The notes under the pieces: model-generated
Databases searched by the model: none
Seen by the model: only the letters and a program-made list of their open reading frames with translations
What the model was told of the DNA's origin: nothing
NCBI GenBank assembly: GCA_964016885.1
Contig: OZ024763.1
Location: forward strand, 3,224,001-3,288,000
From: Eledone cirrhosa
Lineage: Eukaryota
DNA length: 64,000 bases
Direction: 5' to 3'
Shown: positions 1 through 64,000 of the stretch, piece after piece
How the letters are laid out: every line of letters starts with the position of its first letter
Numbering within the stretch: position 1 is the first letter of the stretch
Program-made: the position numbers and the translations under genes

Positions 1-64
1 ATGTGTGTGTGTATATATATATCATCATCATCATTTTACGTCCGCTTTTCCCTGCTTGCATATG

Positions 65-116
<52 letters not shown>

Positions 117-528
117 AACACACATATATATATATGTATATATATATCTACGTATATATATATAATTGGAAATCAGTAAAATCCAATCTCTGGCGGTTTG
201 CAAGTAAATTCGGCCTACTTATATGAAGTGATGAGTTTGCAAAGCACTCGATAAGGTAGGTCCTCAGAGTTATAACATACGTTTAAATAGCTTGACAAAT
301 CGAACATTGTGGTAGACGAAACTAACACACAATATATACCAAAGTAACGATAGAACTAATCAGGTTATGTGTACATGTGTATGTATGTATGTATGTATGT
401 ATGTATGTATGTATATATATATATGTACATATATATATATGTACGTATATATGTATGTATGTATATATGTATATGTATGTATATATGTATGTATGTATAT
501 ATGTATATGTATGTATATATGTATGTAT

Positions 529-566
<38 letters not shown>

Positions 567-571
567 GTATG

Positions 572-603
<32 letters not shown>

Positions 604-691
604 TATATATATATGTATATATATATGTATGTATATATATATATGTATGTATAGAGATTACATGAAACAAAGTTCTGTTTAAATAATTTAT

Positions 692-740
692 TTGCTTACA
701 ATTGTTTCTTCCAAACCGAGGTTTGGAGTCTTCGGAGCAA
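692..740 (-). ncRNA. Minimal hammerhead-like motif with variant core CCGAAGA
   Basis: ttgct-CCGAAGA-c tccaaac ctcg gtttgga a-GAAA-caattg-TA-agcaa; palindromic stem III. Confidence 0.5.
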
Positions 741-822
741 TTATTCAGTGATTTTCAACATACTTGACCTCCTTTTCAACACAAGAGACATATATGTATG
801 TATATATATATATGTATGTATG

Positions 823-915
<93 letters not shown>

Positions 916-1074
916 ATATATATATATATGTATGTATCATCATCATCATTTTACGTCCGCTCTTCTCTGCTCGCAAGGGTGGGACGGGTATATATATATA
1001 TATATATATACATATATATGTATATATATATATATACATATATATGTATATATATATATACACATATATGTATG

Positions 1075-1108
<34 letters not shown>

Positions 1109-1188
1109 TGTATGTATATATATATACACATATGAATGTATATATATATATACATATATTTATATATATATATATATATATATACATA

Positions 1189-1238
<50 letters not shown>

Positions 1239-1305
1239 TATATATATACACATATATATATATATACACACATATATATATATACACACACATATATATA
1301 TATAT

Positions 1306-1339
<34 letters not shown>

Positions 1340-2235
1340 TAACAAATGGAAACTATATTTATAAAACCATATTTATTTCATTATACATATTTGAAGGACC
1401 ACCAAGGCAAACTATGGTGTGCTTTCATCAGATAAAATATAATATAGATTAGTTTAAAAAATAAATATTGACATACCCTGAAAATATGCAACCATTCTGG
1501 TTGGAATCTCCTGGATAGTGGAGTTATTAGATTTATTGTTGGTTCATTATGCAAATTAGTGTCGGAAAGGTTAAATAACAGTATATTTAAATTAAACCGT
1601 TGGAATAGGGAAAAAAAAGAAAGAGAAAAAACGAAAGAAAGAAAGAGAAAAAACCTGAGTATATTTAAGTGACAGAGAATAGCGTAATTTTGAGAGTAGT
1701 GGCGAAGAAATAAATATAGCGTGAATATAGTATAATGAAATAAATATGGTTTTATAAATATAGTTTCTATTTGTTAATATATTGTATATTTACTCCAATA
1801 ATTTGTTGAGTGCTTTATACCAGTTATAAAAATATTTTGCTTGTTGTATCCCAACAAATGAAATATAACCTCTACATATATATATATACACACATATATA
1901 TATATATATACACACATATATATATATATACACATATATATATATATATATATATATAGTTGATTCAGGGATTTACTGGTTGTGATACCAATATGAGCAC
2001 TCAATACATAGGTAGAGTGTATATATTAAAAAAAGTGATGGTTTCATTTACATGTTTTTATTGATTAGCAACCTGTTACATGTGTTTCACAGATGGTTGG
2101 TCAAAGTCACCTATGGATGCTATGGACCTGACTCCAGCATCGATCTGGCTCTAACTCGGCACAGATCACAGACATCATGGGAATCTATTTAATCCATAAC
2201 ATTTGTATGTGTATATATATGTATATATATATTTG

Positions 2236-2286
<51 letters not shown>

Positions 2287-3009
2287 ATATGTATATATAT
2301 AATATATATATAAAAGCACATATATATAATGCGTGTGTGTATATATATATATGTATATATATAATATATATATAAAAGCACATATATATAATGTTTATGT
2401 GTATATATATTTATGCGTATATATATATATATGTCAATGTATATATCATTTCATTCATTTCATTTTACGTCCGCTTTTTCTCTGCTTGCAAGGGTGGGAC
2501 GGGAACTGATTCTGGCTTTATTTCTACAGCTGGATGCCCTTCCTAACACCAACCTCATTTACAGTGAGTGCTGGGTGCTTTTTTATATATATTTATGTTT
2601 GTGTGTGTATATATATATATATATGTACATTCTCTTAACTGTTGTTTGTTAGGTGTCCTTAATAGGGTTAGTTTTATATTGAGCCCCATCTTAGAATTTA
2701 GGAGCCCCCCCCCCCCCCCACCCCACGTTTTGCCTCACCTCCCAAACTGTTGGCCATGTTTAAATGTTTAACCCTAAGTTTAGTAATGAACATTAGATAC
2801 AGACTAGAAAGCTGTGTCAGTTCTGAGCCCAAATCCCTATTAGTTGTAGCTAAAGGGCCTACTTTACATATCTATTTACCTACATTTTCTTCACATCTTC
2901 TCCACATCACTGTCCAACCCATGCAAGCATGGACACGCTAGCGTAAAAGTATGACAATGATGACCTTTCTTCTCTCTTCCCCTAACTGGAGCCTCAATGT
3001 ACCACGAGT

Positions 3010-3405
3010 TCAAATTAAGATGAAGCTCAAGTTAAAACGGCCCAAGTTAACCTGAAACTTAAGTTAACACAGGGCCCAAGTTAACACGAGGCTCAAGTTA
3101 ACCTAAGGCTTTGGTAACCACAGAGCCCAAGTTAACATGAAAACCAAGTTAACATGTAGCTCAAGTTAACCGGAGGCCCAAGTTAACCCAAAGCCCAAGG
3201 TAACCTGAAGCTCAAGTTAAACCAAGGCTCAATTTACCATGTAGCTCAAGTTAACACATAGGTCAAGTTAACAAAGGCTCAAGTTAACACATAGCTCAAG
3301 TTAACATGAGGTTCAAGTTAACAAAGGCTTAAGTTAACACGAGGTTCAAGTTAACCGGAAACTCAAGTTAACATGAGGATCTAGTTAACACATTGTTCAA
3401 GTTAT
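3010..3405. repeat. Degenerate ~20-bp minisatellite built on (c)aagttaac
   Basis: about 19 units centred on the GTTAAC palindrome. Confidence 0.85.
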
Positions 3406-3907
3406 CTTTATTTATACACTCTTGCATGTTGTTTTGATCTCTTCTTACACCATGTTGTTAACAGCATGTTTGTATGTAAAAATTGAAGTATTATTTGTGT
3501 GTGTATGTATATATATGTATTTATTTATATATGTATGTGTATATATAAATATGTATACATATATATGTATATATATGTATATGTGTATATATATATATAT
3601 ATGTATGTATATGTATATACACATATATATGTGTGTGTGTGTTTATTTTATATAATTCACTGAATTGTTAATGTTTGTTAAAATATACTCAACTTAACTC
3701 TGACCCTTTACCTTCGGGATTTAAACCACACTAGGATCGACTTAGCCTTTAATCCTGCCAGGGTTTGATAAAATGATACCAGTCATGTACTGGGGTCGAT
3801 TTAATTTGAGTTCCCCCTTCCCTCCTCCTTTCAAAATTGTTAGCCTTGAGACTAAATTTGAAACCATGGTTTTGTAAAAGAATAATTTGTGTGTGTATAT
3901 ATATATG

Positions 3908-3938
<31 letters not shown>

Positions 3939-3949
3939 GTATATATGTA

Positions 3950-4062
<113 letters not shown>

Positions 4063-4222
4063 GTAATATATATATGTAATATATATATGTATATATATAT
4101 ATATGTAATATATATATGTATATATATGTATATGTATATATATATATGTATATATATATATATGTATATGAATATATATATATATGTATATATATATATG
4201 TATATGAATATATATATATATG

Positions 4223-4253
<31 letters not shown>

Positions 4254-4262
4254 GTATATATG

Positions 4263-4293
<31 letters not shown>

Positions 4294-4302
4294 GTATATA
4301 TG

Positions 4303-4335
<33 letters not shown>

Positions 4336-4368
4336 GTATATATGTATATATATATATATATATATATG

Positions 4369-4471
4369 TAGGCATCGGTAGGCATTCTCCTACATGGATA
4401 TAAAGTAGTGGCCGTACTCGAAAACGAGTTGGCAGCCACCATATATATATGTATATATATATGTATATATG

Positions 4472-4502
<31 letters not shown>

Positions 4503-4510
4503 GTATATGT

Positions 4511-4541
<31 letters not shown>

Positions 4542-4847
4542 CATGTATATGTATATATATATGTATGTATGTATATATGGTATCCAATGATGTTGACTTG
4601 TTCTTCTTTAAAAGCTTCACGTCACAGGCATTGCTTTGTATCTGGAGATCTCTCTGCACTTGTCGTCACATGGTACCATGGGCCCAGCACTCTATGTGTC
4701 AATAATTGTCACAAGTGTAGTGTTTGTACCAGAGTTTTCAAGTCGCTGGCTGGACTAAAAAGTCACACTTGTTCAGCGCATGGGTAGGGGTTCTCCTACA
4801 TGGATATAAAGGAGTGGACGTACTCGAAAACGAGTTGGCAGCCACCA
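4369..4847 (+). mobile_element. LINE 3' fragment with a duplicated ~70-bp terminus
   Basis: ttctcctacatggatataaag...ggcagccacc occurs at about 4386-4440 and 4791-4846; homologous to 57498-57830. Confidence 0.7.
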
Positions 4848-4897
4848 TATATGTATATATGTATGTATGTATATATATATGTATATATATATGTATG

Positions 4898-4958
<61 letters not shown>

Positions 4959-5511
4959 ATATGTATGTATGTATATATATATATGTATGTATGTATGTAT
5001 ATATGTATGTATGTATATATATATATGTATATGTGTATATATATATGTATATACATACATATATGTGTATATATATATGTATATGTGTATATATATATGT
5101 ATATACATACATATATGTGTATATATATATGTATATACATACATATATGTGTATATATATATGTATATACATATATGTATATACATACATATATGTATAT
5201 ACATATATGTATATACATATATGTATATACATACATATATATGTATACATATATGTATATACATACATATATATGTATATATATATGTATATACATATAT
5301 ATGTATATATATATGTATATACATATATATGTATATACATATATATGTATATACATATACATGTATATACATATACATGTATATACATATACATGTATAT
5401 ACATATACATGTATATACATATATATGTATATACATACATATATATGTATATACATACATATATATGTATATACATACATATATATGTATATAAATAAAT
5501 ATATATATGTA

Positions 5512-5546
<35 letters not shown>

Positions 5547-5667
5547 CAAATTTAATATAGAAATGGCTTCTGCAGGACTATAACTGTTTCAGTCGAAGGA
5601 AATCATCAGGGAAGCCCTTATATATATATAATTATTTATTTATTTATTTCCTGCTCTTTTGGTAAAT

Positions 5668-5715
<48 letters not shown>

Positions 5716-5883
5716 ATCAAAATATGGATTTCTTTCTGAATTTATTTACCTGGGTTGTTAATTGCCGTTCAATACGTTGGGTGTCCGGTGTCTGTTCGGT
5801 TTCTTAAAGAAAGGAAAGAATAACTGTAAATTCATTTTTTTAATTCTTTATGTGGACTCTTTATACTTGTTATAAACTTTATA

Positions 5884-6551
5884 TACAGGGTCGACCCAAT
5901 GTCACGATACATAGGAAGAGTAATTGTTTTTATAATAAAACAATTTATTTACATAACATGCTCTACGTGGTTACCAGTTAAAAAATAAATAAATATGGAA
6001 ACTTTAAAATGTTAAATACATTAAAAAATAAATCATCATCATCATTTAATGTCCATTTTTCAGGCTGACCCTTTGGGAGAGATCGTGTCAGAGGACCGTG
6101 TTTCACTCATACAGGGCTGATTTTGGCTTGGTTTCTACAGCTGGATGCTCTTCCTAACGCCAACCACATTTACAGTGTGTGCTGGGCACTTTTTGTTGTC
6201 ACCGACATGGGCACTTTTGTCTTGACACCTACATGGGTGCTTTTTATTCTATCACTGACATGACCACTTTACAGTGTGGACTGGGCACTTTTGTCTTGAC
6301 ACCTACATGACCACTTTACAGTGAGGGCTGGGCACTTTTGTCATAGCTCCAGAGGGACCACTTCATGGTGTGGGATGGGAACTAGGGAGGGGGGAGGGAA
6401 GTTTGGGGAAATTGAGGATGTAGGTGAAAGAGGAGGGATGATCGCAGCAGGGGGAGGTGTATGGGAGAGGAGATGGTAGAGGATTATAAATATGGAAACT
6501 TAAAAATGTAATTATTTCTCCTATGTATTGCGACATTTGGTCCACCCTGTA
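5884..6551. mobile_element. Tc1/mariner-type MITE with a nested RTE-tail SINE
   Basis: TA-flanked imperfect ~45-bp TIRs starting CAGGGT; SINE-like sequence with a (CAT)n end from about 6032. Confidence 0.7.
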
Positions 6552-6933
6552 TATTCTTTGTTGTTGTTGTTGTTGCTGTTGTTGTTGTCCTTGTATTTCA
6601 ATACAATAATTAAGACATGAAAGCTAGATACATCCAAAAATGTTATTTTGAATGAAGACATTCACTGAATATCTTCATTCTCTACATTTGTTCTCATTCA
6701 AAAAAAAAAATTTTGTAGGGAAAGAATCTAGCGTTGATTAATTAGTAAACTCCCCTACCCCCCTCATTATGGTGAATAAAAACAATCTAGTCTAATTTTT
6801 AAAATGTAGACATTTTTTTCTTTCTATCGAGAACTTCAGTGTTACCTTCTGTCTTCTTTTTCGTCTTCTACACCCACTTCTTCCTGAGAGGGTCGTGTGA
6901 GGGGCAGAGTCCTCAAACACTCCTTCCAGCAGG

Positions 6934-7263
6934 CCCTGTCAGAAGCAACCATCTCCAACTGATCTGGCTGGATCCCCAAGTAAGACCAGCCAATCTCATG
7001 TTTGTTATCCAAACATCTTGTTCATGGTCTACCCCTGGGTCTCCTGTCAGAAGCAACCGTCTCCAACTGATCTGGCTGGATCCCCAAGTAAGACCAGCCA
7101 ATCTCATGTTTGTTATCGAAACATCTTGTTCATGGTCTACCCCTGGGTCTCCTGTCAGAAGCAACCGTCTCCATCTGATCCGGTTGGATCCCCAAGTAAG
7201 ACCAGCTAAGTTTACGGATGTTATCCAACCATCTTGCTCAGGTTCTACTCCTGGGTCTCCTGT
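6934..7263. repeat. 108-bp x3 tandem repeat of LINE-derived sequence
   Basis: cctgtcagaagcaacc recurs every 108 bp. Confidence 0.85.
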
Positions 7264-9541
7264 TTCTTTTTTTGCCTGTAATAAAATCTGTCCAGTGATT
7301 CTTTCCTGTGATATTCTAACCACATCCGTAGTATCGGAGAAGTAGTGGCTCTATCTGGAGTGACTTTCTGAGCTCCAAGCTACGTGTTGTCACACCATAA
7401 ATCTATTTTACCTTTCATGCCACCAAGGTAAGTATGTTTTGTTATATATAGATGGTTGAACTAGCCAGGCTAACTATTATGGGTGCTGGCTCTCCAGTAA
7501 CACAGCTTCCCCCTGTGAGAGATTTAAACTACTACTTTTCTTCTTCCTGAAAAGGTTCGTGTGAGGAGCAGATTCCTCAAACACTCCTTCCAGTGGGTCC
7601 TGTCAGAAGCAACCATCTCCAACTAATCCAGCTGGATCCCCCAAGCAAGACCGGCCAAGGTCATGGATGTTATCCAACCATCTTGTTCAGAGTCGGCTGC
7701 CAGTTGGTTTTGTGCAACAAAATGAAATTGAATTTGATTTATCTTCATGTGTGTGTATATATATATATATATCGGATAGGATGTAGTAAAATACCAGCTG
7801 GACCATAGCCCACCAGAGTACTCGATACTTGGGATAGTAGAGTGGGTATTATGAAAAGATTCAGCATCCCAATGACTGAGCTCCGGCAGTTTGGATCTCG
7901 CTGTCGAAATGGCCGGAGCTCAGCCGTCGGGGTCCTGAATCTTTTCATATATATACACACACATGGTATCTTCTGTTAGAATGATGTTATGACAGGTCTC
8001 TATTTGATGTAGATTCTCAAGTTGAAGTCAGCCGAAACCATCCTGGCTGGATCTAACCCCTCACACAAGTACAGGTAAGTATTATTTCATCTATTTTGAT
8101 ATATTGTGAAGGAATGAAAAGGTTTAACCCTTTAGTTACCAACCCAGCCAAAACTAACTCTGATTCTATGAAATAAAACCACTCATTTTAAATGTTACCA
8201 ATTTAAATTAAGATCTTCCAACATAATTTTATATAAGAACCTTACATTAGTAACTAAATGATTAATAATTTCAGTAAATCCCTTGAAATTCTTCAAAATT
8301 AATTAAAAAGATTGTATTTCATTAGAAATGAGGTCATGAAAGGGTTAAAGGGTTTAACCCTTTAGCATTTACATTACTCTATATTTACTATTGTATTTTC
8401 GTGGTAAAGGCTTTATTTCACATATGAAATCTATGAGATTTTGATATTATCTATTTTAAGAACTATACCTTAACATAAGTATGTGTGGCTGGTTACAGCC
8501 AGTTTGATCAGAAAGAGGTGAGAGAATTCTGGCTGGATATGGCCGGTTTAAACGTAAAAAGGTTAAAGTGTTTAAAGTGAAGTGAAGTTAGTTTATTTGT
8601 AGAAATAACAACAAACACCAGCAGCTTTATAAAATATTTCCATAATATCTTTTATTGTCTTATTTTCAGATTAACAAACATTTACTGCTTAAATTAACCA
8701 TAATTTGGTCTCAAAACATTCCAGGTTGGGTTTATTGTATATATATATATATATGTATATATAAATGCGTTTGTGAGTCTTATATCGGATAATAATATTT
8801 GATTCGTTGGCAAGCAAACAGCCTCATTACGCCGTTTTAGATGACCGTCCCCATCCTTTTGTTCTATTATCGGTGACAGAAAAACAATCTGTCACCACTA
8901 GAACAATGGTTGTCTAAAACACAGTGTAATGAGGCTGTTTGCTTGCAAACGAATTGAATATTATTATTCGATATAAACTCATGAATGCATTTATGTATCC
9001 TCTATATTAGAGCAAAACTATACATATATATATATATATACACACTGATAAAAAGGAAACTGTATATATATATATCTATATATATATGTATGTATATAAC
9101 TATATACACACTGAAAAAGGAAACTATATATATATATATATGTATATATATATACACACACACTGAAAAAGGAAACTATATATATATATATATATATATA
9201 CTAAAAAGGAAACTACGGTACATTATATAATAAAAATATTTACTCTGAAATAAGGTACAGTTACTGGGGTAACAATAGAAAGAGTGGGTTTTTAAAAAAT
9301 TCTGAAAAAAAAATAAAAATTAATTTAATTGTTTCTACGTTAGGCACAAGGCCAGCAATTTCCCAGTGTATTACTGGTACTTTATTTTATCGACCCCGTA
9401 AGGATGAAAGGCAAAGTTAACCTCGGCGGGATTTGAACTCAGATCATAAAGGGCCGTAACTCTTTGCTGAAATAAAAATTAATTTAATGAAAGAAATTAA
9501 TAATAATAAAAAAAATTGCTGTTATTAAATCAAAAACTCTT

Positions 9542-9597
<56 letters not shown>

Positions 9598-11369
9598 CTT
9601 TGACACATAGTTACAGCCCTTTATGATCTGAGTTCAAATCCTGCCAAGGTTAACTTTGCCTTTCATTCTTACGGGGTCAATAAAATAAAGTACCAGTAAT
9701 ACACTGGGGTTGATTTAATCGACTTTCCCCTCCCCAACAAATTGCTGACCTTGTGTCTAAAGTAGAAACAATTATTATTATTTTTAATGTGTTTTGAAGA
9801 ATATAGAAATTAAGAGAGACTAGAATTATTTTCTTAGTATACATGAGATAAATTTAGACTGGTTTTAATTTTGTAGATTTTCTTTTTACAAGTTTCAATT
9901 AGTATTTGTTCTGTTAAAATGGTTTCTGTTCTGAAATGGAATTATAACTTTCAAATCTTTATTACGGGGTTCCTTTGAAGTAATGATACTCAATAGAGCT
10001 GCTACTTCTCCTAATTGAGAGATCACTGCTCAGATATTATAGGCACGTGGTTACAATGTCTCAGGAAAGAATCACTGGACAGATTTTACAGGCAGGAGAC
10101 CCAGGGGTAAACCACGAGCAAGATGGTTGGATAACATCTATGAGCTTAGCTGGTCATGTTTGGGAATACAGCCAGATCTGTTGGAGAGGTTGTTTCTGAC
10201 AGAACCTACTGGAAGGAGTGTTTCAGCACTCTGTCCCCCACGACCTTTCCAGGAATAAGTGTGAGCAAAAGAAACCTTTATTAATATTCATAATAATATT
10301 CATATTCATATTTCAGAGATTTTATCCACAATGCTCACTAAATGAAATTTCATTTGTTTATCAATTAGAGAACAAGTTCTCAGTGTTGTTTAGGAAAAAT
10401 ATATATATATTGGTTACGTTAACCCTTTAGCATTTAAACCGGCCATATCCGGTCAGAATTCTCTCACCTCTTTCTGTTCAAACCAGTTGTAACCGGCCCT
10501 TCATACAGACTTTAAGGTATTCTTCTCAAAATAAATAACATCAAAATCTAGATTCGATATTATGTAAGATAATTATTTAAAATAAAGCCTTTACCACAAA
10601 AATACAATAATATATATGGAGTAATGTAAAGGGTTAATGGAAATATTTTGACTTTAAACATCGCTATAGACTTGAAAGCCTAAAGCATCATGATTTAATC
10701 TTACCAATATTAAGACATTTTAAAGGTTGAAATATAAATTATTTATTGTATAATTCTTCACAATCCAGTTTGATAAATGATAATGGTATAAAACATGGAA
10801 TGAATGATAAAAAGTCTTTGAAGAAGCAAAAAAATTCTGAGATATTCCTCCTGCATAACAGATCCATCCAGTGCCACGCTGTAAACACGGTTGGTGTTAG
10901 GAAGGGCACCCAGCCAACTTTACAGTCCAAACCCTGAGCAGACTTACCTCCTAGCATGGATGACCCGTCTAACCCATGCAAGCATGGAAAAATTGACGTT
11001 AAACAGTGATGATAATGATGTTAGGAAATCACAGAAGTCTGAAAAAAATGCCTGTGAATTCTTTTTTTTTAAGTTATTCTTTTAAGACCTAAAAGAAAAG
11101 GCAACTTGAATTCTTCAAAATTGTTAAATTACATTCTATTTACAAAATACGTTTAATGTGACAATGACAGAAAATAAACCAGTTTATACAATGACAGCTT
11201 TTATCAGTGTTGTTGTGACAACAAACATAAAAAATAAAAATATTAATTATAAGTATTTAGATTAACCCTTTAGCATTTAAACCGGCCATATCCAGCCACT
11301 CATATTAAGTTAAGGTATTGTTCTCAAAATAAATAATATCAAAATCTCATCGATTCAATATTATGTGAT

Positions 11370-12500
11370 AGGTCCTTGTAAGTAGACGAGAAAACAGAAC
11401 CCAGATCCCCTCAGGGAAATGGCCTTGCTCAGTATGTAGGAAAGGTGTAGGTAGGAACTCCATTCTCTGCCCCAAATGCAAACAATGGGTACACAAGAGA
11501 TGTAGCGGGATCTCAGGAAGCTTAATTAAGAATGTAGGATTCACATGCAGCAGCTGTGCTGAAACAGCAAGCAAACAGCCACAGGAAACAAGTACCACCA
11601 ATCTCTGGGAGGGCCCTGTAGAAACAGTAGACAGCTTCTGCTACCTAGGTGACCGAATTAGCAACGGAGGTGGGTGCTCAGAAAGTACAATAACTAGGGG
11701 AAGAAGTTTAGGGAACTACTACCACTGCTAGCTGCAAAAGGCTTCTCCCTCAGAATGAAAGGCAGACTGTATGATGCGTGTATCCGAACAGCGATGTTGC
11801 ATGGTAGTGAGACCTGGGCGCTGAAGGTGGAAGACTTACGTAGATTAGAGAGAAACGAAGCCTGCATGCTCCGATGGATGTGTAACAGTAATATACGTGA
11901 ACGACAAAGCATAAAGGAATTGAGAGAGAGACTGAGCATAAGAGGAATCAAATGCTGCGTGCAAGAGAGGCGGTTACGCTGGTATGGACATGTGATGCGT
12001 ATGAAGGATGACAGCTGCATAAAAAGGTGCAGAGCACTAGAAGTTGATGGAAACCGCGGAGTGGGGAGACCCAACATGACTTGGGATGAGGTGATAAAAG
12101 CCGACCTTACCCAACTACACCTCTCAAAGACAATGACACACGACCGTGACTTCTGGCGTCACGCAGTAATACAGGGTACCCGACCTCCCATGGGTACATG
12201 CTGAAGCATATAAACAATATGCCCCCACCGCAAGGTGGTCGTGGAGGTGCCACGGCAAAAAAATCACCCAGCCCACACTGTAAAGTGGACGTGTAGGCGC
12301 CACGAAAAAGCACCCAGCACTCACTGTAAATGAGGTTGGTGTTAGGAAGGGCATCCAGCTGTAGAAATCAAGCCAGATCAGTTCCTGTATGAGCAAGGCA
12401 TGGTCAGCCGACCAGACACTGCCCACAACAGGACAACCCGTCTAACCCATGCTAGCGTGGAAGAACGGACGTAAAACGGTGATGATGATGATGATGATGA
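11370..12500 (+). mobile_element. 3' fragment of the same RTE family, inserted into a piggyBac-type MITE
   Basis: near-identical to the reverse complement of about 45482-46630, with a short frameshifting deletion near 11697; (GAT)n tail. Confidence 0.92.
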
Positions 12501-13554
12501 TAAAGCCTTTACTGTGAAAATACAATAGTATATATAGAGTAATGTAAATGTTATGTGAGGTATTACGTTAAGGTATTGTTCTCGAAGTAAATAATATCTA
12601 TAATATATATACTATTGTAGTGCACCTGAGCATTGTACACAATAATTTCAATATTATGTGAGGTAAAGCCTTTACCGTGAAAATACAATAGTATATATAG
12701 AGTAATGTAAATGTTAAAGAGTTAAATACACTCATATCAAACAAAATATCTACATTCAGGCCCCCAAAATAGCAGAAGGGTGGAGGAGTGGAATAAGAGC
12801 AGGGGAGGGGGTCTGAAAATTTATTAAGCAGTGGTGGACGATTATTTGAGACCCAAGAGTATGTGATTAAACTGATTAATACAGGGTGTCCCACAGACTT
12901 TGATTAGAATGCTATTAAAGTGTGTATACATTTTTGGGGGCCGCTCTGTAGATACAATTAACAAATCAACATAACAATTACAGACAAAAAGTGTTTTAAA
13001 ATATTCCACTTTTACGCAAGTATATATGGTAGATATAAAAGTTATTTTTTTATTTTTATTTTAAACAAAATAATGATTTGGAAAAATAAAAATTAAAAAA
13101 TAACTTTTATATCTACCATATATACTTGCGTAAAAGTGGAATATTTTAAAACACTTTTTAACCCTTTCAAGATCGCATTTCTAATGAAATACACTATTTC
13201 AAGGGATTTAATAAAATTATTAATTATTTCATTACTAAGATAGTAAATTAATGTAAGGTACTTATATAAAATTATGTTGGAACATAAAAATATTCCCTAT
13301 TTAACCCTTTAGCACTTAAACCATCCATATCTGGCCAGAATTTTCTGTTCAAACTGGCCACTCATACTGACATTAAGGTATTGTTCTCAAAATGATATCA
13401 AAATCTTATAAATTTGATATCATATGACATAATTATGTAAAATAAAGCCTTTACTGTGAAAATATAATTGTATATATAGAGTAATGTAAATGATAAAGGG
13501 TTAAGAAACCACTGATTTTGGCTGTTCATTGTTAAAATTGATAAAAAATTATAA

Positions 13555-14790
13555 AAATTGTGTACAGTGCTCAGGTGCACTACAACTCATCAAAGGTGCA
13601 TGTATAGTACATAAACTTTTTCTGTCTCTTAGCAATAAGAATTTTAGTAAGACTCCCTGTGTGTATCTCCAAATGTCAAGAAAGTGAACAAAGTCATAAT
13701 ATACCCACAGATACATGCGTGCCTGTGTATGGAGGGATAATATCGGGTGTAGTGTTGGTGAAGCATGGAAGTTTTGAACGATGCAAGTAGTTTGTTCCAT
13801 ACTTGATAGTGTACAGTGCTCAAGTGCACTACAACTCATCAAAGGTGCATGTATAGTACATAGAATAATGTACAAATGTCAGGAAAGTGAACAGTGTATG
13901 ATTCATGATATACACACAGACACACGTGTGTATGGAGGGGGAATATCAGGTGTAGTGTTGGCATATTTCAGGAAGCATGGAAGTTTTGAAGGATGCAGTG
14001 TCCCAACAGCTAACAACTGATGCAGGTAGTTTTGAAGGAGAAATATATTTTACTAGTTTCAGTTACTATTGGATCCCTGAGGTTACGTGATGTTCATTCA
14101 CAGCTGAGCATTGTGTCGGTAGAAGAGAGTGTATATATTAACAGCTCTACCCGACAATCAGACAAACACAGGTACAACATCTGGGGGAAGGTGCCAAACA
14201 TAATCATCAAACTGAAATAAAAAAACACATTAAATGTATAACAATAATAACAAGATATTTATTTATAAACACACACACACATATATATATATATAATAAT
14301 AATAATAATGAAATTATTGTGTACAGTGCTCAGGTGCACTACAACTCATCAAAGGTGCATGTATAGTACATAGAATAATGTACAAATGTCAGGAAAATGA
14401 ACAGTGTATGAGTCATGATATAATAATAATAACAATAATGAAATATTGTGTACAGTGCCCAGGTGCACCACAACTCATAAAAAAAGTGCATGTACAGTAC
14501 ATAGGGCAATGCACAAACATCAGTAAAATGAACAGTGCACGAGTCATGATACACACGTGTGCATGTGTATGGAAGGGGTACATCAGGTGTAGTTTTGGCG
14601 TATTTCGGGAAGCATGAGTGTCTTAAAGAATGCAGTATCTCGGCAGCTAACAATTGACGCAGGCAGTTTGTTCCATGCTTCAGCAACTCTGAGCGTGAAA
14701 AAATGTCTACGAAAGTCATGGGAGCTGTGCTGTTTTCTGATCTTGTAGGCATGTCCACGTGTGATATATCAGAATGGAGGAAGTAAAAAA
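13555..14790 (-). mobile_element. Cluster of CR1-like LINE 3' ends
   Basis: minus strand reads FRRHFFTLRVAEAWNKLPASIVSC, a CR1/L2-type C-terminus; (ATT)n tails; further stubs at about 31545-31620 and 40710-40860. Confidence 0.7.
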
Positions 14791-14931
14791 CCAGTTAGAC
14801 CATTACTCAATACTTCGGGTAGTAGAGCGGGTAATATGTCAAATATATCTATCTATATGAACATTATATATCTCTCTCTCTCTATATATATATATCTATA
14901 TATCTATGTATAAACATATATATATATATAT

Positions 14932-16002
14932 GTCCCAAATGCAAAGTATGGGTGCATAAAAGATGTAGTGGGATCACAGGTAAGCTAACTAAGAACATAG
15001 ATTTTATATAGGGCCGGTGCTCTGGTGCAATAAGTAGCAGCAAGTGCCCACAGAATACTAGCTCATTCCATTGCACAGATGGTTCTATAGAAATAGTGGA
15101 CACCTTCCGTTACCTGGGGGAGGGTGCTCTGAAAGTACAGTAGCTAGAGTCAGAACTGGATGGAAAAAGTTCAGAGAGCTTATACCACTATTAGCCGCTA
15201 AAGGGTTCTCTCTAAAAATGAAAGGCAGGCTGTATGATGCCTGCATACGAACAGCAATGTTACATGGCAGTGAGACCTGGGCATTGTGTGCAGAGGAACG
15301 AAGCTTGCATGCTCTGCTGGTTGTGTAATAGTAATATACGTGAACGGCAAAGCATAAACGAACTAAGGGAAAAATTAGAAATAAGAGGGATCAGATGTTG
15401 TTTACTCGAGAGAAGACTACGTTGGTATGGTCACGTGATGCGCATGAAAGACGACAGCTGTATAAAAATAGACAGTAGCCATGGAGTAGGCAGACCCAGA
15501 AAAACCTGGGACGACTTGATAAATTCCGACCTCACACACTTACACCTCTCCAAGACAATGTCACTGGACCGAGATCTTTGGTGCTACACAGTAATACAGA
15601 AGACCCGCCTTAACTAAGTACAAAGTGAAACCTACTACAGTCAGTAGGCACCTCTAACAAAATACACCCCCGTTCCACTACCCCCACCCCATCCACACCA
15701 CCCCTTTCAATGTAAAGTTATGTTGGCACCACAACATCCAGACCGAAACAAATGAGGTCGTGTAGGTGTCACGACAAAAAAACATACAGTCCACGCTGTA
15801 ATGTGACCGTGTAGGTAACACGGTAAAAACCTCCCAGTCCACACTGTAAACGTGGTTGGTGTTAGGAAGGGCATCCAGCCGTAGAAAACCCGCCAGACAG
15901 TCCTATGCAAGCAAGACAACCAATCTTGCCTCAAGTGGGAAAATTCCCGTCCAAACCCATGCAAGCGTGGAAGATGACGTTAAACGATGATGATGATGAT
16001 GA
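14932..16002 (+). mobile_element. Decayed 3' fragment of a related RTE subfamily
   Basis: frameshifted GWKKFREL.PLL/MLHGSETWA/RRLRWYGHVMRM; (GAT)n tail; related pieces at about 52335-52845 (-) and 58662-59070 (+). Confidence 0.88.
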
Positions 16003-16502
16003 TATATATATATGTATGTATATATCTATGTATAAACATATATATATAAACACATATATATCTTTTTTATAATTTCACATATGTATCTATTCACTTTCCC
16101 TTATAAACTTCTAAAATTTAACAGCCTAAAACAACACAGACATTCTATACCAGGCCGTCATGGCCAGCATATTTGACCATCTTGACCAGTGAGTGGCAGC
16201 AAACGATGCTAATTTCTTGGTCACCTATCCACAGGAGTTTAACCAAGAACAATTTAGCAAGATAAAATCTACAGACTTATTTCTTCGAACAAAGTCTGTG
16301 GCGAACTAAAATGAGGCATCAGGTATCTAACAATTCAGCAGCATTTGGATGTGAGAAGAAATGTCTCAGAAACTTCGAATTCGAGAGACAAGAATGAACA
16401 TAATTGATCGTTCCTCGAGCAGATCGGCAGTGAAACATGTAATATGTCAATAAATATAGATATGATGCAATACTGATTTTTTTTTGTTCCCAAATTACTA
16501 TT

Positions 16503-16535
<33 letters not shown>

Positions 16536-16887
16536 ATATATATATATATAAATAAGGATACTTAGTACCTGTGGTAATATCGATCTCCTTTTTATATACA
16601 TAGAAATATATATATAAACTAGAAATTGATTGACATATAAATCTTTAAAATAAACACATGAAACAATCACACATAGTTATGTAGGTAACTAATTAAAGTT
16701 TAACTATAGCTTCAAATATTACCTTATTCTACAGTGGATATGGCGCATGTCTCGGACATGACTCCCTTTATTTTATTTTATTAAATTAATTTTAGATATA
16801 TATATATACATTTCTACATATCAAAGCTAGACTCTAAACATTGAATACATTCAATACTTTTGCTGTCATTATTGATGGCGCTGGTCC

Positions 16888-19800
16888 TGCAATAAGATTG
16901 CGGGTGTGCAGAATCAGATTGATTTTACAGTCGAAGGAAAATAATTCTGTAAACATACCCCTCCAACCCCTGCACTAGCACCTCTCTCTCTCACCTCACC
17001 TCACCTCTTAGTTCTCTCTCCTTGAATGAAATTGCGGGTGTGCAGAATCAGATGGATTTTACATTCAAAGGGAAATAATTCTGTAAACATACCCCTCCTA
17101 CCACAACACTATCTCCTTTCTGTCTCTCTCACCAAATAATAAATACTCTCACCTCACCTCTTCTCCGTTAGCGGAGAAAGTAAATATATAAACATACAGA
17201 ACGACACCAAGTCCAAACTTGGGCGCTCTAACAGGTAAACATTTCGAACAAAATAAATAAATTATAAAACCCGACAATAAAACATTAATGTATTCGCCAT
17301 AATTACATTCACAAATTTATAATAAAACATTGATAATGAAAAATAACGAAGTAAAGGTAAGACTAAAACCTAAACTTCGTGAAATTCCGGTAAAAGTATT
17401 CGTGTTGTCTTCGCTGACGATAGTTACATGTGTGTGTCTGTATAAATATACCTGTAAACATATGTATATATTTATGTATGTATGTATATAAATTATTGTC
17501 TTATTAACAAAAACATTTTTCTAATATCGTGTTTAATATTTCATATTGTGTCGTCTGGTTTTCTTACATTTAATCACAACATAACCCCCATTCGTTTGCT
17601 CACACGACCTCTCCTTTCTCTCTCTTTTTGCCGGCCACTTCTCTGTCTATCTTTCTTTCCCCCTTCTTCCTCTGTCGCTGTTTCCATCCTATAGTCACTT
17701 TCTCTCTTTCTCTTTCTTTTTGATGCCCCCTCTCTCTTACTCTGCACTTTCTACTTCCCTCTCTCTGTGTCATTACATGACACCCTCTTACCACTACACA
17801 AGCTTCTCTCTCTCTCACCTCACCTAACCACTTCGTTCGCTCTCCTCGAATAAATTTGCGGGTGTGCAGAATCAGATGAATTTTACATTCAAAGGGAAAT
17901 AATTCTGTAAACATACCCCTCCTACCACAACACTATCTCCTTTCTGTCTCTCTCACCAAATAATAAATACTCTCACCTCACCTCTTCTCCGTTAGCGGAG
18001 AAAGTAAATATGTAAACATACAGAACGACACCAAGTCCAAACTTGGGCGCTCTACCAGGTAAACATATTTCGAAGAAAAAAAAAAAATTAATAAAACCCG
18101 ACAATAAAACATTAATGTATTCGCCATAATTACATTCACAAATTTATAATAAAACATTGATAATGAAAAAACGAAGTAAAGGTAAGATTAAAACCTAAAC
18201 TTCGTGAAATTCCGGTAAAAGTATTCGTGTTGTCTTAGCTGACGATAGTTACATGTGTGTATAAATATACCTGTAAACATATGTATATATTTATGCATGT
18301 ATGTATATAAATTGTCTTATTTACAAAAATATTTTTCTAATATCGTGCTTAATATTTCATATAGTGTCGTCTGGTTTTCTTCCATTTAATCACAACATAA
18401 CCCCCATTCGTTTGCTCACACGACCTCTCCTTTCTCTCTCTTTTTGCCGGCCACTTCTCTGTCTCTCTTTCTTTCCCCCTTCTTTCTCTATAGTCACTTT
18501 CTCTCTTTCTCTTTCTTTTTGACGCCCCCTCTCTCTTACTCTGCACTTTCTACTTCCCTCTCTCTCTCAGGCTCCTCTGTATTTCTCTCCCTCACCCTCT
18601 CTCTGTGTCATTACATGACACCCGCTTGCCACTGCACAAGCTTCTCTCTCTCTCACCTCACCTAACCTCCTCGTTCTCTCTCCTCGAATAAAATTGCGGG
18701 TGTGCAGAATCAGATGGATTTTACATTCAAAGGGAAATAATTTTGTAAACATACCCCTCCTACCACAACACTATCTCCTTTCTGTCTCTCTCACCAAATA
18801 ATATATACTCTCACCTCACCTCTTCTCCGTTAGCGGAGAAAGTAAATATGTAAACATACAGAAAGACACCAAGTCCAAACTTGGGCGCTCTACCAGGTAA
18901 ACATATTTCTAAGAAAATAAATAAATTAATAAAACCCGACAATAAAACATTAATGTATTCGTCATAATTAGATGAAAAAACGAAGTAAAGGTAAGATTAA
19001 AACCTAAACTTCGTGAAATTCCGGTAAAAGTATTCGTGTTGTCTTAGCTGACGATAGTTACATGTGTGTGTGTCTGTATAAATATACCTGTAAATATATG
19101 TATATATTTATGTATGTATATAAATTATTGTCTTATTTACAAAAACATTTTTCTAATATCGTGTTTAATATTTCATGTTGTGTCGTCTGGTTTTCTTACA
19201 TTTAATCACGACATAACTCTTGACTCACTCCCATTCGTTTGCTTACTGACTCACACTATCTCTCTCTATCCCTCTCACAGCCTTTTCTCTCTTTGATTCC
19301 CCTTCTCTCTTACTCTGCACTATCTACTTCCCTCACCTCCTCTCTCTGTGTCATTACACCTGACACCCTCCTACCACTACACTAGCGCCTCTCCTCGAAT
19401 AAAATTGCGGGTGTGCAGAATCAGATGAATTTTACATTCAAAGGGAAATAATTTTGTAAACATACCCCTCCTACCACAACACTATCACCTTTCTGTCTCT
19501 CTCACCAAATAATATATACTCTCACCTCACCTCCGTTAGCGGAGGAAGTAAATATCTAAACATACAGACCGACACCAAGTCCAAACTTGGGCGCTCTAAC
19601 AGGTAAACATTTCGAACAAAATAAATAAATTATAAAACCCGACCATAAAATAAAACATTAATGTATTCGCCATAATTACATTCACAAATTTATAATAAAA
19701 CATTGATAATGAAAAATAACGAAGTAAAGGTAAGACTAAAACCTAAACTTCGTGAAATTCCGGTAAAAGTATTCGTGTTGTCTTCGCTGAAGATAGTTAC

Positions 19801-22800
19801 ATGTGTGTGTCTGTATAAATATACCTGTAAACATATGTATATATTTATGTATGTATGCATGTATGTATATAAATTGTCTTATTTACAAAAATATTTTTCT
19901 AATATCGTGTTTAATATTTCATATAGTGTCGTCTGGTTTTCTTCCATTTAATCACAACATAACCCCCATTCGTTTGCTCACACGACCTCTCCTTTCTCTC
20001 TCTTTTTGCCGGCCACTTCTCTGTCTCTCTTTCTCTTTATTTTTGATGCCCCCTCTCTCTTACTCTGCACTTTCTACTTTCCTCTCTCCCTGTCATTACA
20101 TGACACCCTCTTGCCACTACACAAGCTTCTCTCTCTCTCACCTCACCTAACCACTTCGTTCGCTCTCCTCGAATAAATTTGCGGGTGTGCAGAATCAGAT
20201 GAATTTTACATTCAAAGGGAAATAATTCTGTAAACATACCCCTCCTACCACAACACTATCTCCTTTCTGTCTCTCTCACCAAATAATAAATACTCTCACC
20301 TCACCTTTTCTCCGTTAGCGGAGGAAGTAAATATGTAAACATACAGAACGACACCAAGTCCAAACTTGGGCGCTCTACCAGGTAAACATATTTCGAAGAA
20401 AAAAAAAAAAATTAATAAAACCCGACAATAAAACATTAATGTATTCGCCATAATTAGATTCACAAATTTATAATAAAACATTGATAATGAAAAAACGAAG
20501 TAAAGGTAAGATTAAAACCTAAACTTCGTGAAATTCCGGTAAAAGTATTCGTGTTGTCTTAGCTGACGAGTTACATGTGTGTGTGTCTGTATAAATATAC
20601 CTGTAAACATATGTATATATTTATGTATGTATATAAATTATTGTCTTATTTACAAAAACATTTTTCTAATATTGTGTTTAATATTTCATATTGTGTCGTC
20701 TGGTTTTCTTCCATTTAATCACGACATAACTCTTGACTCACTCCCATTCGTTTGCTTACTGACTCACACTATCTCTCTCTACCCCTCTCACAGCCTTTTC
20801 TCTCTTTCTCTTTGATTCCCCTTCTCTCTTACTCTGCACTATCTACTTCCCTCACCTCCTCTCTCTGTGTCATTACATCTGACACCCTCCTACCACTACA
20901 CTAGCTCCTCTCTCTCTCACCTCACCTAACCTCTTCGTTCTCTCTCCTCGAATAAAATTGCGGGTGTGCAGAATCAGATGAATTTTACATTCAAAGGGAA
21001 ATAATTCTGTAAACATACCCCTCCTACCACAACACTATCTCCTTTCTGTCTCTCTCACCAAATAATAAATACTCTCACCTCACCTTTTCTCCGTTAGCGG
21101 AGGAAGTAAATATGTAAACATACAGAACGACACCAAGTCCAACCTTGGGCGCTCTACCAGGTAAAGATATCTCGAACAAAATAAATAAATTAATAAAACG
21201 CGACAATAAAACATTAATGTATTCGCCATAATTACATTCACAAATTTATAATAAAACATTGATAATAAAAAATAACGAAGTAAAGGTAAGGTTAAAACCT
21301 AAACTTCGTGAAATTCCGGTAAAAGTATTCGTGTTGTCTTAGCTGCGATAGTTACATGTGTGTATAAATATACCTGTAAACATATGTATATATTTATGCA
21401 TGTATGTATATAAATTGTCTTATTTACAAAAACATTTTTCTAATATTGTGTTTAATATTTCATATAGTGTCGTCTGGTTTTCTTCCATTTAATCACGACA
21501 TAACTCTCAACTCACTCTCCTTCATTTACTTACTGTCTCACACTCTCTCTCTACAGCCTTCCCACTCAACTTCCCCTTTCTCTGACTCCCTCCTACCACT
21601 ACACTAGCTCCTCTCTCTCTCACACCAACGAAACCCTCATCTAACCTCTTCGTTCTCTCTCCTCGAATAAAATTGCGGGTGTGCAGAATCAGATGAATTT
21701 TACATTCAAAGGGAAATAATTTTGTAAACATACCCCTCCTACCACAACACTATCTCCTTTCTGTCTCTCTCACCAAATAATATATACTCTCACCTCACCT
21801 TTTCTCCGTTAGCGGAGGAAGTAAATATGTAAACATACAGAACGACACCAAGTCCAAACTTGGGCGCTCTAACAGGTAAACATTTCGAACAAAATAAATA
21901 AATTATAAAACCCGACAATAAAACATTAATGTATTCGCCATAATTACATTCACAAATTTATAATAAAACATTGATAATGAAAAATAACGAAGTAAAGGTA
22001 AGGTTAAAACCTAAACTTCGTGAAATTCCGGTAAAAGTATTCGTGTTGTCTTAGCTGGCGCTAGTTACATGTGTGTGTGTCTGTATAAATATACCCATAA
22101 ACATATGTATATATTTATGTATGTATGCATGTATATATATATAAATTACTGTCTTATTTACAAAAACATTTTTCTAATATAGTGTCGTCTGGCTTTCTTC
22201 CATTTAATCACGACATAACTCTCAACTCACTCCCATTCGTTTGCTTACTGACTCACACTATCTCTCTCTACCCCTCTCACACAACTTCTTTCTCTTTGAT
22301 TCCCCTTCTCTCTTACTCTGCACTATCTACTTCTCTCATCTCCTCTCTCTGTGTCATTACATCTTACACCCTCCTACCACTACACTAGCGCCTCTCTCTC
22401 TCTCACCTCACCTAACCTCTTCGTTCTCTCTCCTCGAATAAATTTGCGGGTGTGCAGAATCAGATGGATTTTACATTCAAAGGGAAATAATTCTGTAAAC
22501 ATATCCCTCCTACCACAACACTATCTACTTTCTGTCTCTCTCACCAAATAATATATACTCTCACCTCACCTCTTCTCCGTTAGCGGGAGGCAGTAAACAT
22601 GTAAACATACAGAACGACACCAAGTCCAATCTTGGGCGCTCTACCAGGTAAACATAATTCGAAGAAAATAAATAAATTAATAAAACGCGACAATAAAACA
22701 TTAATGTATTCGCCATAATTACATTTACAAATTTATAATGAAAAATAACGAAGTAAAGGTAAGATTAAAACCTAAACTTCGTGAAATTCCGGTAAAAGTA

Positions 22801-24160
22801 TTCGTGTTGTCTTAGCTGACGATAGTTACGTGTGTGTGTGTCTGTATAAATATACCTGTAAACATATGTATATATTTATGTATGTATGCATGTATATAAA
22901 TTATTGTCTTATTTACAAAAACATTTTTCTAATATTGTGTTTAATATTTCATATTGTGTTGTCTGGCCTTCTTACATTTAATCACGACATAACTCTCAAC
23001 TCACTGTCCTTCGTTTACTTACTGTCTCACACTCTCTCTCTACCCTTCCCCTTTCTCGCTCTTTTTGCCGGGAACTTCTCTTATAGCCTTTTCTCTGACT
23101 CCCTCCTACCACTACACTAGCGCCTCTCTCTCACCTCATCTCACCTCTTCGTTCTCTCTCCTCGAATAAAATTGCGGGTGTGCAGAATCAGATGAATTTT
23201 ACATTCAAAGGGAAATAATTCTGTAAACATATCCCTCCTACCACAACACTATCTCCTTTCTGTCTCTCTCACCAAATAATATATACTCTCACCTCTTCTC
23301 CGTTAGCGGAGGCAGTAAATATGCAAACATACAGAACGTGTGTGTGTGTCTGTATAAATATACCTGTAAACTTATGTATATATTTATGCATGTATATAAA
23401 TTATTGTCTTATTTACAAAAACATTTTTCTAATATCGTGTTTAATATTTCATATTGTGTTGTCTGGCTTTCTTCCATTTAATCACGACATAACTCTCAAC
23501 TCACTCCCATTCGTTTACTTACTGTCTCACACTATCTCTCTCTACCCCTCTCACACAATCTCTCCTTTCTCTCTCTTTTTGCCGGCCACTTCTCTCACAG
23601 CCTTTTCCCTTTCTCTTACTCTGCACTATCTACTTCCCTCTCTCCCTCACCTCCTCTCTCTGTGTCATTACATCTGACACCCTCCTACCACTACACTAGC
23701 GCCTCTCTCTCACCTCACCTAACCTCTTAGTTCTCTCTCCTCGAATAAAATTGCGGGTGTGCAGAATCAGATGGATTTTACATTCAAAGGGAAATAATTC
23801 TGTAAACAAACCCCTCCTACCACAACACTATCTCCTTTCTGTCTCTCTCACCAAATAATATATACTCTCACCTCACCTCTTCTCCGTTAGCGGAGGAAGT
23901 AAATATGTAAACATACAGGACGACACCAAGTCCAACCTTGGGCGCTCTACCAGGTAAAGATATCTCGAACAGAATAAATAAATTAATAAAACCCGACAAT
24001 AAAACATTAATGTATTCGCCATAATTACATTCACAAATTTATAATAAAACATTGATAATGAAAAATAACGAAGTAAAGGTAAGGTTAAAACCTAAACTTC
24101 GTGAAATTCCGGTAAAAGTATTCGTGTTGTCTTAGCAGACGATTGTTACATGTGTGTGCG
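16888..24160 (+). repeat. Tandem array, ten ~0.6-0.84-kb units plus partial units (left arm of a fold-back)
   Basis: landmark ccgttagcgg cassette starts at 17172, 17996, 18834, 19540, 20319, 21098, 21813, 22584, 23307, 23891. Confidence 0.95.
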
Positions 24161-24529
24161 TATGTATATATATATATATATAAATACACGTATTCACATA
24201 TATAAATATATATATAGTATATATATATATATATATATACACATTTACAAATAGATATATATGTATATACATAAATATATACATATTTACAAATAGATAT
24301 ATATGTATATATATATATATATAAAGATAAATATATGCATATATATATAAATATATACATATTTATATATATAAATATATATATATATATATAAATATAT
24401 ATAAAGATAAATATATGCATATAATATATATATATACATATTTATATATATAAATATGTATATATTTATATATATATGCATATATTTATCTTTATATATA
24501 TACATATATATATCTATTTGTAAATATGT

Positions 24530-24562
<33 letters not shown>

Positions 24563-24678
24563 AATTGGCAACATGACCCTCCCAAAGTATAACAATATAT
24601 AAATATATAAATATGTATATATATATTTATATATATATATATATGTATATATATACATATTTATATATATATATATAT

Positions 24679-26256
24679 TGTCCCGGGTATGACATTAAAC
24701 TACATCCAGTGGCAGGGCTCCAGTTCGGTAGTTCAGGAGCTGTGGGGAATGTGGCTGGGAAGATGAGCCAGCTCATCACCACATCGGCAGTGAGGAACAT
24801 AACCAATGCTGCAGTGGGAGGAATGGGTTTTGTTTTCAGCACAAAAACCAGTCTATTGGTGAGGGAAATAATGCCTGTCTCCCCGCGAGTGTTGAGGGTG
24901 ACCTTCAATGGAAACCCAAGACTGACAGTCATCTCAGCCTATAGTCCAACCGAGGGAGACAGTGATGTGAGTGCGGAAGAGTTCCATGAGGAGGTGTGTA
25001 GAGCTATCAACACCACACAAGCACACAACATCCTGCTTGTTTTAGGGGACTTCAATGCACATCTGAGTAAGGAGGGCAGTGAAGATCCTTGCTGGTACTT
25101 CCATAACAACAACCGAAATGGAAGACTACTGAGAGACACCCTGCTGGAGGCGAACTTGATAGCGACCAACCTAAGGTTTAGCAAGAATCCGGGGAAGATG
25201 TGGACCTACATTCCAGATATGCACCTGTCCAAGTCCCAGATTGATTTCATTCTGGTGAGGAAAAAGTGGCGGAATAGTGTCCTGAACACAGAACCATACA
25301 ACTATTTCAGTACACTGGGTAGTGACCACCGGCTTGTTATGAGTGAGGTCCGGGTGAGCTTAAGAAAGAGCAAGGCTCAGACCCGGAGAGCAATCTATGA
25401 CTGGGGAGCTTTCAAGGAAGATGATAAGCTACAGGAGAGGTTCACAGTGGATGTGAGGAACAGGTTCAGTGCTCTGTGTGGAGGGACTGAGGAGAGTGTG
25501 ACGAGGAGGTACGGGCACTTCACCAATGCAGTGGCAGGAGCAAGTGAGACCTTGGTGCCGAGGAGAAAGAACAAAAGGAAGCACGTCATATAGTGAAGGA
25601 GGCAGAGGATTTGATGCAGGAGGTTGAGAATGAATGAGATGAAAACAAACTATCTGGTAGAGAATGTTGAGAAGCCAGAGAGGATCACTAATGTAGGCAG
25701 GAAGCCGCTAGAATTGGTTGAGGACTTCCTGTATTTGGGAGCAAAGATTGGGAATATGGAAGATGATGTGGTTGAGAGGAAGAGCAAAACCTGATCGGCG
25801 TGGAAATCGGACCTTCGTAAAGACCTGAAAATCCGCCTCTTCATTGCTGTAGTGGAGTCTGTGCTGCTGTACGGGTCTGAGACTTGGACACTGACCAAGA
25901 AACTCACTCAGATGGTGGATGGGTGCTACACAAGAATGCTGAGGATGGCTCTGAACATTAATCAGTATACACTGAGGATGGAAAACTCAGAGCTGTATGG
26001 GAGCCTCCCAAAAGTGACACAGAGGAGACTGAGGTTAGCTGGACATGCTCACCGACATCCAGAGTTGACACTGCACTCAGTGCTCCTGTGGGAGCTCCTA
26101 CATGGACACACTGGAAGAGGAAGACCAAGGTTAACGTATGTTAATGCCCTAAGGACAGACACTGGTCTGTTGGAGATGCAGGACATGGCAGCGATGAGGG
26201 ACAGAGACCGCTGGAGAGAACTCGTCGATGGATCTCGGGAATTTTACCCGCCCTAG
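24679..26256 (+). mobile_element. Internally deleted RTE-like LINE (APE part joined to post-RT C-terminus)
   Basis: VISAYSPT, LGDFNAH, SDH endonuclease motifs, then F.YLG and LLYGSETW; RT core missing. Confidence 0.88.
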
Positions 26257-26371
26257 AAAATATATATATATATTTGTATATACATATATTTATATTTAGG
26301 AATATGTATATTTATATATATATACATATATATCTATTTATATATGTAAATCTGTATATACTTATATATAT

Positions 26372-29155
26372 TTCGGGATTAAATGGAAGGAGGCCAGACA
26401 CAATATGAAATATTAAACACGATATTAGAAAAATATTTTGTAAAGACAATAATTTATATACATACATGCATACATAAATATATACATATGTTTACAGGTA
26501 TATATACACACACACACACGTAACAATCGTCAGCTAAGACAACACGAATACTTTTACCGGAATTTCACGAAGTTTAGGTTTTAACCTTACCTTTACTTCG
26601 TTATTTTTCATTATAAATTTATGAATGTAATTATGGCGAATACATTAATGTTTTATTGTCGGGTTTTATTAATTTATTTATTTTCTTCGAAATATGTTTA
26701 CCTGGTAGAGCGCCCAAGTTTGGACTTGGTGTCGTTCTGTATGTTTACATATTTACTTTCTCCGCTAACGGAGAAGAGGTGAGGTGAGAGTATTTATTAT
26801 TTGGTGAGAGAGACAGAAAGGAGATAGTGTTGTGGTAGGAGGGATATGTTTACAGAATTATTTCCCTTTGAATGTAAAATTCATCTGATTCTGCACACCC
26901 GCAATTTTATTCGAGGAGGAGAGAGAACGAAGAGGTTAGGCGAGGTGAGAGAGAGAGGAGCTTGTGTAGTGGTAAGAGGGTGTCAGATGTAATGACACAG
27001 AGAGAGGAGGTGAGGGAGAGAGGGAATTAGATAGTGCTGAGTAAGAGAGAAGGGGAATGAAAGAGAAAGAGAGGAAAGGCTGTAGAGAGAGAGTGTGAGA
27101 CAGTAAATAAACGAATGGGAGTGAGTTGAGAGTTATGTCGTGATTAAATGGAAGAAAGCCAGACGACACAATATGAAATATTAAACACGATATTAGAAAA
27201 ATGTTTTTGTAAATAAGACAATAATTTATATACATACATAAATATATACATATGTTTACAGGTATATATACACACACACACACACATGTAACAATCGTCA
27301 GCTAAGACAACACGAATACTTTTACCGGAATTTCACGAAGTTTAGGTTTTAACCTTACCTTTACTTCGTTATTTTTCATTATAAATTTGTGAATGTAATG
27401 ATGGCGAATACATTAATGTTTTATTGTCGGGTTTTATTAATTTATTTATTTTCTTCGAAATATGTTTACCTGGTAGAGCGCCCAAGTTTGGACTTGGTGT
27501 CGTTCTGTATGTTTACATATTTACTTTCTCCGCTAACGGAGAAGAGGTGAGGTGAGAGTATTTATTATTTGGTGAGAGAGACAGAAAGGAGATAGTGTTG
27601 TGGTAGGAGGGGTATGTTTACAGAATTATTTCCCTTTGAATGTAAAATTCATCTGATTCTGCACACCCGCAATTTTATTCGAGGAGGAGAGAGAACGAAG
27701 AGGTTAGGCGAGGTGAGAGAGAGAGGAGCTTGTGTAGTGGTAAGAGGGTGTCAGATGTAATGACACAGAGAGAGGAGGTGAGGGAGAGAGGGAATTAGAT
27801 AGTGCTGAGTAAGAGAGAAGGGGAATGAAAGAGAAAGAGAGGAAAGGCTGTAGAGAGAGAGTGTGAGACAGTAAATAAACGAATGGGAGTGAGTTGAGAG
27901 TTATGTCGTGATTAAATGGAAGAAAGCCAGACAACACAATATGAAATATTAAACACGATATTAGAAAAATGTTTTTGTAAATAAGACAATAATTTATATA
28001 CATACATAAATATATACATATGTTTACAGGTATATTTATACAGACACACACACATGTAACTATCGTCAGCTAAGACAACACGTATACTTTTACCGGAATT
28101 TCACGAAGTTTAGGTTTTAATCTTACCTTTACTTCGTTATTTTTCATTATAAATTTGTGAATCTAATTATGGCGAATACATTAATGTTTTATTGTCGGGT
28201 TTTATTAATTTATTTATTTTCTTCGAGATATCTTTACCTGGTAGAGCGCCCAAGTTTGGACTTGGTGTCGTTCTGTATGTTTACATATTTACTTTCTCCG
28301 CTAAAGGAGAAGAGGGGAGGTGAGAGTATATATTATTTGGTGAGAGAGACAGAAAGGAGATAGTGTTGTGGTAGGAGGGCTATGTTTACAGAATTATGTC
28401 CCTTTGAATGTAGAATTCATCTGATTCTGCACACCCGCAAATTTATTCGAGGAGGAGAGAGAAAGAGGAGCTTGTGTAGTGGTAAGAGGGTGTCAGATGT
28501 AATGACACAGAGAGAGGAGGTGAGGGAATTAGATAGTGCTGAGTAAGAGAGAAGGGGAATGAAAGAGAAAGAGAGGAAAGGCTGTGAGAGGGGTAGAGAG
28601 AGATAGTGTGAGTCAGTAAGCAAACGAATGGGAGTGAGTTGAGAGTTATGTCGTGATTAAATGGAAGAAAACCAGACGACACAATATGAAATATTAAACA
28701 CGATATTAGAAAAATGTTTTTGTAAATAAGACAATTTATATACATACATAAATATATACATATGTTTATAGGTATATTTATACAGACACACACATGTAAC
28801 TATCGTCAGCTAAGACAACACGAATACTTTTACCGGAATTTCACGAAGTTTATAAATTTGTGAATGTAATTATGGCGAATACATTAATGTTTTATTGTCG
28901 CGTTTTATTAATTAATTTATTTTCTTCGAGATATCTTTACCTGGTAGAGCGCCCAAGTTTAGACTTGGTGTCGTTCTGTATGTTTACATATTTACTTTCT
29001 CCGCTAAAGGAGAAGAGGGGAGGTGAGAGTATATATTATTTTGTGAGAGAGACAGAAAGGAGATAGTGTTGTGGTAGGAGGGGTATGTTTACAGAATTAT
29101 GTCCCTTGGATTGTAAAATCCATCTGATTTTGCACACCCGCAATTTTATTCGAAG
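26372..29155 (-). repeat. Inverted tandem array, four units of the same repeat (right arm)
   Basis: reverse-complement cassettes at 26702-26764, 27470-27532, 28238-28300, 28941-29003. Confidence 0.95.
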
Positions 29156-29247
29156 AGATAAATATACATATTTATATATGTAAAGAGATATATATGTATA
29201 TATATATAAATAGATACATATTTATATATATAAATAGATAGAAAATG

Positions 29248-29278
<31 letters not shown>

Positions 29279-30027
29279 TTATATATGTAAATATATACAT
29301 AAAAATATATATATTTTTATATATAAATAAAAATATATATATATATATATATAGGAACAAGTATGACCCCGACGGCAGAGCTCAAGCCGTTTCGACGGCT
29401 ATTTCTGGACTGAATTCTAGTCCAGAATTAGCCGTCGAAACGGCTTGAGCTCTGCCGTCGGGGCCATACTTGTTCCTATTACCCACTCTACTACCCAAAG
29501 CATTGAGTACTTTGGTGCGTTATGGTCCATCTGATTCCTTACCACATTTCCTTCGTTATATATATATATATATGGCTTAGTGGTTAGAGCAATGGCTTTA
29601 CTATCAAAAGGTTGTGAGTTCAATTCTCAGACCAGGTGATGTGTTGTTTCCTTTATTTCACATTGCTCCAGTTTACTCAGCTGTAGAAATGAGATGATAG
29701 GACTGTGGTCCTTATTATTCCACTGCAAAGTGGTCATGGAGGTTCCATGGCAAAAAAGCACCCAGCCCACACTGTAAATGAGGTTGGTGTTAGGAAGGGC
29801 ATCCAGCTGTAGAAATCAAGCCAGAATCAGTTCTCACCCTATCCTTGCAAGCAGGGAAAAGTGGACGTAAAATGAAATGAAATGATATATATATATACAT
29901 ATATATATACATCACTCTCAAAAGTGTGAACCTAATAAACTACCATTTGTACTGCCTCTCTGCTTTTTGTTCCTGTCAAATATTTAACTATATACACACA
30001 CACACATTATATACATATACATATAAA

Positions 30028-30144
30028 CTACCAAATAAAACTTACTTCTGAGAATTCATTTGTTGATTCATTGTAAATGTAGCTTTCTTCACTTTCAGCT
30101 GGGATATCGAAGAAATTGTCAGTTACTAAAGTCCGAAGAGAGAT
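30028..30144 (-). CDS. RSKR: RSKR-like kinase, last or penultimate exon (ISLRTLVTDNFFDIPAESEESYIYNESTNEFSE[VSFIW*])
   Basis: strong acceptor; a gtaagt donor follows 30046 but read-through gives a stop at 30028-30030, so the true end is ambiguous. Confidence 0.7.
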   Translation of the reverse strand: MSLRTLVTDNFFDIPAESEESYIYNESTNEFSEVSFIW

Positions 30145-30984
30145 CTGTGAGAGGAAAGATGGAAAATGGAGAGAAAACCTTTAACTCTGTAAAATGAAGG
30201 AACAGCAACACAGGACTGTGACTCATTATTCATTTTTAGTTCTTTACCAATATCATAATGTTTAGAAATACAGATTCGAACACAGACTACCAATATATAC
30301 CCAACCCACTACCCCTACTCCATCCTCCCACCCTCATCAACACCACTCCTTTCTCTATAAAGTTATGTTGGTACCGCATCATCCAGTCCAAACTAAAGAG
30401 GTCTTGTAGGTGTCATGATGAAAAACACACAGTCCACACTGTAATGTGGCCATGTAGGTAACACGGTAAAAAGCCCCCAGTCCACACTGTAAATGTTGAT
30501 GTTAGGAAGGGCATCCAGCCAAAGGAAACCTGCCAGATAGTCCTATACGAGCGAGACACGGTCACCCGATCAATCTTGCCTCAAATTGGGACAAACCCGT
30601 CTAACCCATGTTAACGTGGAAGATGGACGTTAATCGATGATGATGATGATACACGCATAAACATAGATATTCACACACAGGCAGAGGCAGACAGATGTAT
30701 ATACACAAATACATACACAGATACACACACACGTTTAGAAATACATACACACACACACACAGAAGACACACACATAATGTAAGAGAAACCCATGCTAGTG
30801 TGGAAGAATGGACATACAATGGTGGTGGTGATGATGATAGTGATGGTGGTGATGGTGATGATGATGGTGGTGATGATGGTGATGATGATGGTGATGATGG
30901 TGATGATGATGATGATGATGGTGGTCATAATGATGGTGATGGTGATGATGAAGAAGAAGAGCAGATAAATGGTTAAACACTCAC

Positions 30985-31086
30985 CTGTTTTTCAATTAAA
31001 TTATTAAAGTTGACAACTTTAAAAAAAGGTAAATTCTGCAGAGAAAATAAATCTGTAAGTCGCCGGTTGTGGCATTTCGTCAACAA
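30985..31086 (-). CDS. RSKR: RSKR-like kinase exon (LLTKCHNRRLTDLFSLQNLPFFKVVNFNNLIEKQ)
   Basis: 102 nt; subdomain XI LL...RL and PFF motif. Confidence 0.9.
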
Positions 31087-31149
31087 CTACAAAACAAAAA
31101 CATTTATAATGATATAACCAATGTTGTCTTGAAGACTGAGATGAATACC

Positions 31150-31780
31150 TTTCTTATCATCAACACTAGAGAGTTTGTCATGTCCTTGACACAGCTGAAG
31201 AGCCCACCTGACCACTTGATTGACAAGATTTCTACAACAGGACACCCTTCCTATCACCAGGGTCCTCCCGGCCCTTTGTTTACAAAGACTTCTTCAACAG
31301 GATACTCTTACTATCACCAACACTAGGGAAGTTGTCATGTCTTTGACACAGATGAAGGGTCCTCCCAACTGCTTGTTTGGTAAGATTTCTATGACAAGAT
31401 ACTCTTACTATCACCAACACTAGAGAGGTTTTCATGTCTTTGACAGTCGAAGGGTCCTACTAACCCTTTGTTTAGCAAAATTTCTATGACAGAACTCTCT
31501 TACTATCACCAACACTAGGGAGGTTGTCATGTCTTTGACACAACTGAATAAATAATAATAATGAAAATTATTGTGTACAGTGCTCAGGTGCATCAAAGGT
31601 GCATGTATAGTACATAGAGAGGTCATCATATCCTTGCCATAGCTGAAGGGTCCTCCCGACTGCTTGTTTAGCAATATTTCTATGACAGGATACCCTTCCT
31701 GTCACCAACACTAGGGAGGTTGTCATGTCTTTTACATGTTTAGCAAGATTTCTACAACAGGGCACCCTTACTATCAACAA
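31150..31780. repeat. ~97-bp degenerate tandem repeat interrupted by a CR1 tail
   Basis: ctatcaccaacactag...gttgtcatgtc recurs. Confidence 0.8.
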
Positions 31781-31834
31781 CCACGGAGCTCATTAGAAAT
31801 TGACCAACACTTGGGTTGTTTGTTGTTATATGAA

Positions 31835-32140
31835 AGTGTGTGGCTTTCTGGTTAGGGTATTCAGCTCACAATCGTAAGGTTATGAGTTCGATTCCGAGCA
31901 ATGTGTTGTGACCTTGAGCAAGACACTTTATTTCACGTTGCTCCAGTCTACTGAGCTGGCAAAAATGAGCTGTACCTGTAATTCAAAGGGCCAACCTTGG
32001 CACACTGAATCTCCCTGAGAACTATGTTACGGTAGACATGTCAGTGGAATGCTCAGCCACTTGCCCATTAATTTCACGAGCAGGTTGTTCCGTTAATCAG
32101 ATCAACTGGAACACTCTTATTGTAACTGAGGGAGTGCCAA
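31835..32140 (+). mobile_element. tRNA-derived SINE (CORE-like domain)
   Basis: A/B boxes (gagttcgattcc) then tgtgaccttgagcaagacactt; copies at about 29570-29700, 33555-33692, 53600-53742. Confidence 0.75.
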
Positions 32141-32292
32141 TTAAGAAAAACTAAAAATGAGAAAAACTCCAAAATGACTTTCTTGAAAATCATTACAACA
32201 ACAACAACAACAACAACAACAACATCAGCAAAAACAACATCAACGACAACAACAAGAAACGAAAGACATTTCCAATGTTTTCCTATACGTAC

Positions 32293-32403
32293 CCGACTAA
32301 CAACGTGGGTGCACTTCTCACTGATATACTCTGGTAGTTCATAGTCACACTGGAATACATTCTGGGCCATGTCAAAATGGTTAATGGCGCCATCTATTGG
32401 ATA
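32293..32403 (-). CDS. RSKR: RSKR-like kinase exon (YPIDGAINHFDMAQNVFQCDYELPEYISEKCTHVVSR)
   Basis: 111 nt, phase 0-0, subdomain X region. Confidence 0.88.
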
Positions 32404-33928
32404 CTGAAGAGAAGGAAGAGAATAGTGAGAGATAGGGAGAGTAGGAGAGATAGAGAGAGTGGGAGAGATAGAATGAGTGGGAGAGATAGAGAGAGTGGGA
32501 TAGATGGGGAGAGCAGGAGAGACGGAGGCAACAGACATGCCAACCTTTAAAAACTCAAACGGGGAGAAATGAGGCAAAATAGGGAGATTTTTACATAGAT
32601 ATATATATGTATTAAGTTGTGAAATAGACTGGTTTACACACGTGGCTGTCGCTACCAGCACGCTACCCTATATCGCTGTATAGTGGATGCTGGCATTTAA
32701 TGTCCGATAAAAGTTCCAGGCCCTACCACTGTTACCATCACCATCCTATCGCCATGGGACTTGGAGACTAGAGCCGAATGCTACTATTCTACTGTGCAGC
32801 GATGTGGAACTGCTTTTTCTAATAACCAACTTTTCACTATCTCATTAATTTGTGTTTGAGACACGTTGGCTGAGAGCTTTTGATGGGAGCGGAAATATTT
32901 ATTTTCTAATCCTCTGCCACCACGTAAATTTGTAAATCGGTGACCGATCAGGGGACAAAGTTGTATCAGATTCCAGTTGCTAATCACTTTACTGTGTCGG
33001 CCGTCACAAGCAGTCATAGCCGGCATGGACTGGGGTTGAAGTATGTCAATCGATTGGTTATTGATTAGGCGATACCTGCTGATGAATCCGCATGCGCCGA
33101 TTATGCATTGTTGCATAATATATGCAGACAGAGGGTGCAGTGCACCCTACTGCTGCATTAAGTGTGGCCGAACTTGAGTTCGGGAACTAATATAGACACC
33201 CGTTTACGTGTGTTGTATTGAAGCGAATAACTATGTGTTTCCTCTGGGAATGTATTCTACATTATCTATTGTGTACGCTGAAATACAACCGGTCCTGGCA
33301 TTGTTAAATATGCTGGGTCCGTCAACTCCTTATTATATATATATATATATATATATATATCATCATCATCATTTTATGTCAGCTTTTCTCTGCTTGCAAG
33401 AGTCGGACAGCAACTGATTCTGGCATGATTTCTACAGCTGGATGCCCTTTCTAACACCAACCTCATTTACTGTGAGTGGTGGGTGCTTTTTGCCATGGCA
33501 CCTACATGTTCACTTTACTGTGGAATGATAGAGACCCCAGTCCTATCATCTCATTTCTACAGCTGAGTAAACTGGAGCAATGTGAAATAAAGTGTTTTGC
33601 TCAAGGAAACAACACATCACCTGGTCTGAGAATTGAACTCACAACCTTTCGATTGCAAGGCCAATGCTCTAACCACTAAGCCATGTGCCTCCATTATAAT
33701 ATATATATATTTATATAAAGAGAGAGAGAGAGAGATACATATAAAATATATATATATATATATATATATTTCGAGGTAGACCACGAAAAACATGGGCGGT
33801 GGTGGTGAGAACAGACCTCAGATCATTGAAGCTCACGGTGGAGATGACGAAGGACCGTGACGAGTGGAGAGATGCTGTGCTGAATAAGACCCGTCCCACC
33901 CTTGCAAGCAGGGAAAAGCGGACGTAAA

Positions 33929-33963
<35 letters not shown>

Positions 33964-34178
33964 ATATATATATATCATCATCATCATCATCATCAACGTT
34001 TAACGTCCGTGTTCCACGCTTGCATGGGTTTGGACGGGGGTAGTCCCACTTGAGGCAAGAGTGATTGTCTTGCTCGCATAGGACTGTCTGGCAGGTTTTC
34101 TACAGTTGGATGCCCTTCCTAACACCAACCACATTTACAGTGTGGGTCTGGGAGGTTTTTACCGTGTTGCCTACACGG

Positions 34179-34305
<127 letters not shown>

Positions 34306-34374
34306 CATATAAAATATATATATATATATATATAATATCTGATAAAAATAAACCCAGAAAAGAGAAAAACTGAC

Positions 34375-34463
34375 CTCTCCAATGAGCATGGTGTACATTA
34401 GTACACCAAGTGACCACCAATCTGCTGTGTGACCATACGGTACCACTGATAACACTTCTGGAG
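34375..34463 (-). CDS. RSKR: RSKR-like kinase exon (APEVLSVVPYGHTADWWSLGVLMYTMLIGE)
   Basis: 89 nt; APE and DWWSLG motifs. Confidence 0.95.
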
Positions 34464-34494
34464 CTGAAACATAAAATATATTCTGTGACTCACT

Positions 34495-34710
34495 TTAACC
34501 CTTTAGCATTTAAACCGGCCATATCCGGCCAGAATTCTCCCACCTCTTTCTGTTCAAACCAACTGTAACTGGCCACTCATACTTATGTTAAGGTATTGTT
34601 CGCAAAATAGATAATATCAAAATGTCATAGAATTGATATTATGTGAGTTAAAACCTTTACAGTGAAAATACAATAGTATATATGGAGTAATGTAAATGCT
34701 AAAGGGTTAA
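34495..34710. mobile_element. piggyBac-type MITE (TTAA-CCCTT...AAGGG-TTAA)
   Basis: TTAA flanks and TIR ccctttagcattta/taaatgctaaaggg; copies at 8354-8566, 10419-10637, 13301-13504, and an interrupted one starting near 11263. Confidence 0.8.
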
Positions 34711-34750
34711 TGTTACAATTTATATAGTTTATTGGGCACACACATATATA

Positions 34751-35421
34751 TATAGACCTTTTCGGTTGTCTACTGACCCCTAATATATTTATATAGACCC
34801 TTTCTGTTGTCTACTGACCCCTAATATATCTATATAGACTCTTTCTGTTGTCTACTGACCCCTAATATATCTATATAGACCCTTTATGTTGTCTACTGAC
34901 CCCTAATATATTTATATAGATCCTTTATGTTGTCTACTGACCCCTAATATATCTATATAGACCCTTTCTGTTGTCTACTGACCCCTAATATATTTATATA
35001 GATCATTTATGTTGTCTACTTACCCCTAATATATTTATATAGACCCTTTCTGTTGTCTACTGACCCCTAATATATCTATATAGACCCTTTCTATTGTCTA
35101 CTGACCCCTAATATATCTATATAGACCCTTTCTGTTGTCTACTGACCTCTAATATATCTATATAGACCATTTATGTTGTCTACTGACCCCTAATATATCT
35201 ATATAGATCCTTTATGTTGTCTACTGATCTCTAATATATCTATATAGACCCTTTCTGTTGTCTACTGACCCCTAATATATCTATATAGACCCTTTATGTT
35301 GTCTACTGACCCCTAATATATCTACATAGACCCTTTCTGTTGTCTACTGACCCCTAATATATCTATATAGACCCTTTATGTTGTCTACTGACCCCTAATA
35401 TATCTATATAGACCCTTTCTA
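34751..35421. repeat. 41-bp minisatellite (~16 copies)
   Basis: tatagaccctttctgttgtctactgacccctaatatatcta. Confidence 0.95.
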
Positions 35422-35497
35422 TGTAGCCTCTACGGTTCTTATATATTTGATATATATTTATCCTTATCGAGCCCTCTTTGGATTTTAGTCTTCAAAT

Positions 35498-35544
<47 letters not shown>

Positions 35545-35545
35545 G

Positions 35546-36266
35546 TATATATACAGTATAAGTTGCTCACTTATCCATATATAGTATATATACATTATAC
35601 ATACCATATAAGTTCTTACTTACCCATGTATAGTATATATAGTATATATACATTATATAAACCATATAAGTTCTCACTTACCCATCTATAGTATATATAG
35701 TATATATACATTATATAAACCATATAAGTTCTCACTTACCCATCTATAGTATATATAGTATATATACATTATACATACCATATAAGTTCTTACTGACCCA
35801 TATATAGTATATATAGTATATATACATTATACATACCATATAAGTTCTTACTTACCCATCTATAGTATATATAGTATATATACATTATACATACCATATA
35901 AGTTCTTACTGACCCATATATAGTATATATAGTATATATACATTATACATACCATATAAGTTCTTACTTACCCATCTATAGTATATATAGTATATATACA
36001 TTATACATACCATATAAGTTCTTACTGACCCATATATAGTATATATAGTATATATACATTATACATACCATATAAGTTCTTACTGACCCATATATAGTAT
36101 ATATAGTATATATACATTATATAAACCATATAAGTTCTCACTTACCCATGTATAGTATATATAGTATATATACATTATACATACCATATAAGTTCTCACT
36201 TACCCATGTATAGTGTATATAGTATATATACATTATACATACCATATAAGTTCTCACTTACCCATA
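35546..36266. repeat. 58-bp minisatellite (~12 copies) containing the splice donor of the DFG exon
   Basis: each unit reads ATGG|GTAAGT or ATGG|GTCAGT on the minus strand. Confidence 0.95.
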
Positions 36267-36351
36267 TACTGTAGAGTGCCACAGACTGTCCTTGTTTTCT
36301 CACCAATGTGCAACCATTTAGCTAAGCCGAAGTCAGTAATCTGGATATGGC
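36262..36351 (-). CDS. RSKR: RSKR-like kinase exon, DFG and activation loop (GHIQITDFGLAKWLHIGEKTRTVCGTLQYM)
   Basis: 90 nt; DFG and CGTLQYM motifs. Confidence 0.95.
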
Positions 36352-37527
36352 CTGGAATAGACAGCAGCAAATTCTGAAGATTTTATTGTAATTTTATTGT
36401 AATTTTATTGTAATTTTATTGTAATTTTGAAGTAATATTTGTAAGCCTGCTGTTGTTAATATTGCTTTTATTGTTTCAGGCTGATATATCATCATCATCC
36501 TCATTTAATGTCCAGTTTTCCACGCTAGCATGGGTTAGACGGGTTTCCTCGCTGTGAGACAAGCCAGGTCTGATGACCATGATTTGCTCTTACAGGACTG
36601 GTTTTGGCTTGGTTTCTATAGATGGATGCCCTTCCTAATGCCAACCACATTTACAGTGTGGACTGGGTGCTTTTCATCATGCCACCCACACGACCACTTT
36701 ACAGTGTGAACTGGCTGCTTTTTGTCATGCCACCCACACGACCACTTTACAGTGTCGGCTGGGTGCTTTTTGTCATGACACCTACATGACCACTTTACAG
36801 TGTCGGCTGGGTGTCTTTTAGTCATGACACCTACATGACCACTTTACAGTCGATAAACACATGTACCAGTCTAGTACTGGAGCCGATTCTTCCTCTATAT
36901 CATTCTCTCTATCTTTCTCTGGAAGAAATCTACTATATTCAGACCTGGAGTAGAGATGAGCTCTTCAGCTAGGTTTAAAAAATGCCCCTAGAAACACTGT
37001 ATGTTAATATGACACCTTTACGACTCCCACGGGAGTTAGAGGACCATACATACATAGTATGATAGCAAAAATTATTTAACATGTGGCACTTACCACAATA
37101 CCTATTTAACATGTGGTACTTAGTATCTTCTCAACTATTTAACATGTGGTATTTAGCATTGGCACAACTATTAAACATGTGGTATTAACCATAATCATTT
37201 GTTTCTACTTTTGGCATAAGGCCAGCAATTACCCAGTACATTACTGGTACTTTATATTATTGACCCCGTAAGGATGAAAGGCAAAGTTAACTTTGGAGGG
37301 ATTTGAACTCAGTCCGTAAAGGGACGTAACCCCATGCTAGAAAGCATGGCGTCCAACCCTCTACCGATACTGCCAATCCACTGCCCTAATCATGAGAACT
37401 ATTTAACATGTATTTACAATCATCATAATAACTACTTCACATGTGGCACTCACCACTGTCATAACTAGTTAACATGTGGTATTTAGCTTAATCATAAGGA
37501 TTATATAATAGTACATGTGGTACTTAC

Positions 37528-37555
37528 CGTCATAATCAAACAAGATGTTCTCCAT
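37528..37555 (-). CDS. RSKR: RSKR-like kinase 28-nt microexon (MENILFDYD)
   Basis: completes RDMKMENIL, the KMEN variant typical of RSKR; (ct)n-ag acceptor, gtaagt donor. Confidence 0.92.
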
Positions 37556-37853
37556 CTAGAGAGAGAGAGAGATACATTAACAAAAGATATTGACTGAGAG
37601 AAATGTTCATATAATATACAGAAAAAGAAAGCAACATTAGAAAGAACTATAAATGCCATGAACGAGAGGAAAAGCAAGAGAATAGCAAGGACTAGTAGAC
37701 AAAGGAAGAAAGAAAGAGGGCTTCTGTAAGCTGAGACCCCAGAGAGGGTCTGGAAGGGAGTAAACCTTCACTATTGGTAACTGGAACATCACAACCTTTA
37801 CAGGAAAGGGTCAGTAACTAGTGGAGGAAGCCAGATGCTACTGGCTGGCTACA

Positions 37854-38200
37854 GTGGTTAGAATGTCTCAGGAAAGAATCACTGGACAGATTTAAGAGAC
37901 CACAGCTCTGATATTAGAGACATGTGGTTAGAATGTCTCAGGAAAGAATCACTGGACAGATTTAAGAGATCACAGCTCTGATATTCCAGACATGTGGTTA
38001 GAATGTCTCAGGAAAGAATCACTGGACAGATTTAAGAGATCACAGCTCTGATATTACAGACATGTGGTTAGAATGTCTCAGGAAAGAATCACTGGACAGA
38101 TTTAAGAGATCACAGCTCTGATATTACAGACATGTGGTTAGAATGTCTCAGGAAAGAATCACTGGACAGATTTAAGAGATCACAGCTCTGATATATCAGA
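37854..38200. repeat. 70-bp x5 tandem repeat of LINE-derived sequence
   Basis: gtggttagaatgtctcaggaaagaatcactggacagattt... repeats. Confidence 0.92.
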
Positions 38201-38294
38201 GTTGTGATCTCTCAAATCTGTTCAACAATTCTCCCTAAGTGAGACTAGTTGAAGTCAGGGTTATCAACAAAAGATCATATTTAAAATTACTTAC

Positions 38295-38335
38295 TTTCAT
38301 ATCTCTGTAAATAACCCCAGATTTATGAAGATAAC
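38295..38335 (-). CDS. RSKR: RSKR-like kinase exon, catalytic loop (YLHKSGVIYRDMK)
   Basis: 41 nt, YRDxK catalytic motif, ttgtag/gtaagt sites. Confidence 0.93.
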
Positions 38336-38861
38336 CTACAAATACAAGACAGGAAAAACAAAATGTTTACAACTTTGGTTTTGTTTTCTTTTGAGGTGAG
38401 GGAAGGGTGTGAAGTATAAATCCTATATCTGAAAGTTTAAGGCTGAAGAATTTCCTGACTTTAACCCTTTCACAACAGCATTTCTAATGAAATACTATCT
38501 CTGTTTTAATTAATTAATGAAGAATTTTGACAGATTTACTAAAATTATTAATTATTTCATTACTAAGATAGTAACTTAATTTAAGATTCTTATATAAAAT
38601 TATGTTGGAAGATTTTAATTTAAATTGGAAAACTTTAAAATGGATGATTTTACTTCATAAGAACCAGAGCTGTTTTGACTGGGTTGGTAGCAGTGGTGGT
38701 GATGGATTAGATGTAGATGATGATGATGGTGGTGGTGGTGGTGATGTAATGGCCTATATGTATGTTGTAACAATATATACGATGATGATGATAATGATGA
38801 TGTAATGGACCGCATGTATATGATGGTGGTGGTGGTGGTGATATAGTGGATTAGATGTATA

Positions 38862-38893
<32 letters not shown>

Positions 38894-39134
38894 ATATTTT
38901 ACAAGACATATGCTGTGGTGATGAGGATAATGGTAGCAGTGATGTATAAAACTAGATGTATGATGAAATATTTGATGTATATGACGATGATGATGATGAT
39001 GTATATGACTAGAATGTATGTTGAAACAATACATATATGATGGTGATGATGATGATGATGATGATGGTGATGATGGTGGTGGTGATGACGATGTATAAGA
39101 CAAGAATGTATATAGACACAATATGACAACTTAC

Positions 39135-39242
39135 TGAGTACTACAGCCAGTTCTGCTATATGGTAACGGACCAGTTCTTCCGGGAAGTAACCATGGTAAC
39201 TCCATAGTGTGAACATATCTCCGTATGGTACATAGGTGAGAA
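39135..39242 (-). CDS. RSKR: RSKR-like kinase exon (LTYVPYGDMFTLWSYHGYFPEELVRYHIAELAVVL)
   Basis: 108 nt, phase 1-1, hinge/alphaE region. Confidence 0.93.
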
Positions 39243-39921
39243 CTGGCAGTGGAAACAACAACAACAACAACAATGTTTACCATTGACTGACCAACGGTCA
39301 AAAATACAGATATAATATAGATATAAACACACATATATATATATATATAGTCTAACAAAGTTCTTTCATTGCACATCTGCAACATCGTCAGTGGTGCTAT
39401 TAGGTTCCTCCTGTTATTAATTCTGGCAATATTATTACAACAATATGACCCTCCCCAAGTATAACAATATTTGTTTCGACCCACGATTTCATATCAAAAA
39501 CCTCGCAAAACAAATATAAATATTTCTGAAGACAGCATATATATGTGTAGGTATGTATATTCCCTCTGATAGTTTGTATAAATATTGTACATAGATCTAT
39601 AGAATATGCATACCAACTCTAACACATATATATCCTAGAAACGATCGTAAAATGATGAATTTTTTTTAATATAAGGAACTGTTTCTCTGTTTATTCATTA
39701 TTTTATTAATTTATATATTTTATATATATATATATATATATATGAAAAGATTCAGGACCCCGACAGCTGAGCTCCGGGTGTTTCGACAGCTAGATCCGAA
39801 CGGACCTAGCTGTCGAAACACCCGGAATTTGTCAGGGTCCTGAATCTTTTAACCCACTCTACTGCAGCAAGTATCGAGTACTCTGGTGGGTTATGGTCTA
39901 GCTGGTTTTTAACACACCCTA

Positions 39922-39953
<32 letters not shown>

Positions 39954-40209
39954 CATCATCGTTTAACGTCTATCTTCCACGCTAGCATGGGTTTAGACGG
40001 GAATTGTCCCACTTGAGGCAAGATTGGTCGTCTCGCTCGTATAGGACTGTCTGGCAGGTTTTCTACGGCTGGATGCCCTTCCTAACACCAACCGCGTTTA
40101 CAGTGTGGACTGGGAGGTTTTTACCGTGTTACCTACATGGCCACATTACAGTGTGGACTGTGTGTTTTTTTGTCGTGACACCTACACGACCTCATTTATT
40201 TAGGACTGG

Positions 40210-40292
<83 letters not shown>

Positions 40293-40594
40293 TATATATA
40301 TATAATATATATATAAATATATATATATATCATCATCATATATATATAAATATATATATAAATATATACATATATATATATACAAATATATATGTATATA
40401 TATATATATATATATACACCTATATGGTGTTTACATCACAGAGGCCCCTTCCATAATAACATATCTATATATATATACACACCTATATGGTGTTTATACC
40501 ACTGAAGCGATGCCCCTCCTGACACCAACACAGGTTTATATATTATCACAACAAGATTTAACAACAAAAGGTCAACTATAAACACAGTACATAC

Positions 40595-40667
40595 CTATAT
40601 ATAGATAGGTTCTAGATTGCCAAAACTCCAACACTTTTACGATAAATGGATGGTGACCCAGCATCGA
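40595..40667 (-). CDS. RSKR: RSKR-like kinase exon (SMLGHHPFIVKVLEFWQSRTYLYI)
   Basis: 73 nt, HPFIV subdomain IV motif, canonical splice sites. Confidence 0.93.
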
Positions 40668-41333
40668 CTAGAAAAGAAGATTTTATTTTAGATTATAAAA
40701 ATTAAAAAAAAAATAATAATGAAAATTATTGTGTACAGTGCTCAGGTGCACTACAACTAATCAAAGGTGCATGTATAGTACATAGAACAATGTACAAATG
40801 TCAGGAAAGTGAACAATGTATGAGCCAGGATATACACACAGACAGACACACATGTGTACATCTATATATCATCATCATCATCATCTTACGTCTGCTTTTC
40901 CCTGCTTGCAAGGGTGGGACGGGACCTATTCAGCACATCATCTCTCCACTTGTCACGGTCCTTCGTCATCTACTGTGTGAGCTTCAGCAATCTGAGGTCT
41001 GCTCTCACCATCTCCGCCCATGTTTTTCGTGGTCTCCCTTCTACTGGGATTTCTTGGCACTTCTTTACCCAGCGGTCATCCTCCATGCTATAATAAATCT
41101 TTGAAGGAATTTCACCAGTCCAGCCTCCTGTCATTTTACTCAATAATAATTAACTCCGTTCTTGCACCAACAACAAGATTAAACATCGAAGATGGATGAG
41201 TTGCATAACGTTGAGGGCTTTACCTAATATTACATCACGGTTGACTATACAGAATGACCAGTTCTATCCAGTGGTGAACCACCAAACTTAAATGTATAGC
41301 TATATATATATATATATATTAAACGTTAAAAAA

Positions 41334-41410
41334 TATTTCATTCTGATGAGCGATTTCAGATGTCTGTGTTGAGCTCGTCTGTCTTTGTGAAACCTTTGGT
41401 AAATGGAATA
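41334..41410 (+). ncRNA. Type I hammerhead ribozyme motif, family A
   Basis: tatttcatt-CTGATGA-stem II (gcga...ttgt)-GAAA-cc ttt gg-TA-aatggaata; 9-bp stem I with one G.U; predicted cut after 41401. Confidence 0.75.
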
Positions 41411-41438
41411 ATTGTCTTATGTTGTTTATTACATAACT

Positions 41439-41488
<50 letters not shown>

Positions 41489-41928
41489 AATATATGAAAA
41501 AATGGCGTGCTGCATGGTTGCAAATGGATTACATATGAATAAATTTAGTCCTTCATCAGTGATCTTCCAACCTTCATTGGTATTTCATTGCTTTAAAGAC
41601 CATATACCTCCGGTTGGTGCGAGCAACGGCTAAAGAAAGTCGTTGGGACACGTAAATAAGGGGAACGAGCGAGACAGTAAACAATCAAAGATGGTAATGC
41701 AACGAAAAGTGAGGAAGGAGGAGTCAAGTCGAAATGTGAGCAAGGAAAGAATTTCGCACAGGTCAAACGGGAGGAAGAAGGAGTCAAGTCCCTGAAATCG
41801 ATGAATATAAGTTCTGTGAAATCGTAGACGAGAGAGAATAAAGACCATACGACCATATGAGAAAGGGAGAGAGAGACTAACTATACATGGAGAAAGATAG
41901 ACTATATATAGAGAGAGAGGTACTTTAC

Positions 41929-41997
41929 CTGGATGCAGGCTTCATCTTTACACTGCTGGACAGCATTTTCCAGAATAATCTGCCGTTTTTCAAGTAC
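41929..41997 (-). CDS. RSKR: RSKR-like kinase exon, alphaC helix (VLEKRQIILENAVQQCKDEACIQ)
   Basis: 69 nt, canonical splice sites; QCKxE..IQ motif. Confidence 0.93.
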
Positions 41998-42505
41998 CTG
42001 CAAGAAAGTACAATATTTAGGACCACAACCAAAAATGGACCCCCCCCCCCCTGTCATTCCGTTTGAAAAAGTGATGTTCTAGAAAGAAGCAATTACATCA
42101 GATATATATATGATCGGATGTAGTCACTTATATTCATATCGGCTTAAAATTTGAGTATATATATATATATATATATATCATCATCATCATCGTTTAATGT
42201 CCATCTTCCACGCTAGCATGGGTTAGACGGAAATTGTCTCACTTGAGGCAAGATTGGTCGGGTGATCATGTCTCGCCCGTATAGGACTGTATCTGGCAGG
42301 TTTTCTACGGCTGGATGCTCTTCCTAACACCAACCACATTACAGCGTGGACTGTGTATTTTTTTGTCGTGATACCTACACAACCTCATTAGTTTGGACTA
42401 GATGTTGTGGTACCAACATAACTTTATAGAGAAAGGGTGATGTTGGCGGGAGTGGGAGGATGGAGCAGGGGTAGTGGGTTGGGGTGTATGTTGGTAAACA
42501 CCTAC

Positions 42506-42589
42506 CTTAACAGCATAGAACTGCTTTTCATCATCTCTGTGGACTTTCAAGACATTCCCATAAGCTCCTTTGGCAATTACTGATATTAA
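42506..42589 (-). CDS. RSKR: RSKR-like kinase exon, Gly-rich loop and beta3 Lys (LISVIAKGAYGNVLKVHRDDEKQFYAVK)
   Basis: 84 nt, canonical splice sites; AKGxxG loop as in RSKR, AVK motif. Confidence 0.93.
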
Positions 42590-43267
42590 CTGAAAAGAAG
42601 GGTTCAGGATTCATTGGTGAAATCTATATATAAATTTGAGAGACTTCTGTCTGTCTGTCACACAATGTGTGTAAGTGTGTTTGTGTGAATGTATGTCTGT
42701 GAGTGTGTATTATTGTAAGTGTATCTGTTTATATTTATATACACATTTATATTTATATACTCATACATATAAATGAATGTATATGCACACATACACACAG
42801 ACACACATATAAACATACACATCAGTGTGTTAAAAAAAACCTAGTTCTTTAAAAGACACTAAAACAAATCAAAGGTCATCATCATCATCATCATCGTTTA
42901 ACATCTATCTTCCACGCTAGCATGGGTTAGACGGGTCATCTCTATTATTTCAGGTGAACCAAACAGAATTAAGATTTTACCAAAATATAAACACATTTAT
43001 TTCAACATAATACTGTGCTATCAAAGTACAAAGGCCAGTTGATAAGTTAATAGGCTGACTATGAAGGAGTGTGATGCTAGAGCTGTGAAATCTCGTATGC
43101 CATTAATTTCAACTCTTCTTCTTAATAACTGTATTGTTTCTTTCTAGGAACTATGTTGAAAAAAAAAACACCTCATTTGGTCATTCCATGAGAGTATCTT
43201 GATCAGACTATCAACTTTTTAGCTGACTCTCATGCATGTGTGTGTGTATATATATATATATAAAATA

Positions 43268-43344
43268 AATTTCATTCTGATGAACAATTTCAGACGTCTG
43301 TGTTGAGCTTGTCTGTCTTCGTGAAACCTTTGGTAAATGGAATA
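43268..43344 (+). ncRNA. Type I hammerhead ribozyme motif, family A copy 2
   Basis: CTGATGA 43277-43283, GAAA 43323-43326, GTA site 43333-43335. Confidence 0.7.
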
Positions 43345-43529
43345 ATTGTCTTATGTTGTTTATTACATAACTATATATATATATTTCGTTTCTGAATTTG
43401 TTTAGCAACATGACCCTCCCAAAGTATAACAATATATATATATATATATATATATTCACACACATATATATATATATATACACAGATATCATTTCTATAT
43501 AAATATATATCAATATTTTATAGAGAAAT

Positions 43530-43580
43530 GGCTCCTACAGGACTAGAACTGTTTCATTCATTTGAAATCATCAGGAACCT
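43530..43580 (-). ncRNA. Hammerhead motif, family B (imperfect stem I)
   Basis: intact core and stem III; more degenerate copies at 5565-5616 and 50880-50926. Confidence 0.55.
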
Positions 43581-43832
43581 GTGGTACAGATATTACAGGC
43601 AAAAAACCAACCGACAGAAGACTCAGGGGTAGACTCTGAGCAAGATGGTTGGATAACATCTATGAGCAACAATATTTATTTAGTTAACCTTCAGCACGCT
43701 GTGGACGACAAATTATGACAAGAGAGTATTCTCCCCTTAATACATAATACAGTGTCAAGGGAAGTAATTCATAAAAATAATTCAGCATGCTAAATGTTAA
43801 CGAAATGTTGTTTTATTAAAATAAGTTCTTAC

Positions 43833-44033
43833 CTCAAAGTTTTGATCTTCCAGCTCTCCTCGGACACAGAACTCTGGAAAGAACAAAGTCTCAGACAACG
43901 GAACCGGAGTTTGAGTTTTTTCTCTCTTCCTGTGGAAATGTCCATCGTTAACATCATTAATGGATGCTAATCTGGCTAATCGGGCAGAACTTCGAGATTT
44001 TCCTCGAACAAGTAACGAATCAACCAAAAATGT
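43833..44033 (-). CDS. RSKR: RSKR-like kinase exon (TFLVDS...LFFPEFCVRGELEDQNFE)
   Basis: 201 nt, cttcag acceptor and gtaaga donor; LFxPEF motif that precedes the kinase domain in RSKR. Confidence 0.85.
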
Positions 44034-44411
44034 CTGAAGATAGAAAAACAATAGGAAAAAGAAAAAAAAAAGAATTATCACTTGTAAATTTAAAACTCTT
44101 CAGGGTATATATTGATGACCAAAAGGGGTCTTTTTTTATAGACACACACACACACATATATATATACATATATATTCTTCTTCTTTCTTCTCACTTTCTG
44201 TTGCTTAAACCATTTTGTTTGTTCACCCTAACGTTCTCCTTATTTACGTGTCCCAACGACTTTTTTTAGCCTTTGTTCGCACCAACCTGAGGTATATGGC
44301 CCTTAAAGCGATGAAATGCCTAGGACGGTTGGAGGGTCACTGATGAAGGACTCACTTTTTCATATATATACATATATATATATACATACATATATATATA
44401 TCTTCATCAGA

Positions 44412-44484
44412 ACGTTCTGATGAACGATTTCAGATGACTGTGTCGAGCTCGTCTGTCTTCGTGAAACCTTTGGTAAATGGAATA
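44412..44484 (+). ncRNA. Type I hammerhead ribozyme motif, family A copy 3
   Basis: CTGATGA-acga...tcgt-GAAA-cctttggTA; stem I 5' strand replaced by a short inversion. Confidence 0.65.
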
Positions 44485-44507
44485 ATTGTCTTATGTTGTT
44501 TATTACA

Positions 44508-44547
<40 letters not shown>

Positions 44548-44565
44548 ATATCTATAAAAACTTAC

Positions 44566-44598
44566 AGATCTGATGGAAAGAAGCAGTTTGTTAACCAC
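44566..44598 (-). CDS. RSKR: RSKR-like kinase, putative 33-nt exon 2 (VVNKLLLSIRS)
   Basis: ttttttactag acceptor, gtaagt donor, phase 0-0; no motif support. Confidence 0.5.
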
Positions 44599-45481
44599 CT
44601 AGTAAAAAATAGCTCACAGCAGTTTAACATTTCAAAACTATCAAATTTCTCAGGTGAAGGCCACATGTAAATAAAAATACACCTGTGAATATAGCAAAAT
44701 AAAGTTAGAAGCTGTTACATTCTGAGAGTAAGATTACGAAGGTAAACCACTGCTGTGGAAAACAGGGTAAGTTGTTTTGTAGAGGAGGGGGAGGAGGAGA
44801 GGATAGAAGAGAGAAGAAGAAGGAGGAGGAGGAGGAGAAGATAGAAGGAGAGGAAAAGAAGAAGACAGAAGGTGAAGAAAAAGGCAAAGAAGAAGAAGAA
44901 GAAGATAGAAGAAGAAGGAGGCAAAGAAGGAGAAGAATAAGAAGACTTGTTGATAACAGGTAAAGAGATAGCATGATAGGTGTGTGGTGTATGTGTGTTG
45001 TGTGGTGTGTGTGTGTGCATGTGTGTTGTGTGGTGTGTGTGTGTTGCATGTGTGTTGTGTGCATGGTGTTGTATGGTGTGTGTGTGCATGGTATTGTGTG
45101 TGTGTGTTAAGGACATGTAGCTTTCTAAGTTATGTAGAAGTACATGTAGGAATGTGACAGGTTCAAAGACATGTAGCTATGTTTGTAAGGTATGTAGAAA
45201 CACATGCAGGAGTTTGACAGGGTTAAAGACACATGTATCAAATGGGACAACCCAAAAATATATATACACTTTTATTAAAATGCTGTTAAAATGTGTAAAC
45301 ATTTTTTAAGACACACTATATATATATATATATATTCTGCCCTGCCAGTCTCTTCAATCTTTCTAATTTCTCATTCTTTCTTCTGATGAAGGACTAGCAT
45401 CCGAAACGTTACGACTCTCTTCCTGCTATATCAAGCGTTAATCTAATATATTCCTTCCATATACTGTACCGATTGTGTTGT

Positions 45482-48400
45482 TCATCATCATCATCATCAC
45501 CGTTTTACGTCCGCTCTTCCACGCTAGCATGGGTTAGACGGGTTGTCCTGTTGTGGGCAGTGTCTGGTCGGCTGACCATGCCTTGCTCATACAGGAACTG
45601 ATCTGGCTTGATTTCTACAGCTGGATGCCCTTCCTAACACCAACCTCATTTACAGTGAGTGCTGGGTGCTTTTTCGTGGCGCCTACACGTCCACTTTACA
45701 GTGTGGGCTGGGTGCTTTTTTGCCGTGGCACCTCCACGACCACCTTGCGGTGGGGGGGGGGGGGGGCATATTGTTTATATGCTTCAGCATGTACCCATGG
45801 GAGGTCGGGTACCCTGTATTACTGCGTGACGCCAGAAGTCACGGTCGTGTGTCATTGACTTTGAGAGGTGTAGTTGGGTAAGGTCGGCTTTTATCACCTC
45901 ATCCCAAGTCATCTTGGGTCTCCCCACTCCGCGGTTTCCATCAACTTCTAGTGCTCTGCACCTTTTTATGCAGCTGTCATCCTTCATACGCATCACATGT
46001 CCATACCAGCGTAACCGCCTCTCCTGCACGCAGCATTTGATTCCTCTTATGCTCAGTCTCTCTCTCAATTCATTTATGCTTTGTCGTTCACGTATATTAC
46101 TGTTACACATCCATCGGAGCATGCAGGCTTCGTTTCTCTCTAATCTACGTAAGTCTTCCACCTTCAGCGCCCAGGTCTCACTACCATGCAACATCGCTGT
46201 TCGGATACACGCATCATACAGTCTGCCTTTCATTCTGAGGGAGAAGCCTTTTGCAGCTAGCAGTGGTAGTAGTTCCCTAAACTTCTTCCATCCCGTTCTT
46301 ACCCTAGTTATTGTACTTTCTGAGCACCCACCTCCGTTGCTAATTCGGTCACCTAGGTAGCAGAAGCTGTCTACTGTTTCTACAGGGCCCTCCCAGAGAT
46401 TGGTGGTACTTGTTTCCTGTGGCTGTTTGCTTGCTGTTTCAGCACAGCTGCTGCATGTGAATCCTACATTCTTAATTAAGCTTCCTGAGATCCCGCTACA
46501 TCTCTTGTGTACCCATTGTTTGCATTTGGGGCAAAGAATGGAGTTCCTACCTACACCTTTCCTACATACTGAGCAAGGCCATTTCCCTGAGGGGATCTGG
46601 GTTCTGTTTTCTCGTCTACTTATAAGGACCTTAGTCTTTGTCATGTTGACTTTGAGGCCCTTTCTCTCTAGTCCCTGCTTCCAGGTTTGGAATTTATTCT
46701 CTAGTTCTACCATAGATTCAGCTATGAGTGCGAGGTCATCAGCATACAGGAGTTCCCATGGGCATCCGGTCTTAAACTCCTCCGTTATTGCCTGCAGGAC
46801 TATGATGAACAGGAGAGGGCTAAGAACAGAGCCCTGGTGGACCCCAACCTGTACGCTAAATTCCTCGCTATACTCATTGCCAATCCTAACTTTGCTGACT
46901 GCTCCCCTATACATGGCTTGTACCGCTTTCACAAGCCATTCATCTACTCCTAGTTTTCTAAGAGCCCACCAGATTACTGCACGTGGAACTCTGTCAAAGG
47001 CTTTCTCAAGGTCGACAAATGCCAAGTAGAGTGGCTTACTTTTAGCTAGGTACTTTTCCTGTAATTGCCTCACAAGGAAGAGCGCATCAGTGGTGCCTTT
47101 CCCTGGAACAAACCCAAATTGCATCTCGTCTATATTCACCCGGTCCCTAATCAGCTGTGCTATAACTCTTTCTGTTACTTTCATGACCTGGTCCATCAAC
47201 TTTATACCTCTATAGTTTCCTCTATCTAGTGCATCGCCTTTACCTTTGTAGCAGTTGACAATGATGCTACTGCACCAATCTTTTGGTATGGCCCCCTCTA
47301 GTATTACCTGGTTAACGATACGTGTGGTTATAGTGTGACCTACAGACCCAGATGCCTTCAGCATCTCGGCAGCTATACCCGATGGACCGGTTGCCTTCCC
47401 TATCTTCATATCTCTGATTGCCTTACTTACTACGCTGCCGCTGACTTGTACTGCTGGTCCCTCTATAGGGTCTACGTGGGGTAGGGTCTCTTCTTCCCAT
47501 GCATTCTCCTCATTTAGTAATCTATCATAATGACTCTTCCATGCATCTTTCTTCTCAGCACTTGTGAGGGCAAGCTCACCTTTATCATTCCGGATACACT
47601 TCTCTCCAATGACATCACAACTATCTCTGACACACTGCCTCGCAATCTTGAATACCTCCTGTTTCTGGTCCTCACGTTGTAAAACATGCTTGAATTTTCT
47701 ATCCTCTGCTTCCCTCCTAGCTAAGTATACTTGTCGCCTAGCTTCCCTCTTGGTCTCTATGTAATGTACCCTGCTCCCCCCGTTCTTCCATTCTTTCCAT
47801 GCCTGTCTCTTGGCCTTGACTGCTTCATCTACCTTATTGTTCCACCACCAAGTCACTCTCCTCCTGCTTGAGGTCTTACTCCAGCCACAAACCTCATCCG
47901 TCGCCTCTAGTAAGTTATTTTTTAGGAACTCCCAGTTCTCTTCTACGTTAAATGTCTCTATCTGTTCTTCTTTACTGTCGTAGGCGTTGAGTAAAATATC
48001 TTTAAATCTGTTACTGGTTGAGGGGACTTTCAGCTTCCAGATCTTTCTTCTCCAGGTTGGCCTCTGTTTCAGGGCTCGTCTAGTTCTGACCGTGAGGTCG
48101 CTGACAACTAAGCTATGTTGGGATGTACATTCCTCACTAGGGAAGGCTTTTGTGTTTACGACCGTCCATCTGTCACGTCCTCTGATGAGGATAAAATCTA
48201 ACTGACTAGAGTGCTCCCCTGATCTATAGGTGATCAGGTGGTTGTCGGGTTTTTTAAAGTTTGTGTTACATATCGACATGTCATTGGCGTCGCAGAATTC
48301 TAGAAGTCTGAATCCTTCCTCATTCCTTGTGCCAACTCCATGGCCTCCATGTACTCTATTGAAGCCGTCGCAGTGTTTACCTACGTGTCCGTTAAAATCT

Positions 48401-48582
48401 CCTGCAATGATTAGGAAGTCCTTGTCGTCTGTTAGAGCAGTAGTGTGTATTAGGGACTCGTAAAACCTATCCTTAAGTTCGTCTGGCAGCCCCGATTGGG
48501 GTGCGTAAGCTGATATTATTGTGGTAATTGTCTTATTCAGGACTAGTCTGAGTTTAATTTCTGTTATTTCTGTTTACCTTTT
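45482..48582 (-). mobile_element. RTE-clade non-LTR retrotransposon, 5'-truncated, young, in RSKR intron 1
   Basis: stop-free frame from about 48558 to 45784 with APE (SAYAPQ, GDFNGHVG), RT (QGSVLSPLLF, YADD) and a Cys/His finger; 3' UTR ending in a (GAT)n tail. Confidence 0.95.
45784..48558 (-). CDS. RTE APE-RT polyprotein (N-terminally truncated, about 924 codons)
   Basis: 831-aa ORF in the track extends upstream in frame without stops. Confidence 0.9.
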   Translation of the reverse strand: MKLRLVLNKTITTIISAYAPQSGLPDELKDRFYESLIHTTALTDDKDFLIIAGDFNGHVGKHCDGFNRVHGGHGVGTRNEEGFRLLEFCDANDMSICNTNFKKPDNHLITYRSGEHSSQLDFILIRGRDRWTVVNTKAFPSEECTSQHSLVVSDLTVRTRRALKQRPTWRRKIWKLKVPSTSNRFKDILLNAYDSKEEQIETFNVEENWEFLKNNLLEATDEVCGWSKTSSRRRVTWWWNNKVDEAVKAKRQAWKEWKNGGSRVHYIETKREARRQVYLARREAEDRKFKHVLQREDQKQEVFKIARQCVRDSCDVIGEKCIRNDKGELALTSAEKKDAWKSHYDRLLNEENAWEEETLPHVDPIEGPAVQVSGSVVSKAIRDMKIGKATGPSGIAAEMLKASGSVGHTITTRIVNQVILEGAIPKDWCSSIIVNCYKGKGDALDRGNYRGIKLMDQVMKVTERVIAQLIRDRVNIDEMQFGFVPGKGTTDALFLVRQLQEKYLAKSKPLYLAFVDLEKAFDRVPRAVIWWALRKLGVDEWLVKAVQAMYRGAVSKVRIGNEYSEEFSVQVGVHQGSVLSPLLFIIVLQAITEEFKTGCPWELLYADDLALIAESMVELENKFQTWKQGLERKGLKVNMTKTKVLISRRENRTQIPSGKWPCSVCRKGVGRNSILCPKCKQWVHKRCSGISGSLIKNVGFTCSSCAETASKQPQETSTTNLWEGPVETVDSFCYLGDRISNGGGCSESTITRVRTGWKKFRELLPLLAAKGFSLRMKGRLYDACIRTAMLHGSETWALKVEDLRRLERNEACMLRWMCNSNIRERQSINELRERLSIRGIKCCVQERRLRWYGHVMRMKDDSCIKRCRALEVDGNRGVGRPKMTWDEVIKADLTQLHLSKSMTHDRDFWRHAVIQGTRPPMGTC

Positions 48583-48841
48583 ACATATATATATTTATAT
48601 GAATGTATGTATAGTATATTTGGCAATATACCGTATGTTTAATTAAAAACATTTAGAAGACCATTTGCTATCAATTTTAAAGTAGTGACTATGTCACTTA
48701 CTTATATTTTTGGCAAAGGCTGGGAGAATGGCTGACAGCTGTTTCTCGCTGCTTGGCGTTTATCAAAGCCACACGCTCACCTACCTTTGCTGAAAATTAT
48801 AGAAGCTGGATTCTTATAGAATTCCAGTAATAATCAGGAGC

Positions 48842-48883
<42 letters not shown>

Positions 48884-49905
48884 ATAATAATAAATGTGAA
48901 GACTAAAATCCGAAGAGGGCTTGATAAGGATAATATATATCAAATATATAAAACCATAGATCAAATATTTATTAAAATAACAGATTAAAGTTTAAGCAAA
49001 GAATTTCTGCTTTCACCCTTAACGGGATCTTCTGAAACTTCTGAATCTTCTGAGTTTCAGAAGATCCCGTTAAGGGTGAAAGCAGCGATTCTTTGCTTAA
49101 ACTTTAATCTGTTATTTTAATAAATATTTATGTGCGTGTGTAGTGCAGGTAAAGAAATAAAACAAACTGAAGACAGCTTAATAATAAATAATTAAGACAG
49201 GTGTTAATTGAAAAAGTTTGCTCCACCACCACCACCACCACCATCATCATTGTTGTTTGCCTTAGTTGAATACCTGAGAGAGAGAGAGAGAGAGGAGGGT
49301 AGATAGAGAGGGGAGAGATAGAGAGAGTTTAACGTTTTATCTTCGTAGACAATAAGTGGAGGAATTCCTTTCATATTATAACTTAAGTTGATATAGTTTT
49401 GGAGCGATGGGGGAGGTGGGGGATAGTTTATTGCAACATGAAACCAACACCACCACCACCACCACCACCACCACCACCACCCTACTACACCACCTCCAAT
49501 CAAAACTACCCCCAAAACCACCATCCCACCACTAACAACCACCACCAACACTATCATTACAATCGAATCCCAGTGCATTACTGGTACTTTATTTTATCAA
49601 CCCCGTAAGGATGAAAGGCAAACCTAATCTCGGCGGGATTTGAACTCACAATAATAATAATAATAATGGTTTCTTATATAGGCACAAGGCCAGCAATTTT
49701 GGGGGAGGGGGCAGTCGATTAAACGACCCAGTGTATTACTGGTACTTTATTTTAATAATAATACCAATAATTATTTAAGGATCTGATATAAACAATATCA
49801 TTCTATATATTCAGGTAAAAATGTATGTACACACTTCAACAGCATTTTAATAAATATTGCCTGTACAGGTAATCAAGGTGTGTTATATATTTTGGGGGAA
49901 ATACC

Positions 49906-49936
<31 letters not shown>

Positions 49937-50018
49937 CGTTATTCCGGGTTGAATCGGAAGTAACCACAGTAAGTAAGGTACTCAATACATTGCAGAGTAT
50001 AAAAGTTTTGATATAGAT

Positions 50019-50071
50019 GAGATTCTACAGGACTAGAACTGTTTCATTCTTTAGAAATCATCAGGAATCTC
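50019..50071 (-). ncRNA. Type I hammerhead ribozyme motif, family B
   Basis: gagattc-CTGATGA-tttctaaagaat-GAAA-cag ttctagtc ctg-TA-gaatctc; perfect 7-bp stem I. Confidence 0.75.
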
Positions 50072-50122
50072 AGGTTCCTGATGATTTCTAAAGAATGAAA
50101 CAGTTCTAGTCCTGTAGAATCT
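50072..50122 (+). ncRNA. Type I hammerhead ribozyme motif, family B, inverted partner
   Basis: aggttc-CTGATGA-tttctaaagaat-GAAA-cagttctagtcctg-TA-gaatct. Confidence 0.72.
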
Positions 50123-50124
50123 CA

Positions 50125-50181
<57 letters not shown>

Positions 50182-50763
50182 GGGCCTCGTTTGTCTTAAA
50201 AATATGAGGGGGACAAACCAACATTTGTTGATTCTTAAAGGAACATGGTGCCTTCCCCGGAACCAATCACATACGTCACATTTTACGCTAATTAAATTTT
50301 ATATATTCAAATGAAGTTCAGATATAAAAAAAATAAGCTTAAAAGAATTTATTATATCAAATAAACAAAAAAACAAAAGATGGTTTGTTCCCCGTTTCTG
50401 AAAAAGTGGGGGTTGGGGGACTTGTCCTCTGCTACCACCCCCTGAAACAAGGCTCTTCTATATATATATATATATAAATGAAGTAATTCCGTCGGAAAGG
50501 TGGTCCAGGAAAAAAGGAGTGCTCTATGTAGCGATAATTATCTTATGTTGTTTATATATATATATAAAACGAAGGAAGTGTGGTAAGGAACCAGGTGGAC
50601 CATAACGCACCAGAGTACTCAATACTTAGGGTAGTAGAGTAGGTAATAGGAAAATGTTCAAGACCCCCGACGGCAGAGCTCGAGCCGTTTCGACAGCTAT
50701 TTCTGAGTCCAGAAATAGCCGTCGAAACGGCTCGAGCTCTGCCGTCGGGGTCTTAAACATTTT

Positions 50764-50802
<39 letters not shown>

Positions 50803-51218
50803 GCACACACATAATGTAATAGCGATCAGATTTCGTTTCGTGAGAGGAAATCGAAGATTCTATAATGCAATGTAGAGATCGCTTCTACAGGACTAGAACT
50901 GTTTCATTCGTATGAAATCATTAGAGTAGGAGCAATTTCTATATTAAATTTCATGTTTACACTTTACTAATATATTGAGTACCTTTTTAACAGTGGTTAC
51001 TCCCGTTTTAAATCGCGATCTGTATATATATACAGGTAAATCGGGATCTATATATATATATACAGGTAAATCGGGATCTGTATATATATACAGATAAATC
51101 GGGATCTGTATATATATATATACAGGTAATTTAAATAATTCCTCTGCCCAGGTAACAATAAGATTATATATATATATAATAGTAAAAGAATATTATATAT
51201 ATATATACTTATATATAC

Positions 51219-51249
<31 letters not shown>

Positions 51250-51411
51250 CAGGTATATACAAGTAATTACTAACAACAGGTGAACAAGCAGGTACATTGT
51301 TTTTTTTTTGGAGGGGGAAAAGGCGGTGGTTTCGCTTCTTAGATCGATGTTTGCAAAAAAAGGGGGTAAAAATAACAATTTTAAACATGATCAATATAAT
51401 CGATATTTTAC

Positions 51412-51471
51412 CTGTGTGTCTGGTACAGATTGAGATTTCCTCAATCGTGGTTTGTTTTGATGATTTCCCAT
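51412..51471 (-). CDS. RSKR: RSKR/SGK494-like kinase, probable first coding exon (MGNHQNKPRLRKSQSVPDTQ)
   Basis: aaaATGg start, 60 nt, phase-0 CAG|GTAAAA donor; Met-Gly N-terminus; frame-compatible with downstream exons. Confidence 0.7.
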
Positions 51472-51860
51472 TTTCTAGTAAAGTTCAAAGAAACAAGGCA
51501 AGAGGCCATTATGAAAGTTTTTCATCGTCAGAGTGAAAAAAAGTCAACAAAACAAACGAAATATGAAAGAGAGTTACTGTAAAACTAGAAATAGTGAAAC
51601 GAACCAACGAAACGAAATTTTAATGCTGCTGCTACTGTACGTGTTACTGCTGGAAGAGATATTATATTTTTATATTTCTAACGTTAAAATATGCGATAAA
51701 AAAATATATTATTTCTTTTTTATTAATATAAATATGAAACTAACGAAAGAATATTGAATAAAACAACACAGACACACATATATATATGTGTATATATAAT
51801 ATATATATATGTGTGTATGTGTTTATATGTGTGTGTATATAACATATACATATATATATA

Positions 51861-51960
51861 TACAGGGTGTCCCTCAAAAATGTATACACACATCAATAAC
51901 ATTCTAATAAATATTGCCTATATAGGTAATCAAAGTATATATACATTTTTGGGGAACACC

Positions 51961-51965
<5 letters not shown>
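51861..51965. mobile_element. Small Tc1/mariner-type MITE
   Basis: TA-CAGGGTGT...ACACCCTG-TA; relatives at about 12880-12950, 45235-45320, 49805-49910, 54123-54205. Confidence 0.7.
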
Positions 51966-52011
<46 letters not shown>

Positions 52012-53960
52012 GGGTGGGGGGAGATTATATATATATATATATGTGGGTGTGTGTGTGTAAAATATATATATATTCATACATGTTTGTATGCATATGTATA
52101 CTGGCCTAGTACCTGTCAAAAAATGATGTGGGTTATAGTAAAACATATCTATTTTAACAATTCCTTGACTACAACATTCGATGTAAAGATATTTGAATCT
52201 TTGATTTTCCTTGACCTCCGTCAACCTGACACTCCAGCCATCGATGTATTACATTTAATACCACGCTGTGGGTTCATCTAGGATCTTGGGTAGCAGTGTA
52301 TCAAGATGTTTCTTGAAAACATCCACGTCCATATATCATCATCATCGTTTAATGTCTATCTTCCACGCTAGCATGGGTTAGGCGAGTTTGTCCCGGGTGA
52401 CCTGTGCCTCGCTCATATAGGACTATTTCTGGTTGGATGCCCTTCCTAATGCCAACCACATTTACAGTGTGGACTGGGAGCTTTTTTACCATGTCTCCTA
52501 GACGACCACTTTATAGTGTAGACTGGAAGTTCTGTGGTACCAACATAACTTTACAGAGAAAGGGTGGTGTGGGCAGAAGTGGGAGGATGGAGTAGGTGGT
52601 GTGGGATGTATATTTGGTTAAGAGGTGCCTACTGACTGTAGGTTTCAGTTTGTAAGGGAAGGCGTGTCTTCTGTATTACTGCGTAGCACCAAAGATCTCA
52701 ATCCAGTGACATTGTCTTAGAGAGGTGTAAGTGTGTAAGGTCAGTTTTTATCACCTCATCCAAGATTTTTCTGGGTCTACTTACTCTGTAGCTTCCATCA
52801 ATTTTCATTGCCCTGCACTGTTTTATACAGGTGTCATCCTTCATATATATTTAAGTATATGTACAAAATATCCAAAGGTGTGAAAAAGGAAAACTGCTTT
52901 ATTTATTAACTTCTGTAACACTATATAATCCTTCTTTGATTAACTTACCTATGTGACACCTGTTGCATACTCACTCTTTCTTTCTCTCTGCCTTACATGC
53001 ACTCTCCCTCTGTAACATCCATGTTCACTCCTACACTCTCCCTCTCTCACACCCATACTTTATCATATGCACTCTCCTCTTTTTTGACAAAAGTCTATAT
53101 ATTTCCATCCTTCCACTGTTACCATTTACACAACATATCTACACAATACTCTGACCTGTTTCCAGTCACAACACTTTGTATTACAGGGTGGACTGGGTAC
53201 TTTAGTAAGTAATCCACCCATTGACTAGCTTAGTAATTGGTTGGTTGTTTGTTTATTGCCGAAGGTCTTTCGTCACACATCTTGTGACCTCAATAACAAG
53301 TCTTGATTCTCTCTGTCTTCTCTTTCTTTTGCGCGTTCATACGGTTGTCCTTCCTGTTCCGTATAACCATGTCCATTACGAGCTGAAGATCCTCTAAGGT
53401 GAAACAATTGTTCTCGATATGGTGAACTAACTGTTGTGTTACCACCTCTACCTAACTCGGCCCATGGACTGAGTGCTCTACCACTACGGATATTACCTTC
53501 CATTGTTCTACTCCTCTATATATATATATATAAACTTTTGTCAAATCGGACCGAGGAAACAATGTTTCTATTAGTCTTTCCAATTGCTAATACTATCTAC
53601 CTATCACAACTCCAGGTAGAAGGAGCAACGTGAAATAAAGTGTCTTGCTCAAGGACATAACACATCGCCCGGTCCTGGAATAAAACTCACAACCTCACGA
53701 TTGTGAATCCAATTCTCTAACCACCCAGCCACACGCCTTCACATGGAAGACAAAGCAAAGTAAAATAAATTAAAATAGCGACAAATAAATTTGAGAAGAA
53801 ATGTTTTAATTTTCTTCAATTGATTACATTTGAAATTTAATGAGATAATATTAATGAAGAGTTATTAAATATGATTTATGGCTGTGATTCGAGCAATAAT
53901 GACCGCCTCTTCCATGTTAAAATATGACTGTTCAGAAAATGTCAATCACCAGAAGTAGAA

Positions 53961-54000
<40 letters not shown>

Positions 54001-54204
54001 TACATATATACACATATAAATACATACATACATACATACACATATATATATATATATGAGTATATACATATATATATATGTGTGTATATACATATATGTG
54101 TATATACATATATATTTATAGATACAGAATGTCCCCCCAAAATGTATGCACATATGTATTAGAAAGCTGTTGAAGTGTATATACATTTTTGGGGGATACC
54201 CTGT

Positions 54205-56180
<1,976 letters not shown>

Positions 56181-56196
56181 CCTGCCAAAGGTTATT

Positions 56197-56471
56197 TTAA
56201 GGCATCTGTAAGGACTTGGCCAGCAGGGCAGCGAGGGCTTGGTCAACATCTCCATTAGATCGTTGCAGTTCATCGAGAACTTGTTGTCTTTCAAAGCCGT
56301 ACGCCATCAGTCGTAGCATGGCTTCCTCAGGGACTTGTTGAGTGGCGGGAGAAGAAGGAGGAGGAGGAATGTGAGGAGCCGGAGGAGGAGGTGATGAAAC
56401 TGTATCTGAAGGGTTCGAAGTTGAGGTGGAGCAGGTGCCAAGGTTCCGACTAGAAACCAAAACTTGTTTTG
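56197..56471 (-). CDS. DDI2: DDI1/2-like protease terminal exon with UBA domain (…[45 protein letters not shown])
   Basis: phase-1 acceptor matches the upstream donor; xGF loop and NGD...A...L UBA pattern; TAA stop. Confidence 0.88.
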
Positions 56472-56557
56472 CTGAAATTAAAATGAAAAGAAAAAAGTTT
56501 TCAGAAAAAATTCTTAAAATAATAAACAATCTTTTAATGAAACTAAACCCATACTCC

Positions 56558-56752
56558 AGCCACACTCAGTCCGGTCAAGCCACACTCAGTCCGGCCATGC
56601 CACACTCAGTCCGGTCAAGCCACACTCAGTCCGGTCAAGCCACACTCAGTCCGGTCAAGCCACACTCAGTCCGGTCAAGCCACACTCGGTCCGGCCATGC
56701 CACACTCGGTCCGGCCTGCCACACTCGGTCCGGCCATGCCACACTCAGTCCA
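56558..56752. repeat. 20-bp GC-rich minisatellite filling most of the last DDI intron
   Basis: gccacactcagtccggtcaa about x10. Confidence 0.92.
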
Positions 56753-56795
56753 GTAAAATTACTCTCACTCCAGTGCAAAGGGAGATAATCCTCAC

Positions 56796-56985
56796 ATGAT
56801 GCCTCCTCAGCAGACTTAGCTAAGGCCTCAGCTAACTGTTGGTCCTCACTCTCCATAGAAGCTGAAGATGGTCTCTGTAAGAGGTTCAGTCGAGCGTGTT
56901 CCGGAAGTTCTGATTCACTGAGAAAAGGTGTCTCTGTTCCTGTCGTACCAATAACTAATACATTTCGTTTTAAATCTATTGAACA
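56796..56985 (-). CDS. DDI2: DDI1/2-like protease exon, RVP end and UIM ([16 protein letters not shown]...ELPEHARL...[18 protein letters not shown])
   Basis: 190 nt; CSIDL..N.L.IGTTG motif then a UIM-like helix. Confidence 0.92.
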
Positions 56986-57094
56986 CTGGAAATAGAAAAT
57001 ATATGTAAATATGGGTTATATCGAATAATAATCTTATATATATATTGATTGGAGAACTGCGAGACTGTGTCCAGTTTATTATTTTGCATATATA

Positions 57095-57290
57095 GGGGCA
57101 GTGGATTGGCAGTATCGGTAGAGTGTCGGACGCCATGCTTTGACGCATAGAGTTACGGTCCTTGCCATTCTGAGTTCAAATCCCGCCGAGGTTAACTTTG
57201 CCTTTCATCCTTACGGGGTCGATAAAATAAAGTGCCAGTAATGCACTGGGTAATTGATGGCTTTGTGCCAAAAGTAGAAACAATTATTTT
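57095..57290 (+). mobile_element. tRNA-derived SINE (MetaSINE-like central domain)
   Basis: A-box-like tggcagtatcggt, B box gagttcaaatcc, gcctttcatccttacggggtcgataaa core; copies at about 9330-9465, 9600-9780, 37195-37390, 49560-49755, 62545-62985. Confidence 0.8.
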
Positions 57291-57467
57291 GCATATATAT
57301 ACACATATTAAATTAAAAATAAAAAGTTGAATGACATATATATCTAAAATAAACACATCAAACAATTACAGGGGATAATTTGTAAAGAGTGTAAACACAC
57401 CTAGTTACGGAGGTAACATATTAAAAATTAACAAGAACCTTGAATTCAGATACCTTGCAATAATGAT

Positions 57468-57497
<30 letters not shown>

Positions 57498-57498
<1 letters not shown>

Positions 57499-58100
57499 GG
57501 TGGCTGCCAACTCGTTTTCGAGTACGGCCACTACTTTATATCCATGTAGGAGAACCCCTACCGATGCGCTGAACGAGAGTGACTTTTCAGTCCAGCCAGC
57601 GACTTGAAAACTCTGGTACAAACACTACATTTGTGACAATTGTTGACACATAGTGCTGGGCCCATAGTACCATGTGACGACAAGTGCAGAGAGATCTCCA
57701 GATATAAAGCAATGCCTGTGCCGTGAAGCTTTTATAGTGAACAAAGGCACTGCACAAAGCCAGTCCCACTCTCTTAACCAAGATGATATTTACCAAAAAG
57801 AAGAACAAGTCAACATCATTGGATACCATCAGGGTTGCAGGTGTTATATCAGAGTTTTCCTTCTCCTAGAATTCTGCCTTGACAAAAGCTAAGGGGTCAT
57901 CTCTCCCGGTGATTTTGGATGACCATTGACTCTTAAGAGCTCCTTTGCCATGTTTTGTTTTTAGTCCTGCAGGATGTCCAAAGTCACACTCCTCACCAAG
58001 AAACTTTGGTGGGGTTGCCAGTTTAGTCGCCAACGACACGACCATGAGACAGGTTGTACTGGGATACATGTTACCAGTAGCACCAACTGGTGACCTGACA
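57498..58100 (-). mobile_element. Short non-autonomous LINE derivative with zinc-finger-like 3' end
   Basis: matches 4369-4847 (+), which encodes [14 protein letters not shown]; both are flanked by (TA)n. Confidence 0.65.
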
Positions 58101-58166
58101 TAAATATATATATATATATATATATACATATATACACATTATATACATATCATATTATATACACAC

Positions 58167-58270
58167 CTGATGTCGTCTTAACATATCCAGTCCTAATAAC
58201 ATATCCACAGGTTGATCTTCCAATATTGAGAAGGAAGACTGAAGAAAATCAGGACCAATTTGTATTTGAC
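58167..58270 (-). CDS. DDI2: DDI1/2-like protease exon ([34 protein letters not shown])
   Basis: 104 nt; MLLGLDML motif. Confidence 0.96.
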
Positions 58271-58629
58271 CTAAAAATATAGTTAACAGAGAGCATTACA
58301 GTGGTGATGGTGGTGGTGGAGGTGGTGGTGATGTATGGTGTTGGTGGAGGCGGCGGTGATAGTTAATAGAGAGCATTACAGTGGTGTGGTGTATTGGCGG
58401 TGGTGGGTGTGATGATAGTTAATAGTGAACATTATAGTGGTATGGTGATGGTGGTGGTGTATTGTAGTGGTGGTGTGTATGGTGATGGTGGCAGCATAGT
58501 CAACAGAGAACATTATAGTGGTGTGGTGGTGATGTAATGTATTGTGATGGTGGGTGGTGGGGGGTGCATGGTGGTGATGGTGCTGTATTGTGGTGGGGGG
58601 TGCATGGTGGTGGTGGATATGTGTGTGTG

Positions 58630-58661
<32 letters not shown>

Positions 58662-59099
58662 TGCAGAGTGGGCAGACCCAAGAAGACCTGGGATGAGGTG
58701 ATAAAAGCCGACCTTACCCAATTACACACGACCGTGGCTTCTGGCGTCACGCAGTAATACAGAATACCCGACCTCCCATGGGTACAAGCCGAAGCTGAAG
58801 CATATAGACAATATGCTCCCACGCGCTCCACTGCAAAAAAGCACCCAGCCCACACTGTAAAGTGGATGTGTAGGCGTCTCGGAATAAAAACCACCCAGCA
58901 CTCATTGTAAATGAGGTTGGTGTTAGGAAGGGCATCCAGCTGTAGAAATCAAGCCAGTTTCCATATGAGCAAGGCATGGTCAGCCGATTGGACACTGCCC
59001 ACAACAGGACAACCCGTCTAACCCATGCTAGCGTGGAAGAACAGACATAAAACGGTGATGATGATGATGACATGTACCTAACCACACTCCAGTACTCAC

Positions 59100-59228
59100 C
59101 TAAATGTACTCTTCCAATAATCTTCTGTGTACCAACACCTTTCGCTATCCCTGCCCATCGATTGTCTACAAGTCGCATAATGTTGCAACGTTCTGCACAC
59201 GACTGACTCATGATGGTCATCTGAGCAC
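59100..59228 (-). CDS. DDI2: DDI1/2-like protease exon ([42 protein letters not shown])
   Basis: 129 nt; highly conserved RVP segment. Confidence 0.97.
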
Positions 59229-59254
59229 CTGGTGGAATAGAAATAATACAACAC

Positions 59255-59535
59255 TGAGTACCTGATGTCCATCAGAGCACCTGGTGATCAACAGAGCACC
59301 TGATGATCAACAGAGCACCTGATGATCAACAGAGCACCTGATGATCAACAGAGCACCTGATGATCAACAGAGCACCTGATGGTCAACAGAGCACCTGATG
59401 GCCATCAGAGCACCTGATGGCCATCAGAGCACCTGATGGTCAACAGAGCACCTGATGGTCAACAGAGCACTTGATGGTCAACAGAGCACCTGATGGTCAA
59501 CAGAGCACCTGATGGTCAACAGAGCACTTGATGGA
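59255..59535. repeat. 19-bp minisatellite copied from the adjacent DDI splice acceptor and exon start
   Basis: minus-strand unit aggtgctctgttgaccatc versus the true junction ag|gtgctcagatgaccatc. Confidence 0.92.
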
Positions 59536-59699
59536 ATGGAAACAATTTGGTAAAACTAAAATATTTTTTATGTTTGTTGAAGAAGGCCAGGTTGGAAACT
59601 AAAGGGTTAAGGGCTGAAACACTCACTTGAGGAGGGTTTCTTTTCTGAAGAGCTTCTGCTGTCCAGTTCTCCTGACAGTTTCTTAACACTATATATAAG

Positions 59700-59939
59700 T
59701 TAACCCTTTCATGACCACATTTCTAATGAAATATACTTTATTTTAATTAATTAATGAAGAATTTTGAGGAATTTACTAAAATTATTAATTATTTCATTAC
59801 TAAGATTGTAACTTAATGTAAGGTTCTTATATAAAATTATGTTGGAAGATTTTAATTTAATTTGGAAACCTTTAAAATGGGTGATTTTATTTCATAGAAC
59901 CAGAGCTGGTTTTGACCAGGTTGGTAACTAAAGGGTTAA
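59700..59939. mobile_element. Second piggyBac-type MITE family
   Basis: TTAA-CCCTTT...AAAGGG-TTAA; copies at 8124-8348, 38461-38690 (partial) and 13158-13285 (partial). Confidence 0.75.
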
Positions 59940-59961
59940 AGAAATGTTGAAATGATGTTAC

Positions 59962-60089
59962 CAGAGTCTACAAATGCCTTCACAGGATGACCGTTCACTT
60001 TACAGTCGATGTACAACATGTGGACTTGACCAAAACTTTCGGGGGCAAACTCCATAGCCGTCTCCATGTTAGTTTCAACATTTTTTAGT
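59962..60089 (-). CDS. DDI2: DDI1/2-like protease exon with catalytic Asp (…[29 protein letters not shown])
   Basis: 128 nt; retroviral-like protease DSG active site. Confidence 0.97.
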
Positions 60090-60174
60090 CTGTCAAAGTA
60101 AAAAAAGAAAATATTAAATTAACTTAATAAAATTAGATCAAATCAGACATTAAATAACTGCATTTTTTAATAAT

Positions 60175-60780
60175 AATGAACAAGGAAGCCTGCGCAGTGC
60201 CCTCTACATATGAATGGAGTTCCACTGAAGCAGGTTGAGAAGTTCAAGTACCTCGGGGTCGTGTTCCCGAGTGATGGAAGGTAGGAGACTGAATTAAGTG
60301 CAAGGATTGCAGGAGCTGGTGCAGTAATGTACCAGCTTCAGGATTCAGTAATCAGAAGAAGGTAGGTTGGTGTAAAAACCAAACTCGCTATTTGGTATTC
60401 ATGCCAACTCTTACCTATGATCATGAATTTTGGGTAATGACTGAAAGAATACGATTACGAATACAAGCAGCCAAAGTGGGATTCCTCCAAATGGAGTAAC
60501 TTTACTCGATAGAGTGCATAGTTTGGAGATCAGAGAGTCACTCCAGGTAGAGCTGTTACTTCTCCAAATTGAGAGATCACAGCTCCGATACTATGGACAT
60601 GTGGTTAGAATGTCTCAGGAAAGAATCGCTGGACAGATTTTACAGCCAAAACAAACTAGCAGGAAACCCAGAGGCAGACCCCGAACAAGATGGTTGTATA
60701 ACATCCATGAGCTTGGCTGGTCTCGCTTGGGGATCCAGCGGAATCAATTGGAAATGGTTGCTACTGACAGGACCCTTTGA
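60175..60780 (+). mobile_element. Decayed RTE-like LINE 3' fragment in a DDI intron
   Basis: VEKFKYLGV, QLRYYGHVVRM, PRGRPRTRW; same family at 6875-7400 (-), 7530-7690 (-), 9985-10270 (+), 37700-38240, 43590-43670. Confidence 0.8.
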
Positions 60781-60981
60781 ACTGAAACCGGTAAAAGACA
60801 TACAAGAATGTGGTGCCCCAGCATGGCCACAGTCTAATGACTGAAACCAGTAAAAGAATATAAAAAGATTTGGTGCCCCAACATGGCCACAGTCTAATAA
60901 CTGAAATCAGTAAAAGAATATAAAAGAATGTGGTGCCCCAGCATGGCCACAGCCTCAGTAAAAGACATAAAAGCAAATTAC

Positions 60982-61108
60982 CGAATTTCTTCCGCTATCA
61001 TTTTCTGAACCTCTGGACTGAAGGGATTTGCTGACATTAGTCGCATCCTTTCTTCAGCTTTCTCCATCCTCTCACTTTGTTGTTGTCGAAACACCTCAGA
61101 AAATTTCT
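60982..61108 (-). CDS. DDI2: DDI1/2-like protease exon (EKFSEVFRQQQSERMEKAEERMRLMSANPFSPEVQKMIAEEIR)
   Basis: 127 nt, HDD C-terminal helix motif, frame-consistent. Confidence 0.93.
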
Positions 61109-61209
61109 CTGAAAATCAAAGAAAACAACAAGAAAACATTTTAAAAACGTTTTCAATATGAAATCTAGATTATAATAACTATATCTTCTTCATCATTTAA
61201 TGTCTATTT

Positions 61210-62212
61210 TTACACCTTTTACAGGGTGGACTTATTGCTATGGGACCAGCTCGACCACTTTACAGGGTGGACTGGGTGGTTTTAGCCATGAAAGCTACAC
61301 TACCACCTTACAGTGTGGACTGGGTGCTTTTTGTCATGTTACCAGCACACCCACCATTCAGGGTGGACTGGATCGTTTTAGACATATCACCAGCACAACC
61401 ACTTTACAGGTTGGAAGAGGTGCTTTTTGTTGTGAGACCTACACGATCACTTTACAGTGTGGACTGAGTGTTTTTTGCCGTGTCACCAGCACCACATTAC
61501 AGTGTGAACTGGGTACTTTTTACCATGTCTCCAGTATGACCACCTTACAGGATGAACTGAGTGCTTTTTGCCATATCACCAACACAACCGCCTAACAACA
61601 TGGACTGGGTGCTTTTTGTTGTGGCACCGCATTGACCACATTACAGTGTGGACAGGGTCTTTTTGCCATGTCACCAGCACAACCACCTTACAGGATGGAT
61701 TAGGTGCTTTTTGCATGTCACCAGCACAACCACCTTACAGGATGGATTGGGTGCTTTTTGCGTGTCACCAACACAACCACCTTACAGGATGGATTGGGTG
61801 CTTTTTGCATGTCACCAGCACAACCACCTTACAGGATGGATTGGGTGCTTTTTGTTGTCACCAGCACAACCACCTTACAGGATGGATTGGGTGCTTTTTG
61901 CATGTCACCAGCACAACCACCTTACAGGATGGATTGGGTGCTTTTTGCCATGTCACCAGCACAACCACCTTACAGGATGGATTGGGTGCTTTTTGCTGTG
62001 TCACCAGCACAACCACCTTACAGGATGGATTGGGTGCTTTTTGACGTGTCACCAGCACAACCACCTTACAGGATGGATTGGGTGCTTTTTGCCATGTCAC
62101 CAGCACAACCACCTTACAGGATGGATTGGGTGCTTTTTGACGTGTCACCAGCACAACCACCTTACAGGGTGGATTGGGTGGTCTTTGCTGTGTAACCAGT
62201 ACAACCACTTTA
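61210..62212. repeat. ~48-bp minisatellite derived from the RTE/SINE 3'UTR internal repeat
   Basis: gccatgtcaccagcacaaccaccttacaggatggattgggtgcttttt; homogeneous 61650-62212, diverged upstream. Confidence 0.9.
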
Positions 62213-62274
62213 TGTAGACAAAACAGTGAGGAGTTGGTGGAGATTTAAATAAACAAAAGAAAGAATCTCAATAC

Positions 62275-62502
62275 CCAAACTTCCGCTGACCAAGGCCTCA
62301 GCCAAGGGGGGATTCCTCTCCTTTAAAAGGGCCAGTTCATGTGGATTACTGAGGAACATATCTCGCACAACTTTGGGATCATCCATGAAACTTGCTCCAC
62401 CACCTTGCCCTTGACTGCTTGACTGTCCTGCAGAAGAGGTCTGGGGTAGAGAGCCAACTCCAGGGATTTGGATACTGCCAAAATCAATCACAGGAGCTGA
62501 TC
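62275..62502 (-). CDS. DDI2: DDI1/2-like protease exon, linker and HDD (SAPVIDFGSIQIPG...DDPKVVRDMFLSNPHELALLKERNPPLAEALVSGSL)
   Basis: IDFxSI.PG and NPHELxLLKERNPPLAEAL are characteristic DDI motifs; canonical splice sites. Confidence 0.93.
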
Positions 62503-63122
62503 CTGAAAAATATGAAGGAAAAAATAAGGGTTTAATAATAATAATAATGGTTTCTTATATAGGCACAAGGCCAGCAATTTTAGGGGAGGGGAAAGTCGAT
62601 TAAATCGACCTCAGTGCATTACTGGTACTTTACTTTATCAATCCTGTAAGGATGAAAGATAAAGCTAACATTGGTGAGATTTGAGCTCAGAATGTAAAGG
62701 GCCGTAACTCTATGCCGCGAAGCATGTTGTCCGACGCTCTACCGATTCGTTTCTATTAGCTTCTGTTCATTTAATGGTTTCTGATTTAGGCACAAAGCCA
62801 GCAAATGTTTTTTGGGGGCAGGGAGGGGAAAGTCAATTAAATCGAGCCCAGTGCATTACTGGTACGTTATTTTATCAACCCCCATGAGGGGAAAGGCAAA
62901 GTTAACCTCGGCTGGGATTTGAACTCAGAACGAAAAGGGCTGTAACTCTATGCCACAAAGCATGGTGTCCAATGCTCAACCGTTTTGTTTTTATTAGCTT
63001 TTGTTCATTAAATATTTGTTTATGTCTTTTAACTTTTACTAATTTTAATTATATGAAAACAAAGAATGATGAGACCATTATTGAACTAAAAGACTTGGCT
63101 TGGTTCATTCCAAACATATTTT

Positions 63123-63532
63123 CATGTATGACAATACTACAATCAGTGGATCCACAACATTGTCACCAGAAACCAGCCATGCATGAACAATTCTACAACC
63201 AGTGGATCCACAACATTGTCACCAGAACCAGCCATGCATGAACAATTCTACAACCAGTGGATCCACAACATTGTCACCAGAAACCAGCCATGTATGACAA
63301 TACTACAACCAGTGGATCCACAACATTGTCACCAGAAACCAGCCATGTATGACAATACTACAATCAGTGGATCCACAACATTGTCACCAGAAACCAGCCA
63401 TGTATGACAATACTACAATCAGTGGATCCACAACATTGTCACCAGAAACCAGCCATGTATGACAATACTACAATCAGTGGATCCACAACATTGTCACCAG
63501 AAACCAGCCATGTATGACAATACTACAACCAG
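63123..63532. repeat. 55-bp minisatellite (~7 copies)
   Basis: catgtatgacaatactacaatcagtggatccacaacattgtcaccagaaaccagc. Confidence 0.92.
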
Positions 63533-63679
63533 TAAACTCACAGCCTTGTCAAGGACTAACTACACACCACACACACTCACCAACCAGGACTACACACACA
63601 CACTAACACACAAACACACCAGGACTAATAACTACACATAGACACACACTCACCAACCAGGACTAAGTAAGTTTTACAC

Positions 63680-63922
63680 GAGAGAACCAGGGGCTGTTTT
63701 GAGATAGTTTAGTAGCTATGATCAGAGGACCAGGGGCTGTTTTGAGATAGTTTAGTAGCTATGATCAGAGAACCAGGGGCTTTTTGAGATAGTTTAGTAG
63801 CTATGATCAGAGGACCAGGGGCTGTTTGGGGATAGTTTAGTAGCTATGAGACAAGATTAAAATAAAGTTAGTTTCACATGAGAGAACCAGGGGTTGTTTG
63901 AGATAGTTTAGTAGCTATGAGA
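63680..63922. repeat. 43-bp minisatellite (~5 copies)
   Basis: agagaaccaggggctgttttgagatagtttagtagctatgatc. Confidence 0.9.
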
Positions 63923-63970
63923 CACGAGTTAAATCTATGAGACAAGATTAAAATGTGAAAACAAAGAGAC

Positions 63971-64000
63971 CTGTTTTGTTGGCAGTGGAGAGCAGCAAGA
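63971..64000 (-). CDS. DDI2: DDI1/2-like protease, probable 3' end of the UBL-domain exon (LLLSTANKT), continues beyond the window
   Basis: phase-1 end matches the next exon; donor gtctct is weak. Confidence 0.5.

What the first reader, a model, noticed from the sequence alone, without database searches (positions are those of the whole stretch)
16888..29155. 12-kb fold-back macro-array: ten direct units facing four inverted units around a LINE-containing spacer
Seen: a complex ~0.6-0.84-kb unit is tandemly repeated and then inverted, with (TA)n and an RT-deleted RTE at the axis. It lies immediately downstream of the RSKR 3' end. Inference: read-through transcription would yield up to ~2.8 kb of near-perfect dsRNA, an hpRNA/endo-siRNA-type locus or an ADAR hyper-editing substrate (coleoids are known for extensive A-to-I editing). 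The unit is not a transposon I recognise.
Basis: partly seen in the sequence, partly recalled or inferred. Interest (0 to 1): 0.75.

Follow-up and report, generated by a model that had tools for sequence, protein, structure and literature searches.

The report
Fold-back Helitron array inside kinase intron
This is a stranded piece of a rolling-circle (Helitron) transposon whose internal 0.7-kb repeat expanded and flipped back on itself inside the last intron of a kinase gene, so the unspliced RNA is predicted to fold into a long imperfect hairpin, likely by accident, and nearly all long arrays of this repeat family flip the same way.

Summary
The array is real: ten direct units plus a partial one face four inverted units across a 2.2-kb spacer of TA-rich DNA and an RT-less LINE. 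It lies inside RSKR's last intron (14212-30045), not downstream of the gene: a spliced contig and two homologues place the last exon at 14211. The arms are not near-perfect: 89% with gaps, longest helices 80-142 bp.

The unit is the internal tandem repeat of a dispersed non-autonomous Helitron family. Other copies have A|TC and CTAG|T ends and no target duplication; this copy has lost both ends. Units cluster by locus, so the array grew in place.

Fold-backs are a family habit: 10 of 11 arrays of six or more units are inverted, and 10 of 10 net-inverted loci (8 of 8 counted strictly) share one polarity. One of these was predicted before it was fetched.

Editing and small RNAs are untested. Verdict: Helitron-derived satellite-like array and probable incidental intronic dsRNA; the polarity rule is the unexplained part.

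The parts
14003..14211 (-). RSKR last exon (coding 14211-14158, then 3' UTR to at least 14003)
   Evidence: X4 contig positions 1229-1437, 0 mismatches; homologue C-termini; AG acceptor
14212..30045 (-). RSKR last intron, 15,834 bp, GT-AG, holding the whole array
16812..16884 (+). About 70-bp remnant of the family 'leader' (the part towards the Helitron 3' end); the rest of the leader and the CTAG end are missing here
   Evidence: BLAST of L031/L039 to the window
16885..24175 (+). Left arm: a 134-bp partial unit plus ten units of 579-838 bp (unit 9 internally deleted, unit 10 cut at its TG/TA tract)
24161..24680 (.). TA-rich block (90% AT) where intact copies carry the 5' part of the Helitron
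24681..26257 (+). LINE fragment: endonuclease domain and C-terminal part, RT core deleted at about 25588; antisense to RSKR.
26258..26368 (.). TA-rich block
26369..29158 (-). Right arm: four inverted units (703-768 bp spacing) with arm-private markers
29159..29353 (.). TA-rich block at the outer end of the right arm
30046..30144 (-). RSKR penultimate coding exon, ending in a GT donor

Best explanation
The structure is the internal tandem repeat of a non-autonomous Helitron family, lying without its ends in the last intron of RSKR, which likely expanded in place and was likely inverted once by a replication template switch, so that the unspliced RNA is predicted to form a ~2.6-kb imperfect duplex that is probably edited incidentally and discarded with the intron. 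Shown: intron position; family membership of the unit; Helitron-type ends on other copies; grouping of units by locus; non-mirror arms; recurrence and polarity of inversions. Inferred: the family arose when a short Helitron read past its own 3' end and captured SINE, AT-rich and LINE DNA; the unit was duplicated inside the element; the switch happened while the pyrimidine-rich (Helitron-antisense) strand was being made; each arm kept duplicating or converting afterwards; the LINE entered the TA-rich axis. The cause of the polarity is open. My order: second-strand synthesis on a single-stranded Helitron intermediate, then polar stalling on the GA-rich template (recalled mechanism), then RNA-templated twin priming.
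For: Family: 490 and 283 first-look candidates for unit queries, 40 scored each, on many contigs. 3' end: in 12 of the 30 leader loci homology stops at one nucleotide; 7 of 12 end exactly CTAG, 12 of 12 are followed by T. 5' end: 5 of 13 copies displayed start A|TCTTRTAT; the other 8 are cut by insertions, unrecognisable or from sister families. Two copies with both ends show no flanking duplication. The 5' ~300 bp resemble a short element with a TC start (12 of 18 loci) and a CTAG-type end (12 of 18; exact CTAG in 8). Helitron Rep is abundant in the genome (3,704 candidates, 150 scored). These are the defining features and the read-through model in PMC4778049 (passages). Local growth: units 95% alike within the window, mean 86% and max 91.5% to other loci; the tree groups units by locus. 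Not a mirror: a 3-bp insertion in 3 of 4 right units and 0 left units, and one private substitution. Recurrence: 10 of 11 arrays of 6 or more units are inverted against 4 of 14 with 2-5 units (Fisher p 0.004), among 37 loci fetched; 10 of 10 net-inverted loci are +/- (p 0.002). The missing arm of the C13 2.05-Mb array was predicted and found (28 +, 13 -). Clean fold-back junctions (perfect stems 21-57 bp) at 5 of 19 switch points against 5-9 bp in 9 controls.
Against: This copy has neither Helitron end, so membership rests on other loci. The 3' hairpin is weak (-1.0 to -4.6 kcal/mol in 5 copies; -0.8 to -1.6 in 3 short copies). No RepHel partner is linked: one unrelated-looking Rep hit in all fetched flanks. 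14 of 19 switch points are not clean hairpins, and the window's own axis is TA-LINE-TA. The four right units do not form a supported clade (FastTree support 0.016). Two of the ten +/- loci are doubtful (C24 15.27 Mb is followed by a forward trailer; C7 88.73 Mb is a distant 71% fragment), leaving 8 of 8 (p 0.008); C20 25.35 Mb scored -+- because of a 150-bp fragment. Loci are top hits, not a census. No read spans the axis here or at any other locus. Editing is not shown.
Confidence: 0.8

Rival explanations
1. The two arms were pasted in one step by twin-primed reverse transcription of a Helitron-sense RNA into a TA run, as earlier scan notes propose for hammerhead repeats in this genome.
For: Explains the one-way polarity directly. 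In the window TA-rich DNA touches both outer ends. LINE and Penelope-type RTs are available (an RT ORF lies in the window).
Against: Outer ends are not at fixed points. A (TA)n of 12 nt or more lies within 40 nt of only 2 of 12 outer ends checked. No hammerhead by Rfam or by core pattern in 14 units. Arms carry separate higher-order periods (C13 5.02 Mb, about 2.9 against 2.4 kb). At C18 both arms hold leader DNA.
Confidence: 0.1
2. The intronic duplex is used by the host: it shortens or shields the 15.8-kb last intron, or recruits ADAR to RSKR RNA.
For: Both arms are made before the 3' splice site; the duplex is the longest in the gene; X4 has contigs on the intron and array edge at depth 2.7-4.8 against 44.8 for the mRNA.
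Against: The same architecture recurs across the family, so it needs no local function. No conservation at this site was shown. The low-depth X4 contigs may be DNA carry-over.
Confidence: 0.06
3. A dedicated hairpin-RNA or endo-siRNA locus.
For: 1.2-1.6 kb of the duplex lies in uninterrupted helices of 30 bp or more.
Against: Intronic, so nuclear and probably short-lived (inference); transposon-internal DNA; no known RNA family above gathering score; no separate transcription unit seen.
Confidence: 0.04
4. A Foldback-type DNA transposon whose long terminal inverted repeats are built of tandem units.
For: Overall shape: long asymmetric inverted arms around a variable spacer (Foldback anatomy recalled; Tetris cited in PMC12628747, reference list).
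Against: Outer ends differ at every locus and are not inverted copies of one terminus. Intact copies are not inverted and have Helitron-type ends.
Confidence: 0.02
5. Assembly artefact from fold-back chimeric long reads.
For: No read or contig spanning the axis was seen; only the left junction has contig support (X1 16846-17013, X4 16620-17010, 0 mismatches).
Against: Arms differ by 5% plus many indels, carry shared private markers, are not in mirror order and enclose a unique 2.2-kb spacer.
Confidence: 0.03

Closest known systems
Non-autonomous Helitrons with de novo 3' ends from read-through (Helibat/Helraiser; PMC4778049, passages read)
   Same: 5'-TC, CTAG-3', A^T target, no target duplication, captured flanking DNA
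   Different: The captured part holds a 0.3-1 kb unit that expands into arrays of up to 41 copies; the window copy has no ends; the hairpin is weak
Helitron/Helentron-carried satellites of the oyster Crassostrea gigas (PMC8268682, passages; review PMC12628747, passages)
   Same: Central tandem arrays with element boxes on two, one or no sides; single monomers commonest; the review notes arrays 'oriented in different directions'
   Different: Longer complex unit; no one-way polarity of inversions in the passages I read
Macro-dyad satellite arrays of Tribolium freemani (PMC12581902, passages)
   Same: Multi-kilobase arrays of two inverted, asymmetric subarrays with short loops at the switch
   Different: There centromeric, with six conserved junction types shared between chromosomes; here dispersed, intronic in this case, with a different junction at each locus
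Template-switch inverted duplications (ODIRA; PMC10766183, PMC4689423, search listing and start of abstract only)
   Same: Interrupted palindromic junctions with 6-26-nt loops at 5 of 19 switch points
   Different: Gives no reason for one polarity; the window's axis is TA-LINE-TA
Inverted repeat pairs in introns as ADAR substrates (PMC9989829, passages and a section title)
   Same: Nearby inverted young repeats in one transcript form long dsRNA
   Different: About 2.6 kb from one array, with 10:4 alternative registers; editing not shown here

Membership tests
Non-autonomous Helitron (family level) | 5' terminus TC preceded by A | tested here: met
   5 of 13 displayed copies, all that reach the end intact
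Non-autonomous Helitron (family level) | 3' terminus CTRR followed by T | tested here: met
   CTAG in 7 of 12, T follows in 12 of 12
Non-autonomous Helitron (family level) | No target-site duplication, no terminal inverted repeats | tested here: met
   Two copies with both ends (C7, C4), flanks differ; no empty site examined
Non-autonomous Helitron (family level) | Subterminal 3' hairpin | tested here: inconclusive
   -1.0 to -4.6 kcal/mol, inconsistent folds in 5 copies
Non-autonomous Helitron (family level) | Mobilised by a RepHel that shares its ends | tested here: inconclusive
   Rep abundant, no partner linked
Intact Helitron (this window copy) | Both termini present | tested here: not met
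   Only about 70 bp of leader; no 5' trailer, no CTAG end
Foldback/MULE-type transposon | Fixed inverted termini with target duplication | tested here: not met
   Outer ends vary by locus
hpRNA / endo-siRNA locus | Long intramolecular duplex in one transcript | tested here: met
   Predicted from sequence, in RSKR pre-mRNA
hpRNA / endo-siRNA locus | Phased 21-22-nt RNAs from a stable own transcript | not testable with these tools
   No raw RNA or small-RNA run listed
ADAR hyper-edited repeat | Clustered A-to-G on the transcribed strand against matched DNA | tested here: inconclusive
   Only contigs, which drop variants; no T>C among the 5 X4 differences listed in unit 1
Hammerhead retrozyme array | Hammerhead core in each unit; arms ending at fixed points in (TA)n | tested here: not met

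The most novel reading that the evidence does not exclude
This Helitron family follows a strand rule: its internal arrays fold back only while the antisense strand is copied, lose the 5' end, and then both arms expand. It seeds the genome with back-to-back macro-arrays of 8-29 kb that become kilobase-scale dsRNA wherever they fall in an intron. The polarity would be a genomic footprint of the poorly seen second-strand step of Helitron integration, and a route from rolling-circle transposon to dyad satellite.
Probability: 0.3. Interest if true: 0.62.

Novelty: new variant of a known kind. Interest (0 to 1): 0.38.

Why it matters
As a single locus it is transposon debris in an intron, though it is an unusually large predicted dsRNA in an animal group with heavy A-to-I editing. 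The family pattern matters more. Nearly every long array is a fold-back, and always in the same direction, which a strand-neutral template switch does not predict. If that holds in a full census, it offers a natural test of how Helitrons are made double-stranded after insertion and how dyad satellite arrays begin.

Tried and rejected
No RNA holder was listed as such; X4 is read as RNA only because it holds a contig spliced over RSKR exons. Substitution spectra of X4 and X1 were alike and dominated by dispersed repeats: uninformative on editing. Rfam: 31 weak microRNA-type matches, all below gathering score, mostly TG/TA tracts. No tRNA. A 107-codon open frame across unit and leader had no Pfam match. 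A supposed 3' trailer from C9 28.86 Mb was a different short repeat. Leader pairs in inverted orientation (C3, C2) first suggested terminal inverted repeats; the C2 pair are 98%-identical inverted copies of the same element 80 kb apart. Shared 14-mers did not show that the three TA-rich blocks were once one run (controls scored as high). Enrichment of junctions in CT tracts: judged by eye, not evident. The SLD5-like peptide beside the C20 array had no PDB hit. The axis was not tested with reads. Literature searches listed no paper describing this family or a polarity rule for Helitron arrays; only open-access text is searched and Repbase/Dfam could not be checked. PMC13282606 was read in part 1 of 3 only; its supplements, not seen, may list the family.

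Full report
Observation. Self-comparison of 15.5-30.5 kb shows a direct array and an inverted array. Unit starts number 11 on the + strand (one is a 134-bp partial) and 4 on the - strand. The spacer is TA-rich DNA, a LINE fragment with an endonuclease domain but no RT core, and TA-rich DNA again. The arms are imperfect partners: 89% over 2,896 columns. Modelled on the RSKR-sense RNA in 7 registers, they give 2,164-2,579 Watson-Crick pairs, about 100 mismatches, 42-66 blocks and longest helices of 81-142 bp.

Position. The gene is RSKR: a 43-residue exon query returned two proteins, both named ribosomal protein S6 kinase-related, from Octopus sinensis and Argonauta hians, so the genome is probably an octopod (inference). 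They map to 14 coding exons from 51471 to 14158 on the - strand. The exon at 30144-30046 ends in a GT donor, and an acceptor scan pointed to 14211. A single 1437-nt contig of run X4 then matched there at exactly the expected record positions. The array is therefore inside the 15,834-bp last intron. Both arms are transcribed with the gene before the 3' splice site appears, and no other inverted pair in the gene approaches it.

What the unit is. It is dispersed, with hundreds of first-look candidates. Other copies continue on one side into a shared AT-rich leader and a LINE fragment that stops at one nucleotide, reading CTAG|T on the opposite strand in 7 of 12 and followed by T in 12 of 12. On the other side they continue through about 850 bp of shared DNA to A|TC in the 5 of 13 displayed copies that are intact there. 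A 2,207-bp single-unit copy on C7 and a copy on C4 have both ends and no flanking duplication. The 5' part resembles a short element with TC and CTAG ends. These are the Helitron features listed in PMC4778049, which also shows 3' read-through creating new ends (passages). The hairpin test was inconclusive and no RepHel partner was tied to the family, although Rep is abundant. The window copy keeps about 70 bp of leader and neither end.

How the array grew. The 48 units aligned group by locus; window units are 95% alike in all arm comparisons and at most 91.5% alike to other loci. The right arm is no mirror of any four left units: it mixes markers of left units 6, 8, 9 and 10 and has two private ones, though its four units are not a supported clade. 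This fits one local inversion followed by duplication or conversion within the arms, and argues against a chimeric-read artefact. Contigs support only the left junction; the axis is untested by reads.

Family pattern. Among 37 fetched loci, 10 of 11 arrays of six or more units contain inversions against 4 of 14 with two to five. All 10 loci with a net inversion run + then -, that is back-to-back in Helitron sense with the 5' end lost; removing two doubtful ones leaves 8 of 8. An all-minus array that ran off my fetched stretch was predicted to have a plus arm further left and did (28 and 13 units), with a 57-bp perfect stem and 26-nt loop at the axis. Five of 19 switch points are such clean fold-backs; the other 14 are not. 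The three longest arrays have one switch each, which suggests early inversion and later growth (inference). The loci are top search hits, not a census, and were not checked against reads.

Mechanism. Most likely the array is internal Helitron DNA, inverted by a template switch during synthesis of the pyrimidine-rich antisense strand and then expanded; the LINE entered the TA-rich axis, as a Mariner fragment (recognised from recall) sits in the C13 spacer. Why only one polarity survives is not settled. Earlier scan notes on hammerhead repeats suggested twin priming into TA runs; I tested the ends and found them variable and mostly not in TA runs, and found no hammerhead, so this is a minor rival. 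The RNA duplex is a predicted consequence. ADAR editing is plausible from the general link between young nearby inverted repeats and editing (PMC9989829, passages) but was not observed; only contigs were available.

Comparison and novelty. Helitron-borne tandem arrays with lost ends are known from oyster (PMC8268682, PMC12628747; passages), and multi-kilobase dyad arrays from Tribolium (PMC12581902; passages). Six searches of open-access text listed no account of this family or of a polarity rule. Verdict: new variant of a known kind; interest 0.38.

Noticed in passing
window 29354-29480, 50646-50768; also 48963-49129, 50015-50127: Near-perfect palindromes of 113-167 bp beside (TA)n; the first two are one family and sit in RSKR introns. 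They may be the hammerhead-type fold-backs of earlier notes; not checked.
   Followed up: partly
window 45784-48573 (-): 929-codon open LINE frame with endonuclease, RT and PHD domains in an RSKR intron; looks young.
   Followed up: partly
window 56197-62554 (-): Exons of a DDI1/DDI2-like gene (HDD domain E 3e-15, weak UBA) upstream of RSKR.
   Followed up: partly
G000 C13 2.031-2.057 Mb and C13 5.020-5.049 Mb: Larger fold-backs of the same family (41 and 28 units, 25 and 29 kb); the second has higher-order periods that differ between arms.
   Followed up: yes
G000 C18 37.004-37.016 Mb: Three tandem copies of the 3' part of the element (units, leader, end), the reverse of the multiple-5'-end arrays described for plants in PMC12628747.
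   Followed up: no
G000 C20 and C27: Many near-identical Helitron Rep matches with a 362-codon frame spaced about 100-200 kb apart on one strand, suggesting very large tandem duplications.
   Followed up: no
L024 6028-6120: A probable first exon resembling SLD5/GINS4 (recalled; no PDB hit) starts about 250 bp beyond the end of the C20 fold-back.
   Followed up: partly
All 11 arrays of six or more units lie on contigs under 57 Mb, while several single-unit copies lie on the largest contigs.
   Followed up: no

What the first reader, a model, noticed from the sequence alone, without database searches (positions are those of the whole stretch)
41334..44484. Three intronic type I hammerhead ribozymes (family A) with an extended stem II
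Seen: full core (CUGAUGA, GAAA, GUA site), up to 9-bp stem I, 3-bp stem III with a UUU loop, and a long two-part stem II (acga/tcgt, cagacg/cgtctg) whose variants often keep G.U pairs. The copies share a downstream tail and are clustered within 3.2 kb, antisense to RSKR. Known: type I hammerheads occur in metazoan PLEs and retrozymes. Inference: a short non-coding hammerhead-bearing repeat family, possibly undescribed, able to cut antisense transcripts.
Basis: partly seen in the sequence, partly recalled or inferred. Interest (0 to 1): 0.75.

Follow-up and report, generated by a model that had tools for sequence, protein, structure and literature searches.

The report
Penelope retrotransposon stumps carrying hammerheads
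These are three ordinary, roughly 100-base leftover ends of a Penelope-type jumping gene, each carrying that gene's predicted self-cutting RNA motif and sitting backwards in an intron of a kinase gene, where they are likely decaying without a function.

Summary
The three hammerhead motifs are real: cores at 41343, 43277 and 44417, antisense in three successive introns of a minus-strand kinase gene. They are not an undescribed non-coding family. They are 5'-truncated 3' ends (pLTR) of a Hydra-clade Penelope-like retrotransposon inserted in (TA)n. In two genomic loci this hammerhead's 3' half runs through a ~63-nt tail into a decayed RT/endonuclease ORF. Sister subfamilies keep intact 714-aa ORFs between two hammerheads; these fold like telomerase RT plus GIY-YIG and carry the Hydra motifs. 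13 of 25 sampled insertions are head-to-head pairs with the tail on one arm, the known Penelope footprint. The family has at least 731 copies, and related motifs number 16,175 (3 in control). Stems covary between subfamilies. Within this family the G.U 'conservation' is CpG decay, and the core decays like flanking DNA. Only copy 1 keeps a plausible fold; cleavage and expression are untested. New in detail: a long, subfamily-specific stem II that Rfam misses. Unexplained: three same-strand copies in 3.2 kb, none in 200 kb of flank. Earlier scan notes report other Penelope-linked hammerheads in this genome, none on this family.

The parts
41328..41437 (+). Copy 1: 5'-truncated PLE 3' end (starts about 15 nt before the core, no tail), full type I hammerhead; core 41343, predicted cut after 41401, stem I 9 bp, G.U at 10.1-11.1
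43258..43371 (+). Copy 2: 5'-truncated PLE 3' end (about -20, no tail); core 43277, predicted cut after 43335, stem I 8 bp, A.C mismatch in the base of stem II
44414..44511 (+). Copy 3: 5'-truncated PLE 3' end cut inside stem I (4 bp left, no tail); core 44417, predicted cut after 44475
44403..44413 (-). 11-nt inverted piece of the same element joined head-to-head to copy 3; forms a fold-back that outcompetes stem I
   Evidence: sequence; MFE hairpin; P(stem I)=0.0
41438..41495 (.). (TA)n target tract at the 3' end of copy 1; copies 2 and 3 also end in (TA)n
43833..44033 (-). Host kinase exon between copies 2 and 3 (gene name RSKR recalled, not tested)
42506..42589 (-). Host kinase exon (subdomains I-II)
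   Evidence: weak Pfam Pkinase match E=0.041; splice sites
41929..41997 (-). Host kinase exon between copies 1 and 2

Best explanation
The three copies are 5'-truncated 3' ends of a Hydra-clade Penelope-like retrotransposon, each likely made when the element's own RT/GIY-YIG protein nicked a (TA)n tract and copied only the last ~100-115 nt of its RNA. In the whole element the hammerhead lies in the pLTR just upstream of a ~63-nt tail and the ORF (shown). Reverse transcription is inferred to start at one of two sites, 36 and about 99 nt downstream of the cut site, both ending in TA-like bases that match the target; this accounts for tail-less and tailed ends and for head-to-head pairs. Because the ends lie past the cut site, the template was likely uncut or re-ligated. 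The hammerhead was under selection in active master elements (inferred from covariation between subfamilies) and would cleave weakly, probably as a dimer or with protein help. The inserted stumps decay neutrally and, being antisense to the kinase pre-mRNA, would not cut it.
For: (1) Family hammerhead 3' half + tail + ORF start are contiguous in L095 and L154 (2 of 30 loci read, most others ending in TA or belonging to sister subfamilies). L154 also has a full family hammerhead 4.7 kb downstream on the same strand. (2) 7 of 25 ORF-start loci carry a hammerhead core within 330 nt upstream. Five fetched intact sister elements have hammerhead-tail-ORF(713-718 aa)-hammerhead, spacing 4.1-4.7 kb. 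The intact ORF is 72-79% identical to the family's decayed ORF in L095. (3) Model pLDDT 94: best matches are telomerase RTs (Foldseek E 1.3e-8; Z 15.9, rmsd 3.5, 301 aligned). The C-terminal domain matches I-TevI GIY-YIG (Z 9.1, rmsd 2.3, 89 aligned), then T4 EndoII and UvrC. (4) Hydra motifs in 117 aligned proteins: RW[KR] 115, [AS]DK[TS] 116, CxCx(4-6)C 116, CxxC-type 112, CxH 114, as defined in PMC8557442. (5) 30 loci in coordinate order = 25 sites: 13 head-to-head pairs, all with the tail on exactly one arm; 6 singles with tail, 2 without, 3 short at the 3' end, 1 complex; nearly all end in (TA)n. (6) Across 6 subfamilies 63 of 66 stem cells pair, shuffles mean 49.3, max 58 of 5000. (7) Neutral decay in the family: core 17/490 vs downstream 38/957 substitutions, p=0.77; 26 of 38 cores intact. 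(8) Published Hydra hammerheads share the 3-bp stem III with a TTT loop and A at the cut site (File S2 of PMC8557442). Two RT start sites explaining the tail, and a protein-assisted, dispensable hammerhead, were shown for another PLE (PMC11167929).
Against: No intact ORF of this exact subfamily was seen among the 150 of 13,591 candidates scored; both family 5' junctions hold only the 3' half of the hammerhead. No tree with published Hydra proteins was built. The elements are longer (4.1-4.7 kb) than the <3 kb typical of Hydra. No Pfam or PDB sequence hit supports the RT, and Foldseek alone missed the GIY-YIG fold. The covariation count includes 12 stem III cells imposed by my pattern, excludes pair 10.1-11.1, does not correct for relatedness, and includes one subfamily (L094) not linked to a Hydra ORF. 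Random insertion does not explain three same-strand copies in 3.2 kb (chance 2e-4 to 2e-3 genome-wide under uniform placement; none in 200 kb of flank).
Confidence: 0.93

Rival explanations
1. A non-autonomous, non-coding retrozyme-like family with its own short RNA, mobilised in trans by a PLE.
For: Most copies are short and non-coding; the family's own ORFs found are all broken; hammerhead tandem arrays of other families exist in this genome (L094); animal retrozymes derive from PLE pLTRs (preprint 10.64898/2026.07.22.740005).
Against: No fixed 5' end: truncation runs from inside the ribozyme to more than 1 kb upstream. Only 2 of 132 locus records (one site) hold two same-strand full copies, and no tandem array of this family was seen. 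Direct continuity with the ORF.
Confidence: 0.04
2. PLE-derived but co-opted: the three antisense copies are kept to cut or end antisense transcription through the kinase gene.
For: Same orientation, three successive introns, all cores intact, improbable clustering.
Against: Copies differ from each other at 4-5 of 96 positions, mostly at CpG sites, as neutral copies do. Copy 3 has lost stem I to truncation, copy 2 has a stem II mismatch, and the active fold is 4-11 kcal/mol above the MFE in all three. 26 of 38 unbiased family copies have intact cores anyway.
Confidence: 0.03

Closest known systems
Hydra-clade Penelope-like elements, including Hydra-1_Obim (Craig et al. 2021, PMC8557442; passages and supplement part 2 read)
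   Same: C-terminal GIY-YIG, RWK, DKT, CxCX5C, CxxC, CxH motifs, (TA)n target, type I hammerhead in the pLTR with a 3-bp stem III, inverted 5'-truncated copies, tail at one end
   Different: Hammerhead sequence unlike Hydra-1_oBim by eye; 39 nt between the core boxes (sisters 25-52) against about 11-26 in the listed Hydra hammerheads by my reading; longer elements (4.1-4.7 kb) and tail (about 63 nt against 30-40)
PLE min-HHRs (Cervera and de la Pena 2014, PMC4209133; parts 1-2 of 4 read)
   Same: Mostly single dispersed motifs from truncated PLEs, pairs on opposite strands, enlarged helix II, weak helix III suited to dimers
   Different: Has a small helix III; pair 10.1-11.1 is G.U (66) or A-U (22) of 97, G-C in only 2; two-part stem II
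PAc Poseidon PLE of Anolis (Frangieh et al. 2024, PMC11167929; parts 1-2 of 4 read)
   Same: Two fixed 3' ends bounding a tail, downstream of the hammerhead; AT-rich target
   Different: Other clade; here both ends carry TA-like bases matching the target, and the hammerhead lies upstream of the ORF start rather than overlapping it
Metazoan non-LTR retrozymes (Cervera and de la Pena 2020, PMC7229834, passages read; preprint 10.64898/2026.07.22.740005, part 1 of 5 read)
   Same: Type I hammerhead in a repeat of PLE ancestry
   Different: Not tandem, no unit length, joined to an ORF

Membership tests
Type I hammerhead | Core CUGANGA, GAAA and NUH in type I order | tested here: met
   All three copies
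Type I hammerhead | Stems I-III supported by covariation | tested here: met
   Between subfamilies 63/66 paired vs shuffle max 58 (with caveats); none within the family
Type I hammerhead | Active fold favoured in these copies as monomers | tested here: inconclusive
   Fold 4-11 kcal/mol above MFE; stem III hairpin +0.4, homodimer -5.1 kcal/mol; z -1.70, 0.01, -1.66
Type I hammerhead | Match to an Rfam hammerhead model | tested here: not met
   None at gathering score or E<=10; likely due to the long stem II; not a defining biological feature
Type I hammerhead | Self-cleavage | not testable with these tools
   Needs an assay
Penelope-like element | Telomerase-like RT in a single ORF | tested here: met
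   Intact sister ORF folds closest to TERT; family ORF 72-79% identical to it
Penelope-like element | GIY-YIG endonuclease, C-terminal | tested here: met
   Residues 555-714 match I-TevI, Z 9.1, rmsd 2.3, 89 aligned
Penelope-like element | pLTR with hammerhead on both sides of the ORF | tested here: met
   Five intact sisters; L154 for this family, 5' hammerhead partial
Penelope-like element | Inverted 5'-truncated copies and tail at one end only | tested here: met
   13 of 25 sites
Hydra clade | RWK and DKT (not DKG) motifs | tested here: met
   115 and 116 of 117 proteins; both read in L095
Hydra clade | CxCX5C linker; CxxC and CxH around the conserved E and N | tested here: met
   116, 112, 114 of 117 with slightly relaxed patterns; exact in L142
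Hydra clade | CCHH motif absent from the endonuclease | tested here: inconclusive
   Not seen by eye in the conservation line; not aligned to canonical PLE endonucleases
Hydra clade | (TA)n insertion | tested here: met
Hydra clade | Falls in the Hydra clade in an RT tree; no IFD | not tested
   Published Hydra proteins were not available as tool sequences
Non-LTR retrozyme | Tandem units of fixed length, each with a hammerhead, no ORF | tested here: not met

The most novel reading that the evidence does not exclude
This genome holds a radiation of at least 16,000 Hydra-PLE hammerheads whose stem II is long, often two-part and rewritten in each subfamily while core, stem III and tail stay fixed, so stem II may act as a subfamily-specific handle for the element's protein; and the same-strand triple here may record one RNP priming at several neighbouring (TA)n tracts in a single event.
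Probability: 0.12. Interest if true: 0.55.

Novelty: new member of a known kind. Interest (0 to 1): 0.2.

Why it matters
Mainly as a correction: dispersed intronic hammerheads of this sort are transposon debris, not regulatory RNAs. Of modest use to specialists: Rfam misses these long-stem-II hammerheads, so their numbers in such genomes are likely undercounted; and a young sister subfamily with intact ORFs (95.6-99.3% identical among 7 copies) offers a system to test Hydra-clade priming and the still unclear role of PLE hammerheads.

Tried and rejected
Rfam: no hammerhead. Pfam and PDB sequence searches on the ORF: nothing significant; Foldseek on the endonuclease alone: no match at E<=0.001. 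Walking upstream for the ORF gave only over 1 kb of microsatellite-rich 3' UTR broken by other insertions; the ORF lies downstream of the tail. MITE with terminal inverted repeats: rejected, since arms differ in length and the tail is on one arm only. Local duplication as the cause of the cluster: rejected, flanks differ and exons lie between the copies. Excess of (TA)n targets as the cause: 42 tracts per 10 kb at 40-45 kb against 33 in the flanks, too small. No RNA holder listed. Alignment A2 held one wrongly cut row and was not used. Lunse et al. (PMC5785218) was not held; seen only as cited in PMC6765202 (passages). PMC13282606 (passages) reports Penelope-like families in an octopus with 0 mentions of hammerhead. 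Paper searches showed no description of this family; Repbase/Dfam libraries and unseen supplements could hold it. A sequence look-up of earlier scan notes found nothing.

Full report
Observation. They were the only type I hits of my two-strand scan of the window. Stem I is 9, 8 and 4 bp. The copies lie in three successive introns of a minus-strand protein kinase gene (exons 44033-43833, 42589-42506, 41997-41929, 40667-40595), so they are antisense to it. The gene name RSKR and the octopus-like origin are recalled or taken from earlier notes, not tested. Rfam reports no hammerhead.

The family. The own genome (3.0 Gb) has 731 exact matches to a 27-mer of the motif against 0 in the control; a DNA search had 1,388 candidates, 40 scored. 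I read the first 30 matches in coordinate order, which are 25 sites. Of these, 13 are head-to-head pairs, each with a ~63-nt tail on exactly one arm; 6 are singles with tail, 2 singles without, 3 are short at the 3' end and 1 is complex. Nearly all end in (TA)n. Of 40 arms, 35 begin within 40 nt upstream of the core or inside the ribozyme, so the window copies (about -15, -20, -2, no tail) are typical; copy 3 has an 11-nt inverted piece. Longer copies run over 1 kb upstream through microsatellite-rich sequence. This is the PLE insertion anatomy described in PMC8557442.

The parent element. In L095 the 3' half of this hammerhead and the tail continue directly into a broken RT ORF. In L154 the same junction is followed by a decayed ORF, a 3' UTR and a full family hammerhead 4.7 kb further on. 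These were 2 of 30 loci read for that junction. Of 25 ORF-start loci, 7 carry a hammerhead core just upstream, with other stem II sequences. A protein search had 13,591 candidates, 150 scored, many with open frames of 711-719 aa. Five fetched intact elements show hammerhead-tail-ORF-UTR-hammerhead at 4.1-4.7 kb spacing; they belong to a sister subfamily whose protein is 72-79% identical to the L095 ORF. No intact ORF of the window's own subfamily was seen. The sister protein gave no Pfam or PDB sequence hit. Its model (pLDDT 94) matches telomerase RTs best, and its last 160 residues match the GIY-YIG domains of I-TevI (Z 9.1, rmsd 2.3, 89 aligned), T4 EndoII and UvrC, though Foldseek alone missed this. 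RWK, DKT, CxCX5C, CxxC and CxH motifs are near-universal in 117 aligned proteins and are the Hydra-clade diagnostics. Hydra elements target (TA)n, carry type I hammerheads, some with the same 3-bp stem III and TTT loop, and include an octopus family with a different hammerhead.

Is the ribozyme selected? Between subfamilies, yes. A general pattern finds 16,175 motifs against 3 in the control; stem II differs wholesale yet mostly folds as a hairpin. Across the 6 of 13 clusters with three or more distinct copies, 63 of 66 stem cells pair against a shuffle mean of 49.3 and a maximum of 58. Caveats: 12 cells are imposed by the pattern, pair 10.1-11.1 was left out, relatedness is not corrected, and one cluster is not linked to a Hydra ORF. 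Within the family, no. Among 98 distinct full copies, the 38 reached through upstream-only queries show CpG C>T 22/151 against G>A 16/151 in stems (p=0.39; all 98: 51/390 against 38/391, p=0.14) and core substitutions 17/490 against 38/957 downstream (p=0.77); 26 of 38 cores are intact and mean identity to the majority is 94%. The G.U pairs are CpG decay. Pair 10.1-11.1 is G.U or A-U, not the canonical G-C. In the window the active fold lies 4.9, 4.2 and 10.6 kcal/mol above the MFE; only copy 1 forms stems I and III with good probability (0.74 and 0.84, falling to 0.35 and 0.47 in wider context); copy 3's stem I is replaced by the fold-back. Stem III is unstable as a hairpin (+0.4) and modestly stable as a dimer (-5.1 kcal/mol).

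Mechanism. Shown: position of the hammerhead in the pLTR, two fixed 3' ends 36 and about 99 nt past the cut site, (TA)n target, RT and GIY-YIG folds. Inferred, by analogy with the Anolis PLE studied in vitro (PMC11167929): nicking of both strands in (TA)n, priming at two internal RNA sites, early termination, joining of arms. Since both ends lie beyond the cut site, the template was uncut or re-ligated; in that study the hammerhead was protein-assisted and not needed for insertion. PLE hammerheads cleave poorly in vitro and mostly as dimers (PMC4209133). The stumps are antisense, so the kinase pre-mRNA would not be cut. Expression and cleavage are untested.

Unexplained. Three same-strand copies in 3.2 kb, none in 200 kb of flank, is unlikely under uniform insertion (2e-4 to 2e-3 genome-wide). 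Flanks differ and target density is ordinary. Among the first 100 listed matches only one same-strand neighbour pair lies within 5 kb. A local burst of insertions is my guess; co-option is not excluded but has no support.

Verdict. A new family of a known kind: truncated pLTR ends of a Hydra-clade PLE. The long, subfamily-specific stem II is a small novelty; long stem II regions are also listed for a plant PLE in the same supplement. Interest 0.2.

Noticed in passing
window 44171-44365 (+) and 41533-41713 (-): Two copies (82% identical) of another repeat with GAAA ahead of CTGATGA, resembling the scrambled-order hammerheads in earlier scan notes; the minus-strand copy is sense to the kinase pre-mRNA. 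One MFE fold each gave no clear hammerhead.
   Followed up: partly
L094:761-7115 and L141:1036-1577: Tandem arrays (about 530 and 541 bp period) of a type I hammerhead with a 51-52 nt stem II and palindromic stem III: retrozyme-like.
   Followed up: partly
L138-L143, L151: Young Hydra subfamily with intact 713-718 aa ORFs, 95.6-99.3% identical among 7 copies; possibly recently active.
   Followed up: partly
window 56200-62554 (-): Exons of a DDI1/DDI2-like gene (Pfam Ddi2_HDD E=3e-15, weak UBA) upstream of the kinase gene on the same strand.
   Followed up: no
window 45787-48573 (-): 929-codon open frame of a LINE-like endonuclease/RT, judged by eye.
   Followed up: no
window 43386-43431: Short fragment of another (TA)n-nested repeat right after copy 2; the same fragment flanks family copies in L004, L016 and L059.
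   Followed up: no
G000:C2:142032410-142328047: Nine family matches spaced about 15-25 kb apart in two oppositely oriented groups, likely segmental duplication.
   Followed up: no
G000:C1 against small chromosomes: C1 holds 60 of the 731 matches in 443 Mb (0.14/Mb against 0.24/Mb overall), so the family is denser elsewhere.
   Followed up: no
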